DNA of 61,049 nucleotides from positions 1 to 61,049 of the forward strand of contig JAFSXD010000001.1 in the NCBI GenBank assembly GCA_017444245.1. The letters are read 5' to 3'. This document shows positions 1-61,049 of this stretch, one piece after another. A program made the position numbers and the translations under genes. Under the pieces are notes generated by a model. That model was not told the DNA's origin, did no database searches, and worked only from the letters and a program-made list of their open reading frames with translations. Numbering within the stretch: the stretch's first letter is position 1; each line of letters begins with the position of its first letter. Origin of the DNA: Selenomonadaceae bacterium (GTDB lineage Bacteria; Bacillota; Negativicutes; Selenomonadales; Selenomonadaceae).

Positions 1-759
1 TACAACGACTTTGCGCCCGAGTTGCCGCGCGATTTTTGCCGCCTCAACATAAACTTGAGTTTTTCCCGAACCCGTCACGCCGTGCAATAAAAATCCTGAA
101 AATTTTTTCGCGTCAATGGATTTTTTCAGCGCGTCAACAGCGGCAATTTGTTCAGCAGTCAACTCAAAATTTTTTTGTACGGGCTTGATTTGTGCGTAGC
201 TGTCACGAAGAACGCGGCGCATTTCGACTTCAATTAAATTTGTGTCCAAAAGTTTTTTGATTACGGCATCGGAAATTTTTTCTTCGTGAAATTGCGCGGC
301 AGTCATGAAATTTTTTTCCTGCAGAATTTTTAAAGCTTTCAACTGCGCAACTTTACGCGTGAAATTTTCTTCGTCGAAAGTTCCAACCAACTTGAAAACT
401 TTTTCTAACTTCAATTTAATTTTCCGTACATGTTTTGTCGGCATGAAAAGCGACATTGATTGAGCAAGCGGGCACAAATAAAAATCTGCCAGCCATTGAG
501 CCGCCCTTAGCATTGCCGCGCTGAACCATGCCTCTTCGTCGAAGGCGTCGGCAATTTCTTTTAACGCGAAAGGAAATTTTGTATCGTCGGGAATTTTTCG
601 CACGCTCATAACGAATCCGTCAATTTTTTTTCTGTTTCCGAAAGGAACGACGACGCGCCAGCCCGCAGTTAAAAAATTTAATTTGTCGGGGACAATGTAC
701 GTGAACGTTTGCGATATTGATTTGGTTTGAACATTCGCGCAGACTTCGGCAATTATCAT
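1..759 (-). CDS. priA: primosomal protein N' (PriA), N-terminal part; the 3' end runs off the left edge
   Basis: My own translation of the minus strand from the ATG at 759-757 gives MIIAEVCANVQTKSISQTFTYIVPDKL..WRVVVPFGNRKKIDGFV.. and later LTAEQIAAVDAL..FLLHGVTGSGKTQVY (Walker A). It is absent from the ORF track because it is open at the window edge. Confidence 0.85.
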   Translation of the reverse strand, partial: MIIAEVCANVQTKSISQTFTYIVPDKLNFLTAGWRVVVPFGNRKKIDGFVMSVRKIPDDTKFPFALKEIADAFDEEAWFSAAMLRAAQWLADFYLCPLAQSMSLFMPTKHVRKIKLKLEKVFKLVGTFDEENFTRKVAQLKALKILQEKNFMTAAQFHEEKISDAVIKKLLDTNLIEVEMRRVLRDSYAQIKPVQKNFELTAEQIAAVDALKKSIDAKKFSGFLLHGVTGSGKTQVYVEAAKIARQLGRKVVV

Positions 760-777
760 GAAAAATCTCCTTAGTGA

Positions 778-2208
778 ATGGGAAGTAGGGAAAATTTGAA
801 AACGATTGTAGACGCAATGAAAGATTATTCGGCGGACGGTGCGCTTGCATTTCACACGCCGGGACACAAGCAGGGACGCGGGGCACATGAACTTTTGCGC
901 GAATTGATTACGGCGGAAGGATTGCGGCGGGAAGTTTCGCTGATGGAGGAGTTGGACGATTTGCACAGCCCTCACGGTTGCATAAAGGCGGCGGAAAAAT
1001 TTGCGGCGGAACTTTGGCACGCAGACGACGCGCTTTTCATTGTCAACGGGACGACGGGCGCAATTCAAGCCATGATTTTGGCGACGCTCAAGCCGAATGA
1101 TTTTGTTTTTGTGCCGCGAAATTCACACCGCGCAGTTACGGCGGGATTGATTTTATCGGGGGCAATTCCAATTTTTTTGCCGGTAGATTTTTCCTCTGAA
1201 TTAAAAATTCCGTTGAACGTGACGGTTGAAACAGTTCGGCAAGCGGTAAAAAAATTTCCGCAAGCACGAGGATTAATTTTGACTTCGCCAAATTATTACG
1301 GCGTTGCGGCGGACGTTGAGGAGATTGGAAAAATTTTACACGCGGCGGGAATGTTGCTGTTGGTTGACGAGGCGCACGGTGCACACTTGAAATTTTGCGC
1401 GGAACTTCCGATTTCGGCAATGGACGCGGGCGCGGATTTGGCGGCTCAGTCCACGCACAAACTTTTGGGATCGCTCACGCAAACTTCAATGTTGCTTGTG
1501 GGGAAAAATTTTTCTGACGGCGAACGAGTACGACGCGCGGCAAGTTTACTTCAGACGACCAGTCCGAACTATTTACTTTTGGCGTCGTTGGATATTGCGC
1601 GGCTGCAAATGTTTGAATGCGGGCAAAAAAAAATTTCTGCGGCTGTTGAATTATCGCGAGTTCTCCGCGCAGAAATTAAAAAAATTTTTGGGTTGGCAAC
1701 TTTCGACGCCGTGAAAAATTTTTCGTTGGATTTAACCAAAGTCACTGTCAACGTTGAAGGCTTGGGATTGACGGGCATCGACGCCGAAAAAATTTTGCGC
1801 CATGAATTTAAAATTCAGTGTGAACTTTCTGATGCGTCGAATTTGCTTTTCATCATTTCTTACGCGGACGATTCGGCGACGGTCGAAAAATTAATAACTC
1901 AACTTTCAAAGCTACAAGCTACAACCTACAACCTACAACCTACAAGCTACAACCTACAACCTACAAGCTCAAATCTCCAACCCGCTGAACTTTCGCCGCG
2001 TGAAATATTTTTTTCTCCAAGCGAAACGGTAGCGTTAGAAAAATCCGTCGGAAGAATCTGCGCGGAAGAAGTGACGTTTTATCCGCCAGGCATACCGATT
2101 TTAAATCTCGGCGAAAGAATCACGGCTGAAGTCGTTGAAAAAATTCGTGAACTTCAAGCGGTTGGCGGACGAACACTCGGCGACGCAAATTTTGTGAAAG
2201 TAATTTAG
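778..2208 (+). CDS. PLP-dependent Orn/Lys/Arg decarboxylase family protein
   Basis: The 476-aa ORF has FHTPGHKQG near the N-terminus and a STHKLLGSLTQTSML PLP-lysine motif, plus a C-terminal decarboxylase domain. The start codon is uncertain (weak RBS). Confidence 0.8.
   Translation: MGSRENLKTIVDAMKDYSADGALAFHTPGHKQGRGAHELLRELITAEGLRREVSLMEELDDLHSPHGCIKAAEKFAAELWHADDALFIVNGTTGAIQAMILATLKPNDFVFVPRNSHRAVTAGLILSGAIPIFLPVDFSSELKIPLNVTVETVRQAVKKFPQARGLILTSPNYYGVAADVEEIGKILHAAGMLLLVDEAHGAHLKFCAELPISAMDAGADLAAQSTHKLLGSLTQTSMLLVGKNFSDGERVRRAASLLQTTSPNYLLLASLDIARLQMFECGQKKISAAVELSRVLRAEIKKIFGLATFDAVKNFSLDLTKVTVNVEGLGLTGIDAEKILRHEFKIQCELSDASNLLFIISYADDSATVEKLITQLSKLQATTYNLQPTSYNLQPTSSNLQPAELSPREIFFSPSETVALEKSVGRICAEEVTFYPPGIPILNLGERITAEVVEKIRELQAVGGRTLGDANFVKVI
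1912..1981. repeat. heptanucleotide tandem repeat (CTACAAS)x8 plus 2 degenerate units, inside the decarboxylase CDS
   Basis: Direct reading gives ctacaag ctacaac ctacaac ctacaac ctacaag ctacaac ctacaac ctacaag ctcaaat ctccaac. It is translated as ATTYNLQPTSYNLQPTSSNLQP. Confidence 0.95.
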
Positions 2209-2549
2209 CGATGTTCGGCAATGTACTTGCGCATGAACTTAATCGTTTCGTCGGAAATAATATTTTCTTTCTTTTCGTAGTTGATGATACGAAACAGCAT
2301 GCTGACGCGCTCAATGATTGGCTTGTTGGCGGTCTTGAATTTTTCGTTATTGATTGTGAGTTCGACTTTGCCACTGGTGGACAGCACGCTGAACGACGCG
2401 CCGAGAAGTTCTTTTCCTTCGGGATTTTTAATTGAATAGCGGATATCCAAATCGCCCGCAGAAGTTTCCCACGTAAGCTGTCGGTTAATTGCCTGATAAA
2501 CCAAAATGTCGATGTACTCTCTGATAATTTCATGCGTTCTGGTATTCAT
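2205..2549 (-). CDS. hypothetical protein (114 aa)
   Basis: The ORF lies downstream of the FliH-like gene on the same strand. I recognised no motif. Confidence 0.5.
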   Translation of the reverse strand: MNTRTHEIIREYIDILVYQAINRQLTWETSAGDLDIRYSIKNPEGKELLGASFSVLSTSGKVELTINNEKFKTANKPIIERVSMLFRIINYEKKENIISDETIKFMRKYIAEHR

Positions 2550-2589
2550 AAAATTTCATCCTTTCCAAATTTAGTGAGCAGTGTATTAC

Positions 2590-3456
2590 TTACTTATTCA
2601 TCATTGATTTAACCGCGTTGGTGAGAGCGTCCATTTGCGAAGACAGCCGCGCATCCACTCCGCCGTTTGGAGTTTCAATGACACAATCTCCTGGTTTCAG
2701 CGCGTCATCAGAAATTATTTCCAAAATCGCCGTGCCGTCCGTCAACAAAGATTGCAATTCGCCGCGCGCCGTCAAAACCAAATCGTAACTGTTCGGCTCA
2801 ACGTGAACTTTAATTTCTTTTTGGTCACGAACGTACTTGATTGATTCGCGAACTACGGGTAAAATTTCTTTTGGCACGTCAATAAAATGTTGGGGCAAAA
2901 TTTTTTCAATCGCCATCATCAAAATTTTTGCGATGTCGTCTTCTGCGCGAATGAAATATTCTGCGGTGGCTTCTTTGGCATCTTGAATGGTTTTCTGCGC
3001 TTTTTTGTTGGCGGCGTCAATAATTTCTTTCAGCTCGTCGTGAGCGTCCTTGTCGCCCTTCTCGAATCCCTCGTGATGTCCCGCCTCGAAACCTTCATTG
3101 TGACCTGCCTCGCGTGCCCTTTGACGAAGTTGTTCGGCGTCTTGTTTTGCGTCGTTCAGCATGCCGTCGCATTCGGCTTGAGTACGTTGCTTGAGTTCTT
3201 TAATTTTCTTCTCGTCTTTTTGCAACGCGATAAATCTTTCGGCAAGATTTTTTTCACGCTGATCGATATCGTCAAGCATTTGTTTCAAAGTTTCTTCGTT
3301 GATTCGGTCTTCGTCGGCGTTGTTTTCTTCTTCGACTTTTTCGCTATCTTCGGCAGGCTTTTCTTCCTTCTCATCTTTAACGGGAACTCCGATTTTCACA
3401 GGTTCGCCGCTAGCCATTGTGTAACGTACAATTTTGTTTGGCACTCTCATCATCAT
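2590..3456 (-). CDS. fliH: FliH/SctL-like flagellar (type III) export stator protein
   Basis: It has a charged coiled-coil N-terminal half. A GxxxG repeat block (GHNEGFEAGHHEGFEKG) is typical of FliH/YscL. The C-terminal ..KPGDCVIETPNGGVDARLSSQMDAL.. is also FliH-like. Confidence 0.7.
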   Translation of the reverse strand: MMMRVPNKIVRYTMASGEPVKIGVPVKDEKEEKPAEDSEKVEEENNADEDRINEETLKQMLDDIDQREKNLAERFIALQKDEKKIKELKQRTQAECDGMLNDAKQDAEQLRQRAREAGHNEGFEAGHHEGFEKGDKDAHDELKEIIDAANKKAQKTIQDAKEATAEYFIRAEDDIAKILMMAIEKILPQHFIDVPKEILPVVRESIKYVRDQKEIKVHVEPNSYDLVLTARGELQSLLTDGTAILEIISDDALKPGDCVIETPNGGVDARLSSQMDALTNAVKSMMNK

Positions 3457-3587
3457 ATAAATTACCCCGCATTGAAAAATTTCCGTAGCTTTTTCAGAAA
3501 ATTATATCACGAACTTTTTTTTTCGTCTATAATTGCAGTCTTCTTTGACGCGTAAAAATTTTTCCCGTTCCTTAAAGAGGTGAATTT

Positions 3588-4925
3588 ATGGCGACAAAAA
3601 ATTTGCCGCAAGTTGCAGACATGGAGCTGGAACTTTTAGGCATGATGCTTTTGAAAAACGGCGAAGCAATTCCGACAATAGCGGCGATAATTCGCGCGGA
3701 GGATTTTTTCCTTGAAGAGCACAAAATTATTTTCGGTACGATAATGAATTTGTACATCAGGAAAATTACGCCGAATATTCTTTCGCTGTACGAAGAATTG
3801 CGCAGAAAAAATGATTTGGACAAAGTCGGTGAAACGCTCGTGCTTTCTTTGGGCGAAGTTGCCTACACGACGGCTTTTGCCGAATCTTACGCGAACAAGA
3901 TTAAAGAAAAATCTTTGTTGCGTCAGCTGATTCAAGCGGGCGAAGAAATTGTAACCGATTCTTACGCCGATGAAAAACCTGTCGAAGAAATTTTGGACGA
4001 CGCCGAAAGAAAAATTTTTCGCGTGACTGCAAAGAGTAGCGGCGCGGAAATTGAATCCATTCAGCCGATTTTGCAACGCGCATTTGAAAAAATTCAGCTT
4101 GCCGTTGACAACAAAGGAAAACCGACGGGCGTCAGCAGCGGCTACGTAGATTTTGATCAATCGACGAGTGGTTTTCAAAAGTCCGATTTAATTTTGATTG
4201 CGGCGCGTCCGTCAATGGGCAAAACTGCTTTTGCGCTGAACATTGCAATGAACGCGGCGGATTTGGAATTGGGGAAAAAAACCGTCGCTGTGTTTTCTCT
4301 GGAGATGAGCAAGGAACAACTTGGACAGCGTCTGTTGAGTTCGCAGAGCGGAATTAATTCAATGAAGTTGAGTACAGGAAATCTTGAGCCAAATGAAATT
4401 ATGGAAATTGGGCAGACCATTGACCGAATGGCGGATTGGAAACTTTTCATTGATGACACTCCGGCAATTTCTGTTTTGGAATTGAGATCGAAGGCGCGGC
4501 GATTAATGAATGAGTACGGTTTGGATTTAATCATAATTGATTATCTTCAGCTGATGCAGGGCAGGGCGACGCGAAATTCTGAAGGCAACAGACAACAGGA
4601 AATTTCGGAAATATCGCGCAGTCTCAAGGCGTTGGCTCGTGAATTGCAAGTGCCGATAATTGCGTTGAGCCAACTTTCACGCGGCGTGGAACTTCGCGCG
4701 GATAAACGTCCGTTGCTTAGCGATTTGCGCGAATCCGGTTCGCTGGAGCAAGACGCCGATATTGTCATGTTCATTTACCGCGAAGAGTATTACAATCAGG
4801 AAACGGACAACGCGAACATTGCGGAAATTATCATTGCGAAAAATCGTAATGGTCCGACGTCGTCAATCAAGTTGCGTTTTGACAAAGCCTGCATGAAATT
4901 TCAAAGTCTTGCAAGCGAAGAGTGA
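3588..4925 (+). CDS. dnaB: replicative DNA helicase DnaB
   Basis: 445 aa. Motifs seen: Walker A ARPSMGKTAFALN, IIIDYLQLM, and SQLSRGVE..DLRESGSLEQDADIV. Confidence 0.95.
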   Translation: MATKNLPQVADMELELLGMMLLKNGEAIPTIAAIIRAEDFFLEEHKIIFGTIMNLYIRKITPNILSLYEELRRKNDLDKVGETLVLSLGEVAYTTAFAESYANKIKEKSLLRQLIQAGEEIVTDSYADEKPVEEILDDAERKIFRVTAKSSGAEIESIQPILQRAFEKIQLAVDNKGKPTGVSSGYVDFDQSTSGFQKSDLILIAARPSMGKTAFALNIAMNAADLELGKKTVAVFSLEMSKEQLGQRLLSSQSGINSMKLSTGNLEPNEIMEIGQTIDRMADWKLFIDDTPAISVLELRSKARRLMNEYGLDLIIIDYLQLMQGRATRNSEGNRQQEISEISRSLKALARELQVPIIALSQLSRGVELRADKRPLLSDLRESGSLEQDADIVMFIYREEYYNQETDNANIAEIIIAKNRNGPTSSIKLRFDKACMKFQSLASEE

Positions 4926-4967
4926 TTAGATCGATAGATCGATGGATCGATGGATCGATAGTTAGTT
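4926..4967. repeat. 8-nt-period boundary repeat (RGATCGAT)x4 followed by AGTTAGTTG
   Basis: The sequence ttagatcgatagatcgatggatcgatggatcgatagttagttg follows the dnaB stop codon directly. Confidence 0.9.
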
Positions 4968-4969
4968 GA

Positions 4970-5012
4970 AAAAAAAATCGCCGAAGAAAATTTTTCGGCG
5001 AGTGTAAAAAAA
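4970..5012 (-). terminator. rho-independent terminator between convergent genes
   Basis: The stem is tcgccgaa (4978-4985) paired with ttcggcga (4994-5001). An A-run on the plus strand gives a T-run on the minus strand. Confidence 0.6.
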
Positions 5013-5014
5013 TT

Positions 5015-5668
5015 TTACTGATAATCTGACGGCAAAGTTAATCTTCGTTGTTGTCCGTCGAAATGCATTTGAGTGATTCGCGCCGCCTTCGACGATTCCA
5101 TTTTCGCGATAACTTGTCCTGCGTTGGCTTCGTTCATTTTTTGGAGAATCAAAACGACTGTGTCCAAGCTTACGTCGTTTAAAGCCTTCGCTGCTTCTTC
5201 CGGTTTCATGTTGTCGTAAATTCGCGCCAACTTAGAGATACGTTTTTTCTCTGCCGCCTCGCGTGCCTTCGCTTGCTCTTCAATTTGTTTTTGCGAAACT
5301 TTCACGTCTTTGGACTTACGCTCATCCTTTTTCTCTTCGGGTTTAGGTTCAGGCGGTTTGTTATTTTGCGCGACAACGGGCGCAGTTTCGGCGGGTTTAC
5401 TTTCCTCTTCGGGCTGTGGCTCGGGTTCAGGCGGCGGAGGCCACACCACGCCTTCAGGCACAGCAAAATATTCAAACTGCTGACCCGTGCCAACCAGCGG
5501 CAACCTGTACAAGCCGACCGTTTCATTTACCCAATCAACTTTTTCTTTTTCGATGACTTCGTAGTAAATGCACGCGGCAAACGCACTGATACCGACCAAC
5601 GCCAAGAAAACTATAACGAAAAGTCCAATCAAAATTTTTTTTAAGATGCCACCTTTTTTTTTCGCCAT
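5015..5668 (-). CDS. membrane-anchored MgtE_N-domain protein, YlxF/MotE/FlbB-like
   Basis: It has an N-terminal TM helix, a Pro/Glu-rich linker (PPPPEPEPQPEEE), and a C-terminal ARIYDNMKPEEAAKALNDVSLDTVVLILQKMNEANAGQVIAKM segment. It lies downstream of the fliJ-like gene, as in fla/che operons. Confidence 0.6.
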   Translation of the reverse strand: MAKKKGGILKKILIGLFVIVFLALVGISAFAACIYYEVIEKEKVDWVNETVGLYRLPLVGTGQQFEYFAVPEGVVWPPPPEPEPQPEEESKPAETAPVVAQNNKPPEPKPEEKKDERKSKDVKVSQKQIEEQAKAREAAEKKRISKLARIYDNMKPEEAAKALNDVSLDTVVLILQKMNEANAGQVIAKMESSKAARITQMHFDGQQRRLTLPSDYQ

Positions 5669-5689
5669 TTCGCCACACCTTTCAAATCG

Positions 5690-6466
5690 TTAGCCGCTGA
5701 TAATATCCATTATGCGCCCAACATAATTTTGAGTTTCACTGTACGGAGGGACGCCGCCATATTTTTGAACTGCGCCCGGCCCTGCGTTGTACGCGGCAAG
5801 AGCATGTTGAACGTTGCCGTTGAATTTGTCAAGCATTTGCCGCAAATAAATTGTCCCGCCTTCAATGTTTTGCGCTTTGTCATAGGGATTTACTCCAAGC
5901 GCGGCGGCAGTCTCCGGCATCAGTTGCATTACGCCGATTGCGCCGACGGGAGAAATTTCATTTTGATTCATGTCTGATTCGGCGATTGCAACTGCTCTGA
6001 CGAGTGAGGGAGAAACTCCGTTGCGACGTGCAGAAAGATTTATCAAATCTTCTGTGGAAGAATCGCGCGATTGTTCAAAGTTTGAATCCTTGTCCGGCGC
6101 GTCGTTGGGGCTTGGGGCTTTTAACTCCTCAAAAATTTTTTCGATTGACGAAGTCGACAAAATATTTGGCGTTGCGACGTTACCGGAAGTCAATGCGGCG
6201 ACAAAATCTGTGACGTTGACGGCGTCTTTTTTATTTGCGGACAAATCGGAAGAATTTTTTTCCGAAGCGGCGGCGTCTTTGTTCTCATGAATTTTTTCTT
6301 GACGAGAAATTTCGGCGTCCAATTTCGTTTGAAAGTCCGCACTGATTTTGTCCGCGCTCAAATTCTTTTCCGTCTCGACAAATTGATTTTGAATTGACGC
6401 TATCCGATTTTGAATCTGCGCAATTCTTGCGGGAACTCCGATTCGTTCAATGGGGTTTATTTCCAA
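5690..6466 (-). CDS. lytic transglycosylase (SLT domain) protein
   Basis: C-terminal motifs AESDMNQNEISPVGAIGVMQLMP and AAYNAGPGAV are present. Confidence 0.8.
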   Translation of the reverse strand: MEINPIERIGVPARIAQIQNRIASIQNQFVETEKNLSADKISADFQTKLDAEISRQEKIHENKDAAASEKNSSDLSANKKDAVNVTDFVAALTSGNVATPNILSTSSIEKIFEELKAPSPNDAPDKDSNFEQSRDSSTEDLINLSARRNGVSPSLVRAVAIAESDMNQNEISPVGAIGVMQLMPETAAALGVNPYDKAQNIEGGTIYLRQMLDKFNGNVQHALAAYNAGPGAVQKYGGVPPYSETQNYVGRIMDIISG

Positions 6467-6507
6467 AACATAATCATCCTTTCAAAAATTTAACGGCTCA
6501 AAAAATT

Positions 6508-6954
6508 TTAATGGCGCATGCTAAGTTGCAAACCGATTTCGTCTAAAAATTTTTGTTCCTCCGCAAGCAATGCCTCGTTGTATTCGCGCAAACGTTTTTC
6601 TTTGAGTTGCTCGATACTTTTCACGTACGTCATTAAATCCGTCAGCACTTTCAATTTTTGTTGACGCTCCTGCATTGTCCGCAAAATTAATTGTTGTTGC
6701 TGTTCGATTTGTTCGCGTTTCCAGTTGACGAAGTTCGTGTAAATCATGATGACATCAACGGTAATTGTTTTGCCTTCGGAAGTTCGGGCGGCGTATTCGG
6801 CTTGTCCCGCCTGCAATTCTTGCAACAAAGTTTGCAAATGCGCTCTGTGCTCCTCAAGGCGGCGCGAAACTTCGGCAAATTGAAGTTCTGCCTCATCTTT
6901 TTTTCTTTGCGTGACGTTGAGGAGTGTTTCAAGTTGGAATTTAAATTTTTTCAT
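6508..6954 (-). CDS. fliJ: FliJ-like flagellar export chaperone
   Basis: A 148-aa all-coiled-coil protein that starts MKKFKFQLETLLNV.., the typical FliJ opening. It lies upstream of the SLT and YlxF-like genes. Confidence 0.6.
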   Translation of the reverse strand: MKKFKFQLETLLNVTQRKKDEAELQFAEVSRRLEEHRAHLQTLLQELQAGQAEYAARTSEGKTITVDVIMIYTNFVNWKREQIEQQQQLILRTMQERQQKLKVLTDLMTYVKSIEQLKEKRLREYNEALLAEEQKFLDEIGLQLSMRH

Positions 6955-6966
6955 CGCGGTAAGATT

Positions 6967-7491
6967 TCAAACGAGAACTGCGGCGCGTTTGGCAATTACA
7001 AATTCTTCGACGCGCATTAACATGAAACAGTAGTCGGACAGACGGTTCAAAAAAATTCCGTCGACTTCGTGAACTGCTTCAAAACGTGCAAGCTTGCAAA
7101 AAATTCTTTCGGCGCGGCGCGCAGTTGTACGGGCAAAGTCGATAATCGCGCCTGATTTTGTATTGCCCGGCGTGAGGAAAGATTTCAGCGGCGGCAAAAG
7201 TTTATCCATTTCGTCCATTTCTCTTTCCAAAGTTTTAACGTCGTCTTCGGTGATGAGCGCAGGTTTATTCATGCTTGCAAGGTCCGCCATGAGACGTGGC
7301 AAAATTTTTTGCAACTGAAAAATTTTTTCGCGCACTTCCGCAACGTCCGAAAACGCCCGCGCCATTCCCAGCACAGAATTAAGTTCGTCAACCGTCCCGT
7401 AAGTTTGCACGCGCGGATCGTCCTTGTCAACTCTTTCCCCCGTAAACAAACCGGTCTTGCCGTCGTCGCCGGTCTTCGTGTAAATTTTCAT
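6967..7491 (-). CDS. PduO-type ATP:cob(I)alamin adenosyltransferase
   Basis: It starts MKIYTKTGDDGKTGLFTGERV..YGTVDELNS, the canonical N-terminus. Confidence 0.85.
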   Translation of the reverse strand: MKIYTKTGDDGKTGLFTGERVDKDDPRVQTYGTVDELNSVLGMARAFSDVAEVREKIFQLQKILPRLMADLASMNKPALITEDDVKTLEREMDEMDKLLPPLKSFLTPGNTKSGAIIDFARTTARRAERIFCKLARFEAVHEVDGIFLNRLSDYCFMLMRVEEFVIAKRAAVLV

Positions 7492-7535
7492 TGTTGATCT
7501 CCTTCGTTGAGGATTGTCACGTTGACGCCAAAAAT

Positions 7536-9350
7536 TTATTCAAGCACAAAATTTTCATTCGCCGCGATAAATTTTTCTGCGTCCTTGAAGTTGGGAAAAT
7601 TTTTTTTAATCTTATCGAAGTCCCAATCCCACCACTTAACTTTCTGCAACGCGTCAATAATTTCCTGCGAAAAGCGATAATCAATAATCTGCGCGGGATT
7701 GCCGGCAACTATCGCGTAGGGCGGAACATCTTTTGTGACTACCGCGTTGTCCTCAATTATCGCGCCGTCGCCAATCACAAGCGGATTATCGGCGTCACTT
7801 GCAATTAAAGTTGCATCTGAATTTATTTTCACATCCGAGCCGATTAAAATTTTGTGCACTCCGTTTTGAATTTGAGTGCCTTCAAAATCATAGACGCTGA
7901 CAAAATTTTTTTCGGGCTTGCGGAAAAATTTTACTTTCACGTTGTCCAAAATTGAAGTGTAATTGCCGACGTGCATTTCCCCCAAAACATTTTTGCAACT
8001 GAACAAAATTTTTTTCGCGTAACTTTCTTTGCCAAGAGAAATTGCAACATTCCCGCCGACTAAAAAAATTCTTTGATGAACTGTTCGACTTTCGTCGCTA
8101 AATTCATTCCCTGCAATTTCGCCGTAAGCCATGCCTTCAGCAAAAAATTTTGGGAAATTTAAATTTGGAATTTGAAAAACTCTTCCGTCCAAAATTGCAT
8201 CTTGAGGAATTTGAAATGACTCAAGTATTTTCCGATGCTCATGAAAATTATTTCCCGCCATAACGACAGCTATTTCAAAGGAGGGCGGGTCTATAATTTT
8301 TCCGCCAAGCTTTTCGTAGAAAATAATTTCTCTTCCCTCAACAATCGCGTAGCCGACGATGTTTATAAAATCTTTTTCCTCAAACGGCTTGATGTAATTG
8401 TAAAGTTCATAGTTGAACGGATTCGTACTCCAAAGCAACGTCCTCTTTCCAAATTTCGATTTAATGGAAAGCGTTTCACTCAAGCCGCGTTTTTTCAAAA
8501 ATTCATTGGCAATTTTTACCATGTCGTCGGCAACTTGAAATTGCACTCTTCGTTGAAGATGATCTACAATTTCCAAGTAATCATCTCTGGAATTTACGTA
8601 CTCGCTGTAATTGATTAACTTAACATTATCGCAATCAGCAAATTCTTTTTCCAACAGAGGATTTATTTTTTTTCGTCTGGTCGCCTTGATTATCGAGGCT
8701 TTAGTTTCGTCATAAGCCGTTTCGATACCAAGCATGATAACCAGCAAAACTTTTTCGGGAATCAACGAACGGATTTTTTTGTAATTCTCTACAATTTCTT
8801 CCGGCTCAAGAGGTCCTTCGTATTCAAAGTTTTCACGGAAACGCCGTAGCATTTCGTAAGTATATTTCGCGTCGCAATACCACGCATCTTTTCCTGAAAC
8901 GTAGTCAGCCCACTTTTCTGAATCAGTCAAATCGTCCCAAGCTTTGAAAACTATACGAGCTCCGGTTTTTTTATTCCGATAAACATTCGCGTAAGTGTCA
9001 ACCAACGTGCTCAAGAAAATCACGTCGTAATTTCCGGAAAAAATTTCTGTTTCAAAACTTCTTGCGTCAATGAAAGGAAAATTTTTCGCCATGTCGTTTA
9101 TTTCTTCGGCGGGCAGGTAAGTTGATTCGATTATGTGCACGCTGTGACTTTGGGCGGAAATTAAAACTCCATGTTCGTTTACAAAATTTGTTTCTAAATC
9201 AACTTTGCCTAAGGATTGGAGAATTTGAAGTATTTGCAGAAGATCGCACGGACCTTTCATCAAAATTCGCGGTGCATTTTGCACAGTAATTTTTTCGGCG
9301 TCACTTGCTTGCGAAAAATATTTTTTAAGAGAAATCTCCTCAACCCAAAT
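7536..9350 (-). CDS. C-terminal fragment of a frameshifted multidomain glycan-modifying enzyme (unknown middle region plus left-handed beta-helix acetyltransferase)
   Basis: The frame continues directly from the C9 tract (..IWVEEISLKKYF..). The C-terminus GSDVKINSDATLIASDADNPLVIGDGAIIEDNAVVTKDVPPYAIVAGNPAQII is a hexapeptide-repeat acetyltransferase. The track ORF (to 9461) has a spurious N-terminus. Confidence 0.75.
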   Translation of the reverse strand: MWVEEISLKKYFSQASDAEKITVQNAPRILMKGPCDLLQILQILQSLGKVDLETNFVNEHGVLISAQSHSVHIIESTYLPAEEINDMAKNFPFIDARSFETEIFSGNYDVIFLSTLVDTYANVYRNKKTGARIVFKAWDDLTDSEKWADYVSGKDAWYCDAKYTYEMLRRFRENFEYEGPLEPEEIVENYKKIRSLIPEKVLLVIMLGIETAYDETKASIIKATRRKKINPLLEKEFADCDNVKLINYSEYVNSRDDYLEIVDHLQRRVQFQVADDMVKIANEFLKKRGLSETLSIKSKFGKRTLLWSTNPFNYELYNYIKPFEEKDFINIVGYAIVEGREIIFYEKLGGKIIDPPSFEIAVVMAGNNFHEHRKILESFQIPQDAILDGRVFQIPNLNFPKFFAEGMAYGEIAGNEFSDESRTVHQRIFLVGGNVAISLGKESYAKKILFSCKNVLGEMHVGNYTSILDNVKVKFFRKPEKNFVSVYDFEGTQIQNGVHKILIGSDVKINSDATLIASDADNPLVIGDGAIIEDNAVVTKDVPPYAIVAGNPAQIIDYRFSQEIIDALQKVKWWDWDFDKIKKNFPNFKDAEKFIAANENFVLE

Positions 9351-10234
9351 GGGGGGGGGTAGGAATTTAGTTGTGATGCGACTTCTCCTACAGTTGTAAT
9401 TTGTGGAAAATTTAATTTTGCGTAAATGAATTGTTCGACGCCCATGCCGAGCACGCGGCACGAAAATAAAAAATGTTGCAGACGATTTTCCACCGTGTCA
9501 AGGCAATAAAAACCGACTGCACCATAATCACCGAATTTGTCACGCACAAAAATCAATGCGCAATTATAGCGATCGTCTTCAACCAATTTTTCCAAATCAG
9601 ATTTTGAATCGCGGCGTTTCGTGAAGTTCAGCTGATTCGTTCGCGCAACCAACTCCGCAATGCGCTCAAGATTTTTTCTGCAGTCATGGGAAATTGCAAG
9701 CTGAATGTTGGCACTCTGTAAAAATTCTTCGTTAGACGCGGCGGATTTTTTTTCCGATTGCTTTTTCTCCAAAATTTTGTACCGGTTCAATCGTTCGTGT
9801 TTGGCGTCAGAAATTTTCAGCGAATCGGCCGCGCTATAAAGTTCGTCAAGATTTTTTGCGTCAAGCGTCATAATCTCCGGCAAATAAAATTTCGCCTCGC
9901 CCAAATTGCTTGAGTTGTCGTCGACGAACAAAACATTTTCTGCGCGAAGTCCCATATCGTCAAGCATGGACTTTATACGTTCGCCCTTAGGCGTCCAATC
10001 TATTGACGGAAAAACGAATAAATCCCAAATGTCCCACGCGATTAATTTTTCTTTGACGGGCTGAAAATCATTTTTTGAACAAATTGAATTGATAATGCCT
10101 GCGTCCGTTAATTTTCGTAGTGTTGAAAAATTTTTTTCAATCGGTGTAACGGGAATTTCTGAAGTTATCGTCCCCGCCCAAAATGTTTCGTCCAAATCCC
10201 AAATTACGAGCTTAACTTTTGTGATGTCAAACAT
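9260..10234 (-). CDS. N-terminal fragment: FkbH-like HAD-IIIC phosphatase domain
   Basis: Motifs seen: MFDITKVKLVIWDLDETFW (DxDxT), LFVDDN, RTNQLNFTKRR, DKFGDYGAVG and FLFSCRVLGMGVE. The last ~27 codons after the C9 tract are out-of-frame tail. Confidence 0.8.
   Translation of the reverse strand: MFDITKVKLVIWDLDETFWAGTITSEIPVTPIEKNFSTLRKLTDAGIINSICSKNDFQPVKEKLIAWDIWDLFVFPSIDWTPKGERIKSMLDDMGLRAENVLFVDDNSSNLGEAKFYLPEIMTLDAKNLDELYSAADSLKISDAKHERLNRYKILEKKQSEKKSAASNEEFLQSANIQLAISHDCRKNLERIAELVARTNQLNFTKRRDSKSDLEKLVEDDRYNCALIFVRDKFGDYGAVGFYCLDTVENRLQHFLFSCRVLGMGVEQFIYAKLNFPQITTVGEVASQLNSYPPPFGLRRFLLKNIFRKQVTPKKLLCKMHREF
9351..9359 (-). repeat. homopolymer C9 (minus strand) that splits the FkbH-HAD/acetyltransferase gene
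   Basis: There are nine G on the plus strand. The upstream frame reads ..SQLNSYPPP and the downstream frame ..PPPIWVEEISL. C10 or C7 would fuse the two frames. Confidence 0.9.
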
Positions 10235-10236
10235 TT

Positions 10237-10656
10237 TCAGTCCTCAAAAATTTCTAGTTCGCTGAAATAAATTTTAATTTCACGCGCGGCATTTTCGGGG
10301 CTGTCCGAAGCGTGAACGGCGTTTCTGGTGCTGCTCTCCGCGTAAAGTTTGCGTACCGTTCCTTCTGCGGCGTTGTCTGGATTCGTTGCACCGTGAATTT
10401 CGCGAACTCGTTTGATGACATTTTCCCCAGCCAAAACCAACGCCATAATCGGCGCACTTGTCATGAACTTTACAAGATCGTCGTAATACGCCCGCCCGAT
10501 GTGTTCGACGTAATGACTTGCGGCAATTTTTTCATCCATTTTCAAAATTTTTGCCGCGCAGATTTTAAAACCTTCCGCCTCGTACATTTTCAAAATATCG
10601 CCGCAATGACCCGCGCCAAATGCGTCCGGCTTTATCAATACCAAAGTTTTTTCCAC
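10237..10656 (-). CDS. ndk: nucleoside-diphosphate kinase
   Basis: Starts MEKTLVLIKPDAF and carries NAVHASDS (catalytic His). Confidence 0.9.
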   Translation of the reverse strand: MEKTLVLIKPDAFGAGHCGDILKMYEAEGFKICAAKILKMDEKIAASHYVEHIGRAYYDDLVKFMTSAPIMALVLAGENVIKRVREIHGATNPDNAAEGTVRKLYAESSTRNAVHASDSPENAAREIKIYFSELEIFED

Positions 10657-10681
10657 GTTAATTTCTCCTTAAAAAATTTTT

Positions 10682-10721
10682 CATTACGCATTGCGCGTTA
10701 CAAATTACACATTACGCATTG
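10682..10721. repeat. 7-nt-period boundary repeat (CATTRCG/xxTTACA)
   Basis: The units read cattacg cattgcg cgttaca aattaca cattacg cattg. The repeat overlaps the prfC stop codon. Confidence 0.75.
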
Positions 10722-12316
10722 TCAAACGGCGTTGCGTTCATCAAAAGTTTTGGATTATTGTCACCAATCCAGCCGAGCGACCACTCATTTTCGACAATCA
10801 GCACAGGATTTTCTTTTCTGTCCAAGACAAACATTCCGCGATCCGCGCCGCGCAGAGTTGCAGGCGTAACTTTGCTGTCGTCTTCGTATTTCAGCCAACG
10901 CGCAACTTCAAACGGCAACATCGTCAGCAAAATATCAACGTTGTATTCGGATTTCAAACGGTACTGCAAAACTTCAAATTGCAAAGTCCCAACCGTGCCG
11001 ACAATGTACGAATCCGTTCCCGCACCGACGGGATAAAAAAGTTGAATCGCGCCCTCCTGCGTCAACTGTTCGATACCCTTTGCAAACTGCTTGCGTTTCA
11101 TCGTGTCCTTTGCTTGAACGCGCGCAAATTTTTCCGGCGGGAAAATCGGAAAGTCTTCAAACTTAAACTTATGCGTGGCGTCCGTCAAAGTGTCGCCGAT
11201 TCCGAAAATTCCCGTGTCGAAAAGTCCTACAATGTCGCCGGGAAAAGCTTCTTCGATAATTTGACGCTCCTGCGCAAGAAATTGTTGAGGTTGCGAAAGT
11301 TTAACGAGTTTATTCGACGGCGCATGCCAAACGTTCATGTTTCGTTCAAATTTCCCTGAACAAATTCGTATGAAAGCTAATCTGTCGCGGTGCGCAGGAT
11401 TCATATTAGCTTGGATTTTGAAAACGAAGGCAGAAAATTTTTCGTCGGTGGGCTCAATAATTCCGTCGTCCGAAAGTCTTGGTGCAGGCGGCGGCGCAAG
11501 TCTCAAGTACTCTTCCAAAAAATTTTTCACGCCGAAATTTGTCATTGCCGAGCCAAAAAAAGTTGGCGTCAAATCCCCCGCGTTGATTTTGTCCAAATCG
11601 AATTTTTCTCCCGCCTCGTCCAGCAACATCAAATCATCTTGCAAGGCGTCAAAATTATTTTGCCCGATACGTTTAATAACTTCCGCGTCGTTCGGCGAAA
11701 AAATTTCTGAAATGCGTTCGGTCTGTCCATGCGAAGTGTCTTCGGCAAAAAGTTCAACCAAATTTTTTTCGCGGTCGTAAACGCCGAGATATTTTCCGTC
11801 CGTGCCGATTGGAAAATTCATCGGATAAGCGCGAATCCCCAAAACTTTTTCAACTTCGTCAAGCAAATCAAGCGGAACTTTTCCGTAGCGATCCAATTTG
11901 TTTATGAAAGTGAAAATTGGAATGCGCCGTTCACGACAAACCTTAAAAAGTTTTTTTGTCTGCGCCTCGACGCCCTTAGCAGCGTCCAAAACCATAACCG
12001 CGCTGTCGACAGCCATAAGCGTGCGGTAAGTGTCTTCGGAAAAATCCTGATGTCCCGGCGTGTCCAAAATATTTATTCGGCAACCCGCGTAATCGAATTG
12101 CAAAACTGAACTCGTTACGGAAATTCCGCGTTGCTTTTCAATTTCCATCCAATCAGAAACGGCGTGACGTTGCGCCTTGCGTGATTTTATTGACCCCGCA
12201 AGGTGTATTGCGCCGCCGTACAGCAAAAGTTTTTCGGTCAGCGTGGTTTTGCCTGCGTCGGGGTGTGAGATTATCGCGAACGTCCGCCGCTTAGCTATTT
12301 CTTCGGTAAATGACAA
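10712..12316 (-). CDS. prfC: peptide chain release factor 3
   Basis: RTFAIISHPDAGKTTLTEKLLLYGGAI and DTPGHQDF GTPase motifs; 534 aa. Confidence 0.95.
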   Translation of the reverse strand: MSFTEEIAKRRTFAIISHPDAGKTTLTEKLLLYGGAIHLAGSIKSRKAQRHAVSDWMEIEKQRGISVTSSVLQFDYAGCRINILDTPGHQDFSEDTYRTLMAVDSAVMVLDAAKGVEAQTKKLFKVCRERRIPIFTFINKLDRYGKVPLDLLDEVEKVLGIRAYPMNFPIGTDGKYLGVYDREKNLVELFAEDTSHGQTERISEIFSPNDAEVIKRIGQNNFDALQDDLMLLDEAGEKFDLDKINAGDLTPTFFGSAMTNFGVKNFLEEYLRLAPPPAPRLSDDGIIEPTDEKFSAFVFKIQANMNPAHRDRLAFIRICSGKFERNMNVWHAPSNKLVKLSQPQQFLAQERQIIEEAFPGDIVGLFDTGIFGIGDTLTDATHKFKFEDFPIFPPEKFARVQAKDTMKRKQFAKGIEQLTQEGAIQLFYPVGAGTDSYIVGTVGTLQFEVLQYRLKSEYNVDILLTMLPFEVARWLKYEDDSKVTPATLRGADRGMFVLDRKENPVLIVENEWSLGWIGDNNPKLLMNATPFDNA

Positions 12317-12340
12317 ATTTTTTCAAACCTCCTGCGCGGA

Positions 12341-12940
12341 TTAATTAAGCGTTATACCAAATTTTTGAATCAAGTCTTTGTGATTTTTGAGTTGCTCCAT
12401 GAACTCGGGCAAAATATTTTTCAAGTATGCAAGCTCCTGCGGATTTTCGGTAAGTTCAATACTTTTTGCGTAGCGGACATACGCAAGGAACGTTTCAAAA
12501 TCTTCTTGAGTATATTTTTCTGCTACGTCGTCGCCAAAATATTTTCGAAGATTTTCGCTGATAATGTAGCAGAAAGGTCCTCCATGCTGACTTTTAAAAA
12601 ACATAGAAATTTGCGAGTCAATGTAGATTGCATTTAATTTGTTGAACTGGTTTAAGCACAGTTGCACTACATTCAAATCACAAAATCGCGGAATTAAAAT
12701 ACTCTCCGTTTCATCTTTAAGAAATATTGTATTGTGCGAAACCGATCCGACTGTTGAAGCAAAAATTTCAGAATTTGCCAAAATATTGAGCTGTGCCTCA
12801 AGAGGAACCCTTTCAGGCTGTATTATGGAATAGCCCTTAGACTGAAAATAATTTGCCAGTCGTTCTTCTCCTATTTGTTTACCAAAACCGTGAAAAAAGT
12901 AGAACTTTTTTTCCGGCAGTGTCGAAAAATTTTTCTGCAT
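12341..12940 (-). CDS. C-terminal fragment of a frameshifted GT61/DUF563 glycosyltransferase
   Basis: EKKFYFFHGFGKQIGEERL..LNILANSEIFASTVGSVSHNTIFL is present. The same frame is open back to the G-tract (QKLLYTTEYAETIDRVRNFMQ..). Confidence 0.75.
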   Translation of the reverse strand: MQKNFSTLPEKKFYFFHGFGKQIGEERLANYFQSKGYSIIQPERVPLEAQLNILANSEIFASTVGSVSHNTIFLKDETESILIPRFCDLNVVQLCLNQFNKLNAIYIDSQISMFFKSQHGGPFCYIISENLRKYFGDDVAEKYTQEDFETFLAYVRYAKSIELTENPQELAYLKNILPEFMEQLKNHKDLIQKFGITLN

Positions 12941-13536
12941 AAAGTTTCGTACTCTGTCAATAGTTTCAGCATATTCGGTGGTGTAAAGCAGTTTCTGCCC
13001 CCCCCCCCCGCGTAGAAAAGCGACGGGTCAGGTAGAATCACGTTTTGAAATTTGGTTGCGTGTGTAATTATGTTTAATCTCGAAAGGTCTACTTCCAAAA
13101 CTTGAAGAAGTTTTACAAAATTGGGAATTATGTTCTGTCCCATTAAATTTACTGCCAGCTTACAAGTTGAAAAGTATCTTTTGTAAGGATCGCTAGTCAA
13201 AAACCACAATCTTTTTATGTGATCTGTCAGACAATGCCCCCAAACAGAATTAAAAGTTCCAAGAAAAATCACAGTTTCTGGACTAATTCGTAAATCTTCA
13301 TTTGGAGTGTAAACGTCGCCAATGCCTTCATGGACTGAAGTTCCTTCTACGAAATTTCCTTTGCCGTCAATGATGCCACCGAAACCATTTAATCCAAGAC
13401 GACCATCTAAATCTAAGTGTGGCAAAATTGTTCCATTCTCGATAATTCGGAAATGCAATTTTTTATCGGAGAAATGAGTTTCGTTTAGCTTGTCGCCAAA
13501 AAATTCTCTGTTATACAAACCGTCGTAGTTTACCAT
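12871..13536 (-). CDS. N-terminal fragment of the GT61/DUF563 glycosyltransferase
   Basis: FLGTFNSVWGHCLTDHIKRLWFL is a GT61-type GH..D...RL motif. The tail after the G12 tract is out of frame. Confidence 0.7.
   Translation of the reverse strand: MVNYDGLYNREFFGDKLNETHFSDKKLHFRIIENGTILPHLDLDGRLGLNGFGGIIDGKGNFVEGTSVHEGIGDVYTPNEDLRISPETVIFLGTFNSVWGHCLTDHIKRLWFLTSDPYKRYFSTCKLAVNLMGQNIIPNFVKLLQVLEVDLSRLNIITHATKFQNVILPDPSLFYAGGGGRNCFTPPNMLKLLTEYETLCRKIFRHCRKKSSTFFTVLVNK
12998..13009 (-). repeat. homopolymer G12 (minus strand) that splits the GT61 gene
   Basis: I counted twelve C on the plus strand. The upstream frame reads ..LFYAGGGG then goes out of frame. G13 or G10 would join it to QKLLYTTEY.. 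Confidence 0.9.
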
Positions 13537-13551
13537 AAAAATTTTTCCACC

Positions 13552-14466
13552 TTATTGAGTTATGATTTTGCCGACGAGTTCAGAAATATTTTTCAGCCGG
13601 CGACGTTGCAAATATTTTTCCAAGTCGGCGATTATTTTCATAATTACGTTTGGGTCGGCGAAATTTGCCGTACCGATTGCGACAGCAGATGCCCCCGCCA
13701 AAAAAAATTCCACAGCGTCCGCGCAACTGCGAATGCCACCCATGCCAATCACGGGAATTTTTACTGCTTGAGCAACTTGATAAACCATGCGAACCGCCAC
13801 AGGTTTCACCGAGCCGCCGGACAATCCGCCCGTAATATTTCCAAGCGTCGGTTTCCACGTCTCAATATTAATTTCCATGCCAATCAGCGTGTTTATCAGC
13901 GAAACGCAATCCGCCCCCGCGCCTTCCACAGCCAAAGCAATTTCCGCAACGTCCGTGACATTTGGGCTTAGTTTCACGATAACGGGCTTGTCTGTATTTT
14001 TTTTCGCCGACGCCGTCACTGATGCCGCCGCGTTCGGATTCGTCCCAAAAATAATTCCGCCGTCTTTCACGTTCGGACATGAAATATTTAATTCAATCGC
14101 CGCCACCCCGTCAACGTCCAAAAGTTTTGCAAGCTCGCCGTAATCTTCGACGCTTGAGCCGCTGATATTTACGATGACGTTCATGCCAAAATTTTTTATG
14201 CGCGGGAGAATTTCCGATAAAAATTTTTCCACGCCGGGATTTTCCAGCCCGATTGAATTTAACATTCCCGACGGCGTCTCGGCAATGCGCACGCCCTTAT
14301 TTCCGTTGCGCGGCTTCAGCGTCAAGCATTTTGTAACGACGCCGCCCATTTGTGCAAGGTCTACAAAATTTGCAAACTCTTCACCAAATCCAAACGTCCC
14401 CGACGCGGAAAGTATCGGCGTTTGCATTTTTATGCCGCAAATTTCTGTTTTTAAAAGTTCACTCAT
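13552..14466 (-). CDS. pyrD: dihydroorotate dehydrogenase, catalytic subunit (class 1B)
   Basis: ILSASGTFGFGEEF, NVIVNISGSS and ELNISCPNV motifs. I prefer the ATG at 14466 (AAGGGA RBS) over the track start at 14508. Confidence 0.9.
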   Translation of the reverse strand: MSELLKTEICGIKMQTPILSASGTFGFGEEFANFVDLAQMGGVVTKCLTLKPRNGNKGVRIAETPSGMLNSIGLENPGVEKFLSEILPRIKNFGMNVIVNISGSSVEDYGELAKLLDVDGVAAIELNISCPNVKDGGIIFGTNPNAAASVTASAKKNTDKPVIVKLSPNVTDVAEIALAVEGAGADCVSLINTLIGMEINIETWKPTLGNITGGLSGGSVKPVAVRMVYQVAQAVKIPVIGMGGIRSCADAVEFFLAGASAVAIGTANFADPNVIMKIIADLEKYLQRRRLKNISELVGKIITQ

Positions 14467-14545
14467 CAAAATTTCCCTTAAGCAATTATTTTTGTCACTA
14501 TTACCCAACGCATGAGCGTGACGCGAATGTTACGAACTTTTTTTA

Positions 14546-14581
14546 CTGACTAACTAGCGATCTGGCGATCTAACTAACTAA
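14546..14581. repeat. 8-nt-period boundary repeat (CTAACTAG CGATCTGG CGATCTAA CTAACTAA)
   Basis: It lies between the pyrD start and the flavoprotein stop, and overlaps that stop codon. Confidence 0.85.
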
Positions 14582-15221
14582 TTACGAGTTCACGCCCGAT
14601 TTTGTAAGCGTCATCAAGTTGCGTCTGCCAAAATTTTTTTCTGTACTCAATTTTATGCTGTTCGTCGAAAATCGAAGACTCGTACTTTGAATAATCTTTA
14701 AATTGAAGTGTATCGAAAGCCAAAAGTCTTTTTGGTTTAACTCCCAAAACATTTTCAGAAAATCTTTCGTACATTCCCGCCAAATGTTCCATGTTGAATT
14801 GTTCCCAATGATCTTTCGTCATGTTCATCGTGTAAAAAAATGCGCTTGGAAGTTTTTTAGGAAAGACCGTTGGAATTTCCGTGCTGTAAATGTAGTTGGA
14901 GAAAATCAGCCGCTCAATGAACGCAATCATTCCCGAAGATAAATTCATAAAATAAATTGGCGAGCCGAAAATTATCGCGTCGGCAAGTTTAATTTCTTCC
15001 AAAATCGGCGACAAATCATCTTTCATCGCGCAAGTGCCGTGCTCTTTACTTTTCAGCTTGCAATAAAAACAACTCGTGCAACCTTTAAAATTCAGCGCGT
15101 AAAGATTAATCGTCGTGACTTCCGCGCCCGCGTCCTGCGCACCGATCGCCGCACTCTTCAAAAGTTGCGCGGTGTTTCCGTTTTTGCGCGGACTGCCGTT
15201 AACCAAAATAATTTTTTTCAT
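14574..15221 (-). CDS. flavodoxin-fold NAD(P)H-dependent FMN reductase / iron-sulfur flavoprotein family
   Basis: Starts MKKIILVNGSPRKNGNT and has a CTSCFYC cysteine cluster. It is inserted between pyrK and pyrD. Confidence 0.7.
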   Translation of the reverse strand: MKKIILVNGSPRKNGNTAQLLKSAAIGAQDAGAEVTTINLYALNFKGCTSCFYCKLKSKEHGTCAMKDDLSPILEEIKLADAIIFGSPIYFMNLSSGMIAFIERLIFSNYIYSTEIPTVFPKKLPSAFFYTMNMTKDHWEQFNMEHLAGMYERFSENVLGVKPKRLLAFDTLQFKDYSKYESSIFDEQHKIEYRKKFWQTQLDDAYKIGRELVIS

Positions 15222-15248
15222 TCTAATTCTAAGCTCTCCAAAAAAATT

Positions 15249-16016
15249 TTACGTGTTGAAAATAAATTCCCTTGCGTCGAATACCGGACCGTCCTTGCAA
15301 ACTTTTTTCCGTCCGTTTATCGTGTCAATCGAACAACTCAAGCAAGCCCCGAGCCCGCACGCCATACGACGTTCAAAACAAATTTCACAGTGCAAACCGT
15401 TTGCGATTGCCTCAAGTGCCGTGCCGTACATCATGATATCCGGTCCGCAGGTGTAGACGGCTGAATATTTATCGGCGGACAAAATTTCCGGCAAATAATC
15501 CGTCGCAAAACCTTTTCGCCCGTAACGATAGCTACCGTCGTCCGTCGTCACAAAAATAATGTCAATCGAGGGCAAGTGACTAAATTCTTTTATCCAAAAC
15601 GTAACTTCGTCACGATTGCGCCCGCCAATTAAAATTTCAACTTCGCGCAATTTTTCAGCCACGCTCAAAAGCGGAGCAAGCCCCATGCCCCCGCCGACCA
15701 ACAAAACTTTACTGCTTGCGTTCATGCTGAACCCGTTGCCCAGCGGTGCCAAAAGATTCAACGAACTGCCCGCCTTCAACGTCGACAAAAATTCTGTGCC
15801 GCGTCCAACCACGCGATAAAAAATTTTCACGCCGTTAATGGTTGACGCAATTCCAAACGGTCGACGCAGTGTAAATTCCGAAGAGGGCAACTTTATTTGT
15901 ACAAACTGCCCCGCCTTCGCTGTCGCCGCAATTTCCGGCGCGTCCACTTCCAATTTGAAAACACTCGGCGCAACTTCTACATTGGATTTTATTTCGCTCT
16001 CAAAAAGTTTACTCAT
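15249..16016 (-). CDS. pyrK: dihydroorotate dehydrogenase electron-transfer subunit
   Basis: RRPFGIAS FAD-binding motif, GGGMGLAPL, and a C-terminal CGLGACLSC 2Fe-2S motif. Confidence 0.9.
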   Translation of the reverse strand: MSKLFESEIKSNVEVAPSVFKLEVDAPEIAATAKAGQFVQIKLPSSEFTLRRPFGIASTINGVKIFYRVVGRGTEFLSTLKAGSSLNLLAPLGNGFSMNASSKVLLVGGGMGLAPLLSVAEKLREVEILIGGRNRDEVTFWIKEFSHLPSIDIIFVTTDDGSYRYGRKGFATDYLPEILSADKYSAVYTCGPDIMMYGTALEAIANGLHCEICFERRMACGLGACLSCSIDTINGRKKVCKDGPVFDAREFIFNT

Positions 16017-16056
16017 TTAATTTCGCCCCCTTCTTCCTGTGCCAGTCGTTGAAAAA

Positions 16057-16743
16057 TTATTCTGCGCGAACGAAAATTAAAACGTTGCCCTGCGTTGAGA
16101 ATTTCCATTTGTAATTTGAAATTGCCTTGAAGAACGCGAAGGAGCAATCCTCTTTCAAATCGTCGTGAAGTACGACAGCCAAGACTTTCACTCTGGAAAG
16201 CCACTCGTCAACATTGTTCGCGCTGAAGACTTCTTTTTCTGCGCCGTTGATGTCAATTTTAAGCAAGTCAATTTTTTCCGCGCCGGACTCCGCCAAAATT
16301 TTTGAAAGCGTCGTGGATTTAATTGCGTTTGAATCATCTGCGCCGGTTTCAACTACCGTGTAACCACTTTCGCCGTTTTCGTTTTCTTCCACGCGCAGAG
16401 AAGTTTCCCAACTCCAAACTGCCGAATTTGCAAGTTTGATGTTGTCGTAGAAAATCGTGTTGTATTGCAAAAATTTGAAATTGGTTTTGTCAGGCTCAAT
16501 GGCGAAAATCTGCGCGTCGGGATATTCGTTTGCAAAAAAGATTGTGCTGTAGCCGATATTCGCGCCGCAATCGACAATCAATTTCGGCTGAAAATTTTCC
16601 AATTCCAATTTGTACTTGCCGTAATCAAAAATTTCTTGTCCAACGGTTTCGTCAGTCGTGCCGCCGCGATAAGAGAACGGCAAGCCCATAACGTCGCTAA
16701 TTTGCAAATCGAGACTACGAATAAAATCAACAGTGTTTGACAT
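16057..16743 (-). CDS. FkbM-family SAM-dependent methyltransferase
   Basis: VDCGANIGYSTIFFANEYPDAQIFAIEPDKTNF is present. Confidence 0.8.
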   Translation of the reverse strand: MSNTVDFIRSLDLQISDVMGLPFSYRGGTTDETVGQEIFDYGKYKLELENFQPKLIVDCGANIGYSTIFFANEYPDAQIFAIEPDKTNFKFLQYNTIFYDNIKLANSAVWSWETSLRVEENENGESGYTVVETGADDSNAIKSTTLSKILAESGAEKIDLLKIDINGAEKEVFSANNVDEWLSRVKVLAVVLHDDLKEDCSFAFFKAISNYKWKFSTQGNVLIFVRAE

Positions 16744-16773
16744 GAAATAAAACCTCCGTTTGTTAGTGATTAG

Positions 16774-16808
16774 CTTAAAGCTTGAAGCTTGAAGCTTAAA
16801 GCTTCTAG
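16774..16808. repeat. 7-nt-period boundary repeat (CTTRAAG)x4 plus CTTCTAG
   Basis: The units read cttaaag cttgaag cttgaag cttaaag cttctag. It lies between the FkbM start and the carB stop. Confidence 0.9.
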
Positions 16809-16812
16809 CGAC

Positions 16813-19800
16813 TTAACTCAACGCATCGCCGCCGCCAACATAATCTTGAATCGCCAGCGAATAAACAAGCCGCCTGTCACGCATGAAAGTCAGCATGCGT
16901 AAAACTTCCCAAGCCGTGTCCAAACTCGTAAGGCAGGGAATGCCATGTTCAACGGTCGCGCGTCTGATTCTGAAACCGTCACGCATGACATGTTGTCCCG
17001 GTGCTTGAGTGTTTACGACAAGATGAATTTTTCCATTTTTGATTCGCTGAATTATATCCACGCTGCGCTGATGAACTTTGCCGACAACTTCTGCGTCAAT
17101 TCCAATTTTCTGCAACGCATTGGCAGTTCCCTGCGTCGCCGCGATTTTGAATCCCAAATCGTAAAACGCCCGCGCCAACTGTTTGACCTCTTCCTTGTCT
17201 TTGTCAGCAACGGTGAAAAGTATGCAACCTTCAACGGGAATGTTCATGCCCGCGCCGGTTATCGCCTTGTACAACGCCCGCGCGTAATGGTAGTCAATTC
17301 CCATGACTTCGCCCGTCGATTTCATTTCCGGTCCAAGAGAAATGTCAACGTCTTGCATTTTCGCAAAAGAAAATACGGGTGCTTTAACCGCGACGTAGGC
17401 TTTCGGTTCGATAAGTCCGGAGTAAAATCCCTGTTGCTTGAGAGTTTTTCCCAACGCCACTTGAGTTGCAACGTTTACCATTTTTATGTTGGTAACTTTG
17501 CTAAGGAAAGGAACGGTACGGCTGGAACGCGGATTAACTTCAATGACGTAAACAATTCCGTCCGCCACGACGTATTGAATGTTCAGCAGACCTTTCACTT
17601 GAAGAGCAAGTGCCAATCGTTTCGTGTAATCCGTGATGATGTAAGTAATTTTTGAAGTCAAAGTTTGCGGCGGATAAACTGCAATGCTGTCGCCGCTGTG
17701 AACGCCCGCCCGTTCGACGTGTTCCATAATTCCCGGTATCACGACATCAACGCCGTCCGATATTGCGTCGACTTCAACTTCCGTACCTTGAACATAGCGG
17801 TCAACAAGTACGGGATGATCCGGCGTCACTTTAACCGCGCGGCTCATGTAATCGCGCAATTCGTTTTCGTTGTAGACAATTTCCATTGCCCGCCCGCCTA
17901 AAACGTAACTGGGACGAACCATGACGGGATAACCTATTTCCTCCGCGCCTTTAATTGCCTCGTCAAGATTAGTGACGCTAATTCCTTTTGGACGCGGTAT
18001 TCCCACTTCCGTTAAAACTTCGTCGAAACGTTCGCGATCTTCTGCGCGGTCGATGTCGTCAACGGAAGTGCCGAAAACTTTCACGCCGGCTTCTTGAAGA
18101 CTTGCCGCAAGATTTATCGCCGTCTGTCCGCCAAATTGAACGATGACTCCTTCAGGTTTTTCTTTGTCGATAATATTCAAAACGTCTTCGGTAGTCAACG
18201 GCTCGAAATAAAGTCTGTCTGAAATGTCAAAGTCCGTTGAAACAGTTTCTGGATTGTTGTTGATGATGATAGCTTCAATTCCCATTTCGCGCAGTGCCCA
18301 AACGGAATGAACGGAGCAGTAGTCGAACTCCACGCCTTGACCAATGCGAATTGGACCGGAGCCGAGCACGATAACTTTTTTGTTGATTGTGACTTCGACT
18401 TCATCTTCTTCAGCGTGATAGGTTGAGTAGTAGTAAGGCGTGACTGCCTCGAACTCCGCCGCGCAGGTGTCAACCATTTTGTAGAAGGGATAAATTTTAT
18501 TTTCAATGCGCAGTTGCCGAACTTCCTTTTCGGTCTTGCCCGTCAATTCGGCGATTGATTTATCGCAGAGTCCCAAAATTTTTGCGTTGCGGACGTTGCG
18601 CAAATTTAAATCGTCACGAGACAACTTAACTTCAAAGTCCGCAATATTTTTTATCTTTTGAATGAACCAGCGATCTACTTTCGTTATGTCATGAATTTCG
18701 TCGACTGTTGCAATGTTACGGCGGAGAGCTTCGGCAATTACAAAAATTCTTTCGTCATTGATTCTGGCAAGACGCTGTTTAATTTTTTCGTCGCTCCACT
18801 CGTCAAGCTGTTCAAAGTGCAAACGATGTACGCCGATTTCCAAACTGCGGATTGCTTTCAAGAGTGCGCCTTCAAAAGTGCGGTCGATGCTCATGACTTC
18901 GCCCGTCGCTTTCATCTGCGTGCTTAAAGTTTTGTCCGCGTAAACAAATTTGTCGAACGGGAAACGCGGAATTTTCACAACGCAATAATCCAGCGCGGGC
19001 TCAAAACATGCTTTCGTTTTGTGCGTGACGGCGTTCGTAATTTCGTCCAGCGTGTAACCAATCGCAATTTTTGAACTGACTTTCGCAATGGGATAGCCCG
19101 TCGCCTTCGACGCCAACGCGGAAGAACGACTCACGCGCGGATTAACTTCAATGACGTAATAATTTTGACTGTTCGGATCAAGCGCGAATTGAACGTTGCA
19201 ACCGCCTTCAATTTTCAGTGCGCGAATAATTTTCAAACTGGCTGAACGCAAAAGTTGATATTCCAAATCCGTCAACGTTTGACTTGGCGCAACAACGATT
19301 GAATCGCCCGTGTGGACGCCGACGGGATCAAAATTTTCCATGTTGCAAACGGTTATGCAGTTGTCGTTGGAATCGCGCATGACTTCGTATTCAATTTCTT
19401 TCCAGCCGGCGACGCTGCGTTCAATCAAAACTTGCCCAATCATGGAATATTTCAAGCCGCGAATGACAATTTCAATTAATTCTTCTTCGTTTTCCGCGAT
19501 GCCGCCGCCTGTTCCGCCGAGTGTGTACGCGGGACGAACAATCAGCGGATAACCGATTTGTTTTGCAAAATCAACGGCACTGTGAATATCTTCAACGATT
19601 GTGGATTCGGGAATGGGCTCACCGATTTCAGTCATGGTTTCCTTGAAAAATTCGCGGTCTTCCGCTTTTTTTATTGCGGTTAAGGAAGTTCCCAAAAGTT
19701 CAACGTGATTTTTTTCCAGCACGCCTTTTTCGGAAAGTTTGACTGCAAGATTTAAACCTGCCTGTCCGCCGAGCGTCGCAAGCAAACCGTCGGGGCGTTC

Positions 19801-20046
19801 CTTTTCGATTATCGCCGTCAAAAATTCCAAAGTCAACGGCTCGATGTAAACTCTGTCAGCAATGTTCGTGTCCGTCATAATCGTTGCCGGATTGGAATTG
19901 ACGAGGACGACTTCAAGCCCTTCCTCTTTCAACGCGCGGCAAGCTTGAGACCCCGCGTAGTCAAACTCCGCCGCTTGCCCAATTATGATTGGTCCTGAAC
20001 CTATTACTAATACTTTCCTAAGATTTTTTTTCTTCGGCAAAGTCAA
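16813..20046 (-). CDS. carB: carbamoyl-phosphate synthase large subunit
   Basis: 1077 aa with duplicated ATP-grasp halves and an MGS-like C-terminus. It has a TTG start with a GGAGG RBS. Confidence 0.97.
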
Positions 20047-20055
20047 ACCTCCCTA

Positions 20056-20091
20056 TTAGATCGATGGATCGATAGATCGATGGATCGATGG
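20056..20091. repeat. 8-nt-period boundary repeat (RGATCGAT)x4
   Basis: ttagatcgatggatcgatagatcgatggatcgatgg fills the whole upp-carB intergenic gap, up to the carB RBS. Confidence 0.9.
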
Positions 20092-20751
20092 TTAAAATCC
20101 AAAAATTCTGTCGCCCGCGTCGCCCAAGCCCGGAAGTATGTAACAATTTTCGTTTAAGCCTTCGTCGAGTGTGGCGGTGTAAATCGGTACGTCAGGATGT
20201 TCGGAAGAAATTTTTTCAACGCCTTGCGGTGCGGCAACTATGCAAAGGAACAAAATTTTTCGTGCGCCTTTGTCCTTCAACATTTTCAATGCGGCTGAAG
20301 CACTGCCACCCGTCGCCAACATTGGATCTGTCACGAGTAAAATTTTTTCGTCAAGATTCGGCGGCATTTTGCTGTAGTATTCGACCGGCTGAAAAGTTTT
20401 TTCGTCGCGATAAAGTCCGATAGGTCCGACTGATGCGTTTGGAAAAATTTTCAGTACGCCGCTTGCCATGCCCAAACCTGCGCGGAGTATCGGCACAATC
20501 ACAAAATTTTCTTCGTGCAAAATTTTCACGCGGCATGTTGCCAACGGCGTTTCAATTTCCGTTTCGTCGCTCTCAAATTCGCGCCCAACTTCGTACGTCA
20601 TGAGCATTGCAATTTCTTCAACGAGTTCACGAAAAATTTTTGACGGCGTTCGTTTGTCCCTCAACTGTGCAAGTTTGTGCGCGATTATCGGATTGTCAAC
20701 TACTTCAATCAATTCAAATTCCGCCCTTCGTAGCCGAAAAGTTTTGTACAT
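20092..20751 (-). CDS. upp: uracil phosphoribosyltransferase
   Basis: IEVVDNPIIAHKLAQLRDKRT and LLVTDPMLATGGSA are present. The real start is the ATG at 20751 or the TTG at 20712. The 340-aa track ORF is over-extended. Confidence 0.9.
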   Translation of the reverse strand: MYKTFRLRRAEFELIEVVDNPIIAHKLAQLRDKRTPSKIFRELVEEIAMLMTYEVGREFESDETEIETPLATCRVKILHEENFVIVPILRAGLGMASGVLKIFPNASVGPIGLYRDEKTFQPVEYYSKMPPNLDEKILLVTDPMLATGGSASAALKMLKDKGARKILFLCIVAAPQGVEKISSEHPDVPIYTATLDEGLNENCYILPGLGDAGDRIFGF

Positions 20752-20843
20752 TATATCTGTCAAAAAGATTTTTTGCCACACAAAATTTTTGCTTGAAGAT
20801 ATTGTCAAGGAGAAATTTTTTTTGTAAGCTGTGATGAAAGGTT

Positions 20844-21125
20844 GTGATTTTTTTGGCTGATGAAAATAAATTTCCATGCGAAATGTGCGGTTGTTGCTGT
20901 CGACAAGTGGGAAAAACTTCTCTTGGCAAGTCAATGGCTCTTCCCGACGGCTCATGCAAATTCCTTGACCATGAAAAAAATTTGTGCACGATTTATTATG
21001 AGCGTCCGATATTTTGCCGCGTCGACGAATACTACGAAAATTTTTTGAGTGACAAAATGTCCCGCGCAGAATATTACGCATTGAACAAAGAATCTTGCGA
21101 AAAATTGCGCGCACTCCTCAACTAA
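20844..21125 (+). CDS. YkgJ-family (UPF0153) cysteine-cluster protein
   Basis: FPCEMCGCCC followed by CKFLD..NLCTIYYERPIFCR. Confidence 0.7.
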   Translation: MIFLADENKFPCEMCGCCCRQVGKTSLGKSMALPDGSCKFLDHEKNLCTIYYERPIFCRVDEYYENFLSDKMSRAEYYALNKESCEKLRALLN

Positions 21126-21877
21126 AATTTTTCAATCTTACGTTGACAAAAAGTTACGGGTGTCAATCCAATTTCTTGAACAAAATCTAACGCCGCTTGA
21201 AAATGATCTCCGATGACTTCCGCGCGGTGGGCATCAGAACCGATTGTCACATACTTGCCGCCAAAATTTTTGTAGCTCGTGTAGACCGGTTTCAGCTCGT
21301 CGAAAACTTTTTTATGGCGAAGTCGGCGCGTGTTCAGTTCCAAAACTTTTTCGCGCTCAACGATTATTTTCAAGACGTTATCAATCTCCGCCTTGAAAGT
21401 GTCGTAATCAATCGACGTGTCGTCATACGTGGCGGCGCGGCAAATGTAATCGATGTGCCCCAAAACGTCGAAGTCATTAACCGCCGCTTCCTGCGCCATT
21501 ACTTGAAAATAATTCGTGTAGACGGAAAATTTTTCTTTGCCTTCAAAAAATTCTTTGATGTAAATATCTTCGCCGTCAATCGTATGAATTGAGCCGATGA
21601 CTTGATCGAAATCTGCCGACAAAACAAAATTTTTGCTTGCCTCCCGCGCAGTTTTCGTCATACCGACTTCAACGCCTAAACGTAATTTTTCACCGCGAAA
21701 TTTTTTGTATTCGTCCATGTATTCAGCAGCTACGAAATTAAATCCTTCCATGTCGTAATCAAAATGTTCCGTGAAGACCAAGCCGAAGTTCAAACTTTCA
21801 GCGCGGGCAATGGCGTCAACCGCTTTCATTTTTGAATCCGCAGAAAATTTTGTGTGCGTGTGACTGTCGAAAATCAT
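21122..21877 (-). CDS. PHP-family histidinol-phosphatase (HisJ/HisK type)
   Basis: MIFDSHTHTKFSADS, VLGHIDY and IGSDAHR motifs. The start at 21877 has an AAGGA RBS. Confidence 0.75.
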   Translation of the reverse strand: MIFDSHTHTKFSADSKMKAVDAIARAESLNFGLVFTEHFDYDMEGFNFVAAEYMDEYKKFRGEKLRLGVEVGMTKTAREASKNFVLSADFDQVIGSIHTIDGEDIYIKEFFEGKEKFSVYTNYFQVMAQEAAVNDFDVLGHIDYICRAATYDDTSIDYDTFKAEIDNVLKIIVEREKVLELNTRRLRHKKVFDELKPVYTSYKNFGGKYVTIGSDAHRAEVIGDHFQAALDFVQEIGLTPVTFCQRKIEKF

Positions 21878-21966
21878 GATAATTCGTCCGTCCTTTACAA
21901 AAATTTTTGAGACTGCTAAAATCTTACACCGCACAAATAATTTGGTCAACGATTGGGGAAATTTTT

Positions 21967-23331
21967 ATGGAACTCAAGGAAAAAAATGTTTTGGTAATCG
22001 GCGCGGGGATAAGCGGATTTGCCGCCGCGAAAATTGCAAAAAAATTTGGCGCGCACGTTGTTTTGAGCGACGCCAAAGACGAATCGGATTTGAAATTTAA
22101 TTTTGAAGAACTGCGCGAATGTGGAATCAATTTAATTTTCGGCAAGCAGGAAGAAAAACTTTTGGACGGCGTGGACTTGGTGATTGTGTCGCCCGCCGTG
22201 CCGTTGCGCATACCGATTTTGCAAGCCGCGTTGAATAAAAAAATTTCCGTCATCAGCGAAGTTGAGTTGGCGTACAATCTTGCGAAGTCTCCGATTTGCG
22301 CGGTGACCGGCACGAACGGAAAAACCACGACGGTTACGCTGTTGGGATTGTTGCTTGAAAGTCAATTTGAAAAAGTTGGCGTCGGCGGAAATATCGGCGT
22401 TGCGTTGAGTGAAGTTGCGTTAGAAGTTGGCGCGGGCGGGTACATCGCGGCGGAAATTTCCAGTTACCAAATGGAGGCGACAAATAATTTCAAGCCGCAC
22501 ATCTCGGCGATTTTGAACGTCACGCCGGATCATTTGAAACGTCATGGCACAATGGAAATTTATCAGGCGATGAAAGAAAAAATTTTCGCGCAGGAGACGG
22601 CGGACGACTTTTTAGTTTTGAACTACGATGACGAAAAAGTTAGGGAAATTAAATCCCGCGCAGGTTGCAAAGTTTTTTACTTCAGCCGCAAAAAAATTTT
22701 GGACGAAGGCGCGTTTATCGACGGCGGGAAGTTAGTCATAAAATTTGGCGGAAAAATTTTTGAACTCTGCACGGTTGACGAACTTGGAATTAAAGGCGGG
22801 CACAATGTTGAAAATGCGTTGGCGGCGTCAATGATTGCGTTCTTGGCGGGCGTGACGGCGGAAAATATTTGCGGTGTGCTGAAAAGTTTTCAAGGCGTCG
22901 AACATCGAATTGAATTTGTCCGCGAAATTGACGGCGTGAAATTTTACAACGATTCAAAGGCGACGAACACGGATTCCGCGATTAAAGCGTTGGAAACTTT
23001 CGACGGACACATAAATTTAATTGCGGGCGGCGACGACAAACTTACCGACTTGACGGAATTTTTGACGTTGGTCAATCAGCGCGTGGACAATTTAATTTTG
23101 GTCGGCGACGCGGCTAAACGTTTCAAAGAAGACGCAATAAAAAACGGCTTTGACGCAGGAAAAATTTTTGACGCCGGCTACTCAATGGAAAAAGCCGTTG
23201 ATATTGCGAGAAAAATTTCCACGCCGCCGCAAGTTGTTTTGCTTAGTCCCGCTTGCGCAAGTTTTGATATGTACGACAACTTCGAGGAGCGCGGCAAAGA
23301 TTTTAAGCGGATCGTTATGGAGATGATTTAA
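21967..23331 (+). CDS. murD: UDP-N-acetylmuramoyl-L-alanine--D-glutamate ligase
   Basis: VLVIGAGISG and AVTGTNGKTTT motifs. The ATG at 21967 has a GGGGA RBS. Confidence 0.92.
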   Translation: MELKEKNVLVIGAGISGFAAAKIAKKFGAHVVLSDAKDESDLKFNFEELRECGINLIFGKQEEKLLDGVDLVIVSPAVPLRIPILQAALNKKISVISEVELAYNLAKSPICAVTGTNGKTTTVTLLGLLLESQFEKVGVGGNIGVALSEVALEVGAGGYIAAEISSYQMEATNNFKPHISAILNVTPDHLKRHGTMEIYQAMKEKIFAQETADDFLVLNYDDEKVREIKSRAGCKVFYFSRKKILDEGAFIDGGKLVIKFGGKIFELCTVDELGIKGGHNVENALAASMIAFLAGVTAENICGVLKSFQGVEHRIEFVREIDGVKFYNDSKATNTDSAIKALETFDGHINLIAGGDDKLTDLTEFLTLVNQRVDNLILVGDAAKRFKEDAIKNGFDAGKIFDAGYSMEKAVDIARKISTPPQVVLLSPACASFDMYDNFEERGKDFKRIVMEMI

Positions 23332-23363
23332 TTGACTTCAAAAAAAATTTACTGCCCGTGCAT
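23311..23363 (+). repeat. direct repeat copy 1 (last 6 murD codons, the stop codon, and the next 32 nt)
   Basis: atcgttatggagatgatttaattgacttcaaaaaaaatttactgcccgtgcat. Compare 24068-24120. Confidence 0.85.
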
Positions 23364-24039
23364 TGCGTTTAAGATGAATTATTGCGACGGCGGCAAAGAT
23401 TCTGAACATGTAGGATTTTACGGCATTTGTAGCGATAAAATTATCGAATATAATATCAAACATCATCGCGCTTGGTGTTCAAATGAAGATTGCGCTTGCA
23501 AGCAATATTACGATAAAAAAATTTCCCGTGATGAACTTAAAAAAAATTGGGATGAAGAAAATAACGGTGCGTATATTTGTTATGAAAGTGCCGCACTTCG
23601 CGATTGGTGCTTTGAGGCGGGTTATGATGATTATAACGGCGGCAGAACAATTCGCGGCGCAAAGGCAGGTCATCTTTGTTTGCTTACGACGGTAGCGCCT
23701 AATATGAAAGAAGAAGACAGATTTATTGTCGCAATGTTTATTATCGGAAGATTTTCTGAAGGCGACGGGGAGAATTGCGGTTTTGTTGGCTCGTATGAAA
23801 ATCTTGATTACGCTTTAGAATTTATGCCGAATGAAGTTCATAAAATGAAGTTTTGGAAAGTTTATCACAATTCCGACGGCTCGATTAAATGGAGCAGCGG
23901 GCTTTTCAGATATTTCAGCGACGATGACGCGATAAAATTTTTGAAAATGGCTGTCGAAGTTAAACGCGGAACTGATGACGAAAAGGTTGCAAAAAACTTT
24001 CTCAAGCATTACTGCGAACTTAACAATCTGTCTTCGTAA
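23332..24039 (+). CDS. Cys-rich hypothetical protein (235 aa)
   Basis: The ORF has a TTG start abutting the murD stop. It has multiple Cys pairs in the N-terminal 60 aa and no motif I recognise. Confidence 0.55.
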   Translation: MTSKKIYCPCIAFKMNYCDGGKDSEHVGFYGICSDKIIEYNIKHHRAWCSNEDCACKQYYDKKISRDELKKNWDEENNGAYICYESAALRDWCFEAGYDDYNGGRTIRGAKAGHLCLLTTVAPNMKEEDRFIVAMFIIGRFSEGDGENCGFVGSYENLDYALEFMPNEVHKMKFWKVYHNSDGSIKWSSGLFRYFSDDDAIKFLKMAVEVKRGTDDEKVAKNFLKHYCELNNLSS

Positions 24040-24067
24040 TTGATCATGTTGAAGAATTTTTAAATGT

Positions 24068-24120
24068 ATCGTTATGAAGACGATTTAACTGACTTCAAAA
24101 AAATTTACCGTCCGTGACAT
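24068..24120 (+). repeat. direct repeat copy 2 (degenerate copy of the murD 3' end)
   Basis: atcgttatgaagacgatttaactgacttcaaaaaaatttaccgtccgtgacat, roughly 85% identical by eye to copy 1. Confidence 0.85.
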
Positions 24121-24473
24121 CAAATGAAACTTTCAAGAATTGTCGCCGATTCTTCGACACAGCCGATACACGGGCGCAAATTTTTACTTCTTATTTCGCG
24201 GCAATTTATTGCGCCGACTTTGTCGAAGAATTTTTTTTCAAACTCCGCATGAAGTTTTTGGGCGTTCTCTTCGCCGAACTTTGCAGTTAGCACAAGTTCC
24301 GCCGCGCAGACTGCTCCGCATTTAATTTTTCGTCCGCCTGAATATGGGGCGGCAATTTTTTTTGCTTCGTCGTGAGTAATTCCCGCGTCGTCGCAAAACG
24401 CGCACATAACTGATTGCGAACAACTGTAACTGCCGCGCATGTATTCGACGGCTTTTTCTGCTTTAACTCCCAT
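24120..24473 (-). CDS. C_GCAxxG_C_C family protein
   Basis: YSCSQSVMCAF and KCGAVCAA motifs. Confidence 0.7.
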   Translation of the reverse strand: MGVKAEKAVEYMRGSYSCSQSVMCAFCDDAGITHDEAKKIAAPYSGGRKIKCGAVCAAELVLTAKFGEENAQKLHAEFEKKFFDKVGAINCREIRSKNLRPCIGCVEESATILESFI

Positions 24474-24492
24474 AAAATTTTCTCCCCACTAA

Positions 24493-26424
24493 TTAATATT
24501 GTTCCATTGTTGAACCGATATTGCCGATACGAATTTCGCCCAACTGCAACTTGAGATCGTCAAGAGAATTTCTAAGCTCGTCAACGTAAGTTGAAAATTC
24601 TGCGGCGGTTTCGCCTTGAGAAAAATAAAATCTCATGTCAAGTTGATTTCCTTCATAAATTCGGAAAGTCAATTCAGCCGCGCCGATATTGTCCGTCAAA
24701 ACGCAAATGCGCACCCAAGTTTCTTTTTTCTCTTGTCCTGTCTCGTTGTCGCGCGTGCTTTCATCGTAAACATTCAAGTAAGTCGGATAACTCATTTCGT
24801 TTACGTTTAAATAGATCGGCACCATCATCTGGAAGGAGCGTTGATTTTGTACGGGGGCGGTGAAGTTGTCGCCGCTCATGGATTTGCGAAGAGAATTTGA
24901 AAATTCCCAAATATCTTTGCCGGCACTTCTGAATTGTCGACCTTTGTAACTCATGGGAAGTTTTGCCATGTCGCAAAGTTGCATGAACGCCCAAAGTCGC
25001 GGAAGGTCCGGCAAATTTTGTTGAACTGCCGCTTGCCGAACTGTCGCCGGAACATTTTGTTGACACAGCCGCAACAAATTTTGCAAGTGACGATTTTCGA
25101 GCAATGAAAAAGTTTTCTGCGGATTGTTCACGAAATTTTGAAGTGTCGCCGCGTCTTGTGGATTCATTTCGGTATTTTGGAGGAGGAATCGCGCAAGACT
25201 TTTCATCGTGTCGAGAGTGCGCGGGGAATTTTCAAGCGGCTGACGCATAATTTGCGCGTGGGCGTCCTTCATTTGTTGACGGACGCTTTGTTGTTGTGCC
25301 ATGAGTTCTTCCGTCGACGTTGGCTGTTGGAAATTTTGTTGAGGTTGTTGCTGATTCATTGGTTGCTGGAAATTTTGTTGAGGTTGTTGCTGATTCATGG
25401 GTTGTTGGAAATTTTGTTGGAAAGGTTGTTGCTGATTCATGGGTTGTTGAAAATTTTGTTGGAATGGTTGTTGCTGATTCATTGGTTGTTGGAAATTTTG
25501 TTGGAAGGGTTGTTGTTGATTCATTGGTTGCTGAAAATTTTGTTGGAAAGGTTGTTGCTGATTCATTGGCTGCTGGAAATTTTGTTGAGGTTGTTGTTGA
25601 TTCATTGGTTGCTGGAAATTTTGTTGGAAAGGTTGTTGCTGATTCATTGGCTGTTGAAAATTTTGTTGAGGTTGTTGCTGATTCATTGGTTGCTGGAAAT
25701 TTTGTTGAGGTTGTTGCTGATTCATTGGTTGCTGGAAATTTTGTTGAGGTTGAGCATTGTCGGCGGCGGGGCGCGGCATAAAAAATTTGACGAGCTTGTT
25801 TAAAAAGTTCATCACGTCGGATTCGCCCTGCGGTTGCTGATTGGCTTGCGACAATGGCTGTGAAAGTTGCGTCAAAATTTCGTACAACGCCGGCGGAAGT
25901 TGGTCAGGGATTTTTGAATCAAGCAATTCAAATGAAGATTTTGTCATGAGAACGGGCTCAAGTGCATTGCCGCCCTCCGCTGAAACCAAAAAATTTTTGA
26001 ACTGCGACAAAAGCGTTTGTATCTCCGGCGAAATTTTCATGGAAAATCCTCTGTCCGCCAAAGAGCCGAGCTGAAAAAGCATTCTGCCGAAAGTTGAAAG
26101 TTGTTCCATAGAAAAACGTTGGCTTTCAATGGTACTGCCGACGCCTTTTCCTAAAGTTTCCTGCAACGAGAGAGCTTGCTCAAGAATATTTTTGACGATC
26201 TGTCCGATCTCGTTGGGAATTTTTGTCATACCAAGTTTTTCGGCGGTTGCAATACGCTCAAGAGTTCCCGCCAAATCGCTTATGGCTGTTCGTAAGGCAA
26301 CGTTGGTCTGCGGTCTAAAGCCGGCAACTGTACCTTCGTCTCGACGCTGAACGCCTTCTTGTTCGCGTAAAGGTCGTTCCGTCGTTACCGGGCGAATTCC
26401 TATTGCGCCTGTATTTATTGGCAT
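24493..26424 (-). CDS. Gln-rich repeat protein, YlqG/FliK-like (possible hook-length-control-type C-terminus)
   Basis: It sits directly downstream of rnhB, as ylqG does in Bacillus. The C-terminal ..VRICVLTDNIGAAELTFRIYEGNQLDMRFYFSQGETAAEF..LKLQLGEI resembles the FliK C-terminal fold pattern. The assignment is tentative. Confidence 0.45.
   Translation of the reverse strand: MPINTGAIGIRPVTTERPLREQEGVQRRDEGTVAGFRPQTNVALRTAISDLAGTLERIATAEKLGMTKIPNEIGQIVKNILEQALSLQETLGKGVGSTIESQRFSMEQLSTFGRMLFQLGSLADRGFSMKISPEIQTLLSQFKNFLVSAEGGNALEPVLMTKSSFELLDSKIPDQLPPALYEILTQLSQPLSQANQQPQGESDVMNFLNKLVKFFMPRPAADNAQPQQNFQQPMNQQQPQQNFQQPMNQQQPQQNFQQPMNQQQPFQQNFQQPMNQQQPQQNFQQPMNQQQPFQQNFQQPMNQQQPFQQNFQQPMNQQQPFQQNFQQPMNQQQPFQQNFQQPMNQQQPQQNFQQPMNQQQPQQNFQQPTSTEELMAQQQSVRQQMKDAHAQIMRQPLENSPRTLDTMKSLARFLLQNTEMNPQDAATLQNFVNNPQKTFSLLENRHLQNLLRLCQQNVPATVRQAAVQQNLPDLPRLWAFMQLCDMAKLPMSYKGRQFRSAGKDIWEFSNSLRKSMSGDNFTAPVQNQRSFQMMVPIYLNVNEMSYPTYLNVYDESTRDNETGQEKKETWVRICVLTDNIGAAELTFRIYEGNQLDMRFYFSQGETAAEFSTYVDELRNSLDDLKLQLGEIRIGNIGSTMEQY
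25318..25757 (-). repeat. in-frame 39/42-nt tandem repeat, about 10-11 copies (PMNQQQP[F]QQNFQQ)
   Basis: I counted 10 PMNQQQP units in the translation, 5 of 13 aa and 5 of 14 aa. The DNA copies are near-identical. Confidence 0.95.
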
Positions 26425-26441
26425 GTAATTTCACTTCCTTG

Positions 26442-27110
26442 TCAACGATTAGAATTATTTTGCAACATAGATTTCACCGGATTAAAACTGTGTCGATGAA
26501 TTTCCGTAGCTCCCAAATTTTTTATTGCGTCGCGATGAAATTTCGTACCGTAGCCGCGATTTTTTTCAAAACCATAATTCGGAAAAATTTTACTCCACTC
26601 ATCCGCAAGTTTATCGCGCGTAACTTTCGCAACAATCGAGGCGGCGGCTATTGAGGCGGAAAGAGTATCGCCGCGCACGATCGCAAGGCTGTCAATTTCG
26701 TCGAATTCAACTTTCATTGCGTCCGTCAAAACAAAATCCGGTTGAGGATTCAAGGCGACAACTGCGCGTTTCATTCCAACAAGAGTAGCTTGGTAGACGT
26801 TCAGCGTGTCAATTTCATCTATGCTGACTTCCACGCAGGAATAGGCAATCGCCGCAGATTTTATTTCTTCGCAAAGTTTTTCGCGAATGTGCGCAGAAAT
26901 TTTTTTTGAATCGTTCAACTTGGCAAAATAAAAATCCGGCGGAAGTATCACGGCGGAAACTAATACAGGTCCAATCAGCGAACCGCGCCCGACTTCATCA
27001 ACGCCGGCAATGAGTTTGTATCCTTGACGGCGCGCGTCGTCTTCGTAGTGATACAAATTTGAGACGCGTACTCTGTCTTCTTCTTCGTCAAATTTTTTTC
27101 CCAACGCCAC
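26442..27110 (-). CDS. rnhB: ribonuclease HII
   Basis: IAGVDEVGRGSLIGPV and DSKK motifs. Confidence 0.92.
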   Translation of the reverse strand: MALGKKFDEEEDRVRVSNLYHYEDDARRQGYKLIAGVDEVGRGSLIGPVLVSAVILPPDFYFAKLNDSKKISAHIREKLCEEIKSAAIAYSCVEVSIDEIDTLNVYQATLVGMKRAVVALNPQPDFVLTDAMKVEFDEIDSLAIVRGDTLSASIAAASIVAKVTRDKLADEWSKIFPNYGFEKNRGYGTKFHRDAIKNLGATEIHRHSFNPVKSMLQNNSNR

Positions 27111-27158
27111 CGCTCCATTGCAAGAAAATTTTTTACGACGCCTTCACCGGTTGGATAT

Positions 27159-27449
27159 TCAAAGTTCAGCTCTAACGTCATTGGTTATGTCGACTTCTTG
27201 TCCGCGTTTCAACTTCTTGCGAATTTTCGACGGCACTTCATCAGCGGGCACAACGCCGAAATTATTTTTTCGATCCATACCGGAAATAACCGATAAGAAC
27301 GAACCGGAGTCACGGAATTTAATTTCGACTTTATCGCCTTCGCTCAAAGCTAAAACTTTTGTCGAGCTATTTTTACGAAAATAATTCAAAACTCCTTCCC
27401 AGTCCGTGATAAATTCAGGAAACACCTGAGGAATTTTAGCAATAACCAC
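27159..27449 (-). CDS. hypothetical protein (96 aa)
   Basis: The ORF lies upstream of rnhB. I recognised no motif. Confidence 0.45.
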   Translation of the reverse strand: MVIAKIPQVFPEFITDWEGVLNYFRKNSSTKVLALSEGDKVEIKFRDSGSFLSVISGMDRKNNFGVVPADEVPSKIRKKLKRGQEVDITNDVRAEL

Positions 27450-27551
27450 AGCGGAACAACTCCTTCATTTAGCTTCTAGTTTTAGGTTGAGATTATTTTA
27501 TCATGTCAAAAAAAATTGTAAACCGAAAAATTCTCAAGCCGTCGCCGCGCA

Positions 27552-30500
27552 GTGTCGCCACTTGCTTTTAGGAAAAAATGGTGTAATAATACAAACACAA
27601 TTTCAGTTTTGGAACGGCAAAAATTTTTTCCGAAAGGACCGGTTAAATTGAAACAGAAAACTGTAACTTTGAGAAGTCGCGAAGAATTTTTTGTTTGGAT
27701 TAATGAGCTAAAGTCAAGCGAAGATTATAAAAACGCACAAAAAATTTTGTTCAAAATCATGACTGCGGCGGAAAAATTTACCAACACAGACGCAAGATCC
27801 ATGCATTACGAACTTAAAAAAAATTTCCCCGACGCGGGAATTATGGGCGTTTCCATGACAAGTTTTTCCACGAAGAACGGTAAGGGCGGTTGGTTCTCCA
27901 AGTTCAGAGAGGACAACAACAACGTCGTGGTCAGCACATTTTTTTTCTATTCTTCGACGGTAGAAATTTTTGAAATTGACGCCGACGAAATTAACAGTTT
28001 TGGTGAGACCATAGAATATTTTGTTGAGAGTTTGAAAAAAGTTCCGAACTTAAAAGGCGTCGAAATAATTTGCTCAAGCAAACAACCGTTCATCACTAAA
28101 GCGTTGGATTTGCTGTCAAAAGATTTTCCGGACGTACCTTTTTTTGGCGCGCTTGCCGGAATGATTCACACGGAAAAAGTTACCTGCCAGTACCACAGCA
28201 TCATAAACGAAATGCGTGGCAAAACGGGAACGCAATTTGTCATGGGCAAAGATTATCACGTTGAAGGCGTGGTTATGGCGGCGTACAGCGGCGAAGATTT
28301 AAACGTAATGGTTAATTACGGATTCGGCTGGAAACCTATCGGCAAAGAAATGACTGTCACTGAAACACTCGGCGAATCCTGCTTGGCGAAAGTTGACGGC
28401 GTTCCCGCGATTGACATTTACAAAAAATATTTGAGTATCGTCCCCAATGAATATTTGATGTTCAACGTCTTTGAATTTCCTCTTCTTGTGGATCGTGGCG
28501 GCGTCGACGTTGCCCGCATACCGAATTTGTACGACGAGTACGGCAGACTTTATTTTAACACAGACGTTAAATGTGATGAAAAAGTTCGTTTAAGTTACGC
28601 CAACCCCGCCGATTTGTTGAGAGAATCTGAAAACGTCGGACGCGCATTTAAAAATTTCGACGCGCAGGCAATAACGCTTTACATTTGCGGGGCGCGAACA
28701 ATTTTCTTGAAAGCTGATTCGCAAGTTGAAATAGGAATTTTTAGGAAAGTCAATCCCAACGCGGTGTACTGTTTCGGCAACGGAGAAATTTACAAATATC
28801 AAGGCAAGGGCGGCATGCTCGGTTCGGCAATAATTTCAGCCGCCTTTCGTGAAGGTCCCGCGCTTGAAACTTCGGTGTGTGATGCGCCTATCGTTGCTGA
28901 AAAATTTTCAGGTATCATTCCTTTGGCAAAACGTCTTGCGGCATTTTTGGAAGCGACGACCGACGAACTTAAAGCGACAAACGAAAATTTGAAAGACGCG
29001 GCGGAGGCGGCGGAGGCGGCGAATAAATCCAAATCGCAATTCCTCTCCAACATGAGCCACGAAATCAGGACGCCGATTAACGCCATACTCGGAATGAACG
29101 AAATGATTTTGCGCGAATCCAACGACAAAACTATTTTGGAGTACGCTGAAAATATTCGCAGTGCCGGAAACAGTTTGCTTGGAATTGTCAACGACATTTT
29201 GGACTTCAGCAAAATTGAAGCGGGCAAAATGGATATTATCCCCGTCGAATATTCGTTGAGTTCCCTGCTGAATGACTTGGTTAACATGGTGCAGAAACGC
29301 GCAGAAGATAAAAATTTGGAATTTCACATTGAAGTTGATGAAACTTTGCCCAGCGAACTTTTCGGCGACGAAATCAGAATTAAACAAGTTATCACAAATA
29401 TTTTGACGAACGCCGTCAAGTACACGGAGAAAGGCGGCGTCACGCTCAAAGTTGGTTACAAAAAAAATTCCGATGAAGAAATTTTACTTTGCGTCAGCGT
29501 CAAAGACACGGGCATTGGAATTAAGCCGGAGGATATTAAAAAACTTTTCAGCGCGTTTGAACGCATTGAGGAGAAACGCAACCGCACAATCGAAGGCACG
29601 GGCTTGGGCATGAATATAACGCAACGCCTTCTTGAAATGATGGGGACTTCTCTGCAAGTTGCCAGCGTGTACGGCGAAGGTTCGGAATTTTATTTTGAAA
29701 TCGCGCAGAAAATTATCAACGATCATCCGATTGGAAATTTCGCCGAAACTTACCGCCATTCGCTTAGCCAACACAAAAAGTACAAAGAAAAATTTACCGC
29801 GCCGAATGCCAGAATTTTAGTCGTCGACGATACGGTTATGAATTTAACCGTTGTGAAAGGTTTGCTGAAGACGACGAAAGTTAGAATTGACACGGCGGAG
29901 AGCGGCTTTGAATGTTTGAATCTGGTGACGCAAACAAAGTACGATATAATTTTTTTGGATCATCGCATGCCGGGAATTGACGGAATCGAAACGCTCAAGC
30001 GCATGAAAAATCTTGAAGGAAATTTGAACGTCGACACGCCGACAATTTCGCTCACGGCAAACGCGGTTAGCGGCGCAAGAAAAATTTATTTGGACGCGGG
30101 CTTTCAAGATTATTTGACGAAACCTATCGACAGTTCCAAACTTGAAGAGATGATGATAGCGTACTTGCCGAAAGAAAAAGTTATTTTCAATGGGGCGGGC
30201 GCGGGCGACGCGGAGACGGACGAAGAAGAAAAAATTCCTGCGTGGCTGAACGAAATTTCCGGTCTGGACGTTGAAGAGGGAATTAAGCATTGCGGCGGCA
30301 TTTCGTCGTACCTTGACGCGTTGACGGTCTTTGCCAAATCAATAATGTCCGGCGCGAAAGAAATTGCGGAATTTTACGGGCGCAACGACATAAAAAATTA
30401 CACCGTCAAAGTCCACGCGTTGAAAAGTTCTGCGCGGGTTGTCGGTGCAAAGGAATTGAGCGAAAGGGCGCGGCGGCTTGAAGAGGCGGGCAATGCCGGC

Positions 30501-30815
30501 TACGTCGACGAGATAAAAAAATTTACTGACGGACTTTTGGAACTGTACATAAGTTTTGCGGATAAATTGTCGCCGCTGATTAAGGTTGAAGAAGACGACG
30601 CGGACAAACCGCCGATTGACGAAGACGCGTTGGCGGAGGCTTACGAAACATTGCGGGAAGTCGCGCAAACTTTTGACTACGATTCAATGTTGTTTGTGAT
30701 TCAATCGTTGGAGGAATATAAATTGCCGACGGACGAGGCGAAAAAATTTTCCGCGCTGAAAGTTGCCGCCGAAAAACCCGATTGGGAAAAAGTTCATGAG
30801 TTGCTTGCAAGTTAA
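27552..30815 (+). CDS. hybrid sensor histidine kinase/response regulator with a FIST-like N-terminal sensor, HisKA-HATPase, REC and HPt domains
   Basis: FLSNMSHEIRTPIN (H-box), DTGIGI and GTGLGM boxes, VVDDTVMN..DHRMPGIDG (REC), and a C-terminal HPt-like VHALKSSARVVGA. The real start may be the TTG at 27648 (AAAGGA RBS). Confidence 0.85.
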   Translation: MSPLAFRKKWCNNTNTISVLERQKFFPKGPVKLKQKTVTLRSREEFFVWINELKSSEDYKNAQKILFKIMTAAEKFTNTDARSMHYELKKNFPDAGIMGVSMTSFSTKNGKGGWFSKFREDNNNVVVSTFFFYSSTVEIFEIDADEINSFGETIEYFVESLKKVPNLKGVEIICSSKQPFITKALDLLSKDFPDVPFFGALAGMIHTEKVTCQYHSIINEMRGKTGTQFVMGKDYHVEGVVMAAYSGEDLNVMVNYGFGWKPIGKEMTVTETLGESCLAKVDGVPAIDIYKKYLSIVPNEYLMFNVFEFPLLVDRGGVDVARIPNLYDEYGRLYFNTDVKCDEKVRLSYANPADLLRESENVGRAFKNFDAQAITLYICGARTIFLKADSQVEIGIFRKVNPNAVYCFGNGEIYKYQGKGGMLGSAIISAAFREGPALETSVCDAPIVAEKFSGIIPLAKRLAAFLEATTDELKATNENLKDAAEAAEAANKSKSQFLSNMSHEIRTPINAILGMNEMILRESNDKTILEYAENIRSAGNSLLGIVNDILDFSKIEAGKMDIIPVEYSLSSLLNDLVNMVQKRAEDKNLEFHIEVDETLPSELFGDEIRIKQVITNILTNAVKYTEKGGVTLKVGYKKNSDEEILLCVSVKDTGIGIKPEDIKKLFSAFERIEEKRNRTIEGTGLGMNITQRLLEMMGTSLQVASVYGEGSEFYFEIAQKIINDHPIGNFAETYRHSLSQHKKYKEKFTAPNARILVVDDTVMNLTVVKGLLKTTKVRIDTAESGFECLNLVTQTKYDIIFLDHRMPGIDGIETLKRMKNLEGNLNVDTPTISLTANAVSGARKIYLDAGFQDYLTKPIDSSKLEEMMIAYLPKEKVIFNGAGAGDAETDEEEKIPAWLNEISGLDVEEGIKHCGGISSYLDALTVFAKSIMSGAKEIAEFYGRNDIKNYTVKVHALKSSARVVGAKELSERARRLEEAGNAGYVDEIKKFTDGLLELYISFADKLSPLIKVEEDDADKPPIDEDALAEAYETLREVAQTFDYDSMLFVIQSLEEYKLPTDEAKKFSALKVAAEKPDWEKVHELLAS

Positions 30816-30835
30816 GCGTCGAAAAAAAAATTTTA

Positions 30836-31478
30836 CCATTCAGTGATGGAAATAATTTTGTTCATATCGTTTAAAGATATAAGCCAAACTTTTTCAACAA
30901 CAAAATTGCAGTCGTCAAAACGGAAGATAAAAGCCTTTGGATAACTTATCTTGTAATCTCGTAGTTTGCGTCGCCAAAATCAATGTAGACCGGCTGAATT
31001 GGAAGAATACCAACTTCGTAAGGATTAATGGCACTTTTTTCTTGGAATAACGCAATTTTTGCTGAGCGGAAAAATTTCAACCGATGGACTACCGTCAGAA
31101 GAAGATTTTTCACGATAAACTCGTTCAACACGGAAAATGCAAAATGTTCGTCACGTGTTCACACTTACCAAAAAATTTTTTCGGCAAAGCACCGTGTACT
31201 ATCAAATTTTTTGGAGTTAAAACTTTTATTCCTTCTTCAAGTCCCTGCACAAAGAATTGACGTTCTTCCAAATTTTTTAAGCAACCGAGCGAGCCGATAG
31301 CAATATGCCACCAGTGAGCTAAAAGTCGCCCATTAAAAATTGCATCCTTTTGCTTGTGTAAAGGCATGTTCCGCAGGACGCTGAAATCCGGTGAAATTAC
31401 TCCATAAAATTTTTTCAATATAGGCAAATATTTCTTCGGAGCTTTCCAGATTTTTGTAGAGACACTCTTTAAAAACAT
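30836..31478 (-). pseudogene. degraded DUF4417-like gene(s), three out-of-frame fragments
   Basis: The fragments are 31478-31125 (..KIWKAPKKYLPILKKFYGVISPDFSVLRNMP..), 31131-30946, and 30945-30836 (YPKAFIFRFDDCNFVVEKVW..). The family assignment is from memory of DUF4417 motifs. Confidence 0.4.
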
Positions 31479-31503
31479 CGGTCATTGTGATTCATCTCTT
31501 TTA

Positions 31504-31520
31504 GATTTGAATTTCAAATC
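31504..31520. promoter_or_regulatory. 17-bp perfect palindrome GATTTGAA-T-TTCAAATC just upstream of the DUF4417-like fragment
   Basis: Read directly. A related copy lies at 32354-32373. Confidence 0.5.
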
Positions 31521-31539
31521 AATTATGTTTCAAAAAAAA

Positions 31540-32340
31540 TTAGAACAATCGCTGCTGTCCCACGCTTTCCTGAAATTCTATTTCGCTACGATAATAATTT
31601 CCTTGATTGTCGACGTAAATTAATTTCAATTCTTTTGAAAGACGAATTTTCACTGCTTCCTTAGACACGCAAAATTTTTCTGCAAGGCATTCTAAGTCAT
31701 ACTCGGTAAACGGCTCAACTATTTTGCTGTATTCTTCCCGTACTAATTTTTCCGGCATCAGAAGATATACCGCAAACAAATCAGCCTGTCTTTCTATATT
31801 CCCGGCAAATTTGCCAACCGCACGACAAAAAAATTTTTTTGTTGCAGGTAGTGCGGTTTTCCTTAAATCCCTGTGCAAAATATAGTGACCGAGTTCATGT
31901 GCTATGGTGAAATTTTTTCTGTCTTTATTGCGACAAAGCTCATACTCTTTTGAAGAATTTAGAACAATTACTTTCTCCGCAACATTAATTGCAGCTAAGA
32001 CATCGCCCGAGTTTGAATAATTACCTAAATCACCTATTCCGAAACTCAAATCGTAAGACAAATCTGCTATTTGCGTTGCCATAACGGGCGGTTCAGTTAC
32101 ATTCTCATTCTGAAGAATATTATTCGCTATTTTCTCAATTTCGAATGGGCGCACAGGATACAACTTATTTTTTCCCTCCGCTTCATCAATAATTTCTTTC
32201 ACAGCCTTGCGTTGTTTAGCATTAAATTTTGGTACGACCCGCAAAAAATCAACAGCCAATTTATCTTGAACGACCATATCTTGAAAATTCTGTGGGACTT
32301 TTTTTGCCAAAATTATTAACTCTTCGGCACTTGTTCCCAA
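31540..32340 (-). CDS. ImmA/IrrE-family metallopeptidase (DUF955)
   Basis: FTIAHELGHYILH (HEXXH). It has a TTG start after an AAGGAG RBS. Confidence 0.8.
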   Translation of the reverse strand: MGTSAEELIILAKKVPQNFQDMVVQDKLAVDFLRVVPKFNAKQRKAVKEIIDEAEGKNKLYPVRPFEIEKIANNILQNENVTEPPVMATQIADLSYDLSFGIGDLGNYSNSGDVLAAINVAEKVIVLNSSKEYELCRNKDRKNFTIAHELGHYILHRDLRKTALPATKKFFCRAVGKFAGNIERQADLFAVYLLMPEKLVREEYSKIVEPFTEYDLECLAEKFCVSKEAVKIRLSKELKLIYVDNQGNYYRSEIEFQESVGQQRLF

Positions 32341-32353
32341 AACTTCTCCTTTA

Positions 32354-32373
32354 GAGTTGAATTTCAGTTCAAC
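32354..32373. promoter_or_regulatory. imperfect palindrome AGTTGAA-tttcag-TTCAACT upstream of the ImmA gene
   Basis: The block tctcctttagagttgaatttcagttcaa matches tctcttttagatttgaatttcaaatcaa at 31494-31523. Confidence 0.5.
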
Positions 32374-32454
32374 TTGCCGAAATTGTCAAGTTTTATTTTG
32401 CGCAAAACTATAATCACGCACGAGCCGACATTAACGACTGCTACACACTAACTC

Positions 32455-32916
32455 TTAAAGTTCGCTGACATTACGCGAAACAATTTCGCCGTTCGTCTCG
32501 CGATAAATTACTGTAGAAATTTGCGCGTTCTTAATCATGCGACGGCAGAGAAGGCACGGCGCACCGGAGGCAAAACTTCCGTCCGCAACATTTATGCCGA
32601 CAATGTAAATAGTCGCGCCCTGCATTTTCAACGGGTCGGCGTTTATAATCGCGTTTTGTTCGCCGTGAACTGCAACGCAAAGTTCGTAACGTTCACCCTT
32701 CGGAACATGCAGGCGTTCACGTTCACAAAGTCCCGTTTCAATGCAATTTGCCTCGCCGCGTGGAGAACCATTGTAACCTGTGCTGATAATGATGTTGTCT
32801 TTCACGATAATTGCGCCGTAACGACGACGAAGACACGTTGAGCGTTTGCCGACTTCCTGCGCGATGTTAAGAAAGTATTCGTCCCAATCGGGGCGTTTAT
32901 TTTTTTCCAAAATCAT
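32455..32916 (-). CDS. dCMP deaminase (ComEB-type)
   Basis: VHGEQNAI and PCLLCRRMI zinc motifs. The start at 32916 has an AAGGGGG RBS. Confidence 0.88.
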   Translation of the reverse strand: MILEKNKRPDWDEYFLNIAQEVGKRSTCLRRRYGAIIVKDNIIISTGYNGSPRGEANCIETGLCERERLHVPKGERYELCVAVHGEQNAIINADPLKMQGATIYIVGINVADGSFASGAPCLLCRRMIKNAQISTVIYRETNGEIVSRNVSEL

Positions 32917-32923
32917 TTCCCCC

Positions 32924-33538
32924 TTAAGCGTCGCCACCACATTTTAAAATTTTCACGTGACGCCCTTCGATTTTCAATTTGCCTTCGACAAAAAGTTTTA
33001 TCGCCTTCGGGTAAATGATATGCTCTTGCTCTAAAATTCGCGCAGATAAAGTTTCTTCGGTGTCGTCGTCGCGAACTTCAACGGCGGCTTGCAAAATTAT
33101 CGGTCCTGAATCCGTGCCTTCGTCTACAAAATGAACCGTGCAACCGGAAATTTTTACGCCGTAATTCAAAACGTCACGGTGTGCATGCGCGCCCGGAAAT
33201 GCAGGCAACAACGACGGATGAATATTCATCAGCCGCCCTTCGTAGTGGCGCACAAATTCCGGACTTAAAATTCTCATGAATCCCGCCAAAACTACCAAGT
33301 CGACGCCTTCAAGATTTTTTAAAAGTTCCGATTCAAAATCTGCGCGGTTTGTAAATTTTTTTCTGTCGACGCAAATATTTTTAATTCCCGCCTTCGCCGC
33401 CCGCTCCAACGCCATGACATTCGGTTTGTCAGTGAGTACGATTGAAATTTCCGCATTGAGTTCGCCGCGTTGAATTGCGTCAATTATCGATTGCAAGTCC
33501 GTGCCGCGCCCCGAACATAAGACTGCTAACTTAGTCAT
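32924..33538 (-). CDS. purN: phosphoribosylglycinamide formyltransferase
   Basis: LAVLCSGRGTDLQ, NIHPSLLPAFPG and HFVDEGTDSGPII motifs. Confidence 0.92.
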   Translation of the reverse strand: MTKLAVLCSGRGTDLQSIIDAIQRGELNAEISIVLTDKPNVMALERAAKAGIKNICVDRKKFTNRADFESELLKNLEGVDLVVLAGFMRILSPEFVRHYEGRLMNIHPSLLPAFPGAHAHRDVLNYGVKISGCTVHFVDEGTDSGPIILQAAVEVRDDDTEETLSARILEQEHIIYPKAIKLFVEGKLKIEGRHVKILKCGGDA

Positions 33539-34577
33539 TGAACACCCCGCCAAAAACTTTTACGCCGCTACCTTCGACGACGCGTCCGATTCTGTAAAAT
33601 TTTTCGCCCGCCGCGTCAAGATATTTACCAATTTCATCAACAAAATTTTTGTCGACGATTAAAACCATGCCGACGCCGCAGTTAAACGTACGGAACATTT
33701 CGCGCCACTCAACATTTCCCCAACTTTGAATCAGCCTGAAAATTTGCGGCACTGCCCAAGCGTCCGCGTCAATTTCCGCGCCAAAATTTTCCGGCAAGGC
33801 ACGCGGGATGTTGTCATAAACACCGCCGCCCGTGATGTGAACCATGCCATGAATTTTTTCACCAAAGTTTTTTATCAGCGGCAGACACGTTGACGGGTAA
33901 AGGCGCGTTGGCGTCAAAAGTTCTTCGCCGATCGTTTTTCCCAGTTCGGAAATAAATTCGTCGCCTTTGAAATTTTTTCGTTCAAAAACAATTTTTCTCA
34001 CGAGTGAAAATCCGTTTGAATGAAGTCCGCTTGACGGCAAACCAAGCAAAACGTCGCCAACTTTTACCCGCGCAGAAGTTATCAGAGATTTTTTTTCCAC
34101 GACGCCGACGGCAAATCCGGCAATGTCATATTCGCCGCCTTGATAAAAGCCGCTCATCTCTGCCGTTTCTCCGCCGATTAAAGCGCAACCCGACGCCTTG
34201 CAAGCCCGCGCAACTCCTCCGACAATTTCCGCAACCTGCGCGGGATTTAATTTGCCGACTGCAAGGTAATCCAAAAAAAATAGCGGCTCCGCGCCCTGTA
34301 CCAAAATGTCATTCACGCACATTGCAACGGCGTCTTGCCCGATCGTGTCGTGCTTGTTGAGACGAAAAGCAATTTTTAATTTCGTTCCCACGCCGTCAGT
34401 GCCGGAAATTAAAATCGGCTCGTCATATTTTTTCAGCGCGAAAAGCCCGCCAAAGCCGCCTAAATCGCCTAAAACTTCTTCGCGATAGGTAGATTTAACC
34501 GCGTCCTTTATAAGCCTAACTGATTCGTTTCCTGCGTCAATGTCAACGCCCGAATCTTTGTATGTCATTCTTTCCAA
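33531..34577 (-). CDS. purM: phosphoribosylformylglycinamidine cyclo-ligase (AIR synthetase)
   Basis: YKDSGVDIDAGN and GTDGVGTKL motifs. Confidence 0.95.
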   Translation of the reverse strand: MERMTYKDSGVDIDAGNESVRLIKDAVKSTYREEVLGDLGGFGGLFALKKYDEPILISGTDGVGTKLKIAFRLNKHDTIGQDAVAMCVNDILVQGAEPLFFLDYLAVGKLNPAQVAEIVGGVARACKASGCALIGGETAEMSGFYQGGEYDIAGFAVGVVEKKSLITSARVKVGDVLLGLPSSGLHSNGFSLVRKIVFERKNFKGDEFISELGKTIGEELLTPTRLYPSTCLPLIKNFGEKIHGMVHITGGGVYDNIPRALPENFGAEIDADAWAVPQIFRLIQSWGNVEWREMFRTFNCGVGMVLIVDKNFVDEIGKYLDAAGEKFYRIGRVVEGSGVKVFGGVFND

Positions 34578-34630
34578 AGTCTTACTTCCTTAAAAAAATT
34601 AGGGAATAGGAAGAAGAAAATTTTTCCAAT

Positions 34631-34652
34631 CCCTACTCCCTACTGAATACTG
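34631..34652. repeat. 7-nt-period boundary repeat (CCCTACT CCCTACT GAATACT)
   Basis: It lies between the purM start and the small secreted-protein gene. The neighbouring tagggaataggaag (34600-34613) is partly complementary to it. Confidence 0.7.
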
Positions 34653-34665
34653 CCTGATGAAATTT

Positions 34666-35007
34666 TTAATAATTCCTGATGACTTGAACCATTTCCCATT
34701 CAATCGGCGTTTCATAGCGATTGGCGATGCCGCTGTAACCTTCGTCGTTGCTGAAACGCATGACATCACGTCCCGAATCGTACCAAAAACTGTAGCCGAG
34801 ATACCTTATGCTTCTGTCCGTGTACATTTTCAAAGTGACGTAGGTCACGCCGTCGTTTGAACGCTCAATCGTATTCGTCAACACGTAGCATTCCCAACCA
34901 GTAGAAGGTGACGTTCCGACGTAAACTTCTGCCGCCTCCGCCTTAGTAATCCCCGCGCAGGTTACGACGACGCTAACAACTAAAACCAACAAAAAATTCT
35001 TCAACAT
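34666..35007 (-). CDS. small secreted hypothetical protein (signal peptide)
   Basis: MLKNFLLVLVVSVVVTCAGITKAEA is a signal peptide. The mature part is Trp/Tyr-rich. The gene is inserted between purC and purM. Confidence 0.6.
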   Translation of the reverse strand: MLKNFLLVLVVSVVVTCAGITKAEAAEVYVGTSPSTGWECYVLTNTIERSNDGVTYVTLKMYTDRSIRYLGYSFWYDSGRDVMRFSNDEGYSGIANRYETPIEWEMVQVIRNY

Positions 35008-35027
35008 GGAAACATGCCCCCTTAGAC

Positions 35028-35070
35028 TTAAAAAAATCGGCGGTCAAGAAAATTTTTCCAAACCGCCGAC
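35028..35070 (-). terminator. rho-independent terminator right after purC
   Basis: On the minus strand: TCGGCGGT-ttggaaaaattttcttg-ACCGCCGA followed by TTTTTTT. Confidence 0.65.
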
Positions 35071-35082
35071 AGTTGCTAAAAA

Positions 35083-35790
35083 TTACATCGTCAAACGTGT
35101 CAACATTTCTTTATAAGCTTCTTCGACGCCGCCCATGTCATGACGGAAACGATCCTTGTCCAATTTTTCATGCGTCGCCATATCCCAGAAACGGCAATTA
35201 TCGGGAGAAATTTCGTCAGCCAAAATAATCTTGTCTCTTTCGTCGCGTCCAAACTCAAGCTTGAAGTCAATCAAATCAATGTTCTTTGAACGCAGAGTAT
35301 CTTTCAAAATCGTGTTGACGCAGAAGGCAATGTGCTCAATTTCGTCCAGTTCGCTGACGCGCGCAATGTCAATCGCCATGATGTGGTAGCGATTAAGCAT
35401 GGGATCGCCCAGTTCGTCATTTTTGTAAAAATATTCCAGCACGGGAACTTTGAGCGGCGTGCCTTCCTCAAGCCCAAGACGTTTTGCAAGACTTCCTGCG
35501 GCGACGTTGCGGACAACAACTTCAAGGGTAATCATGCGCAGAGACTTGACGACCATTTCACGATCGGAAATCGTTTCGACAAAGTGACTTTCAATTCCGC
35601 GCGACTTGAGGAGTTTGAAAAAATACGCGCTGATTTTGTTGTTGATAATGCCCTTGTCTTGAATGGTGCCGCGCTTTTCGCCGTTGCCTGCCGTTGCGTC
35701 GTCTTTGAAGTAGACAATAAATTTGTCCGGCTCATCGGTGGCGTACATAATTTTTGCCTTGCCTTCAAAGAGCATTTCACCTTTCGTCAT
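35083..35790 (-). CDS. purC: SAICAR synthetase
   Basis: LFEGKAKIMY and EVVVRNVAAGSL motifs. Confidence 0.95.
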   Translation of the reverse strand: MTKGEMLFEGKAKIMYATDEPDKFIVYFKDDATAGNGEKRGTIQDKGIINNKISAYFFKLLKSRGIESHFVETISDREMVVKSLRMITLEVVVRNVAAGSLAKRLGLEEGTPLKVPVLEYFYKNDELGDPMLNRYHIMAIDIARVSELDEIEHIAFCVNTILKDTLRSKNIDLIDFKLEFGRDERDKIILADEISPDNCRFWDMATHEKLDKDRFRHDMGGVEEAYKEMLTRLTM

Positions 35791-35802
35791 AAAAAAACCT
35801 CC

Positions 35803-36297
35803 CTACTTTGATTGAAGTTCATTAGCAATTTTTTTAGCTTTCTTCTCCACTTCTTGAACCATTCCCGCGCGGTAATCGTCGAGTTTCAGTTTCAAGTTTT
35901 CATTTTTTACAGCTAGAATCTCAAGTGCAAAAATTGCGGCATTCTTCGCGCCGTTAATCGCCATAGTAGCGACGGGAACGCCCGACGGCATTTGCACTGT
36001 GCTAAGGAGGGAATCCCAGCCCTTGAGCGGTTCAGCGGCAATAGGAACGCCGATAACAGGTCTTGTGGTGTACGAGGCAACGACGCCCGCCAAATGTGCC
36101 GCACAACCCGCCGCCGCTATAAAAACTTTCACGTCCTGCGCGTCACAGCTGTTGACGAACTCTTGGACTTTGTACGGCGTCCGATGAGCCGACGCAACCG
36201 TAACTTCCACGTCAACATTAAATTTATTCAACATGTCGTAGGCTTTCTTCACTACCGACCAGTCGCTGTCACTGCCCATTATAATTGCTACGTCCAA
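35803..36297 (-). CDS. purE: N5-carboxyaminoimidazole ribonucleotide mutase
   Basis: VAIIMGSDSDW and SAHRTP motifs. There is a likely TTG start at 36297 after AAGGGGGGAA. The track ORF is over-extended. Confidence 0.9.
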   Translation of the reverse strand: MDVAIIMGSDSDWSVVKKAYDMLNKFNVDVEVTVASAHRTPYKVQEFVNSCDAQDVKVFIAAAGCAAHLAGVVASYTTRPVIGVPIAAEPLKGWDSLLSTVQMPSGVPVATMAINGAKNAAIFALEILAVKNENLKLKLDDYRAGMVQEVEKKAKKIANELQSK

Positions 36298-36389
36298 AAT
36301 TGCGTTCCCCCCTTGAATTACTTTTCGGCACAATCTTGCAGTACTCGTGCGCCATAAAAATTTCCTTTCGCCAAAAATTTCTGAACATA

Positions 36390-36418
36390 ATAATAACAAT
36401 TTGCCGCGAAACTGTCAA
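36390..36418 (-). promoter_or_regulatory. candidate sigma-70-type promoter of the pur genes
   Basis: On the minus strand: TTGACA (36418-36413), a 17-nt spacer, then TATTAT (36395-36390). Confidence 0.5.
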
Positions 36419-36438
36419 CGATTCGCTAATCCAAATTC

Positions 36439-36467
36439 TTGCCATTGCTCGGCGCGTGATTTATAAT
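36439..36467 (+). promoter_or_regulatory. candidate promoter of mutL (divergent from the pur promoter)
   Basis: TTGCCA (36439-36444), a 17-nt spacer, then TATAAT (36462-36467). Confidence 0.5.
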
Positions 36468-36486
36468 TTGAGCAGAAATTTTTTTA

Positions 36487-38472
36487 GTGAAGGTGGTTTT
36501 ATTGAGCAAAATCAATGTGCTTGACGGCGACACCGTGACAAAGATTCAAGCTTGGGCACATTTTAACAGCCTGTCGTTCTGCGTCAAAGAACTCGTTGAA
36601 AATTCTATCGACGCCGGCGCAACGCGAATTGAAATTGAAACCATTGACAGCGGAAAATCTTTGATTCGCGTAACGGACAACGGCGTTGGCATGACTGCCG
36701 AAGACGCCCTGCTTGCCGTGCAGAAACACTCTACAAGCAAAATTGTAAGTGCCGAAGACTTGATGAATATTTCCACGCTCGGATTTCGCGGCGAAGCTCT
36801 GGCAATAATCGCGGGCATTTCTAAATTTTCCCTTCAAACGCGTACAGAATCCTCCGAACTCGGCACGCTCATAAAAATTGACGGCGGCAAACTCGTTGAT
36901 AATCTAAGCGTCGGTTGCAAAGTCGGTACGACAATTCGCGTCGAAAATTTATTTTTCAACATTCCTTCGCGGTCCGCTTTCATTAAGTCCGGCAGTACTG
37001 AAAATACTAAAATTCATGATTTGGTTACCCGTCTTGCAATAAGCCGCCCGGATATTTCTTTCAAGCTAATCAGCAGTAACCGCAATTCGTTCACGACGCC
37101 CGCAAATGGAAAAATTCTCGACACTTTAACCGAACTTTACGGCGTTGACGTTGCCAAATCCATGCTCCCCTTCGATGTCACCGCAAAAGATTTCAAAATT
37201 TCCGGCTACGTCAGCAAACCAACTTCATTAACTGCCAGACGAATCCGTCAATTCGTAATTGTCAACGGGCGGGTTATTACCGAATGTTCAGCGATTTTCG
37301 GCGCGATTGATGATGCTTACATGTCTCAAACTCAAGTGTCGAAAAAGGCAGGCTATCCTTACGTCGTTTTGCGAATTGACGCTCCAAAAGATTTTGTAGA
37401 CGTGAATGTACAGACGCAAAAGTTGCAAATAAAATTTCGTGACGAAGGCGAAATTTATAGCCACGTTCGCCATGCAATTCGTCAAGCTTTTTCGACGGAA
37501 AAAAATAATCGCGACCTTCGCCAAGTTGCCGCCATGCCGGAAAAATTTCAATTTACGCCGATGAATCTCGATGAAACTTTTGGCAGGCAAAACGTCCGCG
37601 ACGAAAAAATAATTGTGCCGAATGCCGCCAAGCCCGCGTTGACTGTCGGGGAAATGCGCGAAAAGTTGGGGCGCAATGACGACTTGCCGAAAGATTTTTT
37701 TGAAGAGGAATTAGAAAAGTTTGACGGCAACTCTAATCAGGAAAATCAAACGACGCAAGAGAATCAAACCACGAACGAAACTTTCAGCGACGAAAATTTT
37801 TTTGACCAGCCGGAAAATGAAACGCCAACTCAATCTGAATTTGAGGAGTTCGCGCAGGAAAATTCTGATTCGCTTGAACTTCTTCAGCCGATTGGACAAG
37901 TGAGTTTGTGTTACATTGTTGCGCAGACTGCCAAAGATTTATTTTTGATTGACCAGCACGCGGCGCACGAACGGATTTTGTTCGACAAATTGAGCAATTA
38001 CGCTGATGAAATTCCCGCGCAGATTTTGTTGATTCATCAAAATTTGAAATTCGATTCGCGCGAAACGGCGACGATTGAAAATAATTTGGAACTCTTTGCA
38101 AAGTTAGGTTTTTCAATGGAACTTAGCGGAGAAAATCAATTCCGCTTGACTTCCGTACCTGCCGATGCCGCCAAAATGGACGCAAGCGAAACGTTACGCG
38201 AAATTATTTCCGACTTGCCCGCAATCGATAACGCCGCGCAGGTTGACGACGAACGCCGCGCCGAAATTGCCGCCGATATTCGCAAAAAATTTATCGCTAT
38301 TGCGTCGTGTCGTGGCGCGATTAAGGCGGGACAAAAACTTTCAATCAGTGAAATGGAAATTCTTTTGAAAAATTTAAGTCAAACGCCTCATCCGTATACT
38401 TGTCCGCACGGTCGCCCGACGATTATAAAATTTTCCGCCAAAGATTTAGCGAAAATGTTTAAGAGAGTTTAG
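36487..38472 (+). CDS. mutL: DNA mismatch repair protein MutL
   Basis: VKELVENSIDAGAT and TLGFRGEAL motifs, and a C-terminal dimerisation domain with QHAAHERILF. The start may be the TTG at 36502. Confidence 0.92.
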   Translation: MKVVLLSKINVLDGDTVTKIQAWAHFNSLSFCVKELVENSIDAGATRIEIETIDSGKSLIRVTDNGVGMTAEDALLAVQKHSTSKIVSAEDLMNISTLGFRGEALAIIAGISKFSLQTRTESSELGTLIKIDGGKLVDNLSVGCKVGTTIRVENLFFNIPSRSAFIKSGSTENTKIHDLVTRLAISRPDISFKLISSNRNSFTTPANGKILDTLTELYGVDVAKSMLPFDVTAKDFKISGYVSKPTSLTARRIRQFVIVNGRVITECSAIFGAIDDAYMSQTQVSKKAGYPYVVLRIDAPKDFVDVNVQTQKLQIKFRDEGEIYSHVRHAIRQAFSTEKNNRDLRQVAAMPEKFQFTPMNLDETFGRQNVRDEKIIVPNAAKPALTVGEMREKLGRNDDLPKDFFEEELEKFDGNSNQENQTTQENQTTNETFSDENFFDQPENETPTQSEFEEFAQENSDSLELLQPIGQVSLCYIVAQTAKDLFLIDQHAAHERILFDKLSNYADEIPAQILLIHQNLKFDSRETATIENNLELFAKLGFSMELSGENQFRLTSVPADAAKMDASETLREIISDLPAIDNAAQVDDERRAEIAADIRKKFIAIASCRGAIKAGQKLSISEMEILLKNLSQTPHPYTCPHGRPTIIKFSAKDLAKMFKRV

Positions 38473-38496
38473 ATCGATGGAGCGATGGATCGTTGG
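38470..38496. repeat. 8-nt-period boundary repeat (degenerate RGATCGAT units)
   Basis: tagatcgatggagcgatggatcgttgg overlaps the mutL stop codon. Confidence 0.75.
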
Positions 38497-38539
38497 TACA
38501 CTTTTTCTAAAATTCTATCGATCTAACAAGGAGTTAAAC

Positions 38540-41500
38540 ATGGCATTTGAAATAATTATCGGCAGAGCAGGCGCAGGAAAAACTTTTGCCCTCCTCGACC
38601 GCGTGAAAAAAATTTTGCAAGTCGCGCCACTTCGCACAAAAATATTTTTGTTGCTCCCCGCCTATCAAACTTACCGCGCAGAATTGGAACTTGCAGAAAT
38701 TACCGGCGGCTCATTTAATGCCGTGATGTGCAACTTTCAACACTTTGCACGGCAAATTCTCTCCGAAGTCGGCGGCTCAATCGTCCCGCGCATTTCTGAA
38801 ATCGGCAGGAGAATTATTCTGCGAAAAATTTTGAAGAAGAACGCCAAAGATTTACGCTACTATCGCAAGGCGGCGGATCAGCGCGGCTTCACGGAAATTT
38901 TGTCTCAAGAATTGAGCGAACTGCGTACCTACTCCGTCGACGCTGAAAAAATTCGTAACTTAATCGACGCAGAAAATTTTGATGACGAGCTGAAAAATAA
39001 ACTTCACGATTTGGCTTTGATTTACGAAAAATTCCGCGCAGAAATTTCAGGACGTCAAAACGACGAAAGCGATTTACTTGAACAGGCGGCGGCGTTGCTG
39101 AAGGATTCGCCGTCAATCAAGGACGCTGAAATTTTTGTCGACGGATTTATTTTCTTCGACCCTCAACAGAGAAACCTTCTGCAGGAAATGTTTCAGTACG
39201 CAAAAAATGTTTACGTCGCCTTGCCAATGGAAGTGAACTTGAACAGCCGCGAAAATGTTTTGAGCGTGGGAATTTTTAATCGTTCCTTTGAAACTTTCAA
39301 GATGATTCGTCGTCTTGCCACGATTGCAAAAGTTCATTTCAGCGTAACTCGTTTTGATTCTCCGCGCAGGTTTGAAAGTGCCGAATTGAAATTCATTGAA
39401 CAAAATTTTTTTAGTCACTTCAGCAAAAAATTTGACGGCGAATGTACCAATTTGAAAATCGTTGAGGCTGTCAACAAGCGCGTCGAAGTTGAAGCCGTTG
39501 CGCGTGACATTCTCAAGCTTACGCGTGAAAGGCAAATTCGTTTTCGCGACATCGGAATAATTTTTCGTGACGAAACGTATAACAATTTAGTCAAGCCGGT
39601 TTTTGAAATTCACCAAATTCCGCATTTCATTGACAGGAAACGGGCGGCGGCGCATCATCCCGTTGCTGAACTGATTCGTTCTGCGCTGGAAGTTTTGCGG
39701 ACGTGGCGCACCGAATCAATTTTCCGTTGTCTTCGCACGGGATTTTTCGACGTGACGCAAGAGGAAATTGATTTGCTTGAAAATTATGTTTTGGAATTTG
39801 GATTGCGCGGGAAAAAAATTTGGACTCAATCGGCGGCGTGGCATTGGTATCGTCACGGTTTGGACGACGACGCGACGGAGATTGAGAAGGCGCGCCCCGT
39901 TGCCATTGACGAGATTCGTCGACGCGCAGTCTTGCCGCTGATAAATTTTTCAAATGCCGTTGATGCCGTGAAAAAAAAATCTGAACGTAAACCTGATGAT
40001 GAAAATTTCAGCGAAGGCAACACGCGGGAACTTGCGAAAATTTTATTTGAATTTATCGAGCGGCTGAAAATTCATGACAAGTTGGTTGATTGGTCAGAGC
40101 TTGAAGAAAATCTGGGCAACTTGGATTTGTCGCGGGAACATTTGAGCATTTGGGACGACGTTGTAACGTTGCTTGAGCAAATTGCGGATTCTTCGGACGA
40201 AGATTTAATCACGCTGAACGAGTTCGATTACATCGTAAACGAGGGGCTTGACGCGCTGGAAATGTCTCTGATACCGCCGGGACTTGACGCCGTGACTGTC
40301 GCGCAGTTTGACCAAAATTCTCTGCAAAATTCCAAAGCGATTTACATTTTGGGATTCAGTGACGAAGATTTTCCGCGAACTTCCCACGAAAAACTTTTGC
40401 TTTCGGACGCGGACAGACTTCATTTAAACGACGCGGGCATGGAAATTTCCAAAGGCGGCAACGAAAATCTTTTGGCGGAAAAATTTTTAATTTATCGCGG
40501 GTTGACTGTCGCAAAAAATTATCTATACGTTTCATATCCTCTGGCAAATTCCGAAGGTGAGGCAATGCACCCGTCGCAGTTCGCGGACAGATTGAAATTT
40601 CTTTTTCCGAAAGTCAACGTCGAATTGGTTCAGCTGGACGTTTTGGAAAATCTTGGCACGCAGGGAAATTATTCAATCGTCGAACCGCAAAAAAAATTGG
40701 ACGACGGCATTGCGTTGCAACTTTACGCGGCGAAAAATAAAATGCGAGGTTCTGTCACGCGCTTTGAAAAATTTAACAAGTGCCCGTTCCAATATTTTGC
40801 AACTTACGGCTTGAAACTGGAAGAGCGGCGCGAATACAAATTGAAACCGCCGGACGTTGGAAATATTTTGCACAGCATAATGCGGCAATTCGGCGAAGAT
40901 TTGCAGGCAGAAAATTTGCGTTGGGGCGACGTGGGCAGGGAAGAAATTTCGCGGCGTGTCACAAAAATTTTAGACGACCTCACGCCAAAACTGCTGAACA
41001 AAATTTTGTTGAGTTCAAAAACGCTTGAACATCAGCGCGACAGAATAAAAAATGTTGCGATTGCGTCACTTCGACGGCTCACGGAATTGGACAGGCACAG
41101 CAAATTTCATCCGGAAATTTTTGAAGCGACGTTCGATTCAATGTCCAAGCAGGCGTTGGTTTACAACATTAACGGCGTCGAAATGGAATTTGTCGGCAAA
41201 ATTGATCGGATTGATTTCAGCGAAGACGGAAAATATTTTCTGATAATCGACTACAAAACGGGCAAAGCTTACTTGAATTTGTGGGAAATTTATTGCGGCG
41301 TCAATCTGCAAATGCTGACGTACTTAATGGTGACAAATAACATGTCCGTCATAGAAAATCGCATGCCCGCCGCCATGCTGTATTACTTTTTGAAATTCCC
41401 CGTAGGACGCGGCGAAAATGTTTCAAACGCGGCGAACGAAATTAACAAGACGCTGAAAATGTCCGGCTACATTCTCGACGAAAAAGATGTTGTGTTGAGC

Positions 41501-41824
41501 ATTGATGAAACGCTTGAAAGTTTGCCGATTAAGTTTAAAGCCAACGGAGATTTTGAAAAAAAATCGTTGGAAAAAATTTTGAAGAGCCGAGAAATTTTTT
41601 CACTGCTGATGAAAAACGTTGAAGAAAGTTTAAAGGCAACGGGGCGGAAAATTTTGGGTGGAAACATCGCCGCCGAACCGTTCAAGACGAAGACAACTAC
41701 CGCCTGTAAATATTGCGCGTACGCTGAAGTTTGCCGCCTTGACAAAAGAATAGATACGCCTGCGCCGACGCCGCTTGACGACGAAAAAATTTTGGAACAG
41801 ATGCGAAAAATACTAACTAACTAG
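38540..41824 (+). CDS. addB: ATP-dependent helicase/nuclease subunit B (AddB/RexB)
   Basis: MAFEIIIGRAGAGKTF at the N-terminus. C-terminal nuclease/Fe-S cysteines are present (CPFQYF .. CKYCAYAEVC). The ATG at 38540 follows an AAGGAG RBS. Confidence 0.9.
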   Translation: MAFEIIIGRAGAGKTFALLDRVKKILQVAPLRTKIFLLLPAYQTYRAELELAEITGGSFNAVMCNFQHFARQILSEVGGSIVPRISEIGRRIILRKILKKNAKDLRYYRKAADQRGFTEILSQELSELRTYSVDAEKIRNLIDAENFDDELKNKLHDLALIYEKFRAEISGRQNDESDLLEQAAALLKDSPSIKDAEIFVDGFIFFDPQQRNLLQEMFQYAKNVYVALPMEVNLNSRENVLSVGIFNRSFETFKMIRRLATIAKVHFSVTRFDSPRRFESAELKFIEQNFFSHFSKKFDGECTNLKIVEAVNKRVEVEAVARDILKLTRERQIRFRDIGIIFRDETYNNLVKPVFEIHQIPHFIDRKRAAAHHPVAELIRSALEVLRTWRTESIFRCLRTGFFDVTQEEIDLLENYVLEFGLRGKKIWTQSAAWHWYRHGLDDDATEIEKARPVAIDEIRRRAVLPLINFSNAVDAVKKKSERKPDDENFSEGNTRELAKILFEFIERLKIHDKLVDWSELEENLGNLDLSREHLSIWDDVVTLLEQIADSSDEDLITLNEFDYIVNEGLDALEMSLIPPGLDAVTVAQFDQNSLQNSKAIYILGFSDEDFPRTSHEKLLLSDADRLHLNDAGMEISKGGNENLLAEKFLIYRGLTVAKNYLYVSYPLANSEGEAMHPSQFADRLKFLFPKVNVELVQLDVLENLGTQGNYSIVEPQKKLDDGIALQLYAAKNKMRGSVTRFEKFNKCPFQYFATYGLKLEERREYKLKPPDVGNILHSIMRQFGEDLQAENLRWGDVGREEISRRVTKILDDLTPKLLNKILLSSKTLEHQRDRIKNVAIASLRRLTELDRHSKFHPEIFEATFDSMSKQALVYNINGVEMEFVGKIDRIDFSEDGKYFLIIDYKTGKAYLNLWEIYCGVNLQMLTYLMVTNNMSVIENRMPAAMLYYFLKFPVGRGENVSNAANEINKTLKMSGYILDEKDVVLSIDETLESLPIKFKANGDFEKKSLEKILKSREIFSLLMKNVEESLKATGRKILGGNIAAEPFKTKTTTACKYCAYAEVCRLDKRIDTPAPTPLDDEKILEQMRKILTN

Positions 41825-41848
41825 CGATCTAGCGATCTGGCTAACTAA
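41813..41848. repeat. 8-nt-period boundary repeat (CTAACTAA CTAGCGAT CTAGCGAT CTGGCTAA CTAA)
   Basis: It overlaps the addB stop codon. Confidence 0.85.
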
Positions 41849-41850
41849 TC

Positions 41851-41889
41851 AAAAAAGAGTTCCCCGAATTTGAGGAACTCTCTTTTTTT
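41851..41889. terminator. bidirectional rho-independent terminator
   Basis: aaaaaAGAGTTCC-ccgaatttga-GGAACTCTcttttttt lies between convergent addB and the giant gene. Confidence 0.8.
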
Positions 41890-41984
41890 ATGCACCGCCC
41901 GAAGGCGGCAACTTCGCTACCCTAACCGCTACGGATTAGAAGTCGTTTAAAAATCTAGCCGAAAAGTCTAATCGGATTCGTCAA

Positions 41985-44900
41985 TTACTCCCAATGACGA
42001 TTGCCGGTGTTGACGGATTTAATATTCTGCCAGCCGCCGTTGCCGTCTGAAAGTCTGAAGTTGGTCTCTGTGCCGACACCCGTCACGACAACTCCGCCGC
42101 CGTCCTTAAGCACAACGTCGATTCTGCCGCTGGAAATAGCCGTCTTATCATTGTCGATGTCGTCCAAAGTTACGTCATAGAGCCAGACGAGGTCTTCAGT
42201 GCCAACAGTGGTAATCGTATCCGTGCTGGAACGGTAGACGCCTTCACTGGTGGTGTAGCCGTAGGACTTGAAGAAGAAGAAGGTCTCTTCGCCGCCGTTG
42301 CTACCAACGAGTGAATTGGTTTCGCCGCCGCCGCCCCACAGGCTCGTGGAAGTGTTGCTACCGCCGGACAAGATCGTATTGTTGGACGCGCCGCCCGCCA
42401 ATGTCAAATTGCCGTTCTGGACTGAAGACGCGTTGACCATTCCGATGCCGCCGTAGGAGACACTGTCAAGGCGTGAATCGTTCAGCCAAATGTTGACGTT
42501 GGACGTATCGGAGGAAACATTCAGAACGTCGCGCGGACGGCTGTTGCTTACGCCGCCATAGTAAATGTCGGTTTCGCCGTCATATGTGAAGGTGTTGACG
42601 CTGTTGCTGACACCAAACTTGATGTTGTAAATCTTGCTGTCGTTCGCAAATTGCGCTCTTACAGCTTTGTGATCGCTCGTCGTAAAGTCGCCGCTGATAA
42701 CAACAGTTTCGTCGCCCGAGAGGGAAACTTCCAATCTGGTTGAAGTCGCGCTGACGCCTTTGTAATTGTCACGATCGCCCAAGTACAGCAAGTCTGCCGA
42801 AGAAACGTTGACGTCTTGATCTTGACCCTTGTAGAAGTTGAATCCGGTAATCGTAGTTCTGCCGCTGCTGTAGGTTACGCCGTTAGAACTGCCGAAGTAG
42901 AAGTTGTTGCCGGATTTTGTAGTATCGTTGCCACCGGAAACGAGCACGTCATTGCCGCCGCCGACTGCAACATACTTGCGAGAACCTGCGTCTGCACTGC
43001 CGGAAACCGTAATGCTTTCGTTAGCACTTGAACCCCAAACAGTAGCTCTGGCTTCGCTTGCGACGTTGAGTTTCGTGATGTTGGAAAGTTTCGCAGAACC
43101 GAGCGTGACTTCAAACGCAGTGGTTACGGAATCAGTTACGTAAATGCCGCCGGCTTTTTCGCCTTTGTAGTAAGCACTCAAATCAGCATTCGTGCTAACC
43201 GTTGCCGTTGCATCAGGAGCGATGAAGGATACAGGCGTTCCGTTGACCAAGAATCTGTACGCGCCGTCAACCGTCGACAAACCGTTAAAGTTGATTGAAG
43301 CGTTGCCGCTGGAGGCTACAACAGCATCTCTCAATTTGAAGGAAAGGCTGTCAATGCTGTCCGCGAGCAGGACGTTTGCGCCGCTGTCCGCATCAAAGCC
43401 GCTCTTCCAACCGTAGACATCAGTCTTGCCGCTTGTGAGGGTAATCGTTGCGCCGCGTTGTCCCGATCCGCTGTCCGCACTTGCAAGCGAAACTGTATCA
43501 GTACCTGCGCCCGGATTAATCGTATCGTTAGGTCCTGCAACAATCGTGTCGTTCAAGGAAGAACCGACGACTGTATTTTCTGCGCCGCCGTTGATGCTGG
43601 AAATCATGAGCGCGCCGCCGTTGATTGTAATTTCGCTGGCGTCAAGCAGACTGCCATAGTTGCCCGCCCAGATAAGATTCTTTCTGTCGCCGACGTTCGC
43701 ATTTGTAATAATCGCCTTCGTTGCCGTAGCCGGATCGTAATCTGAACCGCCAACCGTAATTGTTGAGCCGTTAGCTATCGCAATCTTGTTGCCGTCAAGC
43801 TGAACGTTATCCGGAGTAAGTCTTGCACTGGTTGAAAGTTTCGTCGCAACGATAACGTCTCTGTCATCAAAGCTGTAGTCCGCAATTTCAAAAGCGTTCG
43901 TGTCATAGAAGTAGTCGATACCTGCGCCGCCTTCGATGTAATCTGAACCGGAACCGTAGATCGTATCAGAGCCCGAGCCGCCCAAAATGGTTGCCGCGCC
44001 GCCTCTGTTGTAAATGTACGAGCCATTGTCGCCAGCTTTGACGTAGTTGTTACCTGTCGCCTTAGGTCCAATCAAGATTGAAACATTTCTTGCGCTGGTG
44101 CTGCCAAGAATCGTGTGGTTGGTTGCGAATGCGGCAATATCGGAATCAGTATTCATACCGACAGCAATAAGGGTGTTCGGGCTACCGGTTGCGTCGATAA
44201 CCGCAGTGCGAATCGTGGAAACTCCCGTGCGCAGACCTTCAAGATATTCAACGTTAATCGGGTTGCTGATGTAGGACTGCAAGGTTATGTTGCGCGGGAA
44301 TGTGCCGTCAGCTGCACCAAGCGGTTCGTCGCCGTAAATGTTGACGCCCGTTCCTTGAGCAACAGTTTCAGGAGAATCAACCGTTGCACTTGCATAACCG
44401 GCAACTGTTCCATATGTCCCATCGAAAGCTTGCGTGGTTTCGTTATAAATGTTGTAGAAGTCGTGGAAAGCCTCAACCGTCGTGTTGCCGCCGTTCAAGC
44501 TGCTTGCCAACTGATTAACCAAGCTGTCGCGGTCGATACGGATTTGAGCAACAACAGAGTCTTCAGCAGTGACATTGCCGATGCTGTCAACATACAAGTA
44601 ACCGATACTGTCATTGACTTCAACCGTTGCACTTGAACCGACGCTGTAAACGCCCGCGCCAACCGTAATTGTTGAGTTCTTCGCAATGCCGCCGGTAATT
44701 GTGACATTCGGTTTTGCACTGCCGGATTTGCTTACGTACATCTGAATTGCGGATGCCGTTGAATCCAACACGCCGTCGCTACCGCCGTTCATGGTTACGC
44801 CAACGTCATTAATCGCCATAGCAACCGTATCTGTGGACGCCGCCATAGCTGAATCGTAAGTGAAGCCCGCCGCAAAGACGCTGTCGCTCGCAGTCTTGAC

Positions 44901-47276
44901 TGTGTCGCCAACCTTCAAGCCGCCGACGCTTACGATAGCATCATTTTCACCGGAAACGATGTAGGCACTGTCAAGGTTGGAGCTTGAAGATGCGCCCAAT
45001 GTGACTTCTGCCGCGTTAACCGTGACTTTAGCCGTACCGCCGGAAGAAACCGTAGAATCAATATCGTAGTAAACTGTGCCGCCGGTTACGCTGTAAGCAT
45101 CGCCGTCAACAACGTCGTTAACCGTGATTGAGGATGAGCCGCCAAGCGTGAAGTCAACCGCGCTAACTGTATTCGTAAGTTTCGATACGTCAAATTTATC
45201 GTTAATCGTGAAGTGGCTGTCGCCTGAAACCGTTGCGCCGGAGTTCAAACTCGTGATTCCTGCGAGACCCGCAACGGAAACGTCTGAATCGAGTTGTACA
45301 ACGATTTCATTATTGCTGTCGTGAGCAACGACACTTGCGCCGTTAAAGCTACCGCTAATTGTATTAGCTTCGCCGGCAACTGTTACTGTAGCGTCAGCCG
45401 CCATAACTTTCAAGGAATCGCCTGCGCCGAGTGATACACCTGCGCCGGTTGAATCCATAACTACCGCGCCGACTGATGCGCCCGAGACCGTCCAAGCTGT
45501 GCCCATAACTTCAACGCCGGAAAGTGTTGCACTGGAAGGTGCGCTGATTGTCATGTTGCCCGTCAAGCTGGAAACTGCGGAGACTGACGCGCCGTTTACA
45601 CTGCTTGCCGTGAGTATCGCATAGACGCTGTCCGTTGCTCTTGCAAATGTTGCAGTAACTCCGCCAACGTTAACTGTACGTGCGCCGCTACCGCCCTTTA
45701 CGAGCCAGTTGCTACCTTCGTTGAGTGCCGACGCTGCAGTTACGAGTGCTGAACTGTTGAGAGATACACTCTGTCCGCTGCTCACCGCAAGGGTATCGCC
45801 CGCCGCGCCTACAACTGTTCTTGCTTGACCGCCGGACAACAACATTGTGCCTGCGCCCGTACCGGAATTGACTGTGATGTTACCCGAAGCGTCGAGTACT
45901 GCATTAATCGTCGCGGCACTGTCATCTTCAAGATCAACATCCCAAGAAGAGCCGCTGATAATTCCCAAAGCATCGTGATCGCCGACCGCGTTAATTGTCA
46001 CGTTGCCGCTTTCAGGATTGAAGAGAGCCGCCTGCGCACCGGTGGCACCTGCTGTGATAGTGCCTTGCACGCTGTCAAACGCAACCGTATCATTACCGAG
46101 TTGAACAGCACCTGCACTGCTTGCAACTGTCCAACGTCCATTCGCCGCAAGAGCGTCAACCGCTTTGATTACGGATGAGTCAGTAGATTGACTTACGACA
46201 GAGGCGGTTGAACCGCTAGCAAGAGCAACTGCGCCGCCGCTTGCACCGTCGCCAACAGAGAACACGCCGGCATTGTTCGCATGCGCCGTCATCAACGTGC
46301 TGTCTACCGGGTAAACTTCCGCCTGCGTCGTAGCAACACCGTTGAGAATTACGCCGTTTACGTCTACTGTATCTCTGGGGCTTGAACCTGAACTTGAGAA
46401 TTCTACGCCTGCGCCATTTTCTACGTTCAACGCAAGATAATTGCCTGCGCCCTTAGTAGCCGTGAATGATTCGCCAACTGCGGCGGCACTCAAAGCACCA
46501 AATACTACGTTGTTGCCGTTAGATACGTTCCAAATTTGATTTGCGTCAACAGAAGAGAGCGCCGCATTGCCTGCCGCCTGAATCGTTACTGCGTCGTTTG
46601 AGTCTGTCGAACCTGTCAACGTAACCGCATTACTACTCAAAGAGACATTGATTGACGCGCCGTTAAGAGTTTGACGGAACTGTGCCGGTGCGGCAAGTGT
46701 AGCCTGCACTGCGCCGCGCAAGCTGGAATAATTTACGGCATTGTTGCTTGCCGTCATGCCAAGAGACGCGGCATTTGAAACAGCCACCGTATCAAGCAAG
46801 GAGTCATTGTTGGTATATCTGACCAAGAAAGTATCAGCTTCGCCGCCGCCGGTCAACCAGAGAGGACTGCTAACAGAGACATTCTCGGCGAACGTCAATT
46901 CTGGAGTAGTTGATCCTATTGAAGCTTCCTCAGCTGTGCCAACGCTGGCGTATCCGTAGGCTGTAACAGATTTATTTTCTCCCTTAGTGATTACAGCGGC
47001 ATTAGCCGGAACACTAGCCTCACCACTGCTGAAGGCGTAGACAGTTGCGGAAGAAGTTACCGTATCAGTGCGATAAATAACGCCGTCAACATCGACTGTA
47101 TCGCCTGTAACGGTCGTAGGTGTACCACTATCGTCGACGCCACCATTCACCGAAATAGCGCCACTGGATGCCCTGATGGTTGGGTTAGCGTCCAAAGCAA
47201 ACAGTTGCAAATCAAACTCCCAATTTTTCGTTGTCATAAAGAATGGCGTCAAGACCTCGTTACATGAGAGGGACAA
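41985..47276 (-). CDS. giant Gly/Ser/Thr/Ala/Val-rich surface/secreted protein with RTX-type GGxGxD repeats
   Basis: GGSGSDTIYGSGSDYIEGGAGIDYFYD is present and there are no Cys residues. The start is either the TTG at 47276 (11 nt after AAGGAGG) or the ATG at 47237 (MTTKNWEFDLQLFA..). The first ~80 codons of the track ORF lie in the leader. Confidence 0.75.
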   Translation of the reverse strand: MSLSCNEVLTPFFMTTKNWEFDLQLFALDANPTIRASSGAISVNGGVDDSGTPTTVTGDTVDVDGVIYRTDTVTSSATVYAFSSGEASVPANAAVITKGENKSVTAYGYASVGTAEEASIGSTTPELTFAENVSVSSPLWLTGGGEADTFLVRYTNNDSLLDTVAVSNAASLGMTASNNAVNYSSLRGAVQATLAAPAQFRQTLNGASINVSLSSNAVTLTGSTDSNDAVTIQAAGNAALSSVDANQIWNVSNGNNVVFGALSAAAVGESFTATKGAGNYLALNVENGAGVEFSSSGSSPRDTVDVNGVILNGVATTQAEVYPVDSTLMTAHANNAGVFSVGDGASGGAVALASGSTASVVSQSTDSSVIKAVDALAANGRWTVASSAGAVQLGNDTVAFDSVQGTITAGATGAQAALFNPESGNVTINAVGDHDALGIISGSSWDVDLEDDSAATINAVLDASGNITVNSGTGAGTMLLSGGQARTVVGAAGDTLAVSSGQSVSLNSSALVTAASALNEGSNWLVKGGSGARTVNVGGVTATFARATDSVYAILTASSVNGASVSAVSSLTGNMTISAPSSATLSGVEVMGTAWTVSGASVGAVVMDSTGAGVSLGAGDSLKVMAADATVTVAGEANTISGSFNGASVVAHDSNNEIVVQLDSDVSVAGLAGITSLNSGATVSGDSHFTINDKFDVSKLTNTVSAVDFTLGGSSSITVNDVVDGDAYSVTGGTVYYDIDSTVSSGGTAKVTVNAAEVTLGASSSSNLDSAYIVSGENDAIVSVGGLKVGDTVKTASDSVFAAGFTYDSAMAASTDTVAMAINDVGVTMNGGSDGVLDSTASAIQMYVSKSGSAKPNVTITGGIAKNSTITVGAGVYSVGSSATVEVNDSIGYLYVDSIGNVTAEDSVVAQIRIDRDSLVNQLASSLNGGNTTVEAFHDFYNIYNETTQAFDGTYGTVAGYASATVDSPETVAQGTGVNIYGDEPLGAADGTFPRNITLQSYISNPINVEYLEGLRTGVSTIRTAVIDATGSPNTLIAVGMNTDSDIAAFATNHTILGSTSARNVSILIGPKATGNNYVKAGDNGSYIYNRGGAATILGGSGSDTIYGSGSDYIEGGAGIDYFYDTNAFEIADYSFDDRDVIVATKLSTSARLTPDNVQLDGNKIAIANGSTITVGGSDYDPATATKAIITNANVGDRKNLIWAGNYGSLLDASEITINGGALMISSINGGAENTVVGSSLNDTIVAGPNDTINPGAGTDTVSLASADSGSGQRGATITLTSGKTDVYGWKSGFDADSGANVLLADSIDSLSFKLRDAVVASSGNASINFNGLSTVDGAYRFLVNGTPVSFIAPDATATVSTNADLSAYYKGEKAGGIYVTDSVTTAFEVTLGSAKLSNITKLNVASEARATVWGSSANESITVSGSADAGSRKYVAVGGGNDVLVSGGNDTTKSGNNFYFGSSNGVTYSSGRTTITGFNFYKGQDQDVNVSSADLLYLGDRDNYKGVSATSTRLEVSLSGDETVVISGDFTTSDHKAVRAQFANDSKIYNIKFGVSNSVNTFTYDGETDIYYGGVSNSRPRDVLNVSSDTSNVNIWLNDSRLDSVSYGGIGMVNASSVQNGNLTLAGGASNNTILSGGSNTSTSLWGGGGETNSLVGSNGGEETFFFFKSYGYTTSEGVYRSSTDTITTVGTEDLVWLYDVTLDDIDNDKTAISSGRIDVVLKDGGGVVVTGVGTETNFRLSDGNGGWQNIKSVNTGNRHWE

Positions 47277-47654
47277 GACGCACTCCACCTCCTTAAAACA
47301 TTTACAAAAAACTTTTCGCCGTTGAGGCGAGTGCGGGCTTTTTGACAATGCGTAGAAGTTGAACATACGCATTCCTAATCTTAGGGACGCCGCCCGATAG
47401 CGTTCATTAACGACGCTTGCGCTCTCCGCGAAGGAAGCTGAACTCGTCGATTCAAAAAATTTCTTACCCCTCCTTCTTGCGGATACGCACTGCGCCAAAT
47501 ATTTCATCCGACACCGCAAACCACGAAGTCGGCAGTAGATTAGAAATGGAACTCAAAGAAAGAGGATGAGTCCGCGACCAAGCTTTTGGCGAGTGATCAA
47601 TTCGCCGCCAGGTCAACACGTCGCCCGAGACCTCCTTGTCTCAATCGCGGCTAT

Positions 47655-47682
47655 TTTATAACCAAACTTGCCTTCGTGTCAA
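47655..47682 (-). promoter_or_regulatory. candidate promoter of the giant gene, implying a ~370-nt leader
   Basis: On the minus strand: TTGACA (47682-47677), a 16-nt spacer, then TATAAA (47660-47655). Confidence 0.45.
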
Positions 47683-47744
47683 TACTTTATCGTGATTAAA
47701 AGGTTTGTACTTAAAATTTTCAATGATTTTTGAATGAAAGGAGT

Positions 47745-47807
47745 TTAGATCGATAGATCGACAGATCGATAGATCGCCAGATCGATAGTTGTTAGTTGAT
47801 AGTAGTT
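47745..47807. repeat. 8-nt-period boundary repeat, longest copy in the window
   Basis: ttagatcgatagatcgacagatcgatagatcgccagatcgatagttgttagttgatagtagtt. Confidence 0.9.
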
Positions 47808-47834
47808 CGGAGGTTTTATCCTAAAAAACCTTCC

Positions 47835-48521
47835 CTACCCCTTACTTTCTAAATTTTTTATCTGCCAATCGATTGGAGTTTCGCCGATTGACGACAAAAA
47901 ATTATTCACGCGTGAAAAAGGTTTACTGCCGAAAAATCCTCCGCTTGCAGAAAGTGGGCTTGGGTGTGCAGATTCTACGATAAAATGTCTTGGGTTGGTA
48001 ATCATAATTTTTTTTGCGCGCGCAGGTCTGCCCCAAAGGACAAATGCAATCGGGCGTTCGCGTTCGTTGAGTAGCTCAATAATTCTGTCCGTGAAAATTT
48101 CCCAGCCTTGTCCGCTGTGGGAGTTCGCTTGATGTGCGCGGACAGTTAAAACCGCGTTCAAAAGTAAAACGCCTTGATCCGCCCAAGATTTTAAGTAGCC
48201 GTTATCCGGAATGGCGCAACCCAAATCAGAATTTAATTCCTTAAAAATATTTCGCAATGACGGCGGCGGTTGAACTCCTTCTTTGACGGAAAAGCTAAGC
48301 CCGTGCGCTTGTCCTTCTTCGTGGTAGGGGTCTTGTCCCAGAATGACAACTTTCGTGTCGGCGTAACTCGTGAAGTGCAAAGCGTTGAAAATATCGTACA
48401 TATCCGGGAAAATTTTTCGCGTGCGGTATTCATGAATTAAAAATTGCCGCAACCTTTGGTAGTACGGTTTTTCAAGTTCGGCGTCCAAAAAATTTGCCCA
48501 ATCGTTTCTAAAAATTTGCAT
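47835..48521 (-). CDS. ung: uracil-DNA glycosylase
   Basis: [10 protein letters not shown] and HPSPLSA motifs. The ATG at 48521 follows a GAGGGAA RBS. Confidence 0.92.
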
Positions 48522-48606
48522 GGATTCCCTCAAACAAAAAAGTTGCCGAAAATTTTCAGCGTCAACTTTCGGCAACTCATTACAGCATGATTTCAATGAA
48601 AAAATT

Positions 48607-49572
48607 TTACACGAGGACACTGGCAAGGCGGACAAGTTCAGGGTCAAGCGGTTTTCTGTTGTTGACGGAGTCGAAGAGATTAATGCTGACAACTTTTCCT
48701 TCGTCGAAACCGAACACGACATCAGAAACGCCGGAAATTAATGCGAGTGCCGCACGTTCGCCGAGCATTGAAGCTTTCATACGATCTTCCATAGTTGGGG
48801 AACCGCCGCGTTGAATGTGTCCAAGAATCGAAACGCGCGTATCAATGCCGGTTTTTTCTTGCACAACATTTTTCAAGCCAACGCCGGAGCATGCGCCTTC
48901 AGCGACGACGATAATGCTGTAGCGACGACCTTTTTGGTAAGATTCGACAATTTCACGACAAATTTCGTCCAAATCGTACTTGACTTCGGGAACGATGATA
49001 TATTCCGCGCCACCTGCAATACCCGCCGTCATTGCGAGCCAGCCGGAAGTGTGACCCATGACTTCAACAATCATGATGCGACGATGAGCGGAGGCAGTAT
49101 CGCGCAGTTTGTTAATCGCGTCAACTGCAGTGTTTGCCGCCGTGTCACAACCTATGGTATAATCTGTTCCCCAAACGTCATTGTCGATTGTGCCGGGAAG
49201 TCCGACGATGGGAATGCCGCCCATTTTCGAGAGCAACGAGCCGCCGGTTAATGAACCGTCACCGCCGATGATGACAAGACCTTCTATGCCATGTTTTTGC
49301 AAATTGTTGAGACCTTTACGGCGTCCTTCTTCGGTTTTAAATTCTTTGCAGCGTGCAGTTCCCAAAAATGTGCCGCCGCGTTGAATCAAGTCGCTGACAC
49401 TGCGGGCATTGAGCTCAACAATTTCGTCGGCAAGCATGCCCTTGTAGCCGTTGTAAATGCCGAAAACTTTAACGCCTTCGTAGAGTGCCGTTCTGACTAC
49501 AGCACGTGCCGCCGCGTTCATGCCCGGACTGTCGCCGCCGGATGTCATTACAGCTATTGCTCCTGTTATCAT
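48607..49572 (-). CDS. pfkA: ATP-dependent 6-phosphofructokinase
   Basis: [22 protein letters not shown] and PGTIDND motifs. The start at 49572 follows a GGGAGG RBS. Confidence 0.93.
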
Positions 49573-49680
49573 AAAACTCTGCCTCCCAACTATCAAACGC
49601 CCATTGACGCAATTCCTAACCATTTTCTTTACGCTATTTTAGAAAATTTTTCGCGCATTGTAAAGTGATTTTTTTGTTGG

Positions 49681-49712
49681 AGCGATAGATCGATAGATCG
49701 ATGGATCGATGG
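49681..49712. repeat. 8-nt-period boundary repeat (RGATCGAT)x4
   Basis: agcgatagatcgatagatcgatggatcgatgg lies between divergent pfkA and the CYTH gene. Confidence 0.9.
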
Positions 49713-49728
49713 TACGGAGTTGATTCAC

Positions 49729-50178
49729 ATGGCTTTTGAGATTGAACGAAAATTTTTAGTTGACGCGTCGAAGTTGCCCGCGCAGATTTTGGTTGACGGG
49801 GAAAAAATTTCTCAAGGATATTTGTGTAGCGAACCTGCGCGAACGGTACGCGTGAGGACGAAGGGCAAACGCGGTTTCTTGACGGTGAAAAGTGCCAACG
49901 TCGGCATTGTGCGAAAAGAATTTGAATTTGAAATCCCGCTTGACGACGCCGAAGAAATTTTAAAACTTTGTCCTAACGTTTTGCAAAAGGTACGTTACAA
50001 AGTTGAGCACGCGGGAAAAATTTGGGAAGTCGACGTTTTTTCCGGCAGGCATGACGGATTAATTTTAGCGGAAGTGGAATTGTCCGCAGAAAATGAAATC
50101 GTAGAGTTGCCTGACTGGTTGGGCGAGGAAGTTTCAAACGACCCGCGCTATTTCAATTCGTCGTTAGCTTTGTCGTAA
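49729..50178 (+). CDS. CYTH-domain protein (triphosphatase / class IV cyclase fold)
   Basis: MAFEIERKFLV (ExExK motif); about 150 aa. Confidence 0.85.
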   Translation: MAFEIERKFLVDASKLPAQILVDGEKISQGYLCSEPARTVRVRTKGKRGFLTVKSANVGIVRKEFEFEIPLDDAEEILKLCPNVLQKVRYKVEHAGKIWEVDVFSGRHDGLILAEVELSAENEIVELPDWLGEEVSNDPRYFNSSLALS

Positions 50179-50179
50179 A

Positions 50180-50222
50180 CAAAAAACGCTACCAAAAATT
50201 TTTGATAGCGTTTTATTTTTTC
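50180..50222. terminator. bidirectional rho-independent terminator
   Basis: aaaaaaCGCTAcCAAAAATTTTTGaTAGCGttttatttttt. Confidence 0.7.
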
Positions 50223-50235
50223 GTTCGCAAAAAAA

Positions 50236-50670
50236 TTATCTTCCGGCAGAAACGCCGTCTTTGATGATGTTGGATAATTTGCCGTCAACTTTTTCTGAAT
50301 GTTCGATTCTCAAAATTTCACTACGAAATTCTTGCAATCCTCTAATCGCCGCGTCGAGTTGTTTCAGTGTAAAAACTCCTTCGGTTTCAGCAAGATTTTT
50401 TAAAGACTTCCTGCAACTTGCCGAAAGTTTTTCCAAAAGTTTTTCGCGGCGTTCCTTACGTGCTTTAAATTCTTTTTCAAGATTTATGAGTTGTTCCATT
50501 GAATGAACTGCCGCTAAATAATCGTACTTCAACTGCGCTGATAATGGTTCGCCGCCTTCGGGGGTGACAGTGCCGTTTTTCAGCGCGTCTTGAAATCTTT
50601 CAAACGTTCCCACGCTAAACCCTCCCGAAAAATTTTTTCCTATTCTAAACCAAAAATCTTTTGACGGCAA
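50236..50670 (-). CDS. hypothetical coiled-coil protein
   Basis: ORF only, with a TTG start. I recognised no motif. Confidence 0.4.
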   Translation of the reverse strand: MPSKDFWFRIGKNFSGGFSVGTFERFQDALKNGTVTPEGGEPLSAQLKYDYLAAVHSMEQLINLEKEFKARKERREKLLEKLSASCRKSLKNLAETEGVFTLKQLDAAIRGLQEFRSEILRIEHSEKVDGKLSNIIKDGVSAGR

Positions 50671-50679
50671 GAAAAATTT

Positions 50680-51027
50680 TCAATACGCCCCTTCTAACGG
50701 ATCTTTGCCAAAACGATTTGGTCCGTCAGTTCCTTTCGCGAACATGAGGTAGAGCCCCAAGAGAAAGCCGACAACCGGAATCAAAGCGATAAAGCCGAAA
50801 TAGCCGCTCTTGTCCAAGTCGTGAAGTCTTTTGACAAGCAATGAAATACTTCCCGCAATCACTGCCAAGCCGACGACCATTCCAAAAATTGCGATTAACG
50901 TGCTTGATGAATGTTCGGCAAGATATCCCATTATCGTCGAAATTAAAGAGAGTGAAAAAGTGCCGATGATGTACGGTTTACGGTTCAATCTTCCTTCAAG
51001 CGAGAAAAAAATTTTTTGTAAGTCCAA
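50680..51027 (-). CDS. DUF805-family inner-membrane protein
   Basis: FSLEGRLNRKPY .. VKRLHDLDKSGY .. NRFGKDP. There is a TTG start at 51027 after an AGGAGG RBS. Confidence 0.8.
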   Translation of the reverse strand: MDLQKIFFSLEGRLNRKPYIIGTFSLSLISTIMGYLAEHSSSTLIAIFGMVVGLAVIAGSISLLVKRLHDLDKSGYFGFIALIPVVGFLLGLYLMFAKGTDGPNRFGKDPLEGAY

Positions 51028-51028
51028 A

Positions 51029-51901
51029 TTAAATTCCTCCTGCCAAATTAATTTGCGGAAAATTTTCCAGCAAATTATTTTTTTGTGCAAGCCGATAAAA
51101 AATTTTCAGCGCGTCAATGCCTTCGTTCGTCAAATCCCATTTGATGACGCCGCCCAAATATTTATCCAACTCGTCAAAGGTAAACGGCTTTTCGTCCAAA
51201 ACGGAATTTATCGCCGCCGCCTTTTTCTGCAGACCGAATTTTAAACCTTCATGGATTTTTTTGCAAACTTTTTCAAGAAGTTCAGGAAAATCTTGGGCAA
51301 ATTTTTTTCGCGCCGCCCAAACAGCATAAACCATTTGCCGCCCCGTCAACTTATGCCATTCGTTGCCCAAATCGTAATAAAAAATTTTTTCCTGCCTGTG
51401 CAAGTGCAAGTAAAGTGCTTCGTCACCAATGAACAACGCGGCGGTTGCGTCACGCGGCACGGGATTTTTCACGTCTAAATTTTCTACGACGTAATTCGGT
51501 TTAAGATTGTAACTTTCCGCCAAAATTATTTTCAAAAGACAATGTGCCGTTGCAGACTTCGACGTTATCGCGACAATTTCGCCGTCCAAGCGTTCAATCG
51601 GTTTTCGCGAAAGCAACATTATGCTGGTGACGTTTCCTTCTGCGCGAATACAAATTTTCGGAACGAGCAAGAGATTTTCATTTTGGCGGGCGTATTCAAT
51701 CGACGACATTAAGGCAACGTCGAGAGAGCCGCTTTTCATCTGCGCGTTGACGAAAGCGGGAACGCCCATTGCAACCGAAAAAATTTTTGCGGCGTCCGTC
51801 GTGTAGAAATAATTCAGCGGCAGTACATTCAAAAAATTTATGTGACCAATTTTCGGTTTGTAATCGCTACTCAAAAAATTTTTCACTTCCCGACTATCCA
51901 T
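51029..51901 (-). CDS. mqnA: MqnA-type menaquinone (futalosine pathway) biosynthesis protein
   Basis: KIGHINFLNVLPL near the N-terminus, SSIEYAR, and periplasmic-binding-like fold pattern (PF02621-type, from memory). Confidence 0.65.
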   Translation of the reverse strand: MDSREVKNFLSSDYKPKIGHINFLNVLPLNYFYTTDAAKIFSVAMGVPAFVNAQMKSGSLDVALMSSIEYARQNENLLLVPKICIRAEGNVTSIMLLSRKPIERLDGEIVAITSKSATAHCLLKIILAESYNLKPNYVVENLDVKNPVPRDATAALFIGDEALYLHLHRQEKIFYYDLGNEWHKLTGRQMVYAVWAARKKFAQDFPELLEKVCKKIHEGLKFGLQKKAAAINSVLDEKPFTFDELDKYLGGVIKWDLTNEGIDALKIFYRLAQKNNLLENFPQINLAGGI

Positions 51902-52031
51902 CGATCCATCGATCTATCGATCCAACGATCTAACTTATGTGACCAATTTTCGGTTTGTAATCGCTACTCAAAAAATTTTTCGCTTCCCGACTATCCATCG
52001 ATCCATCGATCTATCGATCCAACGATCTAAC
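51838..52031. repeat. 2 x 97-bp tandem duplication covering the mqnA start, its RBS and the GATCGAT-type repeat
   Basis: 51838-51934 and 51935-52031 differ at one position (cacttcc vs cgcttcc). This explains the two track ORFs that both start MTNFRFVIATQKIF. Confidence 0.95.
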
Positions 52032-53862
52032 TTTGAATCCAAAGGAGTTGATATTTTTCCATTTGTTTCAAAACGTGATCGAAGAAAGGTTTTGAAGTGT
52101 CGGGGTGCGCCAAGAAAAGTGAATAAGTTTTTTCAAGCGGAACTATCAAAAGCTTTGCTTGCTCCGTCAAAACTTCGGCAGAAATAATTGTGCGGGGATT
52201 TTGAATAAAAACATTTTCGTTAATCCAACCGCCTTTAGAAATGATATCCAACGCCTTGAACCAACCGTCGCCCTTGTCCAAACTTCGCGCCAACTTTCCT
52301 TCGACGACGAAAATCAAATTTTCCCTCAAAATATCCCCGTAAATTCTGTCGCCTTCAAATTTCGTGACAAGTTGAGTGCTGTCCGCGAAGAAAGCCAACG
52401 TGCCGCCGCCGCTGCCTTGAAGTATCGGATGCTGTACGATGAAGTTTGAAATAGTTTTTTTGTCGTCCGAAGATTGAAATTGCCCGCCTTCTTCAGTTTC
52501 GATTTTCATTTGGTGCATGAGTTTTTCCATAAAAGTTTTGAACGGCGAATGCCAATGCACGAGCATTTGACGCAAGACGAGATTGTAAATTCGCGCGAAA
52601 CGTTCACCGGCGTTTTGGAAAAATTTATTGGCGTCGTAGAGGAAAGTTAAAGATAAAGTTGTTTCCGCGTACTGAAAATAAATTCCGAGCTTGACGCCCT
52701 GCGGATCCCATGAATTTGTCGTGACGACTGCGCCAAAAGGTTCTGCCTTCGTCTCTGAATAAGTTGCCTCCTTCGTCCCCTTGAAGTCGAGGAAACTAAG
52801 GAAGTGATCAAAAGTTTTTCCCTTCGTCAATTCTTGGAGCGTGTCCCAATCAGAAAAACCGTAGGGTTGCGACACGACGAGTTGACGAAACTGTTGCGTT
52901 ATGATTTGTTCGATTGTCATATCGTCGGGACTTTTTTGGCGCACGGGAATGACATTGAACGCGGACTCATTGCCCTTTGAACCGGCACTGAATTGACAGA
53001 AAATCACGTCGTCAAGCGTGCGCGTTGACTGCAGGAAAAATCCCCATGCACTTTGCAAAATCGTCATCAACATTACGCGGCTTGACTTTGCTTTTTCGCG
53101 CAGGTCGGACAAAATATCTGCGGGAATATTTTCACGAAACGCCTTCGGATTGTACGGCGCATTTGAATGTTTCGCGTAAGGTAACGTCGGCATTTGCGGT
53201 AAATCTTTCAAAAGTTTTGACCAGTAATCGCGAATTGCCGTTTCAACATTTTTTTGTTGTGTGCCGCCGGAAATTTTTTTGACGCGCTTAAATTTTTCTA
53301 TGCCCAATGCCGAAAGGAAAAAATTTTTTGGATCGAAGGCATTTGAAATTAACCGCGACATCGTGACGAGGACAGCAAATTCATTTTCTTCCGTCTTTAA
53401 GATTGTGAATCGGATTAAATTACCGCGCTTCACGTCGAAATTAACGCGGCGGTCGGCTTCCATGATTTTCGTTAAAGTTTCGTCAATTTCTTCAGGGTCT
53501 GCTTGCGAAAGCGCGCGATAAACGACATCTGGCAAAGTGCGCCGCTCAACGAAAATAACTCTGACGGTTCGGTTTTCGAGTTCGCAAAAATTTGAACGAA
53601 AGGTGTCGTCACTTTTAACCATGTCATGGACAACGCGATTAAATTTTATCGGCGTGATGTCGCCTTGAACTTTGTAAAGCGTCTGCACAGAAAAATAGGG
53701 CGATATAAATTGTTTCTGCGCGAAGAAAACTTTTTCGTCCGTCGTCAACTCCTCAACTTTTTCAATTTGGTTGGGATTGTAGCCGACAGAGCCGGTAAGT
53801 TGCCGCCCATAAACTGTCTCCAAAATATTTTTTTCGGTCGCCGTTAATTTCAAAATGCTCAT
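52027..53862 (-). CDS. condensation (NRPS C)-like domain lacking the HHxxxDG histidines, fused to a cNMP-binding-like C-terminal domain
   Basis: FAVLVTMSRLISNAFD sits where HHxxxDG is expected. RDYWSKLLKDLPQMPTLPY and MTILQSAWGFFL are C-domain-like. The C-terminal LIFVVEGKLARSLDKGDGWFKALDIISKGGWINE is a CAP-type beta-barrel pattern. Confidence 0.55.
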   Translation of the reverse strand: MSILKLTATEKNILETVYGRQLTGSVGYNPNQIEKVEELTTDEKVFFAQKQFISPYFSVQTLYKVQGDITPIKFNRVVHDMVKSDDTFRSNFCELENRTVRVIFVERRTLPDVVYRALSQADPEEIDETLTKIMEADRRVNFDVKRGNLIRFTILKTEENEFAVLVTMSRLISNAFDPKNFFLSALGIEKFKRVKKISGGTQQKNVETAIRDYWSKLLKDLPQMPTLPYAKHSNAPYNPKAFRENIPADILSDLREKAKSSRVMLMTILQSAWGFFLQSTRTLDDVIFCQFSAGSKGNESAFNVIPVRQKSPDDMTIEQIITQQFRQLVVSQPYGFSDWDTLQELTKGKTFDHFLSFLDFKGTKEATYSETKAEPFGAVVTTNSWDPQGVKLGIYFQYAETTLSLTFLYDANKFFQNAGERFARIYNLVLRQMLVHWHSPFKTFMEKLMHQMKIETEEGGQFQSSDDKKTISNFIVQHPILQGSGGGTLAFFADSTQLVTKFEGDRIYGDILRENLIFVVEGKLARSLDKGDGWFKALDIISKGGWINENVFIQNPRTIISAEVLTEQAKLLIVPLEKTYSLFLAHPDTSKPFFDHVLKQMEKYQLLWIQS

Positions 53863-54061
53863 CTCCGTTACTGAAAACTTATAGAAAGTTGTAAACTCTT
53901 ATGTTTCATTCCTGATTCATCGCGTCCGCTTTTGCCGAAGCTACTCACGTTTGGTGTAACGCTCCACAGGCTTCAATTCCCCGCTAACGTACGGGTATTT
54001 TTTCAATCAGCTCGCGTATCGTTTTAAATTTATCGCCGCTTGTAAATCCCGGTCTATTTCG

Positions 54062-54127
54062 TTACCTCCTTACCAATTTTGTAGGACCTTTAGAATTTTT
54101 TACACCTTTTTTTCAACTGTTGAAAGC
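54062..54127 (-). promoter_or_regulatory. ~67-nt conserved leader element, copy 1, containing the palindrome TTTCAAC-N-GTTGAAA
   Basis: The minus strand reads GCTTTCAACAGTTGAAAAAAAGGTGTAAAAAATTCTAAAGGTCCTACAAAATTGGTAAGGAGGT, roughly four-fifths identical by eye to 60912-60978 on the plus strand. Confidence 0.6.
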
Positions 54128-54153
54128 TTTCTTTCATCTTCCAATCTGAAAAG

Positions 54154-54182
54154 AGAATACGACGCGGCAATTTAATTGTCAA
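54154..54182 (-). promoter_or_regulatory. candidate promoter of the 611-aa gene, implying a ~285-nt leader
   Basis: On the minus strand: TTGACA (54182-54177), a 17-nt spacer, then TATTCT (54159-54154). Confidence 0.4.
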
Positions 54183-54192
54183 GTTTAGCCGA

Positions 54193-54231
54193 AATAAAAA
54201 AAACTGACAACGAATTAAATCCGTCATCAGT
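54193..54231 (-). terminator. rho-independent terminator after the HPr-fusion gene
   Basis: On the minus strand: CTGATGACG-gatttaatt-CGTTGTCAG (imperfect stem) followed by TTTTTTTT. Confidence 0.5.
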
Positions 54232-54278
54232 TGGAAAAAGTTTAGTCAAAAAATTTCGTCAGAAAAAATCTCTCTGTA

Positions 54279-55961
54279 TCATGCCAAAACTTTTTTCAAG
54301 CCGTCAATGTATTCTTCCGTCGACGGCAAATAGATGTGTTGCCTGCTCTCAGCTACAGGTTCGGCAATTTCCGCAATAAGGTTGTATGCAAATTGCGGGC
54401 GATCTTTGGATGCGTACATGTCCTTCAAGGTATCGCCGTCCAACGTCTTACTAAGTTTATCGGCTATCGTGTCAGCTTCCGTTTTGTTAAGAATAAAATC
54501 AACTGAAACTGTCTGAAATTCATCTTCCAAAATCTTGCACATTTTCTTGCTGTCATCTTCGATAATTTCATCGGTTACAGCTTTTGAAACTTTGCTTGCC
54601 GCAGTGCTCGATAACCAAGCAGCAATTAACATTCCTACTGGTCCAAAGGGAGCACCCAACATCGCGCCGCCAATTCCGCCTGCGACTCCTGCGCCAGAGT
54701 TCACAACATTTTTGAAAAGTTGAGACGCCGAAATTCTGCCGCGAAGAATATTTATCACGTCGCCCGCTGACATAATCGCAACCGTTGCAATTCCCGTGAC
54801 AGCATTCCCGCGCAGTAACTTAGACGCACTTTTCATTGCCGCCGCCCCGTAAATACTCGTGCCTTCTCTGAAAGCATTCACCAAATGTGCTGACATCTTC
54901 GGACCCATAGCTTTAACGAGTGCATCGGACGCAGGAATAAGCATTGTGTTGAAGCCCGCCTTCGTAATTTGTCCCGCTACAATCGAACCTGCCCATGCCA
55001 TGCCGCCGACTTGCAAGCCCGCTTTAACCGAATTTTCCAAAGCAACTTCAAAAGATTCACCGTTCCAAATGCAAACCGCAAAATTTATCGCCGCAGAAAT
55101 TCCGCCACTGTACGCGCCAATTTTTATTCCGTCTATCGCGTCATAAGTCAATGATTCGATTGTTCCCGCCTTCGCAATATTTTTTGCCTGCTCGTAAGTC
55201 ACATTGCCTTTGCGGATAATGTCTTCAGCTTTTTTGACGCCGCGAATTTGTCCTCTATCAATTCGACTTTGCATTGCTCTAACCGCGTCGTCGTACTTAT
55301 CGGCGGGAACTTCAATTTGCATTGGCGAACCGTCACGATTGTAATAGCGAAATTCTCCGTTGTGGAAACATTCTTGAACACACTTTGAGCCGGTGGCACA
55401 GTACTTGCTTTGAATGTTCGCGCCGTTTACGAGTCTGTCCGCACCGTTTTTAGCGTTGTCGTCGCCGACAATGTGTGCGTCTTTGCCTGTCATTCTGTCG
55501 TACAAGTCATTGGCGCGTTCTGCGGCAAAACCATGCCCCTTTGAACCGTGAAATTTTTCTTCAAAGTAAACCTTTTCTGTACCAACAAAAGCACCTTGTG
55601 CAAGTCCTGTATTTTTTGCGCCGCGTGAAGGTTCATTATTTGAAAAATGAAACCCTTCCGCACTTTCTTCTTCCTCTTCAAGATCAACAAAATAGCCTTC
55701 TTCGCCGAACCTGCTATCTACGAGTCTCTTCAAAGTTTTCACTGCCTCGTATTCGTCAGGTCCATCCGCCGCGATAGTAATTTCCGTGCCTTTAGTCAAG
55801 CCCATGCTCATAATCATGAGAATACTTTTCGCGTCAACTCTTTTGCCTTTCGCTTTAATCCAAACTTTTGATTTGAACTTGGACGCAGTCTGCACGAACA
55901 CCGACGCGGGGCGCGCATGAATACCGGTTTTGTTTTCGATAGTAGTTGTAAGCTCAAACAT
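54279..55961 (-). CDS. HPr (PTS phosphocarrier) domain fused to a ~470-aa domain of unknown function with a Gly/Ala-rich membrane-active-looking C-terminal half
   Basis: The N-terminal 88 aa align to HPr: KTGIHARPASVFVQTASKF (His15), VDAKSILMIMSMGLTKG (Ser46), EITIAADGPDE. Next comes KGHGFAAERANDLYDRMTG..GDDNAKNGADRLVNGANIQSKYC, followed by GGISAAINF.., AGLQVGGMAWAGSIVAG.. and GAGVAGGIGGAMLGAPFGPVG. Confidence 0.8.
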   Translation of the reverse strand: MFELTTTIENKTGIHARPASVFVQTASKFKSKVWIKAKGKRVDAKSILMIMSMGLTKGTEITIAADGPDEYEAVKTLKRLVDSRFGEEGYFVDLEEEEESAEGFHFSNNEPSRGAKNTGLAQGAFVGTEKVYFEEKFHGSKGHGFAAERANDLYDRMTGKDAHIVGDDNAKNGADRLVNGANIQSKYCATGSKCVQECFHNGEFRYYNRDGSPMQIEVPADKYDDAVRAMQSRIDRGQIRGVKKAEDIIRKGNVTYEQAKNIAKAGTIESLTYDAIDGIKIGAYSGGISAAINFAVCIWNGESFEVALENSVKAGLQVGGMAWAGSIVAGQITKAGFNTMLIPASDALVKAMGPKMSAHLVNAFREGTSIYGAAAMKSASKLLRGNAVTGIATVAIMSAGDVINILRGRISASQLFKNVVNSGAGVAGGIGGAMLGAPFGPVGMLIAAWLSSTAASKVSKAVTDEIIEDDSKKMCKILEDEFQTVSVDFILNKTEADTIADKLSKTLDGDTLKDMYASKDRPQFAYNLIAEIAEPVAESRQHIYLPSTEEYIDGLKKVLA

Positions 55962-56019
55962 AAAATCCCTCCTTCACATTAACCAAAACTTATGAAATTA
56001 CGCAACATTCCTGCATTTT

Positions 56020-56049
56020 ATTCTACCCCCCCCCTCAAAGATTTGTCAA
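56020..56049 (-). promoter_or_regulatory. promoter of the HPr-fusion gene with a G9 tract in the spacer
   Basis: On the minus strand: TTGACA (56049-56044), aatctttga, G9, then TAGAAT (56025-56020). The spacer is 18 nt. A 58-nt leader ends in AAGGAGG and the ATG at 55961. Confidence 0.65.
56026..56034 (-). repeat. homopolymer G9 (minus strand) inside the promoter spacer
   Basis: I counted nine C on the plus strand (56026-56034). Confidence 0.95.
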
Positions 56050-56093
56050 GAATAGATTCAGAAAATTTTTGTCTTGAATTCATTCTACTTCCT

Positions 56094-56432
56094 TTAGTTT
56101 GCAAAATACTCCGCGATTTTCCAGCCCGCCGATTCAACCATTGCAACGGTCAAGATGCTTGGATGTATCATTGGACATGAAATTGGAATCCACATTCTCT
56201 TGGACAGGAATTGTTTGTTAAGTTTCTCCTGCGCAATCTTTGTTGCAAGAGTTTCTGAAATTGTAACATTGGAAACTTTTACCAACGCCATCGTCATTGT
56301 CGTAAGTGCTTTTTCGTCGACCGCGTCAAGCTCATAGGGTATCATTATATGATTTTTCCCCGACAACACGTCACGCGCATGGTGTTTAATGACGTCTTCG
56401 CACTGATGTTTTTCGGCTTTTGTCATCGCCAT
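56094..56432 (-). CDS. small DUF697-like paralog A (112 aa)
   Basis: MAMTKAEKHQCEDVI.. ..MVESAGWKIAEYFAN. It shares its termini and leader with paralog B. The DUF697 assignment is from memory of the family pattern. Confidence 0.65.
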   Translation of the reverse strand: MAMTKAEKHQCEDVIKHHARDVLSGKNHIMIPYELDAVDEKALTTMTMALVKVSNVTISETLATKIAQEKLNKQFLSKRMWIPISCPMIHPSILTVAMVESAGWKIAEYFAN

Positions 56433-56640
56433 GAAACATTCCTCCTCTGTGTGACTGAAAAATAATTTACCTGTGCATAAGATACAACAATCGCAATTTC
56501 ATTTTGTAATTGTCATTTCCCCATTCAGAAAATTTTTCACGGTTTAATAAATGTGAAGGAGCGCACGTCCTTGTACGCCCCCTCAACCCAAGTTCAAGTG
56601 CTGAACAGTATCCGTTTTCATGAAGAAATTTTAGTGGAGA

Positions 56641-56829
56641 CTATTTCATTTGTTTCAATTTTTCATCGTAGTATTTCACTCTGGCGTAATGTCTTTTTGC
56701 AATGCCATAGTGTGGACCTGCCTCAACGTCGTTGGACGCATTTTTAGCCGCCGCCCATTCGCGTTTGGCATTTTTCAAAGCACGATCCCGCGCACTTTCC
56801 GCAAGTTCACGCTTTCTTTCTTCCGTCAT
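56641..56829 (-). CDS. small charged helical protein (62 aa)
   Basis: MTEERKRELAESARDRALKNAKREW.. with an AAAGGAGGTG RBS. The track ORF starts further upstream, inside paralog B. Confidence 0.5.
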   Translation of the reverse strand: MTEERKRELAESARDRALKNAKREWAAAKNASNDVEAGPHYGIAKRHYARVKYYDEKLKQMK

Positions 56830-56833
56830 ATTT

Positions 56834-57184
56834 TCACCTCCTTTGATTCGCAAAATTTTCCGCGATTTGCCAACCCGCCGATTCAATCATTGTGACAGTC
56901 AACGCTGCTGATGCAATGTTTCCAAGTCCGGGAAAAATTTTCACGAACTCTGAAACAACCATTTTGCCTGCCAATTCTTTCAACGCGTTAACCGCCGTAG
57001 TTGCGGCAAGAGTTTCTGACATTGAAACGTTGAAAGTGTTTGCCAATGCCATCGTCATCGTCGTAAGTGCCGCCACGTTAATCGGCGTGCCGACTCCAGG
57101 TATCAGTGAACCACCAATGACAGCCCACGCGTGACCGTGAATGATGTCTTCGCACTGATGTTTTTCGGCTTTTGTCATCGCCAT
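56834..57184 (-). CDS. small DUF697-like paralog B (116 aa)
   Basis: MAMTKAEKHQCEDII..GGSLIPGVGTPINVAALTTMTMALA..FPGLGNIASAALTVTMIESAGWQIAENFANQRR. Confidence 0.65.
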   Translation of the reverse strand: MAMTKAEKHQCEDIIHGHAWAVIGGSLIPGVGTPINVAALTTMTMALANTFNVSMSETLAATTAVNALKELAGKMVVSEFVKIFPGLGNIASAALTVTMIESAGWQIAENFANQRR

Positions 57185-57393
57185 GAAACATTCCTCCTCT
57201 TTGTGACTGAAAAAATAATTTACCTGTACATAAGATACAACAATCGCAATTTCATTTTGTAATTGTCATTTCCCTATTCAGAAAATTTTTCACGGTTTAA
57301 TAAATGTGAAGGAGCGCACGTCCTTGTACGCCCCCTCAACTCAAGTTCAAGTGTTGAACAGTCTCCGTTTTCGTGAAGAAATTTTAGTGGAGA

Positions 57394-57450
57394 CTATTTC
57401 ATTTGTTTCAATTTTTCTTCGTAGTACTTTCTACTTCGGCGTATCTTTTG
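57394..57450 (-). pseudogene. decayed remnant of a second copy of the 62-aa gene
   Basis: The 3' end ctatttcatttgtttcaattttt.. is identical to 56641-56663. After that it diverges, with an internal deletion. Confidence 0.55.
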
Positions 57451-57461
57451 CCGTCCTGTCG

Positions 57462-57821
57462 TTAACTCCTTTGATTTGCAAAATTCTCCGCGATTTGCCA
57501 ACCCGCCATTTCAACCCTTTTATAAGCCGTTGGGTCAATCACCATAGGGATAAAACAAAATGGGAACATCAGAGGCTTCATCAACCCTGTTATCAACCCT
57601 GAAACGAAGGGCAATTTAGCCAATTCTTCTTCGACGTTTTTCAGCGCGTTAACCGCCGTAGTGTTAGCAAGAGCTTCCGTCATCGAAACGTTGAAAACTT
57701 TTGCAAGAGCCAGCGTCATTTTTGTGAGTTCTGCCAAATTCACAGGCGCGCAACCAATCACAGCGGCACACTTGCAAATGATGTCCTTGCACAATTTTTT
57801 TTCAGCCTTTGTAATTTTCAT
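57462..57821 (-). CDS. small DUF697-like paralog C (119 aa)
   Basis: MKITKAEKKLCKDII.. ..VEMAGWQIAENFANQRS. Confidence 0.6.
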   Translation of the reverse strand: MKITKAEKKLCKDIICKCAAVIGCAPVNLAELTKMTLALAKVFNVSMTEALANTTAVNALKNVEEELAKLPFVSGLITGLMKPLMFPFCFIPMVIDPTAYKRVEMAGWQIAENFANQRS

Positions 57822-57909
57822 AAAAACTTCTCCAATCGATTAAGTGAAAAGTTATCTTCGACGCGCCCCGCGCATTTTGTACGAGGACGCGTTTTTTTTC
57901 TTCCGTCAA

Positions 57910-58269
57910 TTATTGACGTCTTTGATGCGCAAAATCTTCTGCCATTTGCCAGCCCGCCAATTCAACCGTTGTGCATGTCAACGAAACCGGCAAAGTCTCT
58001 CCCCTGTTGGGAAATTTTTCTATGTACTCTCTAACATTGATTCTGCGTTCAACTTCTTTCAGCATGTTAACCGCCGTAATTGTTGCAAGAGTTTTAGTCA
58101 TTGAAACCTTAAACATTTTCGCCAACGTCCGCGTCATCTTTGTAATTTCTTCCAGATTAACGGTAGGACCAAATTTTGTTTTGAGCGATCCGCCGATGGA
58201 ATGCTTTGTGTGATAGCGAATGATTTGTTCACATTTTTGACGTTCGGCTTTGGTAATCAACGTTCTCAT
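57910..58269 (-). CDS. small DUF697-like paralog D (119 aa)
   Basis: ..ITKAERQKCEQII.. ..VELAGWQMAEDFAHQRRQ. Confidence 0.6.
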   Translation of the reverse strand: MRTLITKAERQKCEQIIRYHTKHSIGGSLKTKFGPTVNLEEITKMTRTLAKMFKVSMTKTLATITAVNMLKEVERRINVREYIEKFPNRGETLPVSLTCTTVELAGWQMAEDFAHQRRQ

Positions 58270-58315
58270 GAAAAATTCCTCCTGTAATTCAGAAAAGTTT
58301 TACCGACAAAATTTT

Positions 58316-58579
58316 TTACTGTGAAAATTTGTCAACGAGCAAGTCGAAAATATTTCTTGCCAAATCACGCGGCGTGTGTGACAAATCCGCGCCCTTCGAC
58401 CTGTTGTCGTGTTTGCACATCGCCTGCAAGTTCCAATCGCTGTCCGGTCCGCCGTATTTTTGCGGGATAATGTGATCCACGTCCATTTCGGACTTTCTGA
58501 AATTCTTTCCGCACTCGGGGCATTTGTGCCAGCCGCCGTGCGTTTTGTGCGAATCGAAGTAGTCTTTCCTGTAACCCAT
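58316..58579 (-). CDS. mini HNH endonuclease (87 aa)
   Basis: CPECGKNF..MDVDHIIPQKYGGPDSDWNLQAMCKHDNRSKG. The ATG at 58579 follows an AGAGGAGGAAA RBS. Confidence 0.8.
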   Translation of the reverse strand: MGYRKDYFDSHKTHGGWHKCPECGKNFRKSEMDVDHIIPQKYGGPDSDWNLQAMCKHDNRSKGADLSHTPRDLARNIFDLLVDKFSQ

Positions 58580-58739
58580 AAAAAAATTTCCTCCTCTGTA
58601 AATCACCAAAAAATTCATTTAAAGTTGCTTGCAATATTCAGTTTTCAAAGAACCCTTCAAAAAAGTTTTTACTTTTCTGTTGTCGAGCGTCGAAGTATTT
58701 GTCGCCGACCGCTGTTGAAACCTCCTACTGTAATAATAA

Positions 58740-59015
58740 AACACTCGGGATTTTATTTTGTAATTGTCATTTCCGCGTTCAGAAAAATTTTTTTGGAAGT
58801 TTTATTCTAGTCTCTTTAGTGTGCAAAATTCTGCGTTCAGAAAAATTTTTTTGAAATTTATTCCGGTCTCTTTCGTGTGCAAAATATTCCGCGATCTGCC
58901 GACCCGCCGATTCAATTTCATCTTCTCTGTGTGACTGAAAAAATTTATCCATGTGTAAGATACACCAAGCGCAATTTCAATTTGTAATTGTCACTTCCGC
59001 GTTCAAAGATTTTTT
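58740..59015 (-). pseudogene. stack of collapsed paralog copies: leader fragments fused directly to paralog 3' ends
   Basis: 58745-58790 and 58960-59010 repeat the leader core (attttgtaattgtcatttcc..ttcagaaaa). 58866-58916 is a paralog 3' end (..IESAG.QIAEYFAH) joined straight to the RBS-proximal leader (ctctgtgtgactgaaaaa). Confidence 0.6.
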
Positions 59016-59093
59016 AAACTTTCTTTGTGGGCAGGAAATTTTAGCCGCCGTAAAGAATTAAACAAAAAACTTTTCATTGGGGGGAAAAATTTT

Positions 59094-60368
59094 ATGGGTT
59101 TAATTCAAGCGGCGATTAGTGCTGTCGGCGGAACGCTCGGAGATCAATGGAAGGAACTTTTCTATTGTGACAGTTTAGGCGCGGATATTTTGGCGGCAAA
59201 AGGACATCGTCGCACGCGCAGAGGAAGTTCCAACGCCGGCGACGATAACATCATTACGGACGGGTCGCTTATCTCCGTGAACAACGGGCAATGCATGATG
59301 ATCGTTGAGCAAGGAAAAGTTGTAGACTTCTGCGCGGAGCCCGGCGAATACACGTACGACAAAGGAACTGCGCCTTCGCTTTTCTCCGGTGGCAGTCTCG
59401 CTTCAAACATTCAAGCAGTTTTTCATGAAATTGGCAGACGTTTCACTTTCGGCGGCGACACGGGAAAAGATCAGCGCATTTACTATTTCAACACGAAAGA
59501 AATTGTCGGCAACAAGTACGGTACGCCGAGCCCCGTTCCCTTCCGCGTCGTCGATTACAATATCGGCTTGGACGTGGACATTGCGATAAAATGTTTTGGT
59601 TCGTACAGCTACAAGATCGTCAATCCGATTTTGTTTTACACAAACGTTTGCGGCAACGTGGCAGAAACTTATAATCGTTCGGAAATTGATGCGCAGTTGA
59701 AAACGGAATTGATGACGGCGTTGCAACCTGCCTTCGCAAAAATTTCTGAAATGGGCATTCGTTACAGCGCACTGCCGGGACATACTCAAGAAATTGCCGA
59801 CGCGTTGAACGAAGTCTTAAGCAAGAAATGGGGCGAACTGCGCGGCTTGCAAGTCGTATCTTTCGGCGTCTCCAACGTCAGCGCAAGCGAAGAAGATGCC
59901 GCAATGATTAAGGAAATGCAACGTAACGGCGCATTGAGAAATCCGGCAATGGCGGCGGCTCATTTGACGGGCGCACAAGCAAGCGCAATGCAAGCGGCGG
60001 CGAACAACACGGCAGGCGCAATGACAGGATTCATGGGCATGGGCATGGCGCAGAACGCAGGCGGTGCTAATCCCGCAAATCTTTTCGCTATGGCTCAACA
60101 ACAAACTCAACCTCAACAGAATCAACCGCCCACATGGAAATGTCCGTCTTGCGGCAACGAAGGCAATCGAGGAAATTTCTGCATGAATTGCGGCGCAAAA
60201 AAACCTGCACCTGTCGCCGGTTGGAAATGCGAATGCGGCGCGACCAATACAGGAAGATTCTGTTCAGAGTGCGGCAAACCGAAACCTGCTTCAGACGAAT
60301 GGACTTGTTCATGCGGCGCAGTCAACAAAGGAAAATTCTGCGCGGAATGCGGAAAACCCAGAGCGTAA
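59094..60368 (+). CDS. SPFH-domain protein of the COG4260/YdjI type with three C-terminal zinc ribbons
   Basis: MGLIQAAISAVGGTLGDQWKE.. Then CPSCGNEGNRGNFCMNCG, CECGATNTGRFCSECG and CSCGAVNKGKFCAECG. The ATG at 59094 follows a GGGGGG run. Confidence 0.75.
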   Translation: MGLIQAAISAVGGTLGDQWKELFYCDSLGADILAAKGHRRTRRGSSNAGDDNIITDGSLISVNNGQCMMIVEQGKVVDFCAEPGEYTYDKGTAPSLFSGGSLASNIQAVFHEIGRRFTFGGDTGKDQRIYYFNTKEIVGNKYGTPSPVPFRVVDYNIGLDVDIAIKCFGSYSYKIVNPILFYTNVCGNVAETYNRSEIDAQLKTELMTALQPAFAKISEMGIRYSALPGHTQEIADALNEVLSKKWGELRGLQVVSFGVSNVSASEEDAAMIKEMQRNGALRNPAMAAAHLTGAQASAMQAAANNTAGAMTGFMGMGMAQNAGGANPANLFAMAQQQTQPQQNQPPTWKCPSCGNEGNRGNFCMNCGAKKPAPVAGWKCECGATNTGRFCSECGKPKPASDEWTCSCGAVNKGKFCAECGKPRA

Positions 60369-60389
60369 ATTTTTGCGGAGGATTTTAAT

Positions 60390-60713
60390 TTGCTGGTAAT
60401 ATCGATTGTACTTGCAGTATTTATCGGATATCTTTTTCGCGCCACTTTGATTGATTCGATGAGCAACGTTAAAGTCGCTCAAGAGGCGCAGGAATATTTG
60501 AACAAGGACAGCGTAGACTTAACGACGGAAATTGACACTTACCTTTACACGAACATCACCGTAATTCCGAAGGACAAAGACGAAGACGAAGACCAAAAAC
60601 AAATTGAAGATGACAATAATGACGATTCGGATGATGACGCGGACGACGATTCGGACAATGATTCAGACAATGATTCGGACAGCGGAAGTGACGGCGGCAA
60701 TGGTGACAATTGA
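60390..60713 (+). CDS. single-pass membrane protein with a poly-acidic (D/S/N) tail
   Basis: An N-terminal TM helix (LVISIVLAVFIGYLF) and a C-terminal DDNNDDSDDDADDDSDNDSDNDSDSGSDGG tail. TTG start. Confidence 0.5.
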   Translation: MLVISIVLAVFIGYLFRATLIDSMSNVKVAQEAQEYLNKDSVDLTTEIDTYLYTNITVIPKDKDEDEDQKQIEDDNNDDSDDDADDDSDNDSDNDSDSGSDGGNGDN

Positions 60714-60789
60714 TTCGGTTGACTGATTCGTTTAATGGTAAGATTATCTGCGCGAAAAATTTTTCAAATCAAAAATAGTTTTCCGAAGA

Positions 60790-60836
60790 AAAGGGGGTGT
60801 GTTCATTTTGGGGCATGCCCCCTTTGAAAAATCAAG
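60790..60836 (+). terminator. possible terminator hairpin
   Basis: AAAGGGGG..GGGGCATGCCCC..CCCCCTTT nested palindromes. The T-run is weak. Confidence 0.3.
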
Positions 60837-60911
60837 TTCGTTTGATATAATGAGTTGAAAATTATTTTAGTCGTTTGATGTATTTAGGTTATGATTGACA
60901 AAAATTTTGGA

Positions 60912-60978
60912 GGCTTTCAACTGTTGAAGAGAAGTTGTCAAAAAATTTAAAAGTCCTTAAAAACTTGTAAGGAGGTGA
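60912..60978 (+). promoter_or_regulatory. ~67-nt conserved element, copy 2, with the palindrome TTCAAC-T-GTTGAA
   Basis: GCTTTCAACTGTTGAAGAGAAGTTGTCAAAAAATTTAAAAGTCCTTAAAAACTTGTAAGGAGGT. Confidence 0.6.
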
Positions 60979-61003
60979 ATTCCGTTACTGAAAAATTTTT
61001 ATG

Positions 61004-61032
61004 TTGACTTTAATTCAATCTAACGGTAGAAT
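61004..61032 (+). promoter_or_regulatory. candidate promoter reading out of the right edge of the window
   Basis: TTGACT (61004-61009), a 17-nt spacer, then TAGAAT (61027-61032). Confidence 0.5.
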
Positions 61033-61049
61033 CTAAACGACTCTTTGAA

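Follow-up and report, generated by a model that had tools for sequence, protein, structure and literature searches.

HPr is a central hub of bacterial carbon-metabolism regulation and, judging by the family libraries that we searched, has no fusion partners elsewhere other than PTS modules. The HPr fusions listed by NCBIfam have other PTS modules (EIIA, DhaM) as partners; with such PTS fusions (FPr, DhaM, multiphosphoryl transfer proteins), the protein described here shares a bona fide HPr, which scores above curated cut-offs and has the HPr fold. Here, HPr is neither free (~88 aa) nor joined to PTS modules alone, but is followed by a non-PTS partner of 435 aa, YeeR_C. A further system that lends itself to comparison is that of the Shedu (SduA)-type defence nucleases, which combine a variable N-terminal sensor with a conserved PD-(D/E)xK nuclease. 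The design in which a hypervariable terminal domain sits on a constant putative nuclease module within one protein is shared, whereas there is no sequence relationship and YeeR_C adds ~290 residues (Gly/Ala-rich helices, glycine zipper, helical bundle).

The enterobacterial YeeR (an inner membrane protein by its UniProt name in E. coli) is 838 aa long, and its N-terminal region, of ~400 aa, is a different one. Its gene belongs to the agn43/cah-yeeR-irmA operon of the CP4-44-type islands of E. coli and Klebsiella, where it is flanked by an autotransporter gene and by irmA, with a GTPase gene further upstream. Published work describes E. coli YeeR expressly as uncharacterised (PMC4807369, PMC11551758), and therefore membership in the YeeR_C family gives no mechanism. 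Our literature search found no paper naming PF27347, the Pfam entry of this family.

A complete HPr joined to a YeeR_C core

The window, that is, the whole stretch of 61,049 nucleotides analysed here, contains an uninterrupted ORF of 560 aa with an ATG start at positions 54279-55961, read on the minus strand; the plus strand across the same positions has many stops. An earlier note on this DNA had given these coordinates correctly and had stated no strand. The gene has its own promoter, Shine-Dalgarno sequence and terminator, as follows.

56020..56049, minus strand: sigma-70-like promoter (-35 TTGACA at 56049-56044, -10 TAGAAT at 56025-56020, 18-nt spacer)
56026..56034, minus strand: homopolymeric G9 tract in the promoter spacer (C9 on the plus strand), a candidate slipped-strand phase-variation switch
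55968..55974, minus strand: Shine-Dalgarno sequence AAGGAGG, read directly, 6 nt ahead of the ATG
54279-54281, minus strand: stop codon
54202..54232, minus strand: intrinsic-terminator-like hairpin and T-run 3' of the gene (terminator scan: 14-bp stem, then TTTTTTTTATTT)

The encoded protein is divided into the following parts.

55698..55961, minus strand: complete HPr domain, residues 1-88 (His15 codon 55917-55919, Ser46 codon 55824-55826)
55587..55697, minus strand: acidic disordered linker, residues 89-125 (EEGYFVDLEEEEESAEG...), with low pLDDT at residues 86-108 and a dN/dS of 0.74
55158..55586, minus strand: alpha/beta head of the YeeR_C core, residues 126-268, with a putative PD-(D/E)xK-type active site
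54762..55157, minus strand: four long Gly/Ala-rich amphipathic helices, residues 269-400 (AF2, Kyte-Doolittle)
54564..54761, minus strand: glycine-zipper segment (AGVAGGIGGAMLGAPFGPVGMLIAAWL), residues 401-466, a candidate membrane hairpin
54282..54563, minus strand: C-terminal helical domain, residues 467-560 (AF2 helices, block pLDDT 82-96)

The claim of the earlier note that the HPr domain is complete, with intact His15 and Ser46 contexts, is borne out by two family models and by the residues themselves. The Pfam model PTS-HPr (PF00381) matches residues 5-82 (E 1.8e-30, 105.3 bits against a cut-off of 23) and TIGR01003 matches residues 1-81 (E 3.6e-31, 107 bits against a cut-off of 47.9), while His15 (GIHARPA), Arg17 and Ser46 (DAKSILMIMSMGL) are all present. 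Compared with 111 free HPr sequences of the lineage, the fusion has the same His15 and Ser46 stretches, and residues 5-33 and 43-55, the regions contacting EI and HPrK/P, are unchanged. The domain as a whole shares 88% identity with free HPr proteins (88 aa) of Selenomonadaceae/Quinella, and the closest solved structure is the HPr of T. tengcongensis (55% identity). The part has the open-faced beta-sandwich of HPr, since Foldseek relates it to many HPr structures with probability 1.0 and TM(target) values of 0.62-0.72, at a modest pLDDT in this part of the model. Both known fusion proteins carry six substitutions (T2F, A4L, Q34W, T41R, A71Y, K84R) that free HPr lacks or seldom shows, none of them within the His15 or Ser46 region. 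In a related Selenomonad contig, a free ptsH is followed by ptsI (order argG-ptsH-ptsI), and therefore EI exists in relatives to act on the HPr copy.

By sequence comparison, the non-PTS module is the core of the YeeR_C family (PF27347): all 120 best homologues carry PF27347 (E down to 5e-250, coverage 90-100%), the name being taken from precomputed Pfam labels on these homologues and not from direct scoring of the PF27347 model. E. coli and Klebsiella YeeR match residues ~126-560 with 33-34% identity (E about 1e-52), and the family comprises 1,287 clusters at 50% identity, with about 2,400 homologues that can be detected in the larger collection. Residues 90-560 gave no match against the local Pfam, NCBIfam, PADLOC and PDB sequences. 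Between HPr and this large conserved non-PTS module, the acidic linker proposed in the earlier note is indeed found; it reads LEEEEESAEG, is predicted to be disordered (pLDDT <50 at residues 86-108) and differs by a 9-residue indel from that of the orthologue described below.

The fusion is real and its HPr part is under selection

That an assembly or frameshift artefact has joined ptsH to a separate gene, the objection which the earlier note had raised against its own observation, can be practically dismissed, because an orthologue with the same architecture, synteny and a contrast in dN/dS all speak for a real fusion. The orthologue, P0005 (548 aa), comes from a different ENA assembly and has the same HPr and YeeR_C parts; on its contig, L001, synteny with the window is retained, including the same promoter and the same downstream Condensation-domain gene, and the fusion junction (...RFGE followed by the acidic linker) is the same in both proteins. 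Moreover, the free ptsH of relatives stands in another context, argG-ptsH-ptsI, and the window contains no second copy of HPr or YeeR_C.

Between the window protein and its orthologue, dN/dS is 0.054 for HPr (at a dS of 0.64), 0.74 for the linker and 0.12 for the C-terminal domain, as measured on one pair of sequences, since no more than two HPr fusions are known. Purifying selection acts strongly on the HPr part, while the acidic linker drifts and is almost neutral. These values bear on a further explanation, namely that a duplicated ptsH and a YeeR_C gene were recently fused by read-through and that the fusion is a neutral or decaying accident with a functionless HPr part. Consistent with such an accident, only two sequences with the HPr-YeeR_C architecture were found across all collections searched, and a close paralogue, L047, is frameshifted in the MAG in which it lies. 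No further fusion was found among the best 80 of 145 loci from GTDB species genomes, a scan of JGI metagenomes with fusion-specific peptides returned free 88-aa HPr only and no fusion, and no database record was found for the window protein itself. However, the low dN/dS of HPr at a dS of 0.64 beside an almost neutral linker, the six derived HPr substitutions common to both orthologues, and the intact ORF, Shine-Dalgarno sequence, promoter and terminator in both assemblies disfavour this explanation, which we deem very improbable.

A conserved head with a predicted nuclease-like fold

The conserved-looking soluble module pointed out in the earlier note (KGHGFAAERANDLYDR...GDDNAKNGADRLVNGANIQSKYC) is present as the alpha/beta head, and its key residues are invariant in homologues. 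The head follows the pattern E...(G[A/P]D)...QxKY...E(VP), with the motifs GHGFAAE, GAD, IQSKY and IEVP conserved in four alignments. The conserved residues are E148 in the GHGFAAE helix, D175 in GAD at the start of strand 2, Q184-x-K186-Y187 on strand 3 and E217 in IEVP on strand 4; the E, D, Q, K and E of this set are invariant in the 50 most divergent domains. The AF2 domain model of the head (pLDDT 82) has the order a-b-b-b-a-b-a-b-a and places E148 on helix 142-157, D175 just ahead of strand 176-178, Q184 in strand 181-185 and K186 directly after it. An alpha-beta-beta-beta-alpha-beta core with E, D and QxK so placed agrees, as a prediction, with what is expected of PD-(D/E)xK enzymes.

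With Mrr and MspJI, which represent the D...QxK variant of PD-(D/E)xK, and with the Hjc resolvases, the head can be compared by its helix-borne E, its D at the start of strand 2 and its QxK on strand 3, and the Mrr sequence shows GIDG...YVQAKRW. The head of the window protein differs from these enzymes by the extra invariant E217, by a Cys-rich loop and by the lack of a significant structural or sequence match. In Foldseek searches of the head model against the PDB, the best match was Hjc at a nonsignificant E of 0.5; about one-third of the top 50 were PD-(D/E)xK proteins, and the top list, likewise nonsignificant, was rich in Hjc, YaeQ, MspJI, CdiA-CT, I-Ssp6803I, PspGI and SPARDA. Profile searches of the head against the PDB yielded nothing significant, and neither did a scan of 50 domains against Pfam at E values up to 10, where one member matched CDI_toxin_EC869_like at E 0.021. 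Comparison of the head with the catalytic domain of E. coli Mrr by hhalign was negative, and the structure search with the full model against PDB and BFVD gave significant matches to HPr only. On the model, the head probably adopts a restriction-endonuclease-like enzymatic fold, and its chemistry may be that of a nuclease.

Gly/Ala-rich helices and possible membrane association

The amphipathic or TM-like Gly/Ala-rich helices that the earlier note had described occupy about residues 269-466, as judged by AF2 and hydropathy. AF2 predicts helices at 268-299, 304-334, 342-364 and 372-397 (block pLDDT about 70-90), and the Kyte-Doolittle maxima in the helices of residues 269-400 are 1.0-1.7. The glycine-zipper segment reaches a maximum of 1.55 and has low pLDDT. 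Homologues give weak matches to Gly-zipper_Omp, DUF1269 and C19orf12, and a Lactococcus homologue is annotated as a glycine zipper family protein. The C-terminal domain carries the invariant residues D469, D470, M474, E495 and M515. From these features, namely hydropathy maxima of 1.55-1.67 and the glycine-zipper similarity, we infer that the YeeR_C part associates with the membrane, although true insertion is uncertain because the hydrophobicity of the helices is modest and interrupted by charged residues. The proposal of the earlier note, that phosphorylation of HPr controls a membrane-associated activity, is plausible from the sequence. The AF2 model shows no confident contact between HPr and the core, since the alignment is shallow for HPr.

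Exchangeable terminal modules and sibling fusions

The earlier note had suggested a search for homologues lacking HPr as a guide to the ancestral context. Most YeeR_C members are of this kind and carry other, interchangeable terminal modules: Zn-ribbon, Sel1, TPR, Ank, TerB, TerD, PARG, ARH, an RnfB-type Fe-S domain or an N-terminal domain of ~165 aa without family assignment. The N terminus of one member, P0027, has a weak match to PEP-utilisers_N (E 0.002), which is below threshold. The family is thus modular as far as sequences tell, and one constant core with many alternative terminal modules is the layout of sensor-effector proteins. Among the relatives, P0001 carries two copies of FAS-type AcpP with the DSL motif intact (E 1.7e-23 to solved ACPs), and P0061 and P0074 carry true EF-Tu domains I-II (E 3e-100), in which DCPGH is altered to DCPEH or DCPKH. 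Since these relatives bear whole ACP or EF-Tu copies on the same core, HPr is probably the sensor module of a membrane-associated effector in a rumen-type Selenomonad. Core regions form a mosaic across the variants with HPr, with ACP and without a module, a pattern that points to swapping of modules.

HTH-WYL-WCX regulators occur in the flanks of 15 of 80 YeeR_C loci, in 11 cases at gene position -1 or -2, and XRE regulators occur near 9 of the 80; the homologue on a Lactococcus plasmid is likewise preceded by a WYL gene. Regulators of the WYL type are characteristic companions of phage-defence systems (PMC9122601, PMC9122588, PMC11662680).

Siblings in which this core is joined to complete AcpP or EF-Tu suggest that the HPr copy might be an integrated decoy, a bait by which a phage or toxin factor acting on host HPr, through binding or modification, would also hit the tethered copy and trigger the YeeR_C effector, with the AcpP and EF-Tu siblings guarding their hubs likewise. 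Integrated decoys are exemplified by the plant NLR RRS1-WRKY, and the idea has been raised for the bacterial NLR-related sensor bNACHT11 (PMC11702601). The YeeR_C proteins resemble these receptors in joining a near-copy of a central host protein to a conserved output module, and also in having siblings that bear other host-protein copies (AcpP, EF-Tu), whereas they contain no NLR/STAND ATPase and their immune role is putative. The decoy explanation accounts for three abundant housekeeping proteins (HPr, AcpP twice, EF-Tu) occurring as whole copies on one core at short evolutionary distance, for an HPr held under strong purifying selection at 88% identity to the real one, as a mimic must be, and for the DCPEH or DCPKH of the EF-Tu copy, given that a decoy is expected to keep its shape and lose its switch; the mosaic core and the WYL regulators fit as well. 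We nevertheless consider it rather unlikely. No phage factor targeting HPr is known in these bacteria, the fully intact HPr active site also fits genuine phosphotransfer, and most family members carry generic modules (Zn-ribbon, repeats) rather than host-protein copies. Furthermore, none of the family members has a known defence phenotype, and no defence model of PADLOC-DB v2 was matched, the only hit, LeoBC at E 0.14, being noise.

Genomic context

The window gene and its closest relatives lie among housekeeping genes, including pfk in the window, and not in obvious defence islands. No conserved gene partner was found among the close relatives, whose neighbours are unrelated housekeeping genes. 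Four small paralogues upstream of the gene are unrelated to the core or to partner families elsewhere. The YeeR_C family is rare in phage collections (6 IMG/VR contigs and 1 GenBank phage record), and a phage origin was set aside for this reason.

This chromosomal housekeeping setting would suit a protein in which YeeR_C is an anchor or scaffold and HPr a membrane-tethered paralogue acting as a local phosphoryl donor, sink or regulator, in transport or in PTS-dependent regulation. The HPr residues are catalytically intact, EI is present in related Selenomonads, and one relative adjoins a PTS EIIABC gene. In addition, there is no signal peptide, and the N terminus would be cytoplasmic if the two segments most hydrophobic by hydropathy were read as membrane hairpins. 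However, no conserved PTS neighbour was found across the loci examined, the fusion is extremely rare, and relatives carry unrelated modules on the same core, which itself is far more than an anchor, with invariant catalytic-looking head residues and a C-terminal domain under purifying selection. We deem a tethered paralogue of this kind improbable.

A poly-G tract in the promoter

The promoter was read directly and, in a consensus scan, matches 11 of 12 consensus positions; it is kept in the orthologous contig, where the -10 hexamer is TATAAT. G/C runs of at least 9 occur just three times in the 61-kb window, and the G9 tract in the promoter spacer is one of them. At the equivalent place, the orthologue has G10 and a 19-nt spacer, in comparison with G9 and 18 nt in the window gene, and a paralogous locus (L083) reads TTGACA..G11..TATACT. 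Of the YeeR_C genes checked, the 78 others showed no comparable G tract upstream. Because the spacer tract is G9 in the window and G10 in the orthologue, the sequence suggests phase variation of the gene, with a tract-length polymorphism that comprises two to three alleles (G9 in the window, G10 in L001, G11 in L083). Promoter-spacer homopolymers are known to cause phase variation, as in Neisseria porA and opc. Here too, a G tract whose length differs between orthologues lies between good -35 and -10 hexamers, whereas the window gene is known from two allele sequences and its switching is a prediction. Control of a phase-variable type would be common to the window gene, through its poly-G promoter, and to E. 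coli yeeR, through the Dam/OxyR-switched agn43 operon (PMC4807369).

Proposed function and significance

The reading that we favour, tentatively and at somewhat short of even chances, is that the gene encodes a single-chain YeeR_C sensor-effector protein with HPr as input and the core as output. A duplicated complete copy of the host's own HPr would have lost its stop codon and become tethered through the floppy acidic linker to the YeeR_C core. The output would comprise the enzymatic-looking alpha/beta head (E148...D175...Q184xK186...E217), probably restriction-endonuclease-like, ~200 residues of Gly/Ala-rich amphipathic helices and glycine zipper, probably on or in the cytoplasmic membrane, and, as a further part, the helical C-terminal bundle. 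The HPr copy, in which every residue of the surfaces for EI, HPrK/P and other HPr partners is kept, would report its state, that of being phosphorylated (His15 or Ser46) or of being occupied by a factor that binds HPr, and this state may set the switch between a restrained and a released core. Expression would apparently be stochastic, driven by the promoter with the poly-G spacer tract. The role is likely to be one in conflict or stress, with a response such as abortive infection or growth arrest, and not one in sugar transport; both this role and the gating by HPr are what we infer from the architecture. The sensor-effector reading is weakened because PADLOC gave no match, the neighbourhoods are of the housekeeping type and the family is rare in phages, and also because the nuclease fold lacks statistical support, the hydrophobicity of the helices is modest and no confident HPr-core contact was predicted.

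A broader idea, which we regard as doubtful, is that YeeR_C proteins constitute a widespread, unrecognised class of single-protein immune or stress effectors, some of them with integrated decoys (HPr, AcpP, EF-Tu) that would sense phage or toxin factors attacking those hubs, and with an output made of the restriction-endonuclease-like head and glycine-zipper membrane-active helices. If this were true, the window gene would be the first HPr-based decoy, phages of rumen Selenomonads would manipulate HPr, and a function would be found for the E. coli y-ome gene yeeR. Close relatives, which bear complete AcpP and EF-Tu on this core, recall the integrated decoys known from plant immune receptors. 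Through a selected fusion of HPr to an effector core outside the PTS, HPr signalling or HPr mimicry would reach a new output, and the fusion offers a concrete handle on YeeR_C, a large family with a conserved catalytic-looking site that includes E. coli yeeR.

The fused HPr domain and the reality of the fusion

The minus strand at 54279 to 55961 carries one 560-aa ORF with an ATG start; the plus strand across the same interval has stops throughout. Residues 5 to 82 match Pfam PTS-HPr (E = 1.8e-30, 105 bits, cut-off 23) and residues 1 to 81 match TIGR01003 (E = 3.6e-31), with His15 and Arg17 in GIHARPA and Ser46 in DAKSILMIMSMGL. In an AlphaFold model of the fusion protein, based on a 68-sequence alignment, this domain is matched by Foldseek to many solved HPr structures with probability 1.0, the Thermoanaerobacter tengcongensis HPr being 55% identical. 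The profile matches, the sequence reading and the structural comparison agree on a complete HPr domain with intact His15 and Ser46 contexts, as the earlier note had claimed. The ORF runs on past RFGEE, where free HPr ends, into the acidic stretch GYFVDLEEEEESAEG, disordered by prediction in the model; both this linker and the conserved module that the earlier note had quoted lie downstream of HPr.

The earlier note had considered that the fusion could be an artefact joining ptsH to a separate gene. The same architecture of HPr plus core occurs in P0005, a 548-aa protein from a different ENA assembly, whose contig (L001) is collinear with the window, having the promoter, the 5' region and the downstream Condensation-domain gene in common; the longest matching segments are 83 to 84% identical in amino-acid sequence. 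Between the two genes, dN/dS is 0.054 in the HPr part (at dS 0.64) versus 0.74 plus an indel in the linker and 0.12 to 0.37 in the core domains; therefore, the HPr part is retained by selection within the fusion, and the fusion is real.

Free HPr proteins of related Selenomonadaceae have 88 aa and share as much as 88% identity with the fused domain, and in the contig examined (L090) the free ptsH is flanked by argG and ptsI. The fused HPr is thus a duplicate, additional to the HPr that the lineage already has. Within the 61-kb window, HPr and the core each occur just once. Compared with 111 free HPr sequences, the two fusion proteins have T2F, A4L, Q34W, T41R, A71Y and K84R in common, and show no change at residues 5 to 33 and 43 to 55, stretches that contain the surfaces around His15 and Ser46. 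Partner recognition appears to be preserved, and HPr may have evolved a new surface, which might dock on the core. HPr-YeeR_C fusions are very rare: neither the best 80 YeeR_C loci of the GTDB species genomes nor a scan of JGI metagenomes, for which fusion-specific peptides were also used, gave another one.

The YeeR_C family and the anatomy of its core

The C-terminal module had no match in local copies of Pfam, NCBIfam, PADLOC or PDB sequences. A homology search returned 2,378 relatives, and every relative among the matches listed carries PF27347, named YeeR_C in the contig tables; when representatives at 50% identity were searched exhaustively, 1,287 clusters matched (E ≤ 1e-3). The family is found chiefly in Bacillota (Selenomonadaceae, Phascolarctobacterium, Lachnospiraceae, Oscillospiraceae, clostridia and bacilli) and also in Synergistota, Desulfovibrio, Bacteroides, cyanobacteria and Enterobacteriaceae. 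In Enterobacteriaceae the family is represented by YeeR (838 aa in Klebsiella, where the gene order is GTPase gene, cah/agn43, yeeR, irmA), an uncharacterised protein whose gene is co-transcribed with the phase-variable agn43 (PMC4807369; also PMC6480617, PMC11551758).

Model confidence is high for residues 120 to 400 and 467 to 560 and low for 401 to 467. The soluble module and the Gly/Ala-rich segments described in the earlier note correspond to the first three of the following predicted parts.

Parts of the YeeR_C core
~Residues 126 to 268: alpha/beta head, predicted element order a-b-b-b-a-b-a-b-a
Four Gly/Ala-rich helices, ~23 to 32 residues each: moderate hydrophobicity, charges interspersed
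Glycine-zipper segment AGVAGGIGGAMLGAPFGPVGMLIAAWL: weak matches to Gly-zipper_Omp, DUF1269 and C19orf12 among homologues; NCBI calls one homologue "glycine zipper family protein"
C-terminal helical domain: strong constraint (dN/dS 0.12)

Across the 50 head domains that diverge most, the residues that never vary include E in (A)AE, D in G[A/P]D, Q and K in QxKY, and E in E(V)P. They are predicted to lie in helix 1 (E148), at the start of strand 2 (D175), in strand 3 (Q184 and K186) and in strand 4 (E217). This placement matches the classical layout of PD-(D/E)xK nucleases in its D...QxK variant, for which GIDG...YVQAKRW of Escherichia coli Mrr may be compared. Foldseek of the head model against the PDB gave nothing significant (best E = 0.5), and roughly a third of the top 50 non-significant matches are PD-(D/E)xK proteins (seven Hjc chains, YaeQ, three MspJI chains, CdiA-CT, I-Ssp6803I, PspGI and SPARDA); profile searches with the head and hhalign against Mrr were negative. 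On balance, we lean towards a restriction-endonuclease-like, catalytically competent head.

Swapping of terminal modules

Most close relatives have no HPr; their N-terminus is a Zn-ribbon, a short leader before the core or a ~165-aa unassigned domain. Elsewhere the core is joined to Sel1 (10 cases), TPR, Ank, TerD, TerB, microbial PARG, ADP-ribosylglycohydrolase, FGE-sulfatase, DUF6273, DUF805, rubredoxin-like or RnfB-type Fe-S modules. In the relative P0001, the core, 84% identical to that of the window gene, is joined to a tandem pair of acyl carrier proteins of the FAS type, which keep the DSL serine (E = 1.7e-23 to solved ACPs); the P0001 gene lies at another chromosomal locus, beside homologues of window genes at 24.1 to 25.7 kb. 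In P0061 and P0074, genuine EF-Tu domains I and II form the C-terminal part (~residues 495 to 766; E = 3e-100 to solved EF-Tu), in which the switch-II motif reads DCPEH or DCPKH instead of DCPGH.

The head and helices of the window gene are nearest to ACP-fused and module-less variants (85 to 94% identity), and its C-terminal domain is nearest to that of the HPr orthologue (78%); this mosaic of identities by region suggests that modules have recently been shuffled on one shared core.

At the ACP-fusion gene of a related genome (L002, 1924 to 3807), the called start is preceded at 6 nt by a C9 tract, and a G12 tract lies 155 nt upstream; if translation began at an upstream RBS and ATG, it would run through the C tract, which could then serve as a translational phase switch. 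In two other close relatives, P0027 and P0049, residues 1 to 120 resemble PEP-utilisers_N, the domain by which Enzyme I binds HPr, at a level below the threshold (E = 0.002); if real, this would be a second PTS-related module on the core. In a goat-rumen Selenomonadaceae MAG (L047, ~560 to 2058), a Zn-ribbon YeeR_C gene is frameshifted near its GHGFAAE region, being either a pseudogene or a sequencing error.

Promoter and genomic surroundings

The window is chromosomal (carB, purM, purC, mutL, addB, pfk, mqnA and a UDG-family gene). The HPr-YeeR_C gene, with its promoter (TTGACA, 18 nt, TAGAAT), a Shine-Dalgarno sequence (AAGGAGG) and a terminator-like hairpin, looks monocistronic. Its promoter spacer contains a G9 run (56026 to 56034); that of the L001 orthologue contains G10, with TATAAT, and another Selenomonad YeeR_C gene reads TTGACA..G11..TATACT. 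Such promoter tracts were absent at the other 78 family loci checked. Since this pattern is a contingency-locus signature, expression of the gene is probably phase-variable, a notable parallel to E. coli yeeR in its agn43 operon. The window holds three G/C runs of at least 9, and the two besides the promoter tract interrupt ORFs:

12998 to 13009 (C12), within 12341 to 13536, minus strand: junction of overlapping 221-aa and 199-aa ORFs, the downstream one matching Glyco_transf_61; looks like a glycosyltransferase gene phase-variable by frameshift
9351 to 9359 (G9), within 7536 to 10234, minus strand: overlap of 641-aa and 324-aa ORFs with no family match; probably one ~900-aa gene split by the slippery tract

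Other features of the window are as follows.

56094 to 58269, minus strand: four tandem paralogous genes (~112 to 119 aa, 32 to 52% identity to the first) with conserved ends MxxTKAEK...C and ESAGWQIAENFANQRR
58316 to 58618, minus strand: small HNH endonuclease (E = 1e-12), adjoining the paralogue array on its upstream side
59025 to 60368, plus strand: SPFH/Band_7_1 protein, adjoining and divergent from the HNH gene, possibly with a C-terminal zinc-ribbon (weak match)
52027 to 53862, minus strand: stand-alone protein of 611 aa; NRPS Condensation domain (E = 1e-20), C-terminus weakly similar to cNMP-binding domains
51835 to 52028: 97-bp unit tandemly duplicated (98%) between the mqnA-like and Condensation-domain genes, each copy ending in ATCGATC-type short repeats
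41985 to 47519, minus strand: 1,844-aa ORF, no Pfam or NCBIfam match
24493 to 26424, minus strand: 643-aa ORF, no Pfam match

The genes of the paralogue array alternate with repeated intergenic blocks (56458 to 57429), which consist of a 219-nt repeat at 96% identity with recurring hairpins, and with at least one ~80-aa ORF (56641 to 56886). The four proteins match no Pfam, NCBIfam or PADLOC family and show no relationship to the YeeR core or to the partner proteins at other YeeR_C loci. The HNH and SPFH/Band_7_1 genes may form a small variable islet beside the HPr-YeeR_C gene. The Condensation-domain gene lies directly downstream of the latter, as it does in L001, with a terminator-like and a promoter-like site in the gap.

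Clustered crude ORF calls at 80 family loci placed an HTH-WYL-WCX regulator in the flanks of 15 (at gene position -1 or -2 in 11 of these), an XRE regulator near 9 and a TerB-like protein at -1 in 4; a Lactococcus plasmid homologue likewise has a WYL gene upstream. At 12 of the 80 (L035, L038, L042, L048, L050, L052, L055, L056, L058, L059, L063 and L079), a conserved protein of ~110 to 140 aa (115 aa in one count), of no known family and with the motif TT..DFPF(L/F)A, is encoded upstream of the YeeR_C gene, mostly at -1 and in two loci at -2, and may be the partner, regulator or immunity protein of a YeeR_C subfamily. Typical targets of WYL regulators are phage-defence systems (PMC9122601, PMC9122588, PMC11662680). 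Counting against a defence role are the lack of a PADLOC match for HPr-YeeR_C, the housekeeping genes that neighbour close relatives and the rarity of YeeR_C in phage collections.

A possible sensor-effector protein

A constant enzyme-like, membrane-active-looking core with many alternative terminal modules is a sensor-effector layout, and for this reason we read the HPr copy as a putative input module, with the output provided by the YeeR_C core. A plainer alternative, in which the core merely anchors a regulatory HPr to the membrane, fits poorly, being at odds with the invariant catalytic-looking residues and with the modularity of the family. For the sensor-effector reading, the input could work in two ways. 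As the earlier note proposed, phosphorylation by Enzyme I (His15) or HPrK/P (Ser46) would report the cell's energy and carbon state and gate the core. Alternatively, the tethered HPr would be a decoy, a bait for a foreign HPr-targeting factor; the sibling AcpP and EF-Tu fusions favour such a common logic of guarding a hub protein, as does the damaged switch II of the EF-Tu copy. The fully intact HPr active site fits either version. As output, the head would act as a nuclease, the glycine-zipper helices would perturb the membrane, or both would occur, leading to growth arrest or cell death.

We found no description in the literature of the HPr-YeeR_C architecture or of its AcpP and EF-Tu siblings. 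HPr itself is already known; what is new is the domain architecture, within a catalogued but uncharacterised family, and HPr-YeeR_C offers a real, if unproven, chance of revealing a new sensing principle.

Follow-up and report, generated by a model that had tools for sequence, protein, structure and literature searches.

A nine-guanine tract in the promoter spacer of a Selenomonadaceae HPr::YeeR_C fusion gene: a candidate slippage-prone element for graded transcription

Why should an uninterrupted run of nine guanines occupy half of the spacer of a near-consensus promoter, directly ahead of a gene encoding an HPr-domain fusion protein? The question arises at one locus of the 61,049-nt stretch of DNA analysed here (the window). 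The reading favored below, to which we assign a probability of roughly 0.68, is that this G9 tract is a slippage-prone repeat that tunes a sigma-70 (SigA)-type promoter serving one gene only, HPr::YeeR_C. The features on which the argument turns are as follows:

56049-56044, minus strand: -35 hexamer TTGACA, matching the consensus at 6/6 positions
56043-56035, minus strand: aatctttga, the 9-nt half of the spacer outside the repeat (direct reading)
56034-56026, minus strand: G9 homopolymer, the proposed slippage-prone spacer-length element (run count)
56025-56020, minus strand: -10 hexamer TAGAAT, adjoining G9 directly, 5/6 consensus
55962..56013, minus strand: predicted 5' UTR (from sequence; start site inferred)
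55973-55968, minus strand: Shine-Dalgarno AGGAGG, inside the predicted 5' UTR (from sequence)
54279..55961, minus strand: HPr::YeeR_C gene, encoding a 560-aa fusion (ORF and domain searches)
54232-54202, minus strand: terminator-like hairpin plus T-run, 47 nt past the stop codon; a 14-pair stem, then TTTTTTATTT

Read directly from the minus strand of the window, the promoter is cTTGACAaatctttgaGGGGGGGGGTAGAATaaaatgc, which bears out the first-pass annotation in its description of a TTGACA-aatctttga-G9-TAGAAT arrangement with an 18-nt spacer, half of it G9; the match to the sigma-70-type consensus is 11/12, and the arithmetic given there (17 nt for G8, 18 nt for G9, 19 nt for G10) is also correct. 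In a consensus scan, this is the top promoter-like site in 53800-59200. The tract thus lies, at the level of sequence, between the -35 and -10 hexamers, and with nine bases it reaches the length at which G/C homopolymers can slip (from ~8 upward). The first in-frame ATG of the ORF is located 58 nt downstream of the -10 hexamer, and transcription would start ~7 nt after the latter, near 56012-56014. This distance, together with the AGGAGG motif, places G9 upstream of the transcript and outside the coding sequence, and the hairpin that follows the gene implies that the promoter serves HPr::YeeR_C alone. Two other assignments were considered for this region. A 42-aa ORF spanning G9 (56018-56146) was judged spurious, and for the stretch between the genes both an RNA element and a terminator were ruled out, since neither significant RNA structure (z 0.46) nor any Rfam match was found in the intergenic region and 5' UTR. 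Likewise, no terminator or stable hairpin was found between the stop of the upstream same-strand gene (56094) and the -35 hexamer.

The product of the controlled gene begins with an HPr domain at residues 1-88 (Pfam PTS-HPr, E 1.8e-30; TIGR01003), in which direct reading finds both His15 and Ser46. A YeeR_C domain (PF27347) follows from about residue 139, as labelled by precomputed Pfam annotation on the orthologue P0001, and residues 139-239 are 51% identical to residues 406-507 of E. coli YeeR, that is, to its C-terminal ~100 aa. Beyond this domain come Gly-rich hydrophobic helices, with hydrophobic segments at 279-299, 385-408 and 419-452. No signal peptide was found, which, together with the cytoplasmic HPr domain, argues that the product is not the kind of surface antigen that usually motivates phase variation. 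The AlphaFold model has a mean pLDDT of 67.6, with residues 130-290 at 80-97; Foldseek returned no PDB match for it, and no relative of solved structure was found beyond HPr. A PADLOC defence-system search of the product gave no match and PHROG a weak match only. Among YeeR_C relatives, the N-terminal modules include HPr, ACP (acyl-carrier PP-binding), zinc ribbons, RnfB-N, TerD, an EF-Tu-type GTPase and aldose epimerase. With the N-terminal 170 aa as query, many Selenomonadaceae HPr-domain proteins of 93-293 aa also came up, compared with the canonical 88 aa, some of them fused to TPR repeats; HPr-domain fusions therefore seem to be common in this family.

The nearest named relatives of the YeeR_C core, of the HPr domain and of the condensation-domain protein encoded downstream come from Selenomonadaceae MAGs, Mitsuokella and Quinella, and the rest of the window carries chromosomal housekeeping genes such as carB, pyrD, prfC and mqnA, a combination that points to a probable Selenomonadaceae (Negativicutes) chromosome. 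Upstream of the promoter, a tandem array on the minus strand (56094-58269) comprises four small paralogues, 112-119 aa long, that share the ending ESAGW(Q/K)IAE(N/Y)FAN, plus a 62-aa gene. Its intergenic units of ~300 nt are repeated at ~95% identity (56388-56688 and 57140-57443), and both carry the same 13-pair hairpin (56554-56585 and 57307-57338). The array genes had no family match save a weak PADLOC candidate, PDC-S29, for the 116-aa paralogue (E 0.0011). The array is bordered by a gene for an HNH endonuclease (58316-58618) and by a divergent gene that combines SPFH/Band7 with a zinc ribbon (59025-60368). On the other side of the fusion gene, a strong match to the RAGATH-18 orphan RNA motif (RF03064; 53909-53970, minus strand; 73.8 bits, where the gathering score is 44.9) is located in the leader of the condensation-domain gene, which also encodes a cNMP-binding-like domain (608/611 aa), downstream of a promoter-like site at 54182-54154.

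The tract and its position are hard to attribute to chance. G-runs of lengths 1 to 6 number 9240, 1576, 230, 36, 4 and 1 in the window, and C-runs of the same lengths number 8736, 1988, 328, 46, 13 and 1; there are no G/C runs of 7 or 8, and then three of at least 9 (9, 9 and 12), where 0.07 are expected per window under a Markov order-1 model and 0.02 under order-3 (an order-5 control was dropped, as it was trained by the tracts themselves). The G9 at 56026-56034 is thus a far outlier of the run-length distribution, and the earlier count of it as the third G/C homopolymer of at least 9 nt in the window holds, the others being a G9 at 9351-9359 and a C12 at 12998-13009. The hexamers stand out as well: promoter matches of at least 11/12 occur five times in the window, compared with 1.2 expected in random sequence, and each of the five directly precedes an ORF and has a spacer of 16-18 nt. 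An 18-nt spacer is also found in another strong promoter of the window (47682-47653); the window as a whole offers too few promoters for a spacer-length census to be of use. That the five strong sites all precede ORFs indicates that this organism uses canonical SigA/sigma-70 promoters and makes the hexamer pair around G9 credible. It is very unlikely that so rare a tract came to lie wholly within one of five such spacers by coincidence.

The first-pass annotation had proposed comparing the tract in related genomes, and this comparison supports it: a G10 tract is present in a strain 99.59% identical, and a G10 architecture is kept in a diverged orthologue. The exact 112-aa protein encoded upstream was found on two other metagenome contigs, L001 and L002. 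Over 5351 nt, L001 shares 99.59% identity with the window, from which 19 substitutions and three indels set it apart; it carries the same promoter with G10 in place of G9. All three indels are located in homopolymers (A4/A3, T6/T5 and G9/G10), so an indel at the G9 tract is not unique, and the difference between G9 and G10 could partly be a homopolymer consensus error of two short-read metagenome assemblies. L002 ends inside the -35 hexamer, 12 nt ahead of the tract, a break that hints, at best, at length heterogeneity. The sole other HPr::YeeR_C fusion found (L003; protein P0001) shares 74% amino-acid and ~85% nucleotide identity with that of the window and is syntenic with it downstream of the fusion gene. 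Its upstream region reads TTGACA-aagcgcata-G10-TATAAT, the TATAAT again adjoining the tract. In the alignment, the -35 TTGACA is identical in the window, L001 and L003, and the tract, the -10 hexamer and the 9-nt offset are conserved between the window and L003, with 4/9 of the non-G spacer bases matching, a pattern that would be the expected footprint of a functional promoter whose spacer is half homopolymer. Tract length is therefore polymorphic between close strains, with alleles of 9, 10 and 10 (n=3, all from short-read assemblies), none of which gives the optimal 17-nt spacing.

Other routes to further alleles were followed. The HPr fusion, MqnA and the 611-aa ORF, the last also in its called 608-aa form, had no hits in exact-protein look-ups, and a look-up of the 62-aa neighbor gave no new allele. 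Genome and metagenome scans with the fusion protein recovered only distant YeeR_C genes, without an HPr domain or an upstream tract, and the search with the N-terminal 170 aa recovered free or otherwise-fused HPr proteins and no further HPr::YeeR_C orthologue. Orthologues of the downstream condensation-domain gene, used as a route to promoters, led to one long-enough contig (L021), which lacks a YeeR_C gene.

Closely related YeeR_C genes that lack HPr extend the comparison. An ACP::YeeR_C fusion (L018; protein P0002), 79% identical, has a promoter of the form TTGACT-aaac-G12-taagg-TATAAT, in which the G12 (1757-1768) sets the hexamers 21 nt apart as assembled, a spacing predicted to be non-permissive. 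The same gene carries a C9 (1909-1917) ten codons downstream of a well-placed ATG, where only C8 or C11 would keep the frame, so that both tracts of L018 appear to be OFF as assembled. At a third locus (L019), a homologous promoter contains an interrupted, decayed tract, G5AGG (GGGGGAGG). Among the YeeR_C relatives examined, runs of at least 8 are confined to these close relatives: no such tract was found in distant YeeR_C genes from Selenomonadaceae MAGs, other metagenomes and viral contigs, including none of the 6 relatives recovered in a viral-contig scan. The switch would thus be a feature of one sub-lineage, whose YeeR_C fusion genes, judging from these repeats, carry both transcriptional and translational switches. 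A further observation concerns their origin. In L020, the YeeR_C gene lies 13 nt after argS (1986-1999), and a remnant of the argS 3'-end is present upstream of the YeeR_C genes in L018 (1810-1880) and L019 (415-495), which suggests that the YeeR_C gene may have left an argS operon and gained its own repeat-bearing promoter.

These comparisons bear on the alternative that survives best, namely that the tract is mutable but neutral, the gene being transcribed mainly by read-through from the upstream small-gene array or from another start, the promoter-like hexamers adding little, and the repeat drifting in length without phenotype. The stretch between the upstream stop and the -35 hexamer, free of any terminator or stable hairpin, would permit such read-through, and the lack of a 17-nt allele among the three orthologous promoters is also what drift would allow. 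Nevertheless, an 11/12 match that exactly frames G9 is unlikely to arise by chance, the hexamers and the 9-nt offset have been kept in L003 while the adjoining bases have diverged, and a neutral tract of 9-10 G would be expected to decay, as it has in L019. Neutrality is thus unlikely, and a tuned promoter accounts better for the conserved arrangement.

The two remaining long homopolymers of the window indicate what such repeats may do elsewhere in this genome. The G9 at 9351-9359 (plus strand; the genes are on the minus strand) is located in the overlap of ORFs 9260-10234 and 7536-9461, where it comes between an FkbH domain and a hexapeptide acetyltransferase; at a length of 10 or 7, the two would form one fused ORF of 899 aa. 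The C12 at 12998-13009 (plus strand; genes again on the minus strand), associated with ORFs 12871-13536 and 12341-12940, splits a GT61-like glycosyltransferase; a length of 13 or 10 brings back an ORF of 398 aa. Since changes in length fuse the former pair and restore the latter reading frame, both are contingency genes of the frameshift type, OFF as assembled, and in both the homopolymer is placed so that changes of +/-1 toggle genes. In a Selenomonadaceae MAG from water buffalo (L004), a G9 at 6150-6158 lies ten codons into a short ORF, and the shifted frame runs on as a longer ORF; this is likely another translational switch in the family. Collectively, the placement of these repeats indicates that an animal-gut Selenomonadaceae lineage may run a set of poly-G/C contingency loci.

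The same loci weigh against a second alternative, in which the tract is a fixed cis element, either a regulator binding site or a rigid G/C spacer holding the promoter at a low, unvarying strength, and the difference between G9 and G10 is assembly or sequencing noise. Long homopolymers are indeed mis-called in short-read assemblies, the L002 contig breaks shortly before the tract, and the length difference seen is of one base only. Against this, the tract is present in all three independent assemblies, which derive from different samples, each of the two coding-region tracts of the window misses the reading frame by just one base, and L018 has two out-of-phase tracts on one gene. Out-of-phase tracts in the window and in L018 form a pattern typical of true contingency loci and not of fixed elements, which makes a fixed element improbable, more so than neutral drift. 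As for an artefact, whether two-color Illumina poly-G read-through (poly-G is known from that chemistry) or a chimeric join, it is hardly credible and effectively refuted, as the tract is contig-internal with unique sequence on both sides, and independent assemblies, like a diverged species, have it in the same position.

How, then, would a slippage-prone G9 tune the HPr::YeeR_C promoter? Slipped-strand mispairing during replication would add or remove a G and thereby change both the length of the spacer and how the two hexamers are rotated relative to each other. The optimal spacing for sigma-70-type promoters is 17 +/- 1 nt, and the predicted ranking is that G8 (17 nt) would be best, G9 (18 nt) usable, G10 (19 nt) poor and G11 or more effectively off. 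Given that another strong promoter of the window uses 18 nt, the G9 allele of the window is probably active but sub-optimal; L001 and L003, with G10, probably have weak promoters. A clonal population would then always be mixed, with heritable, reversible differences in the level of HPr::YeeR_C. As no terminator was found upstream, some expression may be independent of the tract; unblocked read-through from the upstream small-gene array could add such a floor and make the output graded. From the arrangement and its comparative record we infer promoter activity, length-dependent transcription and frequent reversible switching. The first-pass annotation had proposed a transcriptional phase or rheostat switch, and the comparative tracts support this; of its two forms, a graded rheostat is favored by the missing upstream terminator and by the 18-nt spacer used elsewhere in the window, and a strict on/off switch is less likely.

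Repeat-driven phase variation is known mostly from host-adapted pathogens such as Neisseria, Haemophilus, Campylobacter, Helicobacter and Treponema, and a literature search returned no report of it for Selenomonas, Selenomonadaceae or Negativicutes. The mechanism proposed here is therefore textbook, and what is new is the lineage of the host and the type of gene under control. An intracellular HPr-fusion under such a switch, instead of a surface antigen, would offer a handle on why a YeeR_C protein is expressed in part of a population. Additionally, poly-G/C tracts make genes look like pseudogenes and break contigs in MAGs, and they are worth recognizing in annotation.

The only characterized relative of the core domain of the product is E. 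coli YeeR, whose gene is reported to belong to the flu-yeeR-irmA unit, transcribed from the phase-variable promoter of flu (Ag43; PMC9431211). A YeeR_C-domain protein would thus again be under stochastic on/off control. Unlike a poly-G promoter, however, the flu switch is epigenetic (Dam/OxyR), and E. coli YeeR differs from HPr::YeeR_C in domain order, only the ~100-aa domain being common to both; the parallel is suggestive and may be coincidental. A wider reading, rather unlikely at present, is that YeeR_C proteins are costly membrane-acting effectors with interchangeable N-terminal modules (HPr, ACP, an EF-Tu-type GTPase, TerD and RnfB-N among them), which in this Selenomonadaceae lineage would be kept mostly silent and stochastically released by poly-G/C switches in promoter and coding region, much as E. 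coli yeeR depends on the flu promoter. Such an effector could be, for example, a phage- or stress-sensing abortive system in which an N-terminal module copying a core host protein serves as sensor or decoy. If true, phase variation would be a recurring regulatory need of the YeeR_C family and not an incident of one promoter.

The first-pass annotation had likened the architecture of the HPr::YeeR_C promoter to Neisseria porA and opc and to the Haemophilus hif promoters, and only the first of these analogies fits. In Haemophilus influenzae, the repeat of hifA/hifB is a TA dinucleotide located in overlapping divergent promoters, not a homopolymer. At Neisseria opc, as the cited account describes it, a poly-C tract overlaps the -35 instead of lying in the spacer (PMC7864442). 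Both loci resemble the present proposal in that promoter activity depends on repeat length, but the architecture differs in both.

The porA promoter of Neisseria meningitidis, in the account cited, carries a poly-G tract between -35 and -10, with ~17 nt as the best spacing and high, medium or no output (PMC7864442; PMC5084427 lists the primary reference). It shares with the HPr::YeeR_C promoter a G homopolymer inside the spacer of a sigma-70-type promoter. In contrast, the porA product is a surface porin exposed to immune selection in a pathogenic proteobacterium, whereas the present gene encodes a cytoplasm-facing HPr-fusion of a probable Selenomonadaceae gut commensal. Similarly, tp0126 of Treponema pallidum, which encodes an OmpW homologue, has a poly-G between its -35 and -10 and is transcribed optimally at 17 nt (PMC7864442). 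The T. pallidum loci were validated by fragment-length analysis and GFP reporters, whereas the HPr::YeeR_C promoter is known, in this comparison as in that with porA, from its sequence; moreover, the genes of this spirochaete encode outer-membrane proteins, and the tprL tract overlaps the -10. At tprL, a promoter with 8 G is active and one with 10 G is near background (PMC7864442). Across the poly-G promoters of this species (tp0126, tprE/G/J and tprL), tracts of 7-11 G vary within strains (PMC7864442), a range that covers the 9-10 G of the HPr::YeeR_C promoter.

Follow-up and report, generated by a model that had tools for sequence, protein, structure and literature searches.

How did a row of small genes in an uncultured member of the Selenomonadaceae come to carry nearly identical leaders and similar ends around interiors that have diverged strongly? 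The genes lie within the 61,049-nucleotide stretch of DNA analysed here, which we call the window. A sequence-only reading had viewed this pattern as that of a cassette-type variable family, in which regulatory and terminal parts are homogenized and the middle is diversified. The locus is a real four-copy tandem family of genes for small DUF697-like helical proteins. The data show its repeat anatomy, family membership, selection regimes, a conversion tract between strains and lineage indels, and we consider it probable that the array arose through tandem expansion, within this lineage, of a small stand-alone DUF697-like gene and changes by ordinary recombination among its own repeats.

All four full-length paralogs (A, B, C and D) are on the minus strand, where they follow two collapsed paralog remnants and an HNH gene in the order D, C, B and A, with a gene for a 62-aa protein between B and A. 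The features are as follows.

56094-56432, minus strand: paralog A (112 aa), both loops degenerate
56433-56640, minus strand: leader A, with hairpin 56585-56554, box 56520-56503 and ribosome-binding site
56641-56829, minus strand: gene encoding a basic, helical protein of 62 aa, preceded by a strong ribosome-binding site
56834-57184, minus strand: paralog B (116 aa), the canonical copy, both PGxG loops kept
57185-57393, minus strand: leader B, with hairpin 57338-57307, box 57273-57256, TAnnnT hexamer and ribosome-binding site
57394-57449, minus strand: 3' fragment of the 62-aa gene, marking the start of the near-identical A/B-unit tract
57462-57821, minus strand: paralog C (119 aa), first loop deleted, second replaced by a hydrophobic insert
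57868-57909, minus strand: 5' fragment of the 62-aa gene, after D
57910-58269, minus strand: paralog D (119 aa), hydrophilic, both PGxG loops degenerate
58316-58579, minus strand: stand-alone HNH endonuclease gene, 87 aa (Pfam HNH, E 1.1e-12)
58580-58791, minus strand: L1, probable promoter region and unique 5' region of the HNH-D-C unit, with box 58774-58757
58778-58835, minus strand: F2, another A-type paralog that has collapsed (final ~20 nt of its coding sequence plus downstream sequence)
58836-58921, minus strand: F3, a collapsed A-type paralog (last 16 codons, IESAGRQIAEYFAHER, at 58916-58869, plus downstream sequence)
58922-59015, minus strand: L3, an extra leader or putative promoter copy adjoining a divergent SPFH gene, with box 58998-58981

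The contig is metagenomic and 300-nt repeats are prone to misjoining, and hence the near-identical repeats and fragments might be suspected of being an assembly artefact. We find this scarcely credible. The order of the array is identical in three independent assemblies, namely the window and two others (L001 and L002) that derive from different samples, have differently named contigs, match at 99.55% identity (the overall value for L001 against the window), and keep most of the paralog-specific differences. A search of the array DNA against phage and plasmid records returned no match.

As had been proposed by inspection, the leaders and gene starts of A and B are close to identical. A tract that comprises the tail of the 62-aa gene, the leader and the first ~14 codons (57435-57141 versus 56680-56390) aligns with 282 of 295 columns identical (~96%), and past these ~14 codons identity between A and B falls abruptly to 40-77%. 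Pairwise protein identity among the four paralogs is 32-52%. The decayed duplicate of the 62-aa gene that had been noticed beside this tract is also present, as a copy of the 3' tail at 57449-57394. Scans with Pfam, NCBIfam and PADLOC gave no family match for the 62-aa protein, whose gene is conserved in the relative L003 and partly in L010.

The claim that the regulatory part is subject to gene conversion was borne out, in that the leader tract is 96% identical while A and B differ by dS ~0.8 outside it, and strains are mosaic at the sites that distinguish the two leaders. In L001, all four A/B-specific sites of leader B (57275-57201) show the leader-A state, and in L002 one of them does; leader A does not differ among the three assemblies. 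The orthologous leader B of a sister lineage (L006, ~85% identical overall) is visibly further from both window leaders than these are from each other. Because leader B varies between strains of 99.5% identity precisely where leaders A and B differ, conversion of this leader is shown to be ongoing, and the array offers a view of concerted evolution caught mid-course through a conversion tract of 75-195 nt. Across the same three assemblies the paralog coding regions carry a single SNP, located in C. The suggested comparison of strains uncovered leader mosaics and lineage indels, but core mosaics are absent from the three assemblies.

Deletions have also left scars in the array. Upstream of the HNH gene, at least three collapsed copies had been reported in which a paralog 3' end is joined to leader sequence through short homologies. 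Such remnants exist, but we count two, F3 and F2. F3 aligns with the C-terminus of B (tblastn E 2.8e-4) as well as with the 3' end of A and the sequence downstream of it. F2 is fused to leader sequence within a common heptamer, CGCGGAA (TTCCGCG on the plus strand), which agrees with the short homology originally noted, but the F3 junction lies instead at ATG/AATG. Lineages that are 85-91% identical have neither the HNH gene nor this graveyard of collapsed copies. Deletion junctions and presence/absence variants can be seen in sister lineages. Direct repeats of the ribosome-binding-site region lie on either side of the HNH gene, and the segment that contains it (58586-58284) is missing from four relatives (L005-L008) that keep D, C and B.

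None of the paralogs is recognized by standard family models. Scans of the four paralogs with Pfam, NCBIfam and PADLOC revealed no significant family, and the Pfam DUF697 model (gathering score 27.7 bits) gave no match at E <= 0.1 for any of them. Nevertheless, a profile search with the window subfamily recovered 162 cluster representatives, and among 90 that were scanned, 34 match DUF697, three of them above the gathering score. These three proteins (P0053, P0067 and P0084) score 30.9-33.4 bits against DUF697, and the window-subfamily profile had recovered them with E values of 7.8e-9 to 1.5e-6. Alignment of the window subfamily with DUF697-positive proteins by hhalign gave a probability of 99.6% and an E value of 3.4e-24 over 115 columns. 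On the strength of these profile comparisons, the window proteins are remote relatives of DUF697 (PF05128), homologous over the full length of a domain that is found, for instance, at the C-terminus of E. coli YcjF and in forms linked to a GTPase or dynamin. Motifs common to both groups are C-x2-I-I-H, P-G-x-D/G, I-P-x-x-G and E-x-x-G-W. Some remote DUF697-type matches are fused to Dynamin_N or MMR_HSR1, whereas the window copies are stand-alone proteins of 112-119 aa, three of which lack the loop motifs. In addition, members of the wider family almost always occur as a single copy without HNH (57 genomes), whereas the window genes are tandemly amplified. The wider family has no general conserved neighbour, with XRE-type regulators beside ~9 of 57 loci, and relatives of the window subfamily were not encountered in a GTDB species-genome scan or a viral-contig scan. 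DUF697 receives passing mentions in the literature, where we did not find functional studies. No fold in the PDB matched the AlphaFold2 model of B (pLDDT 81) at E <= 0.001, and a PDB sequence search gave chance-level matches only.

This membership bears on how the similar termini are to be understood. All four paralogs do keep the two terminal motifs (TKAE+.C..II and E.AGW..AE.FA), as had been observed, but the single variable core that was described between them is two segments (B residues 18-38 and 71-95) that flank a conserved middle (residues 39-70). The terminal motifs are nearly invariant in 67 remote members of the family, and the constant termini are motifs conserved family-wide. The proposal that gene conversion also maintains the 3' termini is not supported: each paralog pair has 2-6 synonymous codon differences in the C-terminal 18 codons, and these differences, together with the near-invariance of the columns in remote members, mean that purifying selection suffices for the C-terminal likeness. 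The variable segments replace the PGxG loops of the family, which in B read IPGVG and FPGLG and in A, C and D are degenerate or deleted. Paralog C also has cysteines in place of N-terminal histidines.

Could A, C and D simply be decaying duplicates without function, leaving one working gene (B) and pseudogenes on their way to fragments such as F2 and F3? These three paralogs lack the loop residues P85 and G88, which are >90% conserved across the family, and their dN/dS exceeds that of B. In L005, the C-terminal motif of the D ortholog is degraded, paralog A has no ortholog beyond its own 90%-identity cluster, and collapsed copies are indeed present. However, several lineages carry C and D with intact reading frames and ribosome-binding sites, independent metagenomes contain separate clusters of C-like and of D-like proteins, and for orthologs of C and of D, pN is significantly lower than pS (p = 5.5e-4, 2.3e-3 and 9e-5). 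We therefore regard wholesale decay as unlikely. Following the suggestion to chart dN/dS along the paralogs, we obtained ~0.15-0.24 for B orthologs, 0.32-0.39 for C orthologs and 0.37 (p = 5.5e-4) for the D ortholog, and purifying selection (dN/dS ~0.3-0.4) still acts on C and D. In the second variable segment, dN equals or exceeds dS for some pairs of paralogs; between B and D, for example, its 25 codons hold 19 nonsynonymous and no synonymous differences. Plain relaxation does not fully explain this excess of dN.

Programmed variation, in which an expression site draws on donor cassettes or a nuclease stimulates shuffling to diversify the cores, would accommodate the conserved ends and variable interiors of the paralogs, the gene conversion that is active within the array and the nuclease gene at its head. 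We consider it very improbable, and the earlier classification as a cassette-type family does not hold. Every copy has its own ribosome-binding site (in all four, an ATG start behind a GGAGG-type site), there are no silent cassettes, and the observed conversion affects the promoter region and 5' end rather than the variable segments. Apart from the SNP in C, coding cores are unchanged across three assemblies, and orthologs, including those of C and D, are under purifying selection. The variable segments differ through indels and all base types, unlike the pattern left by reverse transcriptases (DGR), and no frameshifted homology was found within them. Among the scanned proteins around the array (an HPr fusion, SPFH and a condensation-domain protein), none has a recombinase, invertase or reverse transcriptase domain. 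The array shares conserved ends, variable interiors and gene conversion with pilE/pilS and vlsE-type families, but it lacks their promoterless donor cassettes, single expression site and inter-strain core variation, and its proteins lack surface-antigen features. It resembles birth-and-death tandem families that experience local conversion in its unequal recombination between repeat units, deletion scars, sharp-edged high-identity tract and strain mosaicism at paralog-specific sites, except that conversion here is seen only in the promoter region and first codons and the coding bodies have strongly diverged. The array does not introduce a new class of system, and nothing points to its variation being programmed.

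The HNH protein would be 100 aa long if begun at an upstream ATG, with the domain at residues 33-77 of that form. An HNH gene also resides directly upstream of a B-type gene at a different chromosomal locus in five relatives (L011 and L072-L075). This linkage to the subfamily at two loci, seen as gene adjacency alone, is not accounted for by the tandem-expansion model.

One arrangement that places HNH upstream of a family member is a toxin-immunity style module, wherein the small HNH protein is the toxin, the DUF697-like paralogs are immunity proteins, and extra or orphan genes and fragments accumulate. The adjacency at both loci, a tandem paralog array with fragments at its head, and two fast-diverging segments would fit, and an HNH gene followed by small paralogs with fragments nearby recalls polymorphic toxin loci (CDI, Rhs and HNH-type bacteriocins). 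However, this HNH is an 87-aa lone domain without a delivery or trafficking region, close relatives dispense with it while keeping D, C and B, and the wider family is single copy without it. The fragments come from the small paralogs themselves rather than being displaced toxin tips, and PADLOC returned no meaningful match, only weak ones to the HNH core domain and, for B, to the candidate model PDC-S29 (E 1.1e-3). We judge such a module to be quite unlikely. There is a similarly small chance that HNH and the paralogs form a functional module in which the two loop segments diversify as specificity determinants, with HNH acting on or being checked by the paralogs or stimulating recombination. 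If true, a small nuclease and its diversifying paralogous partners would together make up a system not previously described.

Returning to tandem expansion, the ancestral repeat unit would have consisted of a promoter, a paralog, the 62-aa gene and a terminator, with B as the canonical copy and A, C and D as diverged paralogs. The latter retain the N-terminal helix (C-x2-I-I), central helices and C-terminal helix (E-x-A-G-W-x-x-A-E-x-F), with the two PGxG loop segments replaced. Units and the HNH gene would be gained and lost when promoter boxes, or ribosome-binding-site repeats, undergo unequal or homologous exchange with one another, short-homology deletions (CGCGGAA, ATG) would produce the collapsed copies, and gene conversion would keep the promoter regions and 5' ends of A and B alike. 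HNH, D and C are probably transcribed from a single promoter region, and separate, near-identical regions probably serve paralog A and the pair of B and the 62-aa gene. B may also act in partnership with the diverged copies.

Each leader is best interpreted as a terminator hairpin with a promoter region downstream of it, and not as a long RNA leader. Leaders A (56585-56554) and B (57338-57307) each have a terminator-like hairpin of 13 pairs, and an Rfam scan of the array gave one sub-threshold chance match only, so that the leaders contain neither a riboswitch nor a known RNA. A consensus scan of the leaders detected no sigma-70-type promoter, and their promoter function is inferred. The leader-copy portion of L1 (58791-58736) belongs to a region collinear with the sole leader of L005-L008 (85.7% identity), and L1 is likely to be a working promoter region of the HNH-D-C unit rather than a remnant. 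L3 is 80-83% identical to leaders A and B, and its ribosome-binding site is decayed. A ~25-bp imperfect palindrome in the leaders had been suggested as an operator; its positions, corrected by 3-5 nt, are 56488-56512, 57241-57265 and 58962-58986. This suggestion is unsupported, since the palindrome does not rise above chance, with ~4.9 palindromes of equal quality per 250 nt in the window, and its pairing (7/9 arm positions in A and B, 4-6/9 in the remaining leader copies and in those of relatives) is not conserved. The conserved leader element is instead an asymmetric 18-nt box, GGAARTGACAATTACAAA, which occurs four times versus 0.01 expected and is also found in the leaders of L005, L010 and L071 (one mismatch in L071). 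The leaders may be co-regulated through this box. A CodY-box interpretation of AATTTTCTGAA, located upstream of the promoter boxes, was set aside, as its 24 matches in the window are not convincingly enriched over the 14 +/- 3.9 expected.

Finally, the array provides a hint regarding the DUF697 fold: the N-terminal, central and C-terminal helices are present in every paralog, and the two proline-glycine loops would seem to be expendable or re-purposed.

The array is best explained as an ordinary tandem gene family that has been changed by ordinary recombination. Its genes all lie on the minus strand, and transcription reads from position 59015 down to 56057. Paralogs A to D encode small DUF697-like proteins.

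Features of the array and its flanks
59094-60368 (+): gene for an SPFH/Band_7 protein with zinc ribbons; one flank, divergent
59015-58922 (-): leader copy L3
58921-58836 (-): collapsed paralog F3
58835-58778 (-): second collapsed paralog, F2
58791-58736 (-): leader copy L1, then unique sequence
58579-58316 (-): HNH gene, 87 aa
58269-57910 (-): paralog D
57909-57868 (-): 5' fragment of the 62-aa gene, after D
57821-57462 (-): paralog C
57449-57394 (-): 3' fragment of the 62-aa gene
57393-57185 (-): leader B
57184-56834 (-): paralog B
56829-56641 (-): intact 62-aa gene
56640-56433 (-): leader A
56432-56094 (-): paralog A
55961-54279 (-): gene for an HPr-fusion protein (560 aa, HPr domain at the N-terminus); other flank

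The remaining window is ordinary bacterial chromosome (encoding DnaB, RF3, CarB, MutL and AddB), and the G+C content of the array is that of its surroundings.

Repeat finding and self-BLAST reproduced the repeats described in a sequence-only reading of this DNA, which as a whole was largely correct. The A and B units are identical at 282 of 295 columns of a global alignment, and the near-identical tract runs from the 62-aa gene tail through the intergenic region to paralog codon 14, past which identity drops abruptly to 40-77%. The proposed duplication of the 62-aa gene tail was borne out, and the 5' fragment after D was found besides. Upstream of the HNH gene, paralog remnants are joined to leader sequence as had been described, although there are two (F3 and F2) rather than at least three. 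F3 retains the final 16 codons of a paralog, IESAGRQIAEYFAHER, and joins the decayed L3 ribosome-binding site at an ATG/AATG microhomology. F2 retains just ~20 nt of gene end, and its junction with the leader falls inside the heptamer CGCGGAA, which is common to leaders and paralog 3' ends. Both resemble an A-type unit, in which the paralog is not followed by a 62-aa gene.

Leader tracts A and B share 96% identity, as against a dS of ~0.8 in the rest of the coding sequence. In the L006 lineage, ~85% identical to the window overall, the ortholog of leader B is further, when aligned, from both window leaders than these are from each other. L001 and L002, two more assemblies from this species, are collinear with the window at 99.55% identity, and the concordance of the three assemblies contradicts the possibility that the array is an assembly artefact. 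L001 differs from the window at 24 positions over 5.4 kb, including four in leader B (57275, 57228, 57215 and 57201). All four are sites where the window's leaders A and B differ, and L001 carries the leader-A state at each, L002 at 57201 only, with leader A itself the same in all three assemblies. These sites mark a gene-conversion tract in leader B, 75-195 nt long and polymorphic from strain to strain. Concerted evolution had been proposed for both the regulatory and the terminal parts. It stands for the promoter region and 5' end, given the 96% tract and the L001 mosaic. The 3' end does not require it; there the C-terminal motif shows synonymous-site differences between paralogs that fit selection rather than recent conversion.

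Each leader is ~208 nt long and has a 13-pair terminator-like hairpin right after the 62-aa gene, followed by an A/T-rich stretch, an 18-nt box, a TAnnnT hexamer (present in all leader copies) and a GGAGG ribosome-binding site. This succession of elements argues for an intergenic terminator plus promoter region rather than a long RNA leader, and an Rfam scan of the leaders gave no match. Because a consensus scan of the leaders found no sigma-70 promoter, we consider the promoter function to be putative. The imperfect palindrome reported earlier is present in the leaders, 3-5 nt from its first placement, with 7 of 9 arm positions paired in A and B. Its arms pair at only 4-6 of 9 positions in L1, L3 and relatives' leaders, its right arm is altered in strain L002, and palindromes of equal quality occur ~4.9 times per 250 nt in the window. 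Conserved in its place is the asymmetric 18-nt box, GGAARTGACAATTACAAA, with 4 copies versus 0.01 expected; the box also occurs in leaders of the related loci L005, L010 and L071 (one mismatch in L071). Another motif, AAAAWTTTTCTGAA (gene strand; 56056-56070, 56523-56537, 57276-57290, 58287-58301, 58777-58791 and 58835-58849), recurs, lying upstream of every promoter box and also of the HPr-fusion promoter. It resembles part of a CodY box (left half plus centre), and the window shows no clear enrichment of full CodY-box matches (24 versus 14 +/- 3.9 expected).

None of the four paralogs directly matched Pfam or NCBIfam. An exhaustive profile search yielded 162 cluster representatives; 34 of the 90 scanned matched DUF697, three above the gathering score, and the window subfamily aligned with DUF697-positive proteins at 99.6% probability over its full length in profile-profile comparison. 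These matches indicate that the family is a remote DUF697 branch; a literature search found no functional studies of DUF697. Nine positions (C11, I14, I15, M43, L47, P85, G104, W105 and A108, B numbering) vary little or not at all in a 67-member alignment, and thus the constant N- and C-terminal motifs noted earlier are hallmarks of the whole family. The AlphaFold2 model of B is a five-helix protein (pLDDT 81) whose two low-confidence stretches coincide with the PGxG loops, and a PDB fold search with this model gave no match. At the family's N-terminal C-x4-H-x-H pattern, B has QCEDIIHGH and the wider family KCHAIIHSH. The same stretch is LCKDIICKC in paralog C (57462-57821, -; residues 11-18) and in its relatives of the window lineage, a His-to-Cys swap that hints at a possible metal-binding site. 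The main family branch is 60-88% identical between distant phyla, with members in Betaproteobacteria, Treponema, Planctomycetes, Fibrobacter and Selenomonadaceae (L014-L070), with a member also on conjugative plasmid LC623924.1, and this distribution suggests horizontal transfer.

Along B, residues 1-17, 39-70 and 96-113 are conserved, and residues 18-38 and 71-95 are variable (23-59% nucleotide identity, with indels), each variable segment spanning a PGxG loop. Only B retains both loops. In the second variable segment dN equals or exceeds dS in some pairs, for which the alignments are near saturation. Orthologs of B have dN/dS of 0.15-0.24, with pN below pS (p about 1e-10). Decay of the paralogs into pseudogenes is contradicted for C and D, whose orthologs have dN/dS of 0.32-0.44 with pN again below pS (p = 9e-5 to 2e-3), and which are therefore diverged yet maintained genes. 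For paralog A, the search gave no ortholog beyond its own 90%-identity protein cluster.

Other arrangements occur in relatives. L005-L008 (85-91% identical) have the SPFH gene, a single leader, D and C, plus B in L006; they lack the ~224-nt stretch of collapsed copies that separates the two copies of the box. They also lack the HNH gene (window 58586-58284), an indel with direct repeats of the ribosome-binding-site region on both sides. L010 has an intact C-type gene driven by an L3-like leader, then a gene similar to B and D in about equal measure, then the 62-aa gene, and L071 has a leader and one B-type gene. At another locus, adjoining a larB-like gene, HNH directly precedes an intact B-type gene in L011 and L072-L075, and L004 has an intact and a degenerate copy there without HNH. 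Such recurrent adjacency would suit a possible toxin role for HNH with the paralogs as immunity proteins, a reading weakened by the missing delivery domain of HNH and by its dispensability in relatives. Across 57 genomes with the wider family, the gene nearly always occurs once, the window-type HNH is absent and the loci share no common neighbour; the subfamily was not found in the scanned GTDB species genomes.

On this best explanation, the family changes by duplication and deletion between its own repeats, with short-homology deletion and local gene conversion as further routes, and comprises one canonical copy and several maintained, loop-altered paralogs. The suggested analogy to cassette-type variable families fails on the properties that define them.

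Several neighbouring features deserve mention. In the window and in L001, the HPr-fusion gene (54279-55961, -; 560 aa) sits immediately downstream of the array. The HPr phosphocarrier domain of its product (E 1.8e-30) is N-terminal, and the other ~470 residues, including a glycine-rich hydrophobic C-terminal part, have no family match. Upstream, a strong promoter-like TTGACA-18-TAGAAT (56049-56020) contains within its 18-nt spacer a 9-base homopolymer (56027-56035; Cs on the plus strand, Gs on the gene strand), with one extra G in strain L001, a kind of length polymorphism that can switch promoter strength. A RAGATH-18 RNA motif (53909-53970, -; 73.8 bits versus a gathering score of 44.9) lies just upstream of a 611-aa gene (53862-52027) with a condensation domain and a weak cNMP-binding match. 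Three large ORFs of 1844, 641 and 643 aa (41985-47519, 7536-9461 and 24493-26424, all -) gave no match to Pfam at E <= 1e-5. At its C-terminal end, the SPFH/Band_7_1 protein (59094-60368, +) has a linker rich in Gln and, in tandem, three zinc-ribbon repeats (CxxC...CxxC); the gene after it (60390-60713) codes for a very acidic tail rich in Asp and Ser, and both genes are conserved in L005.
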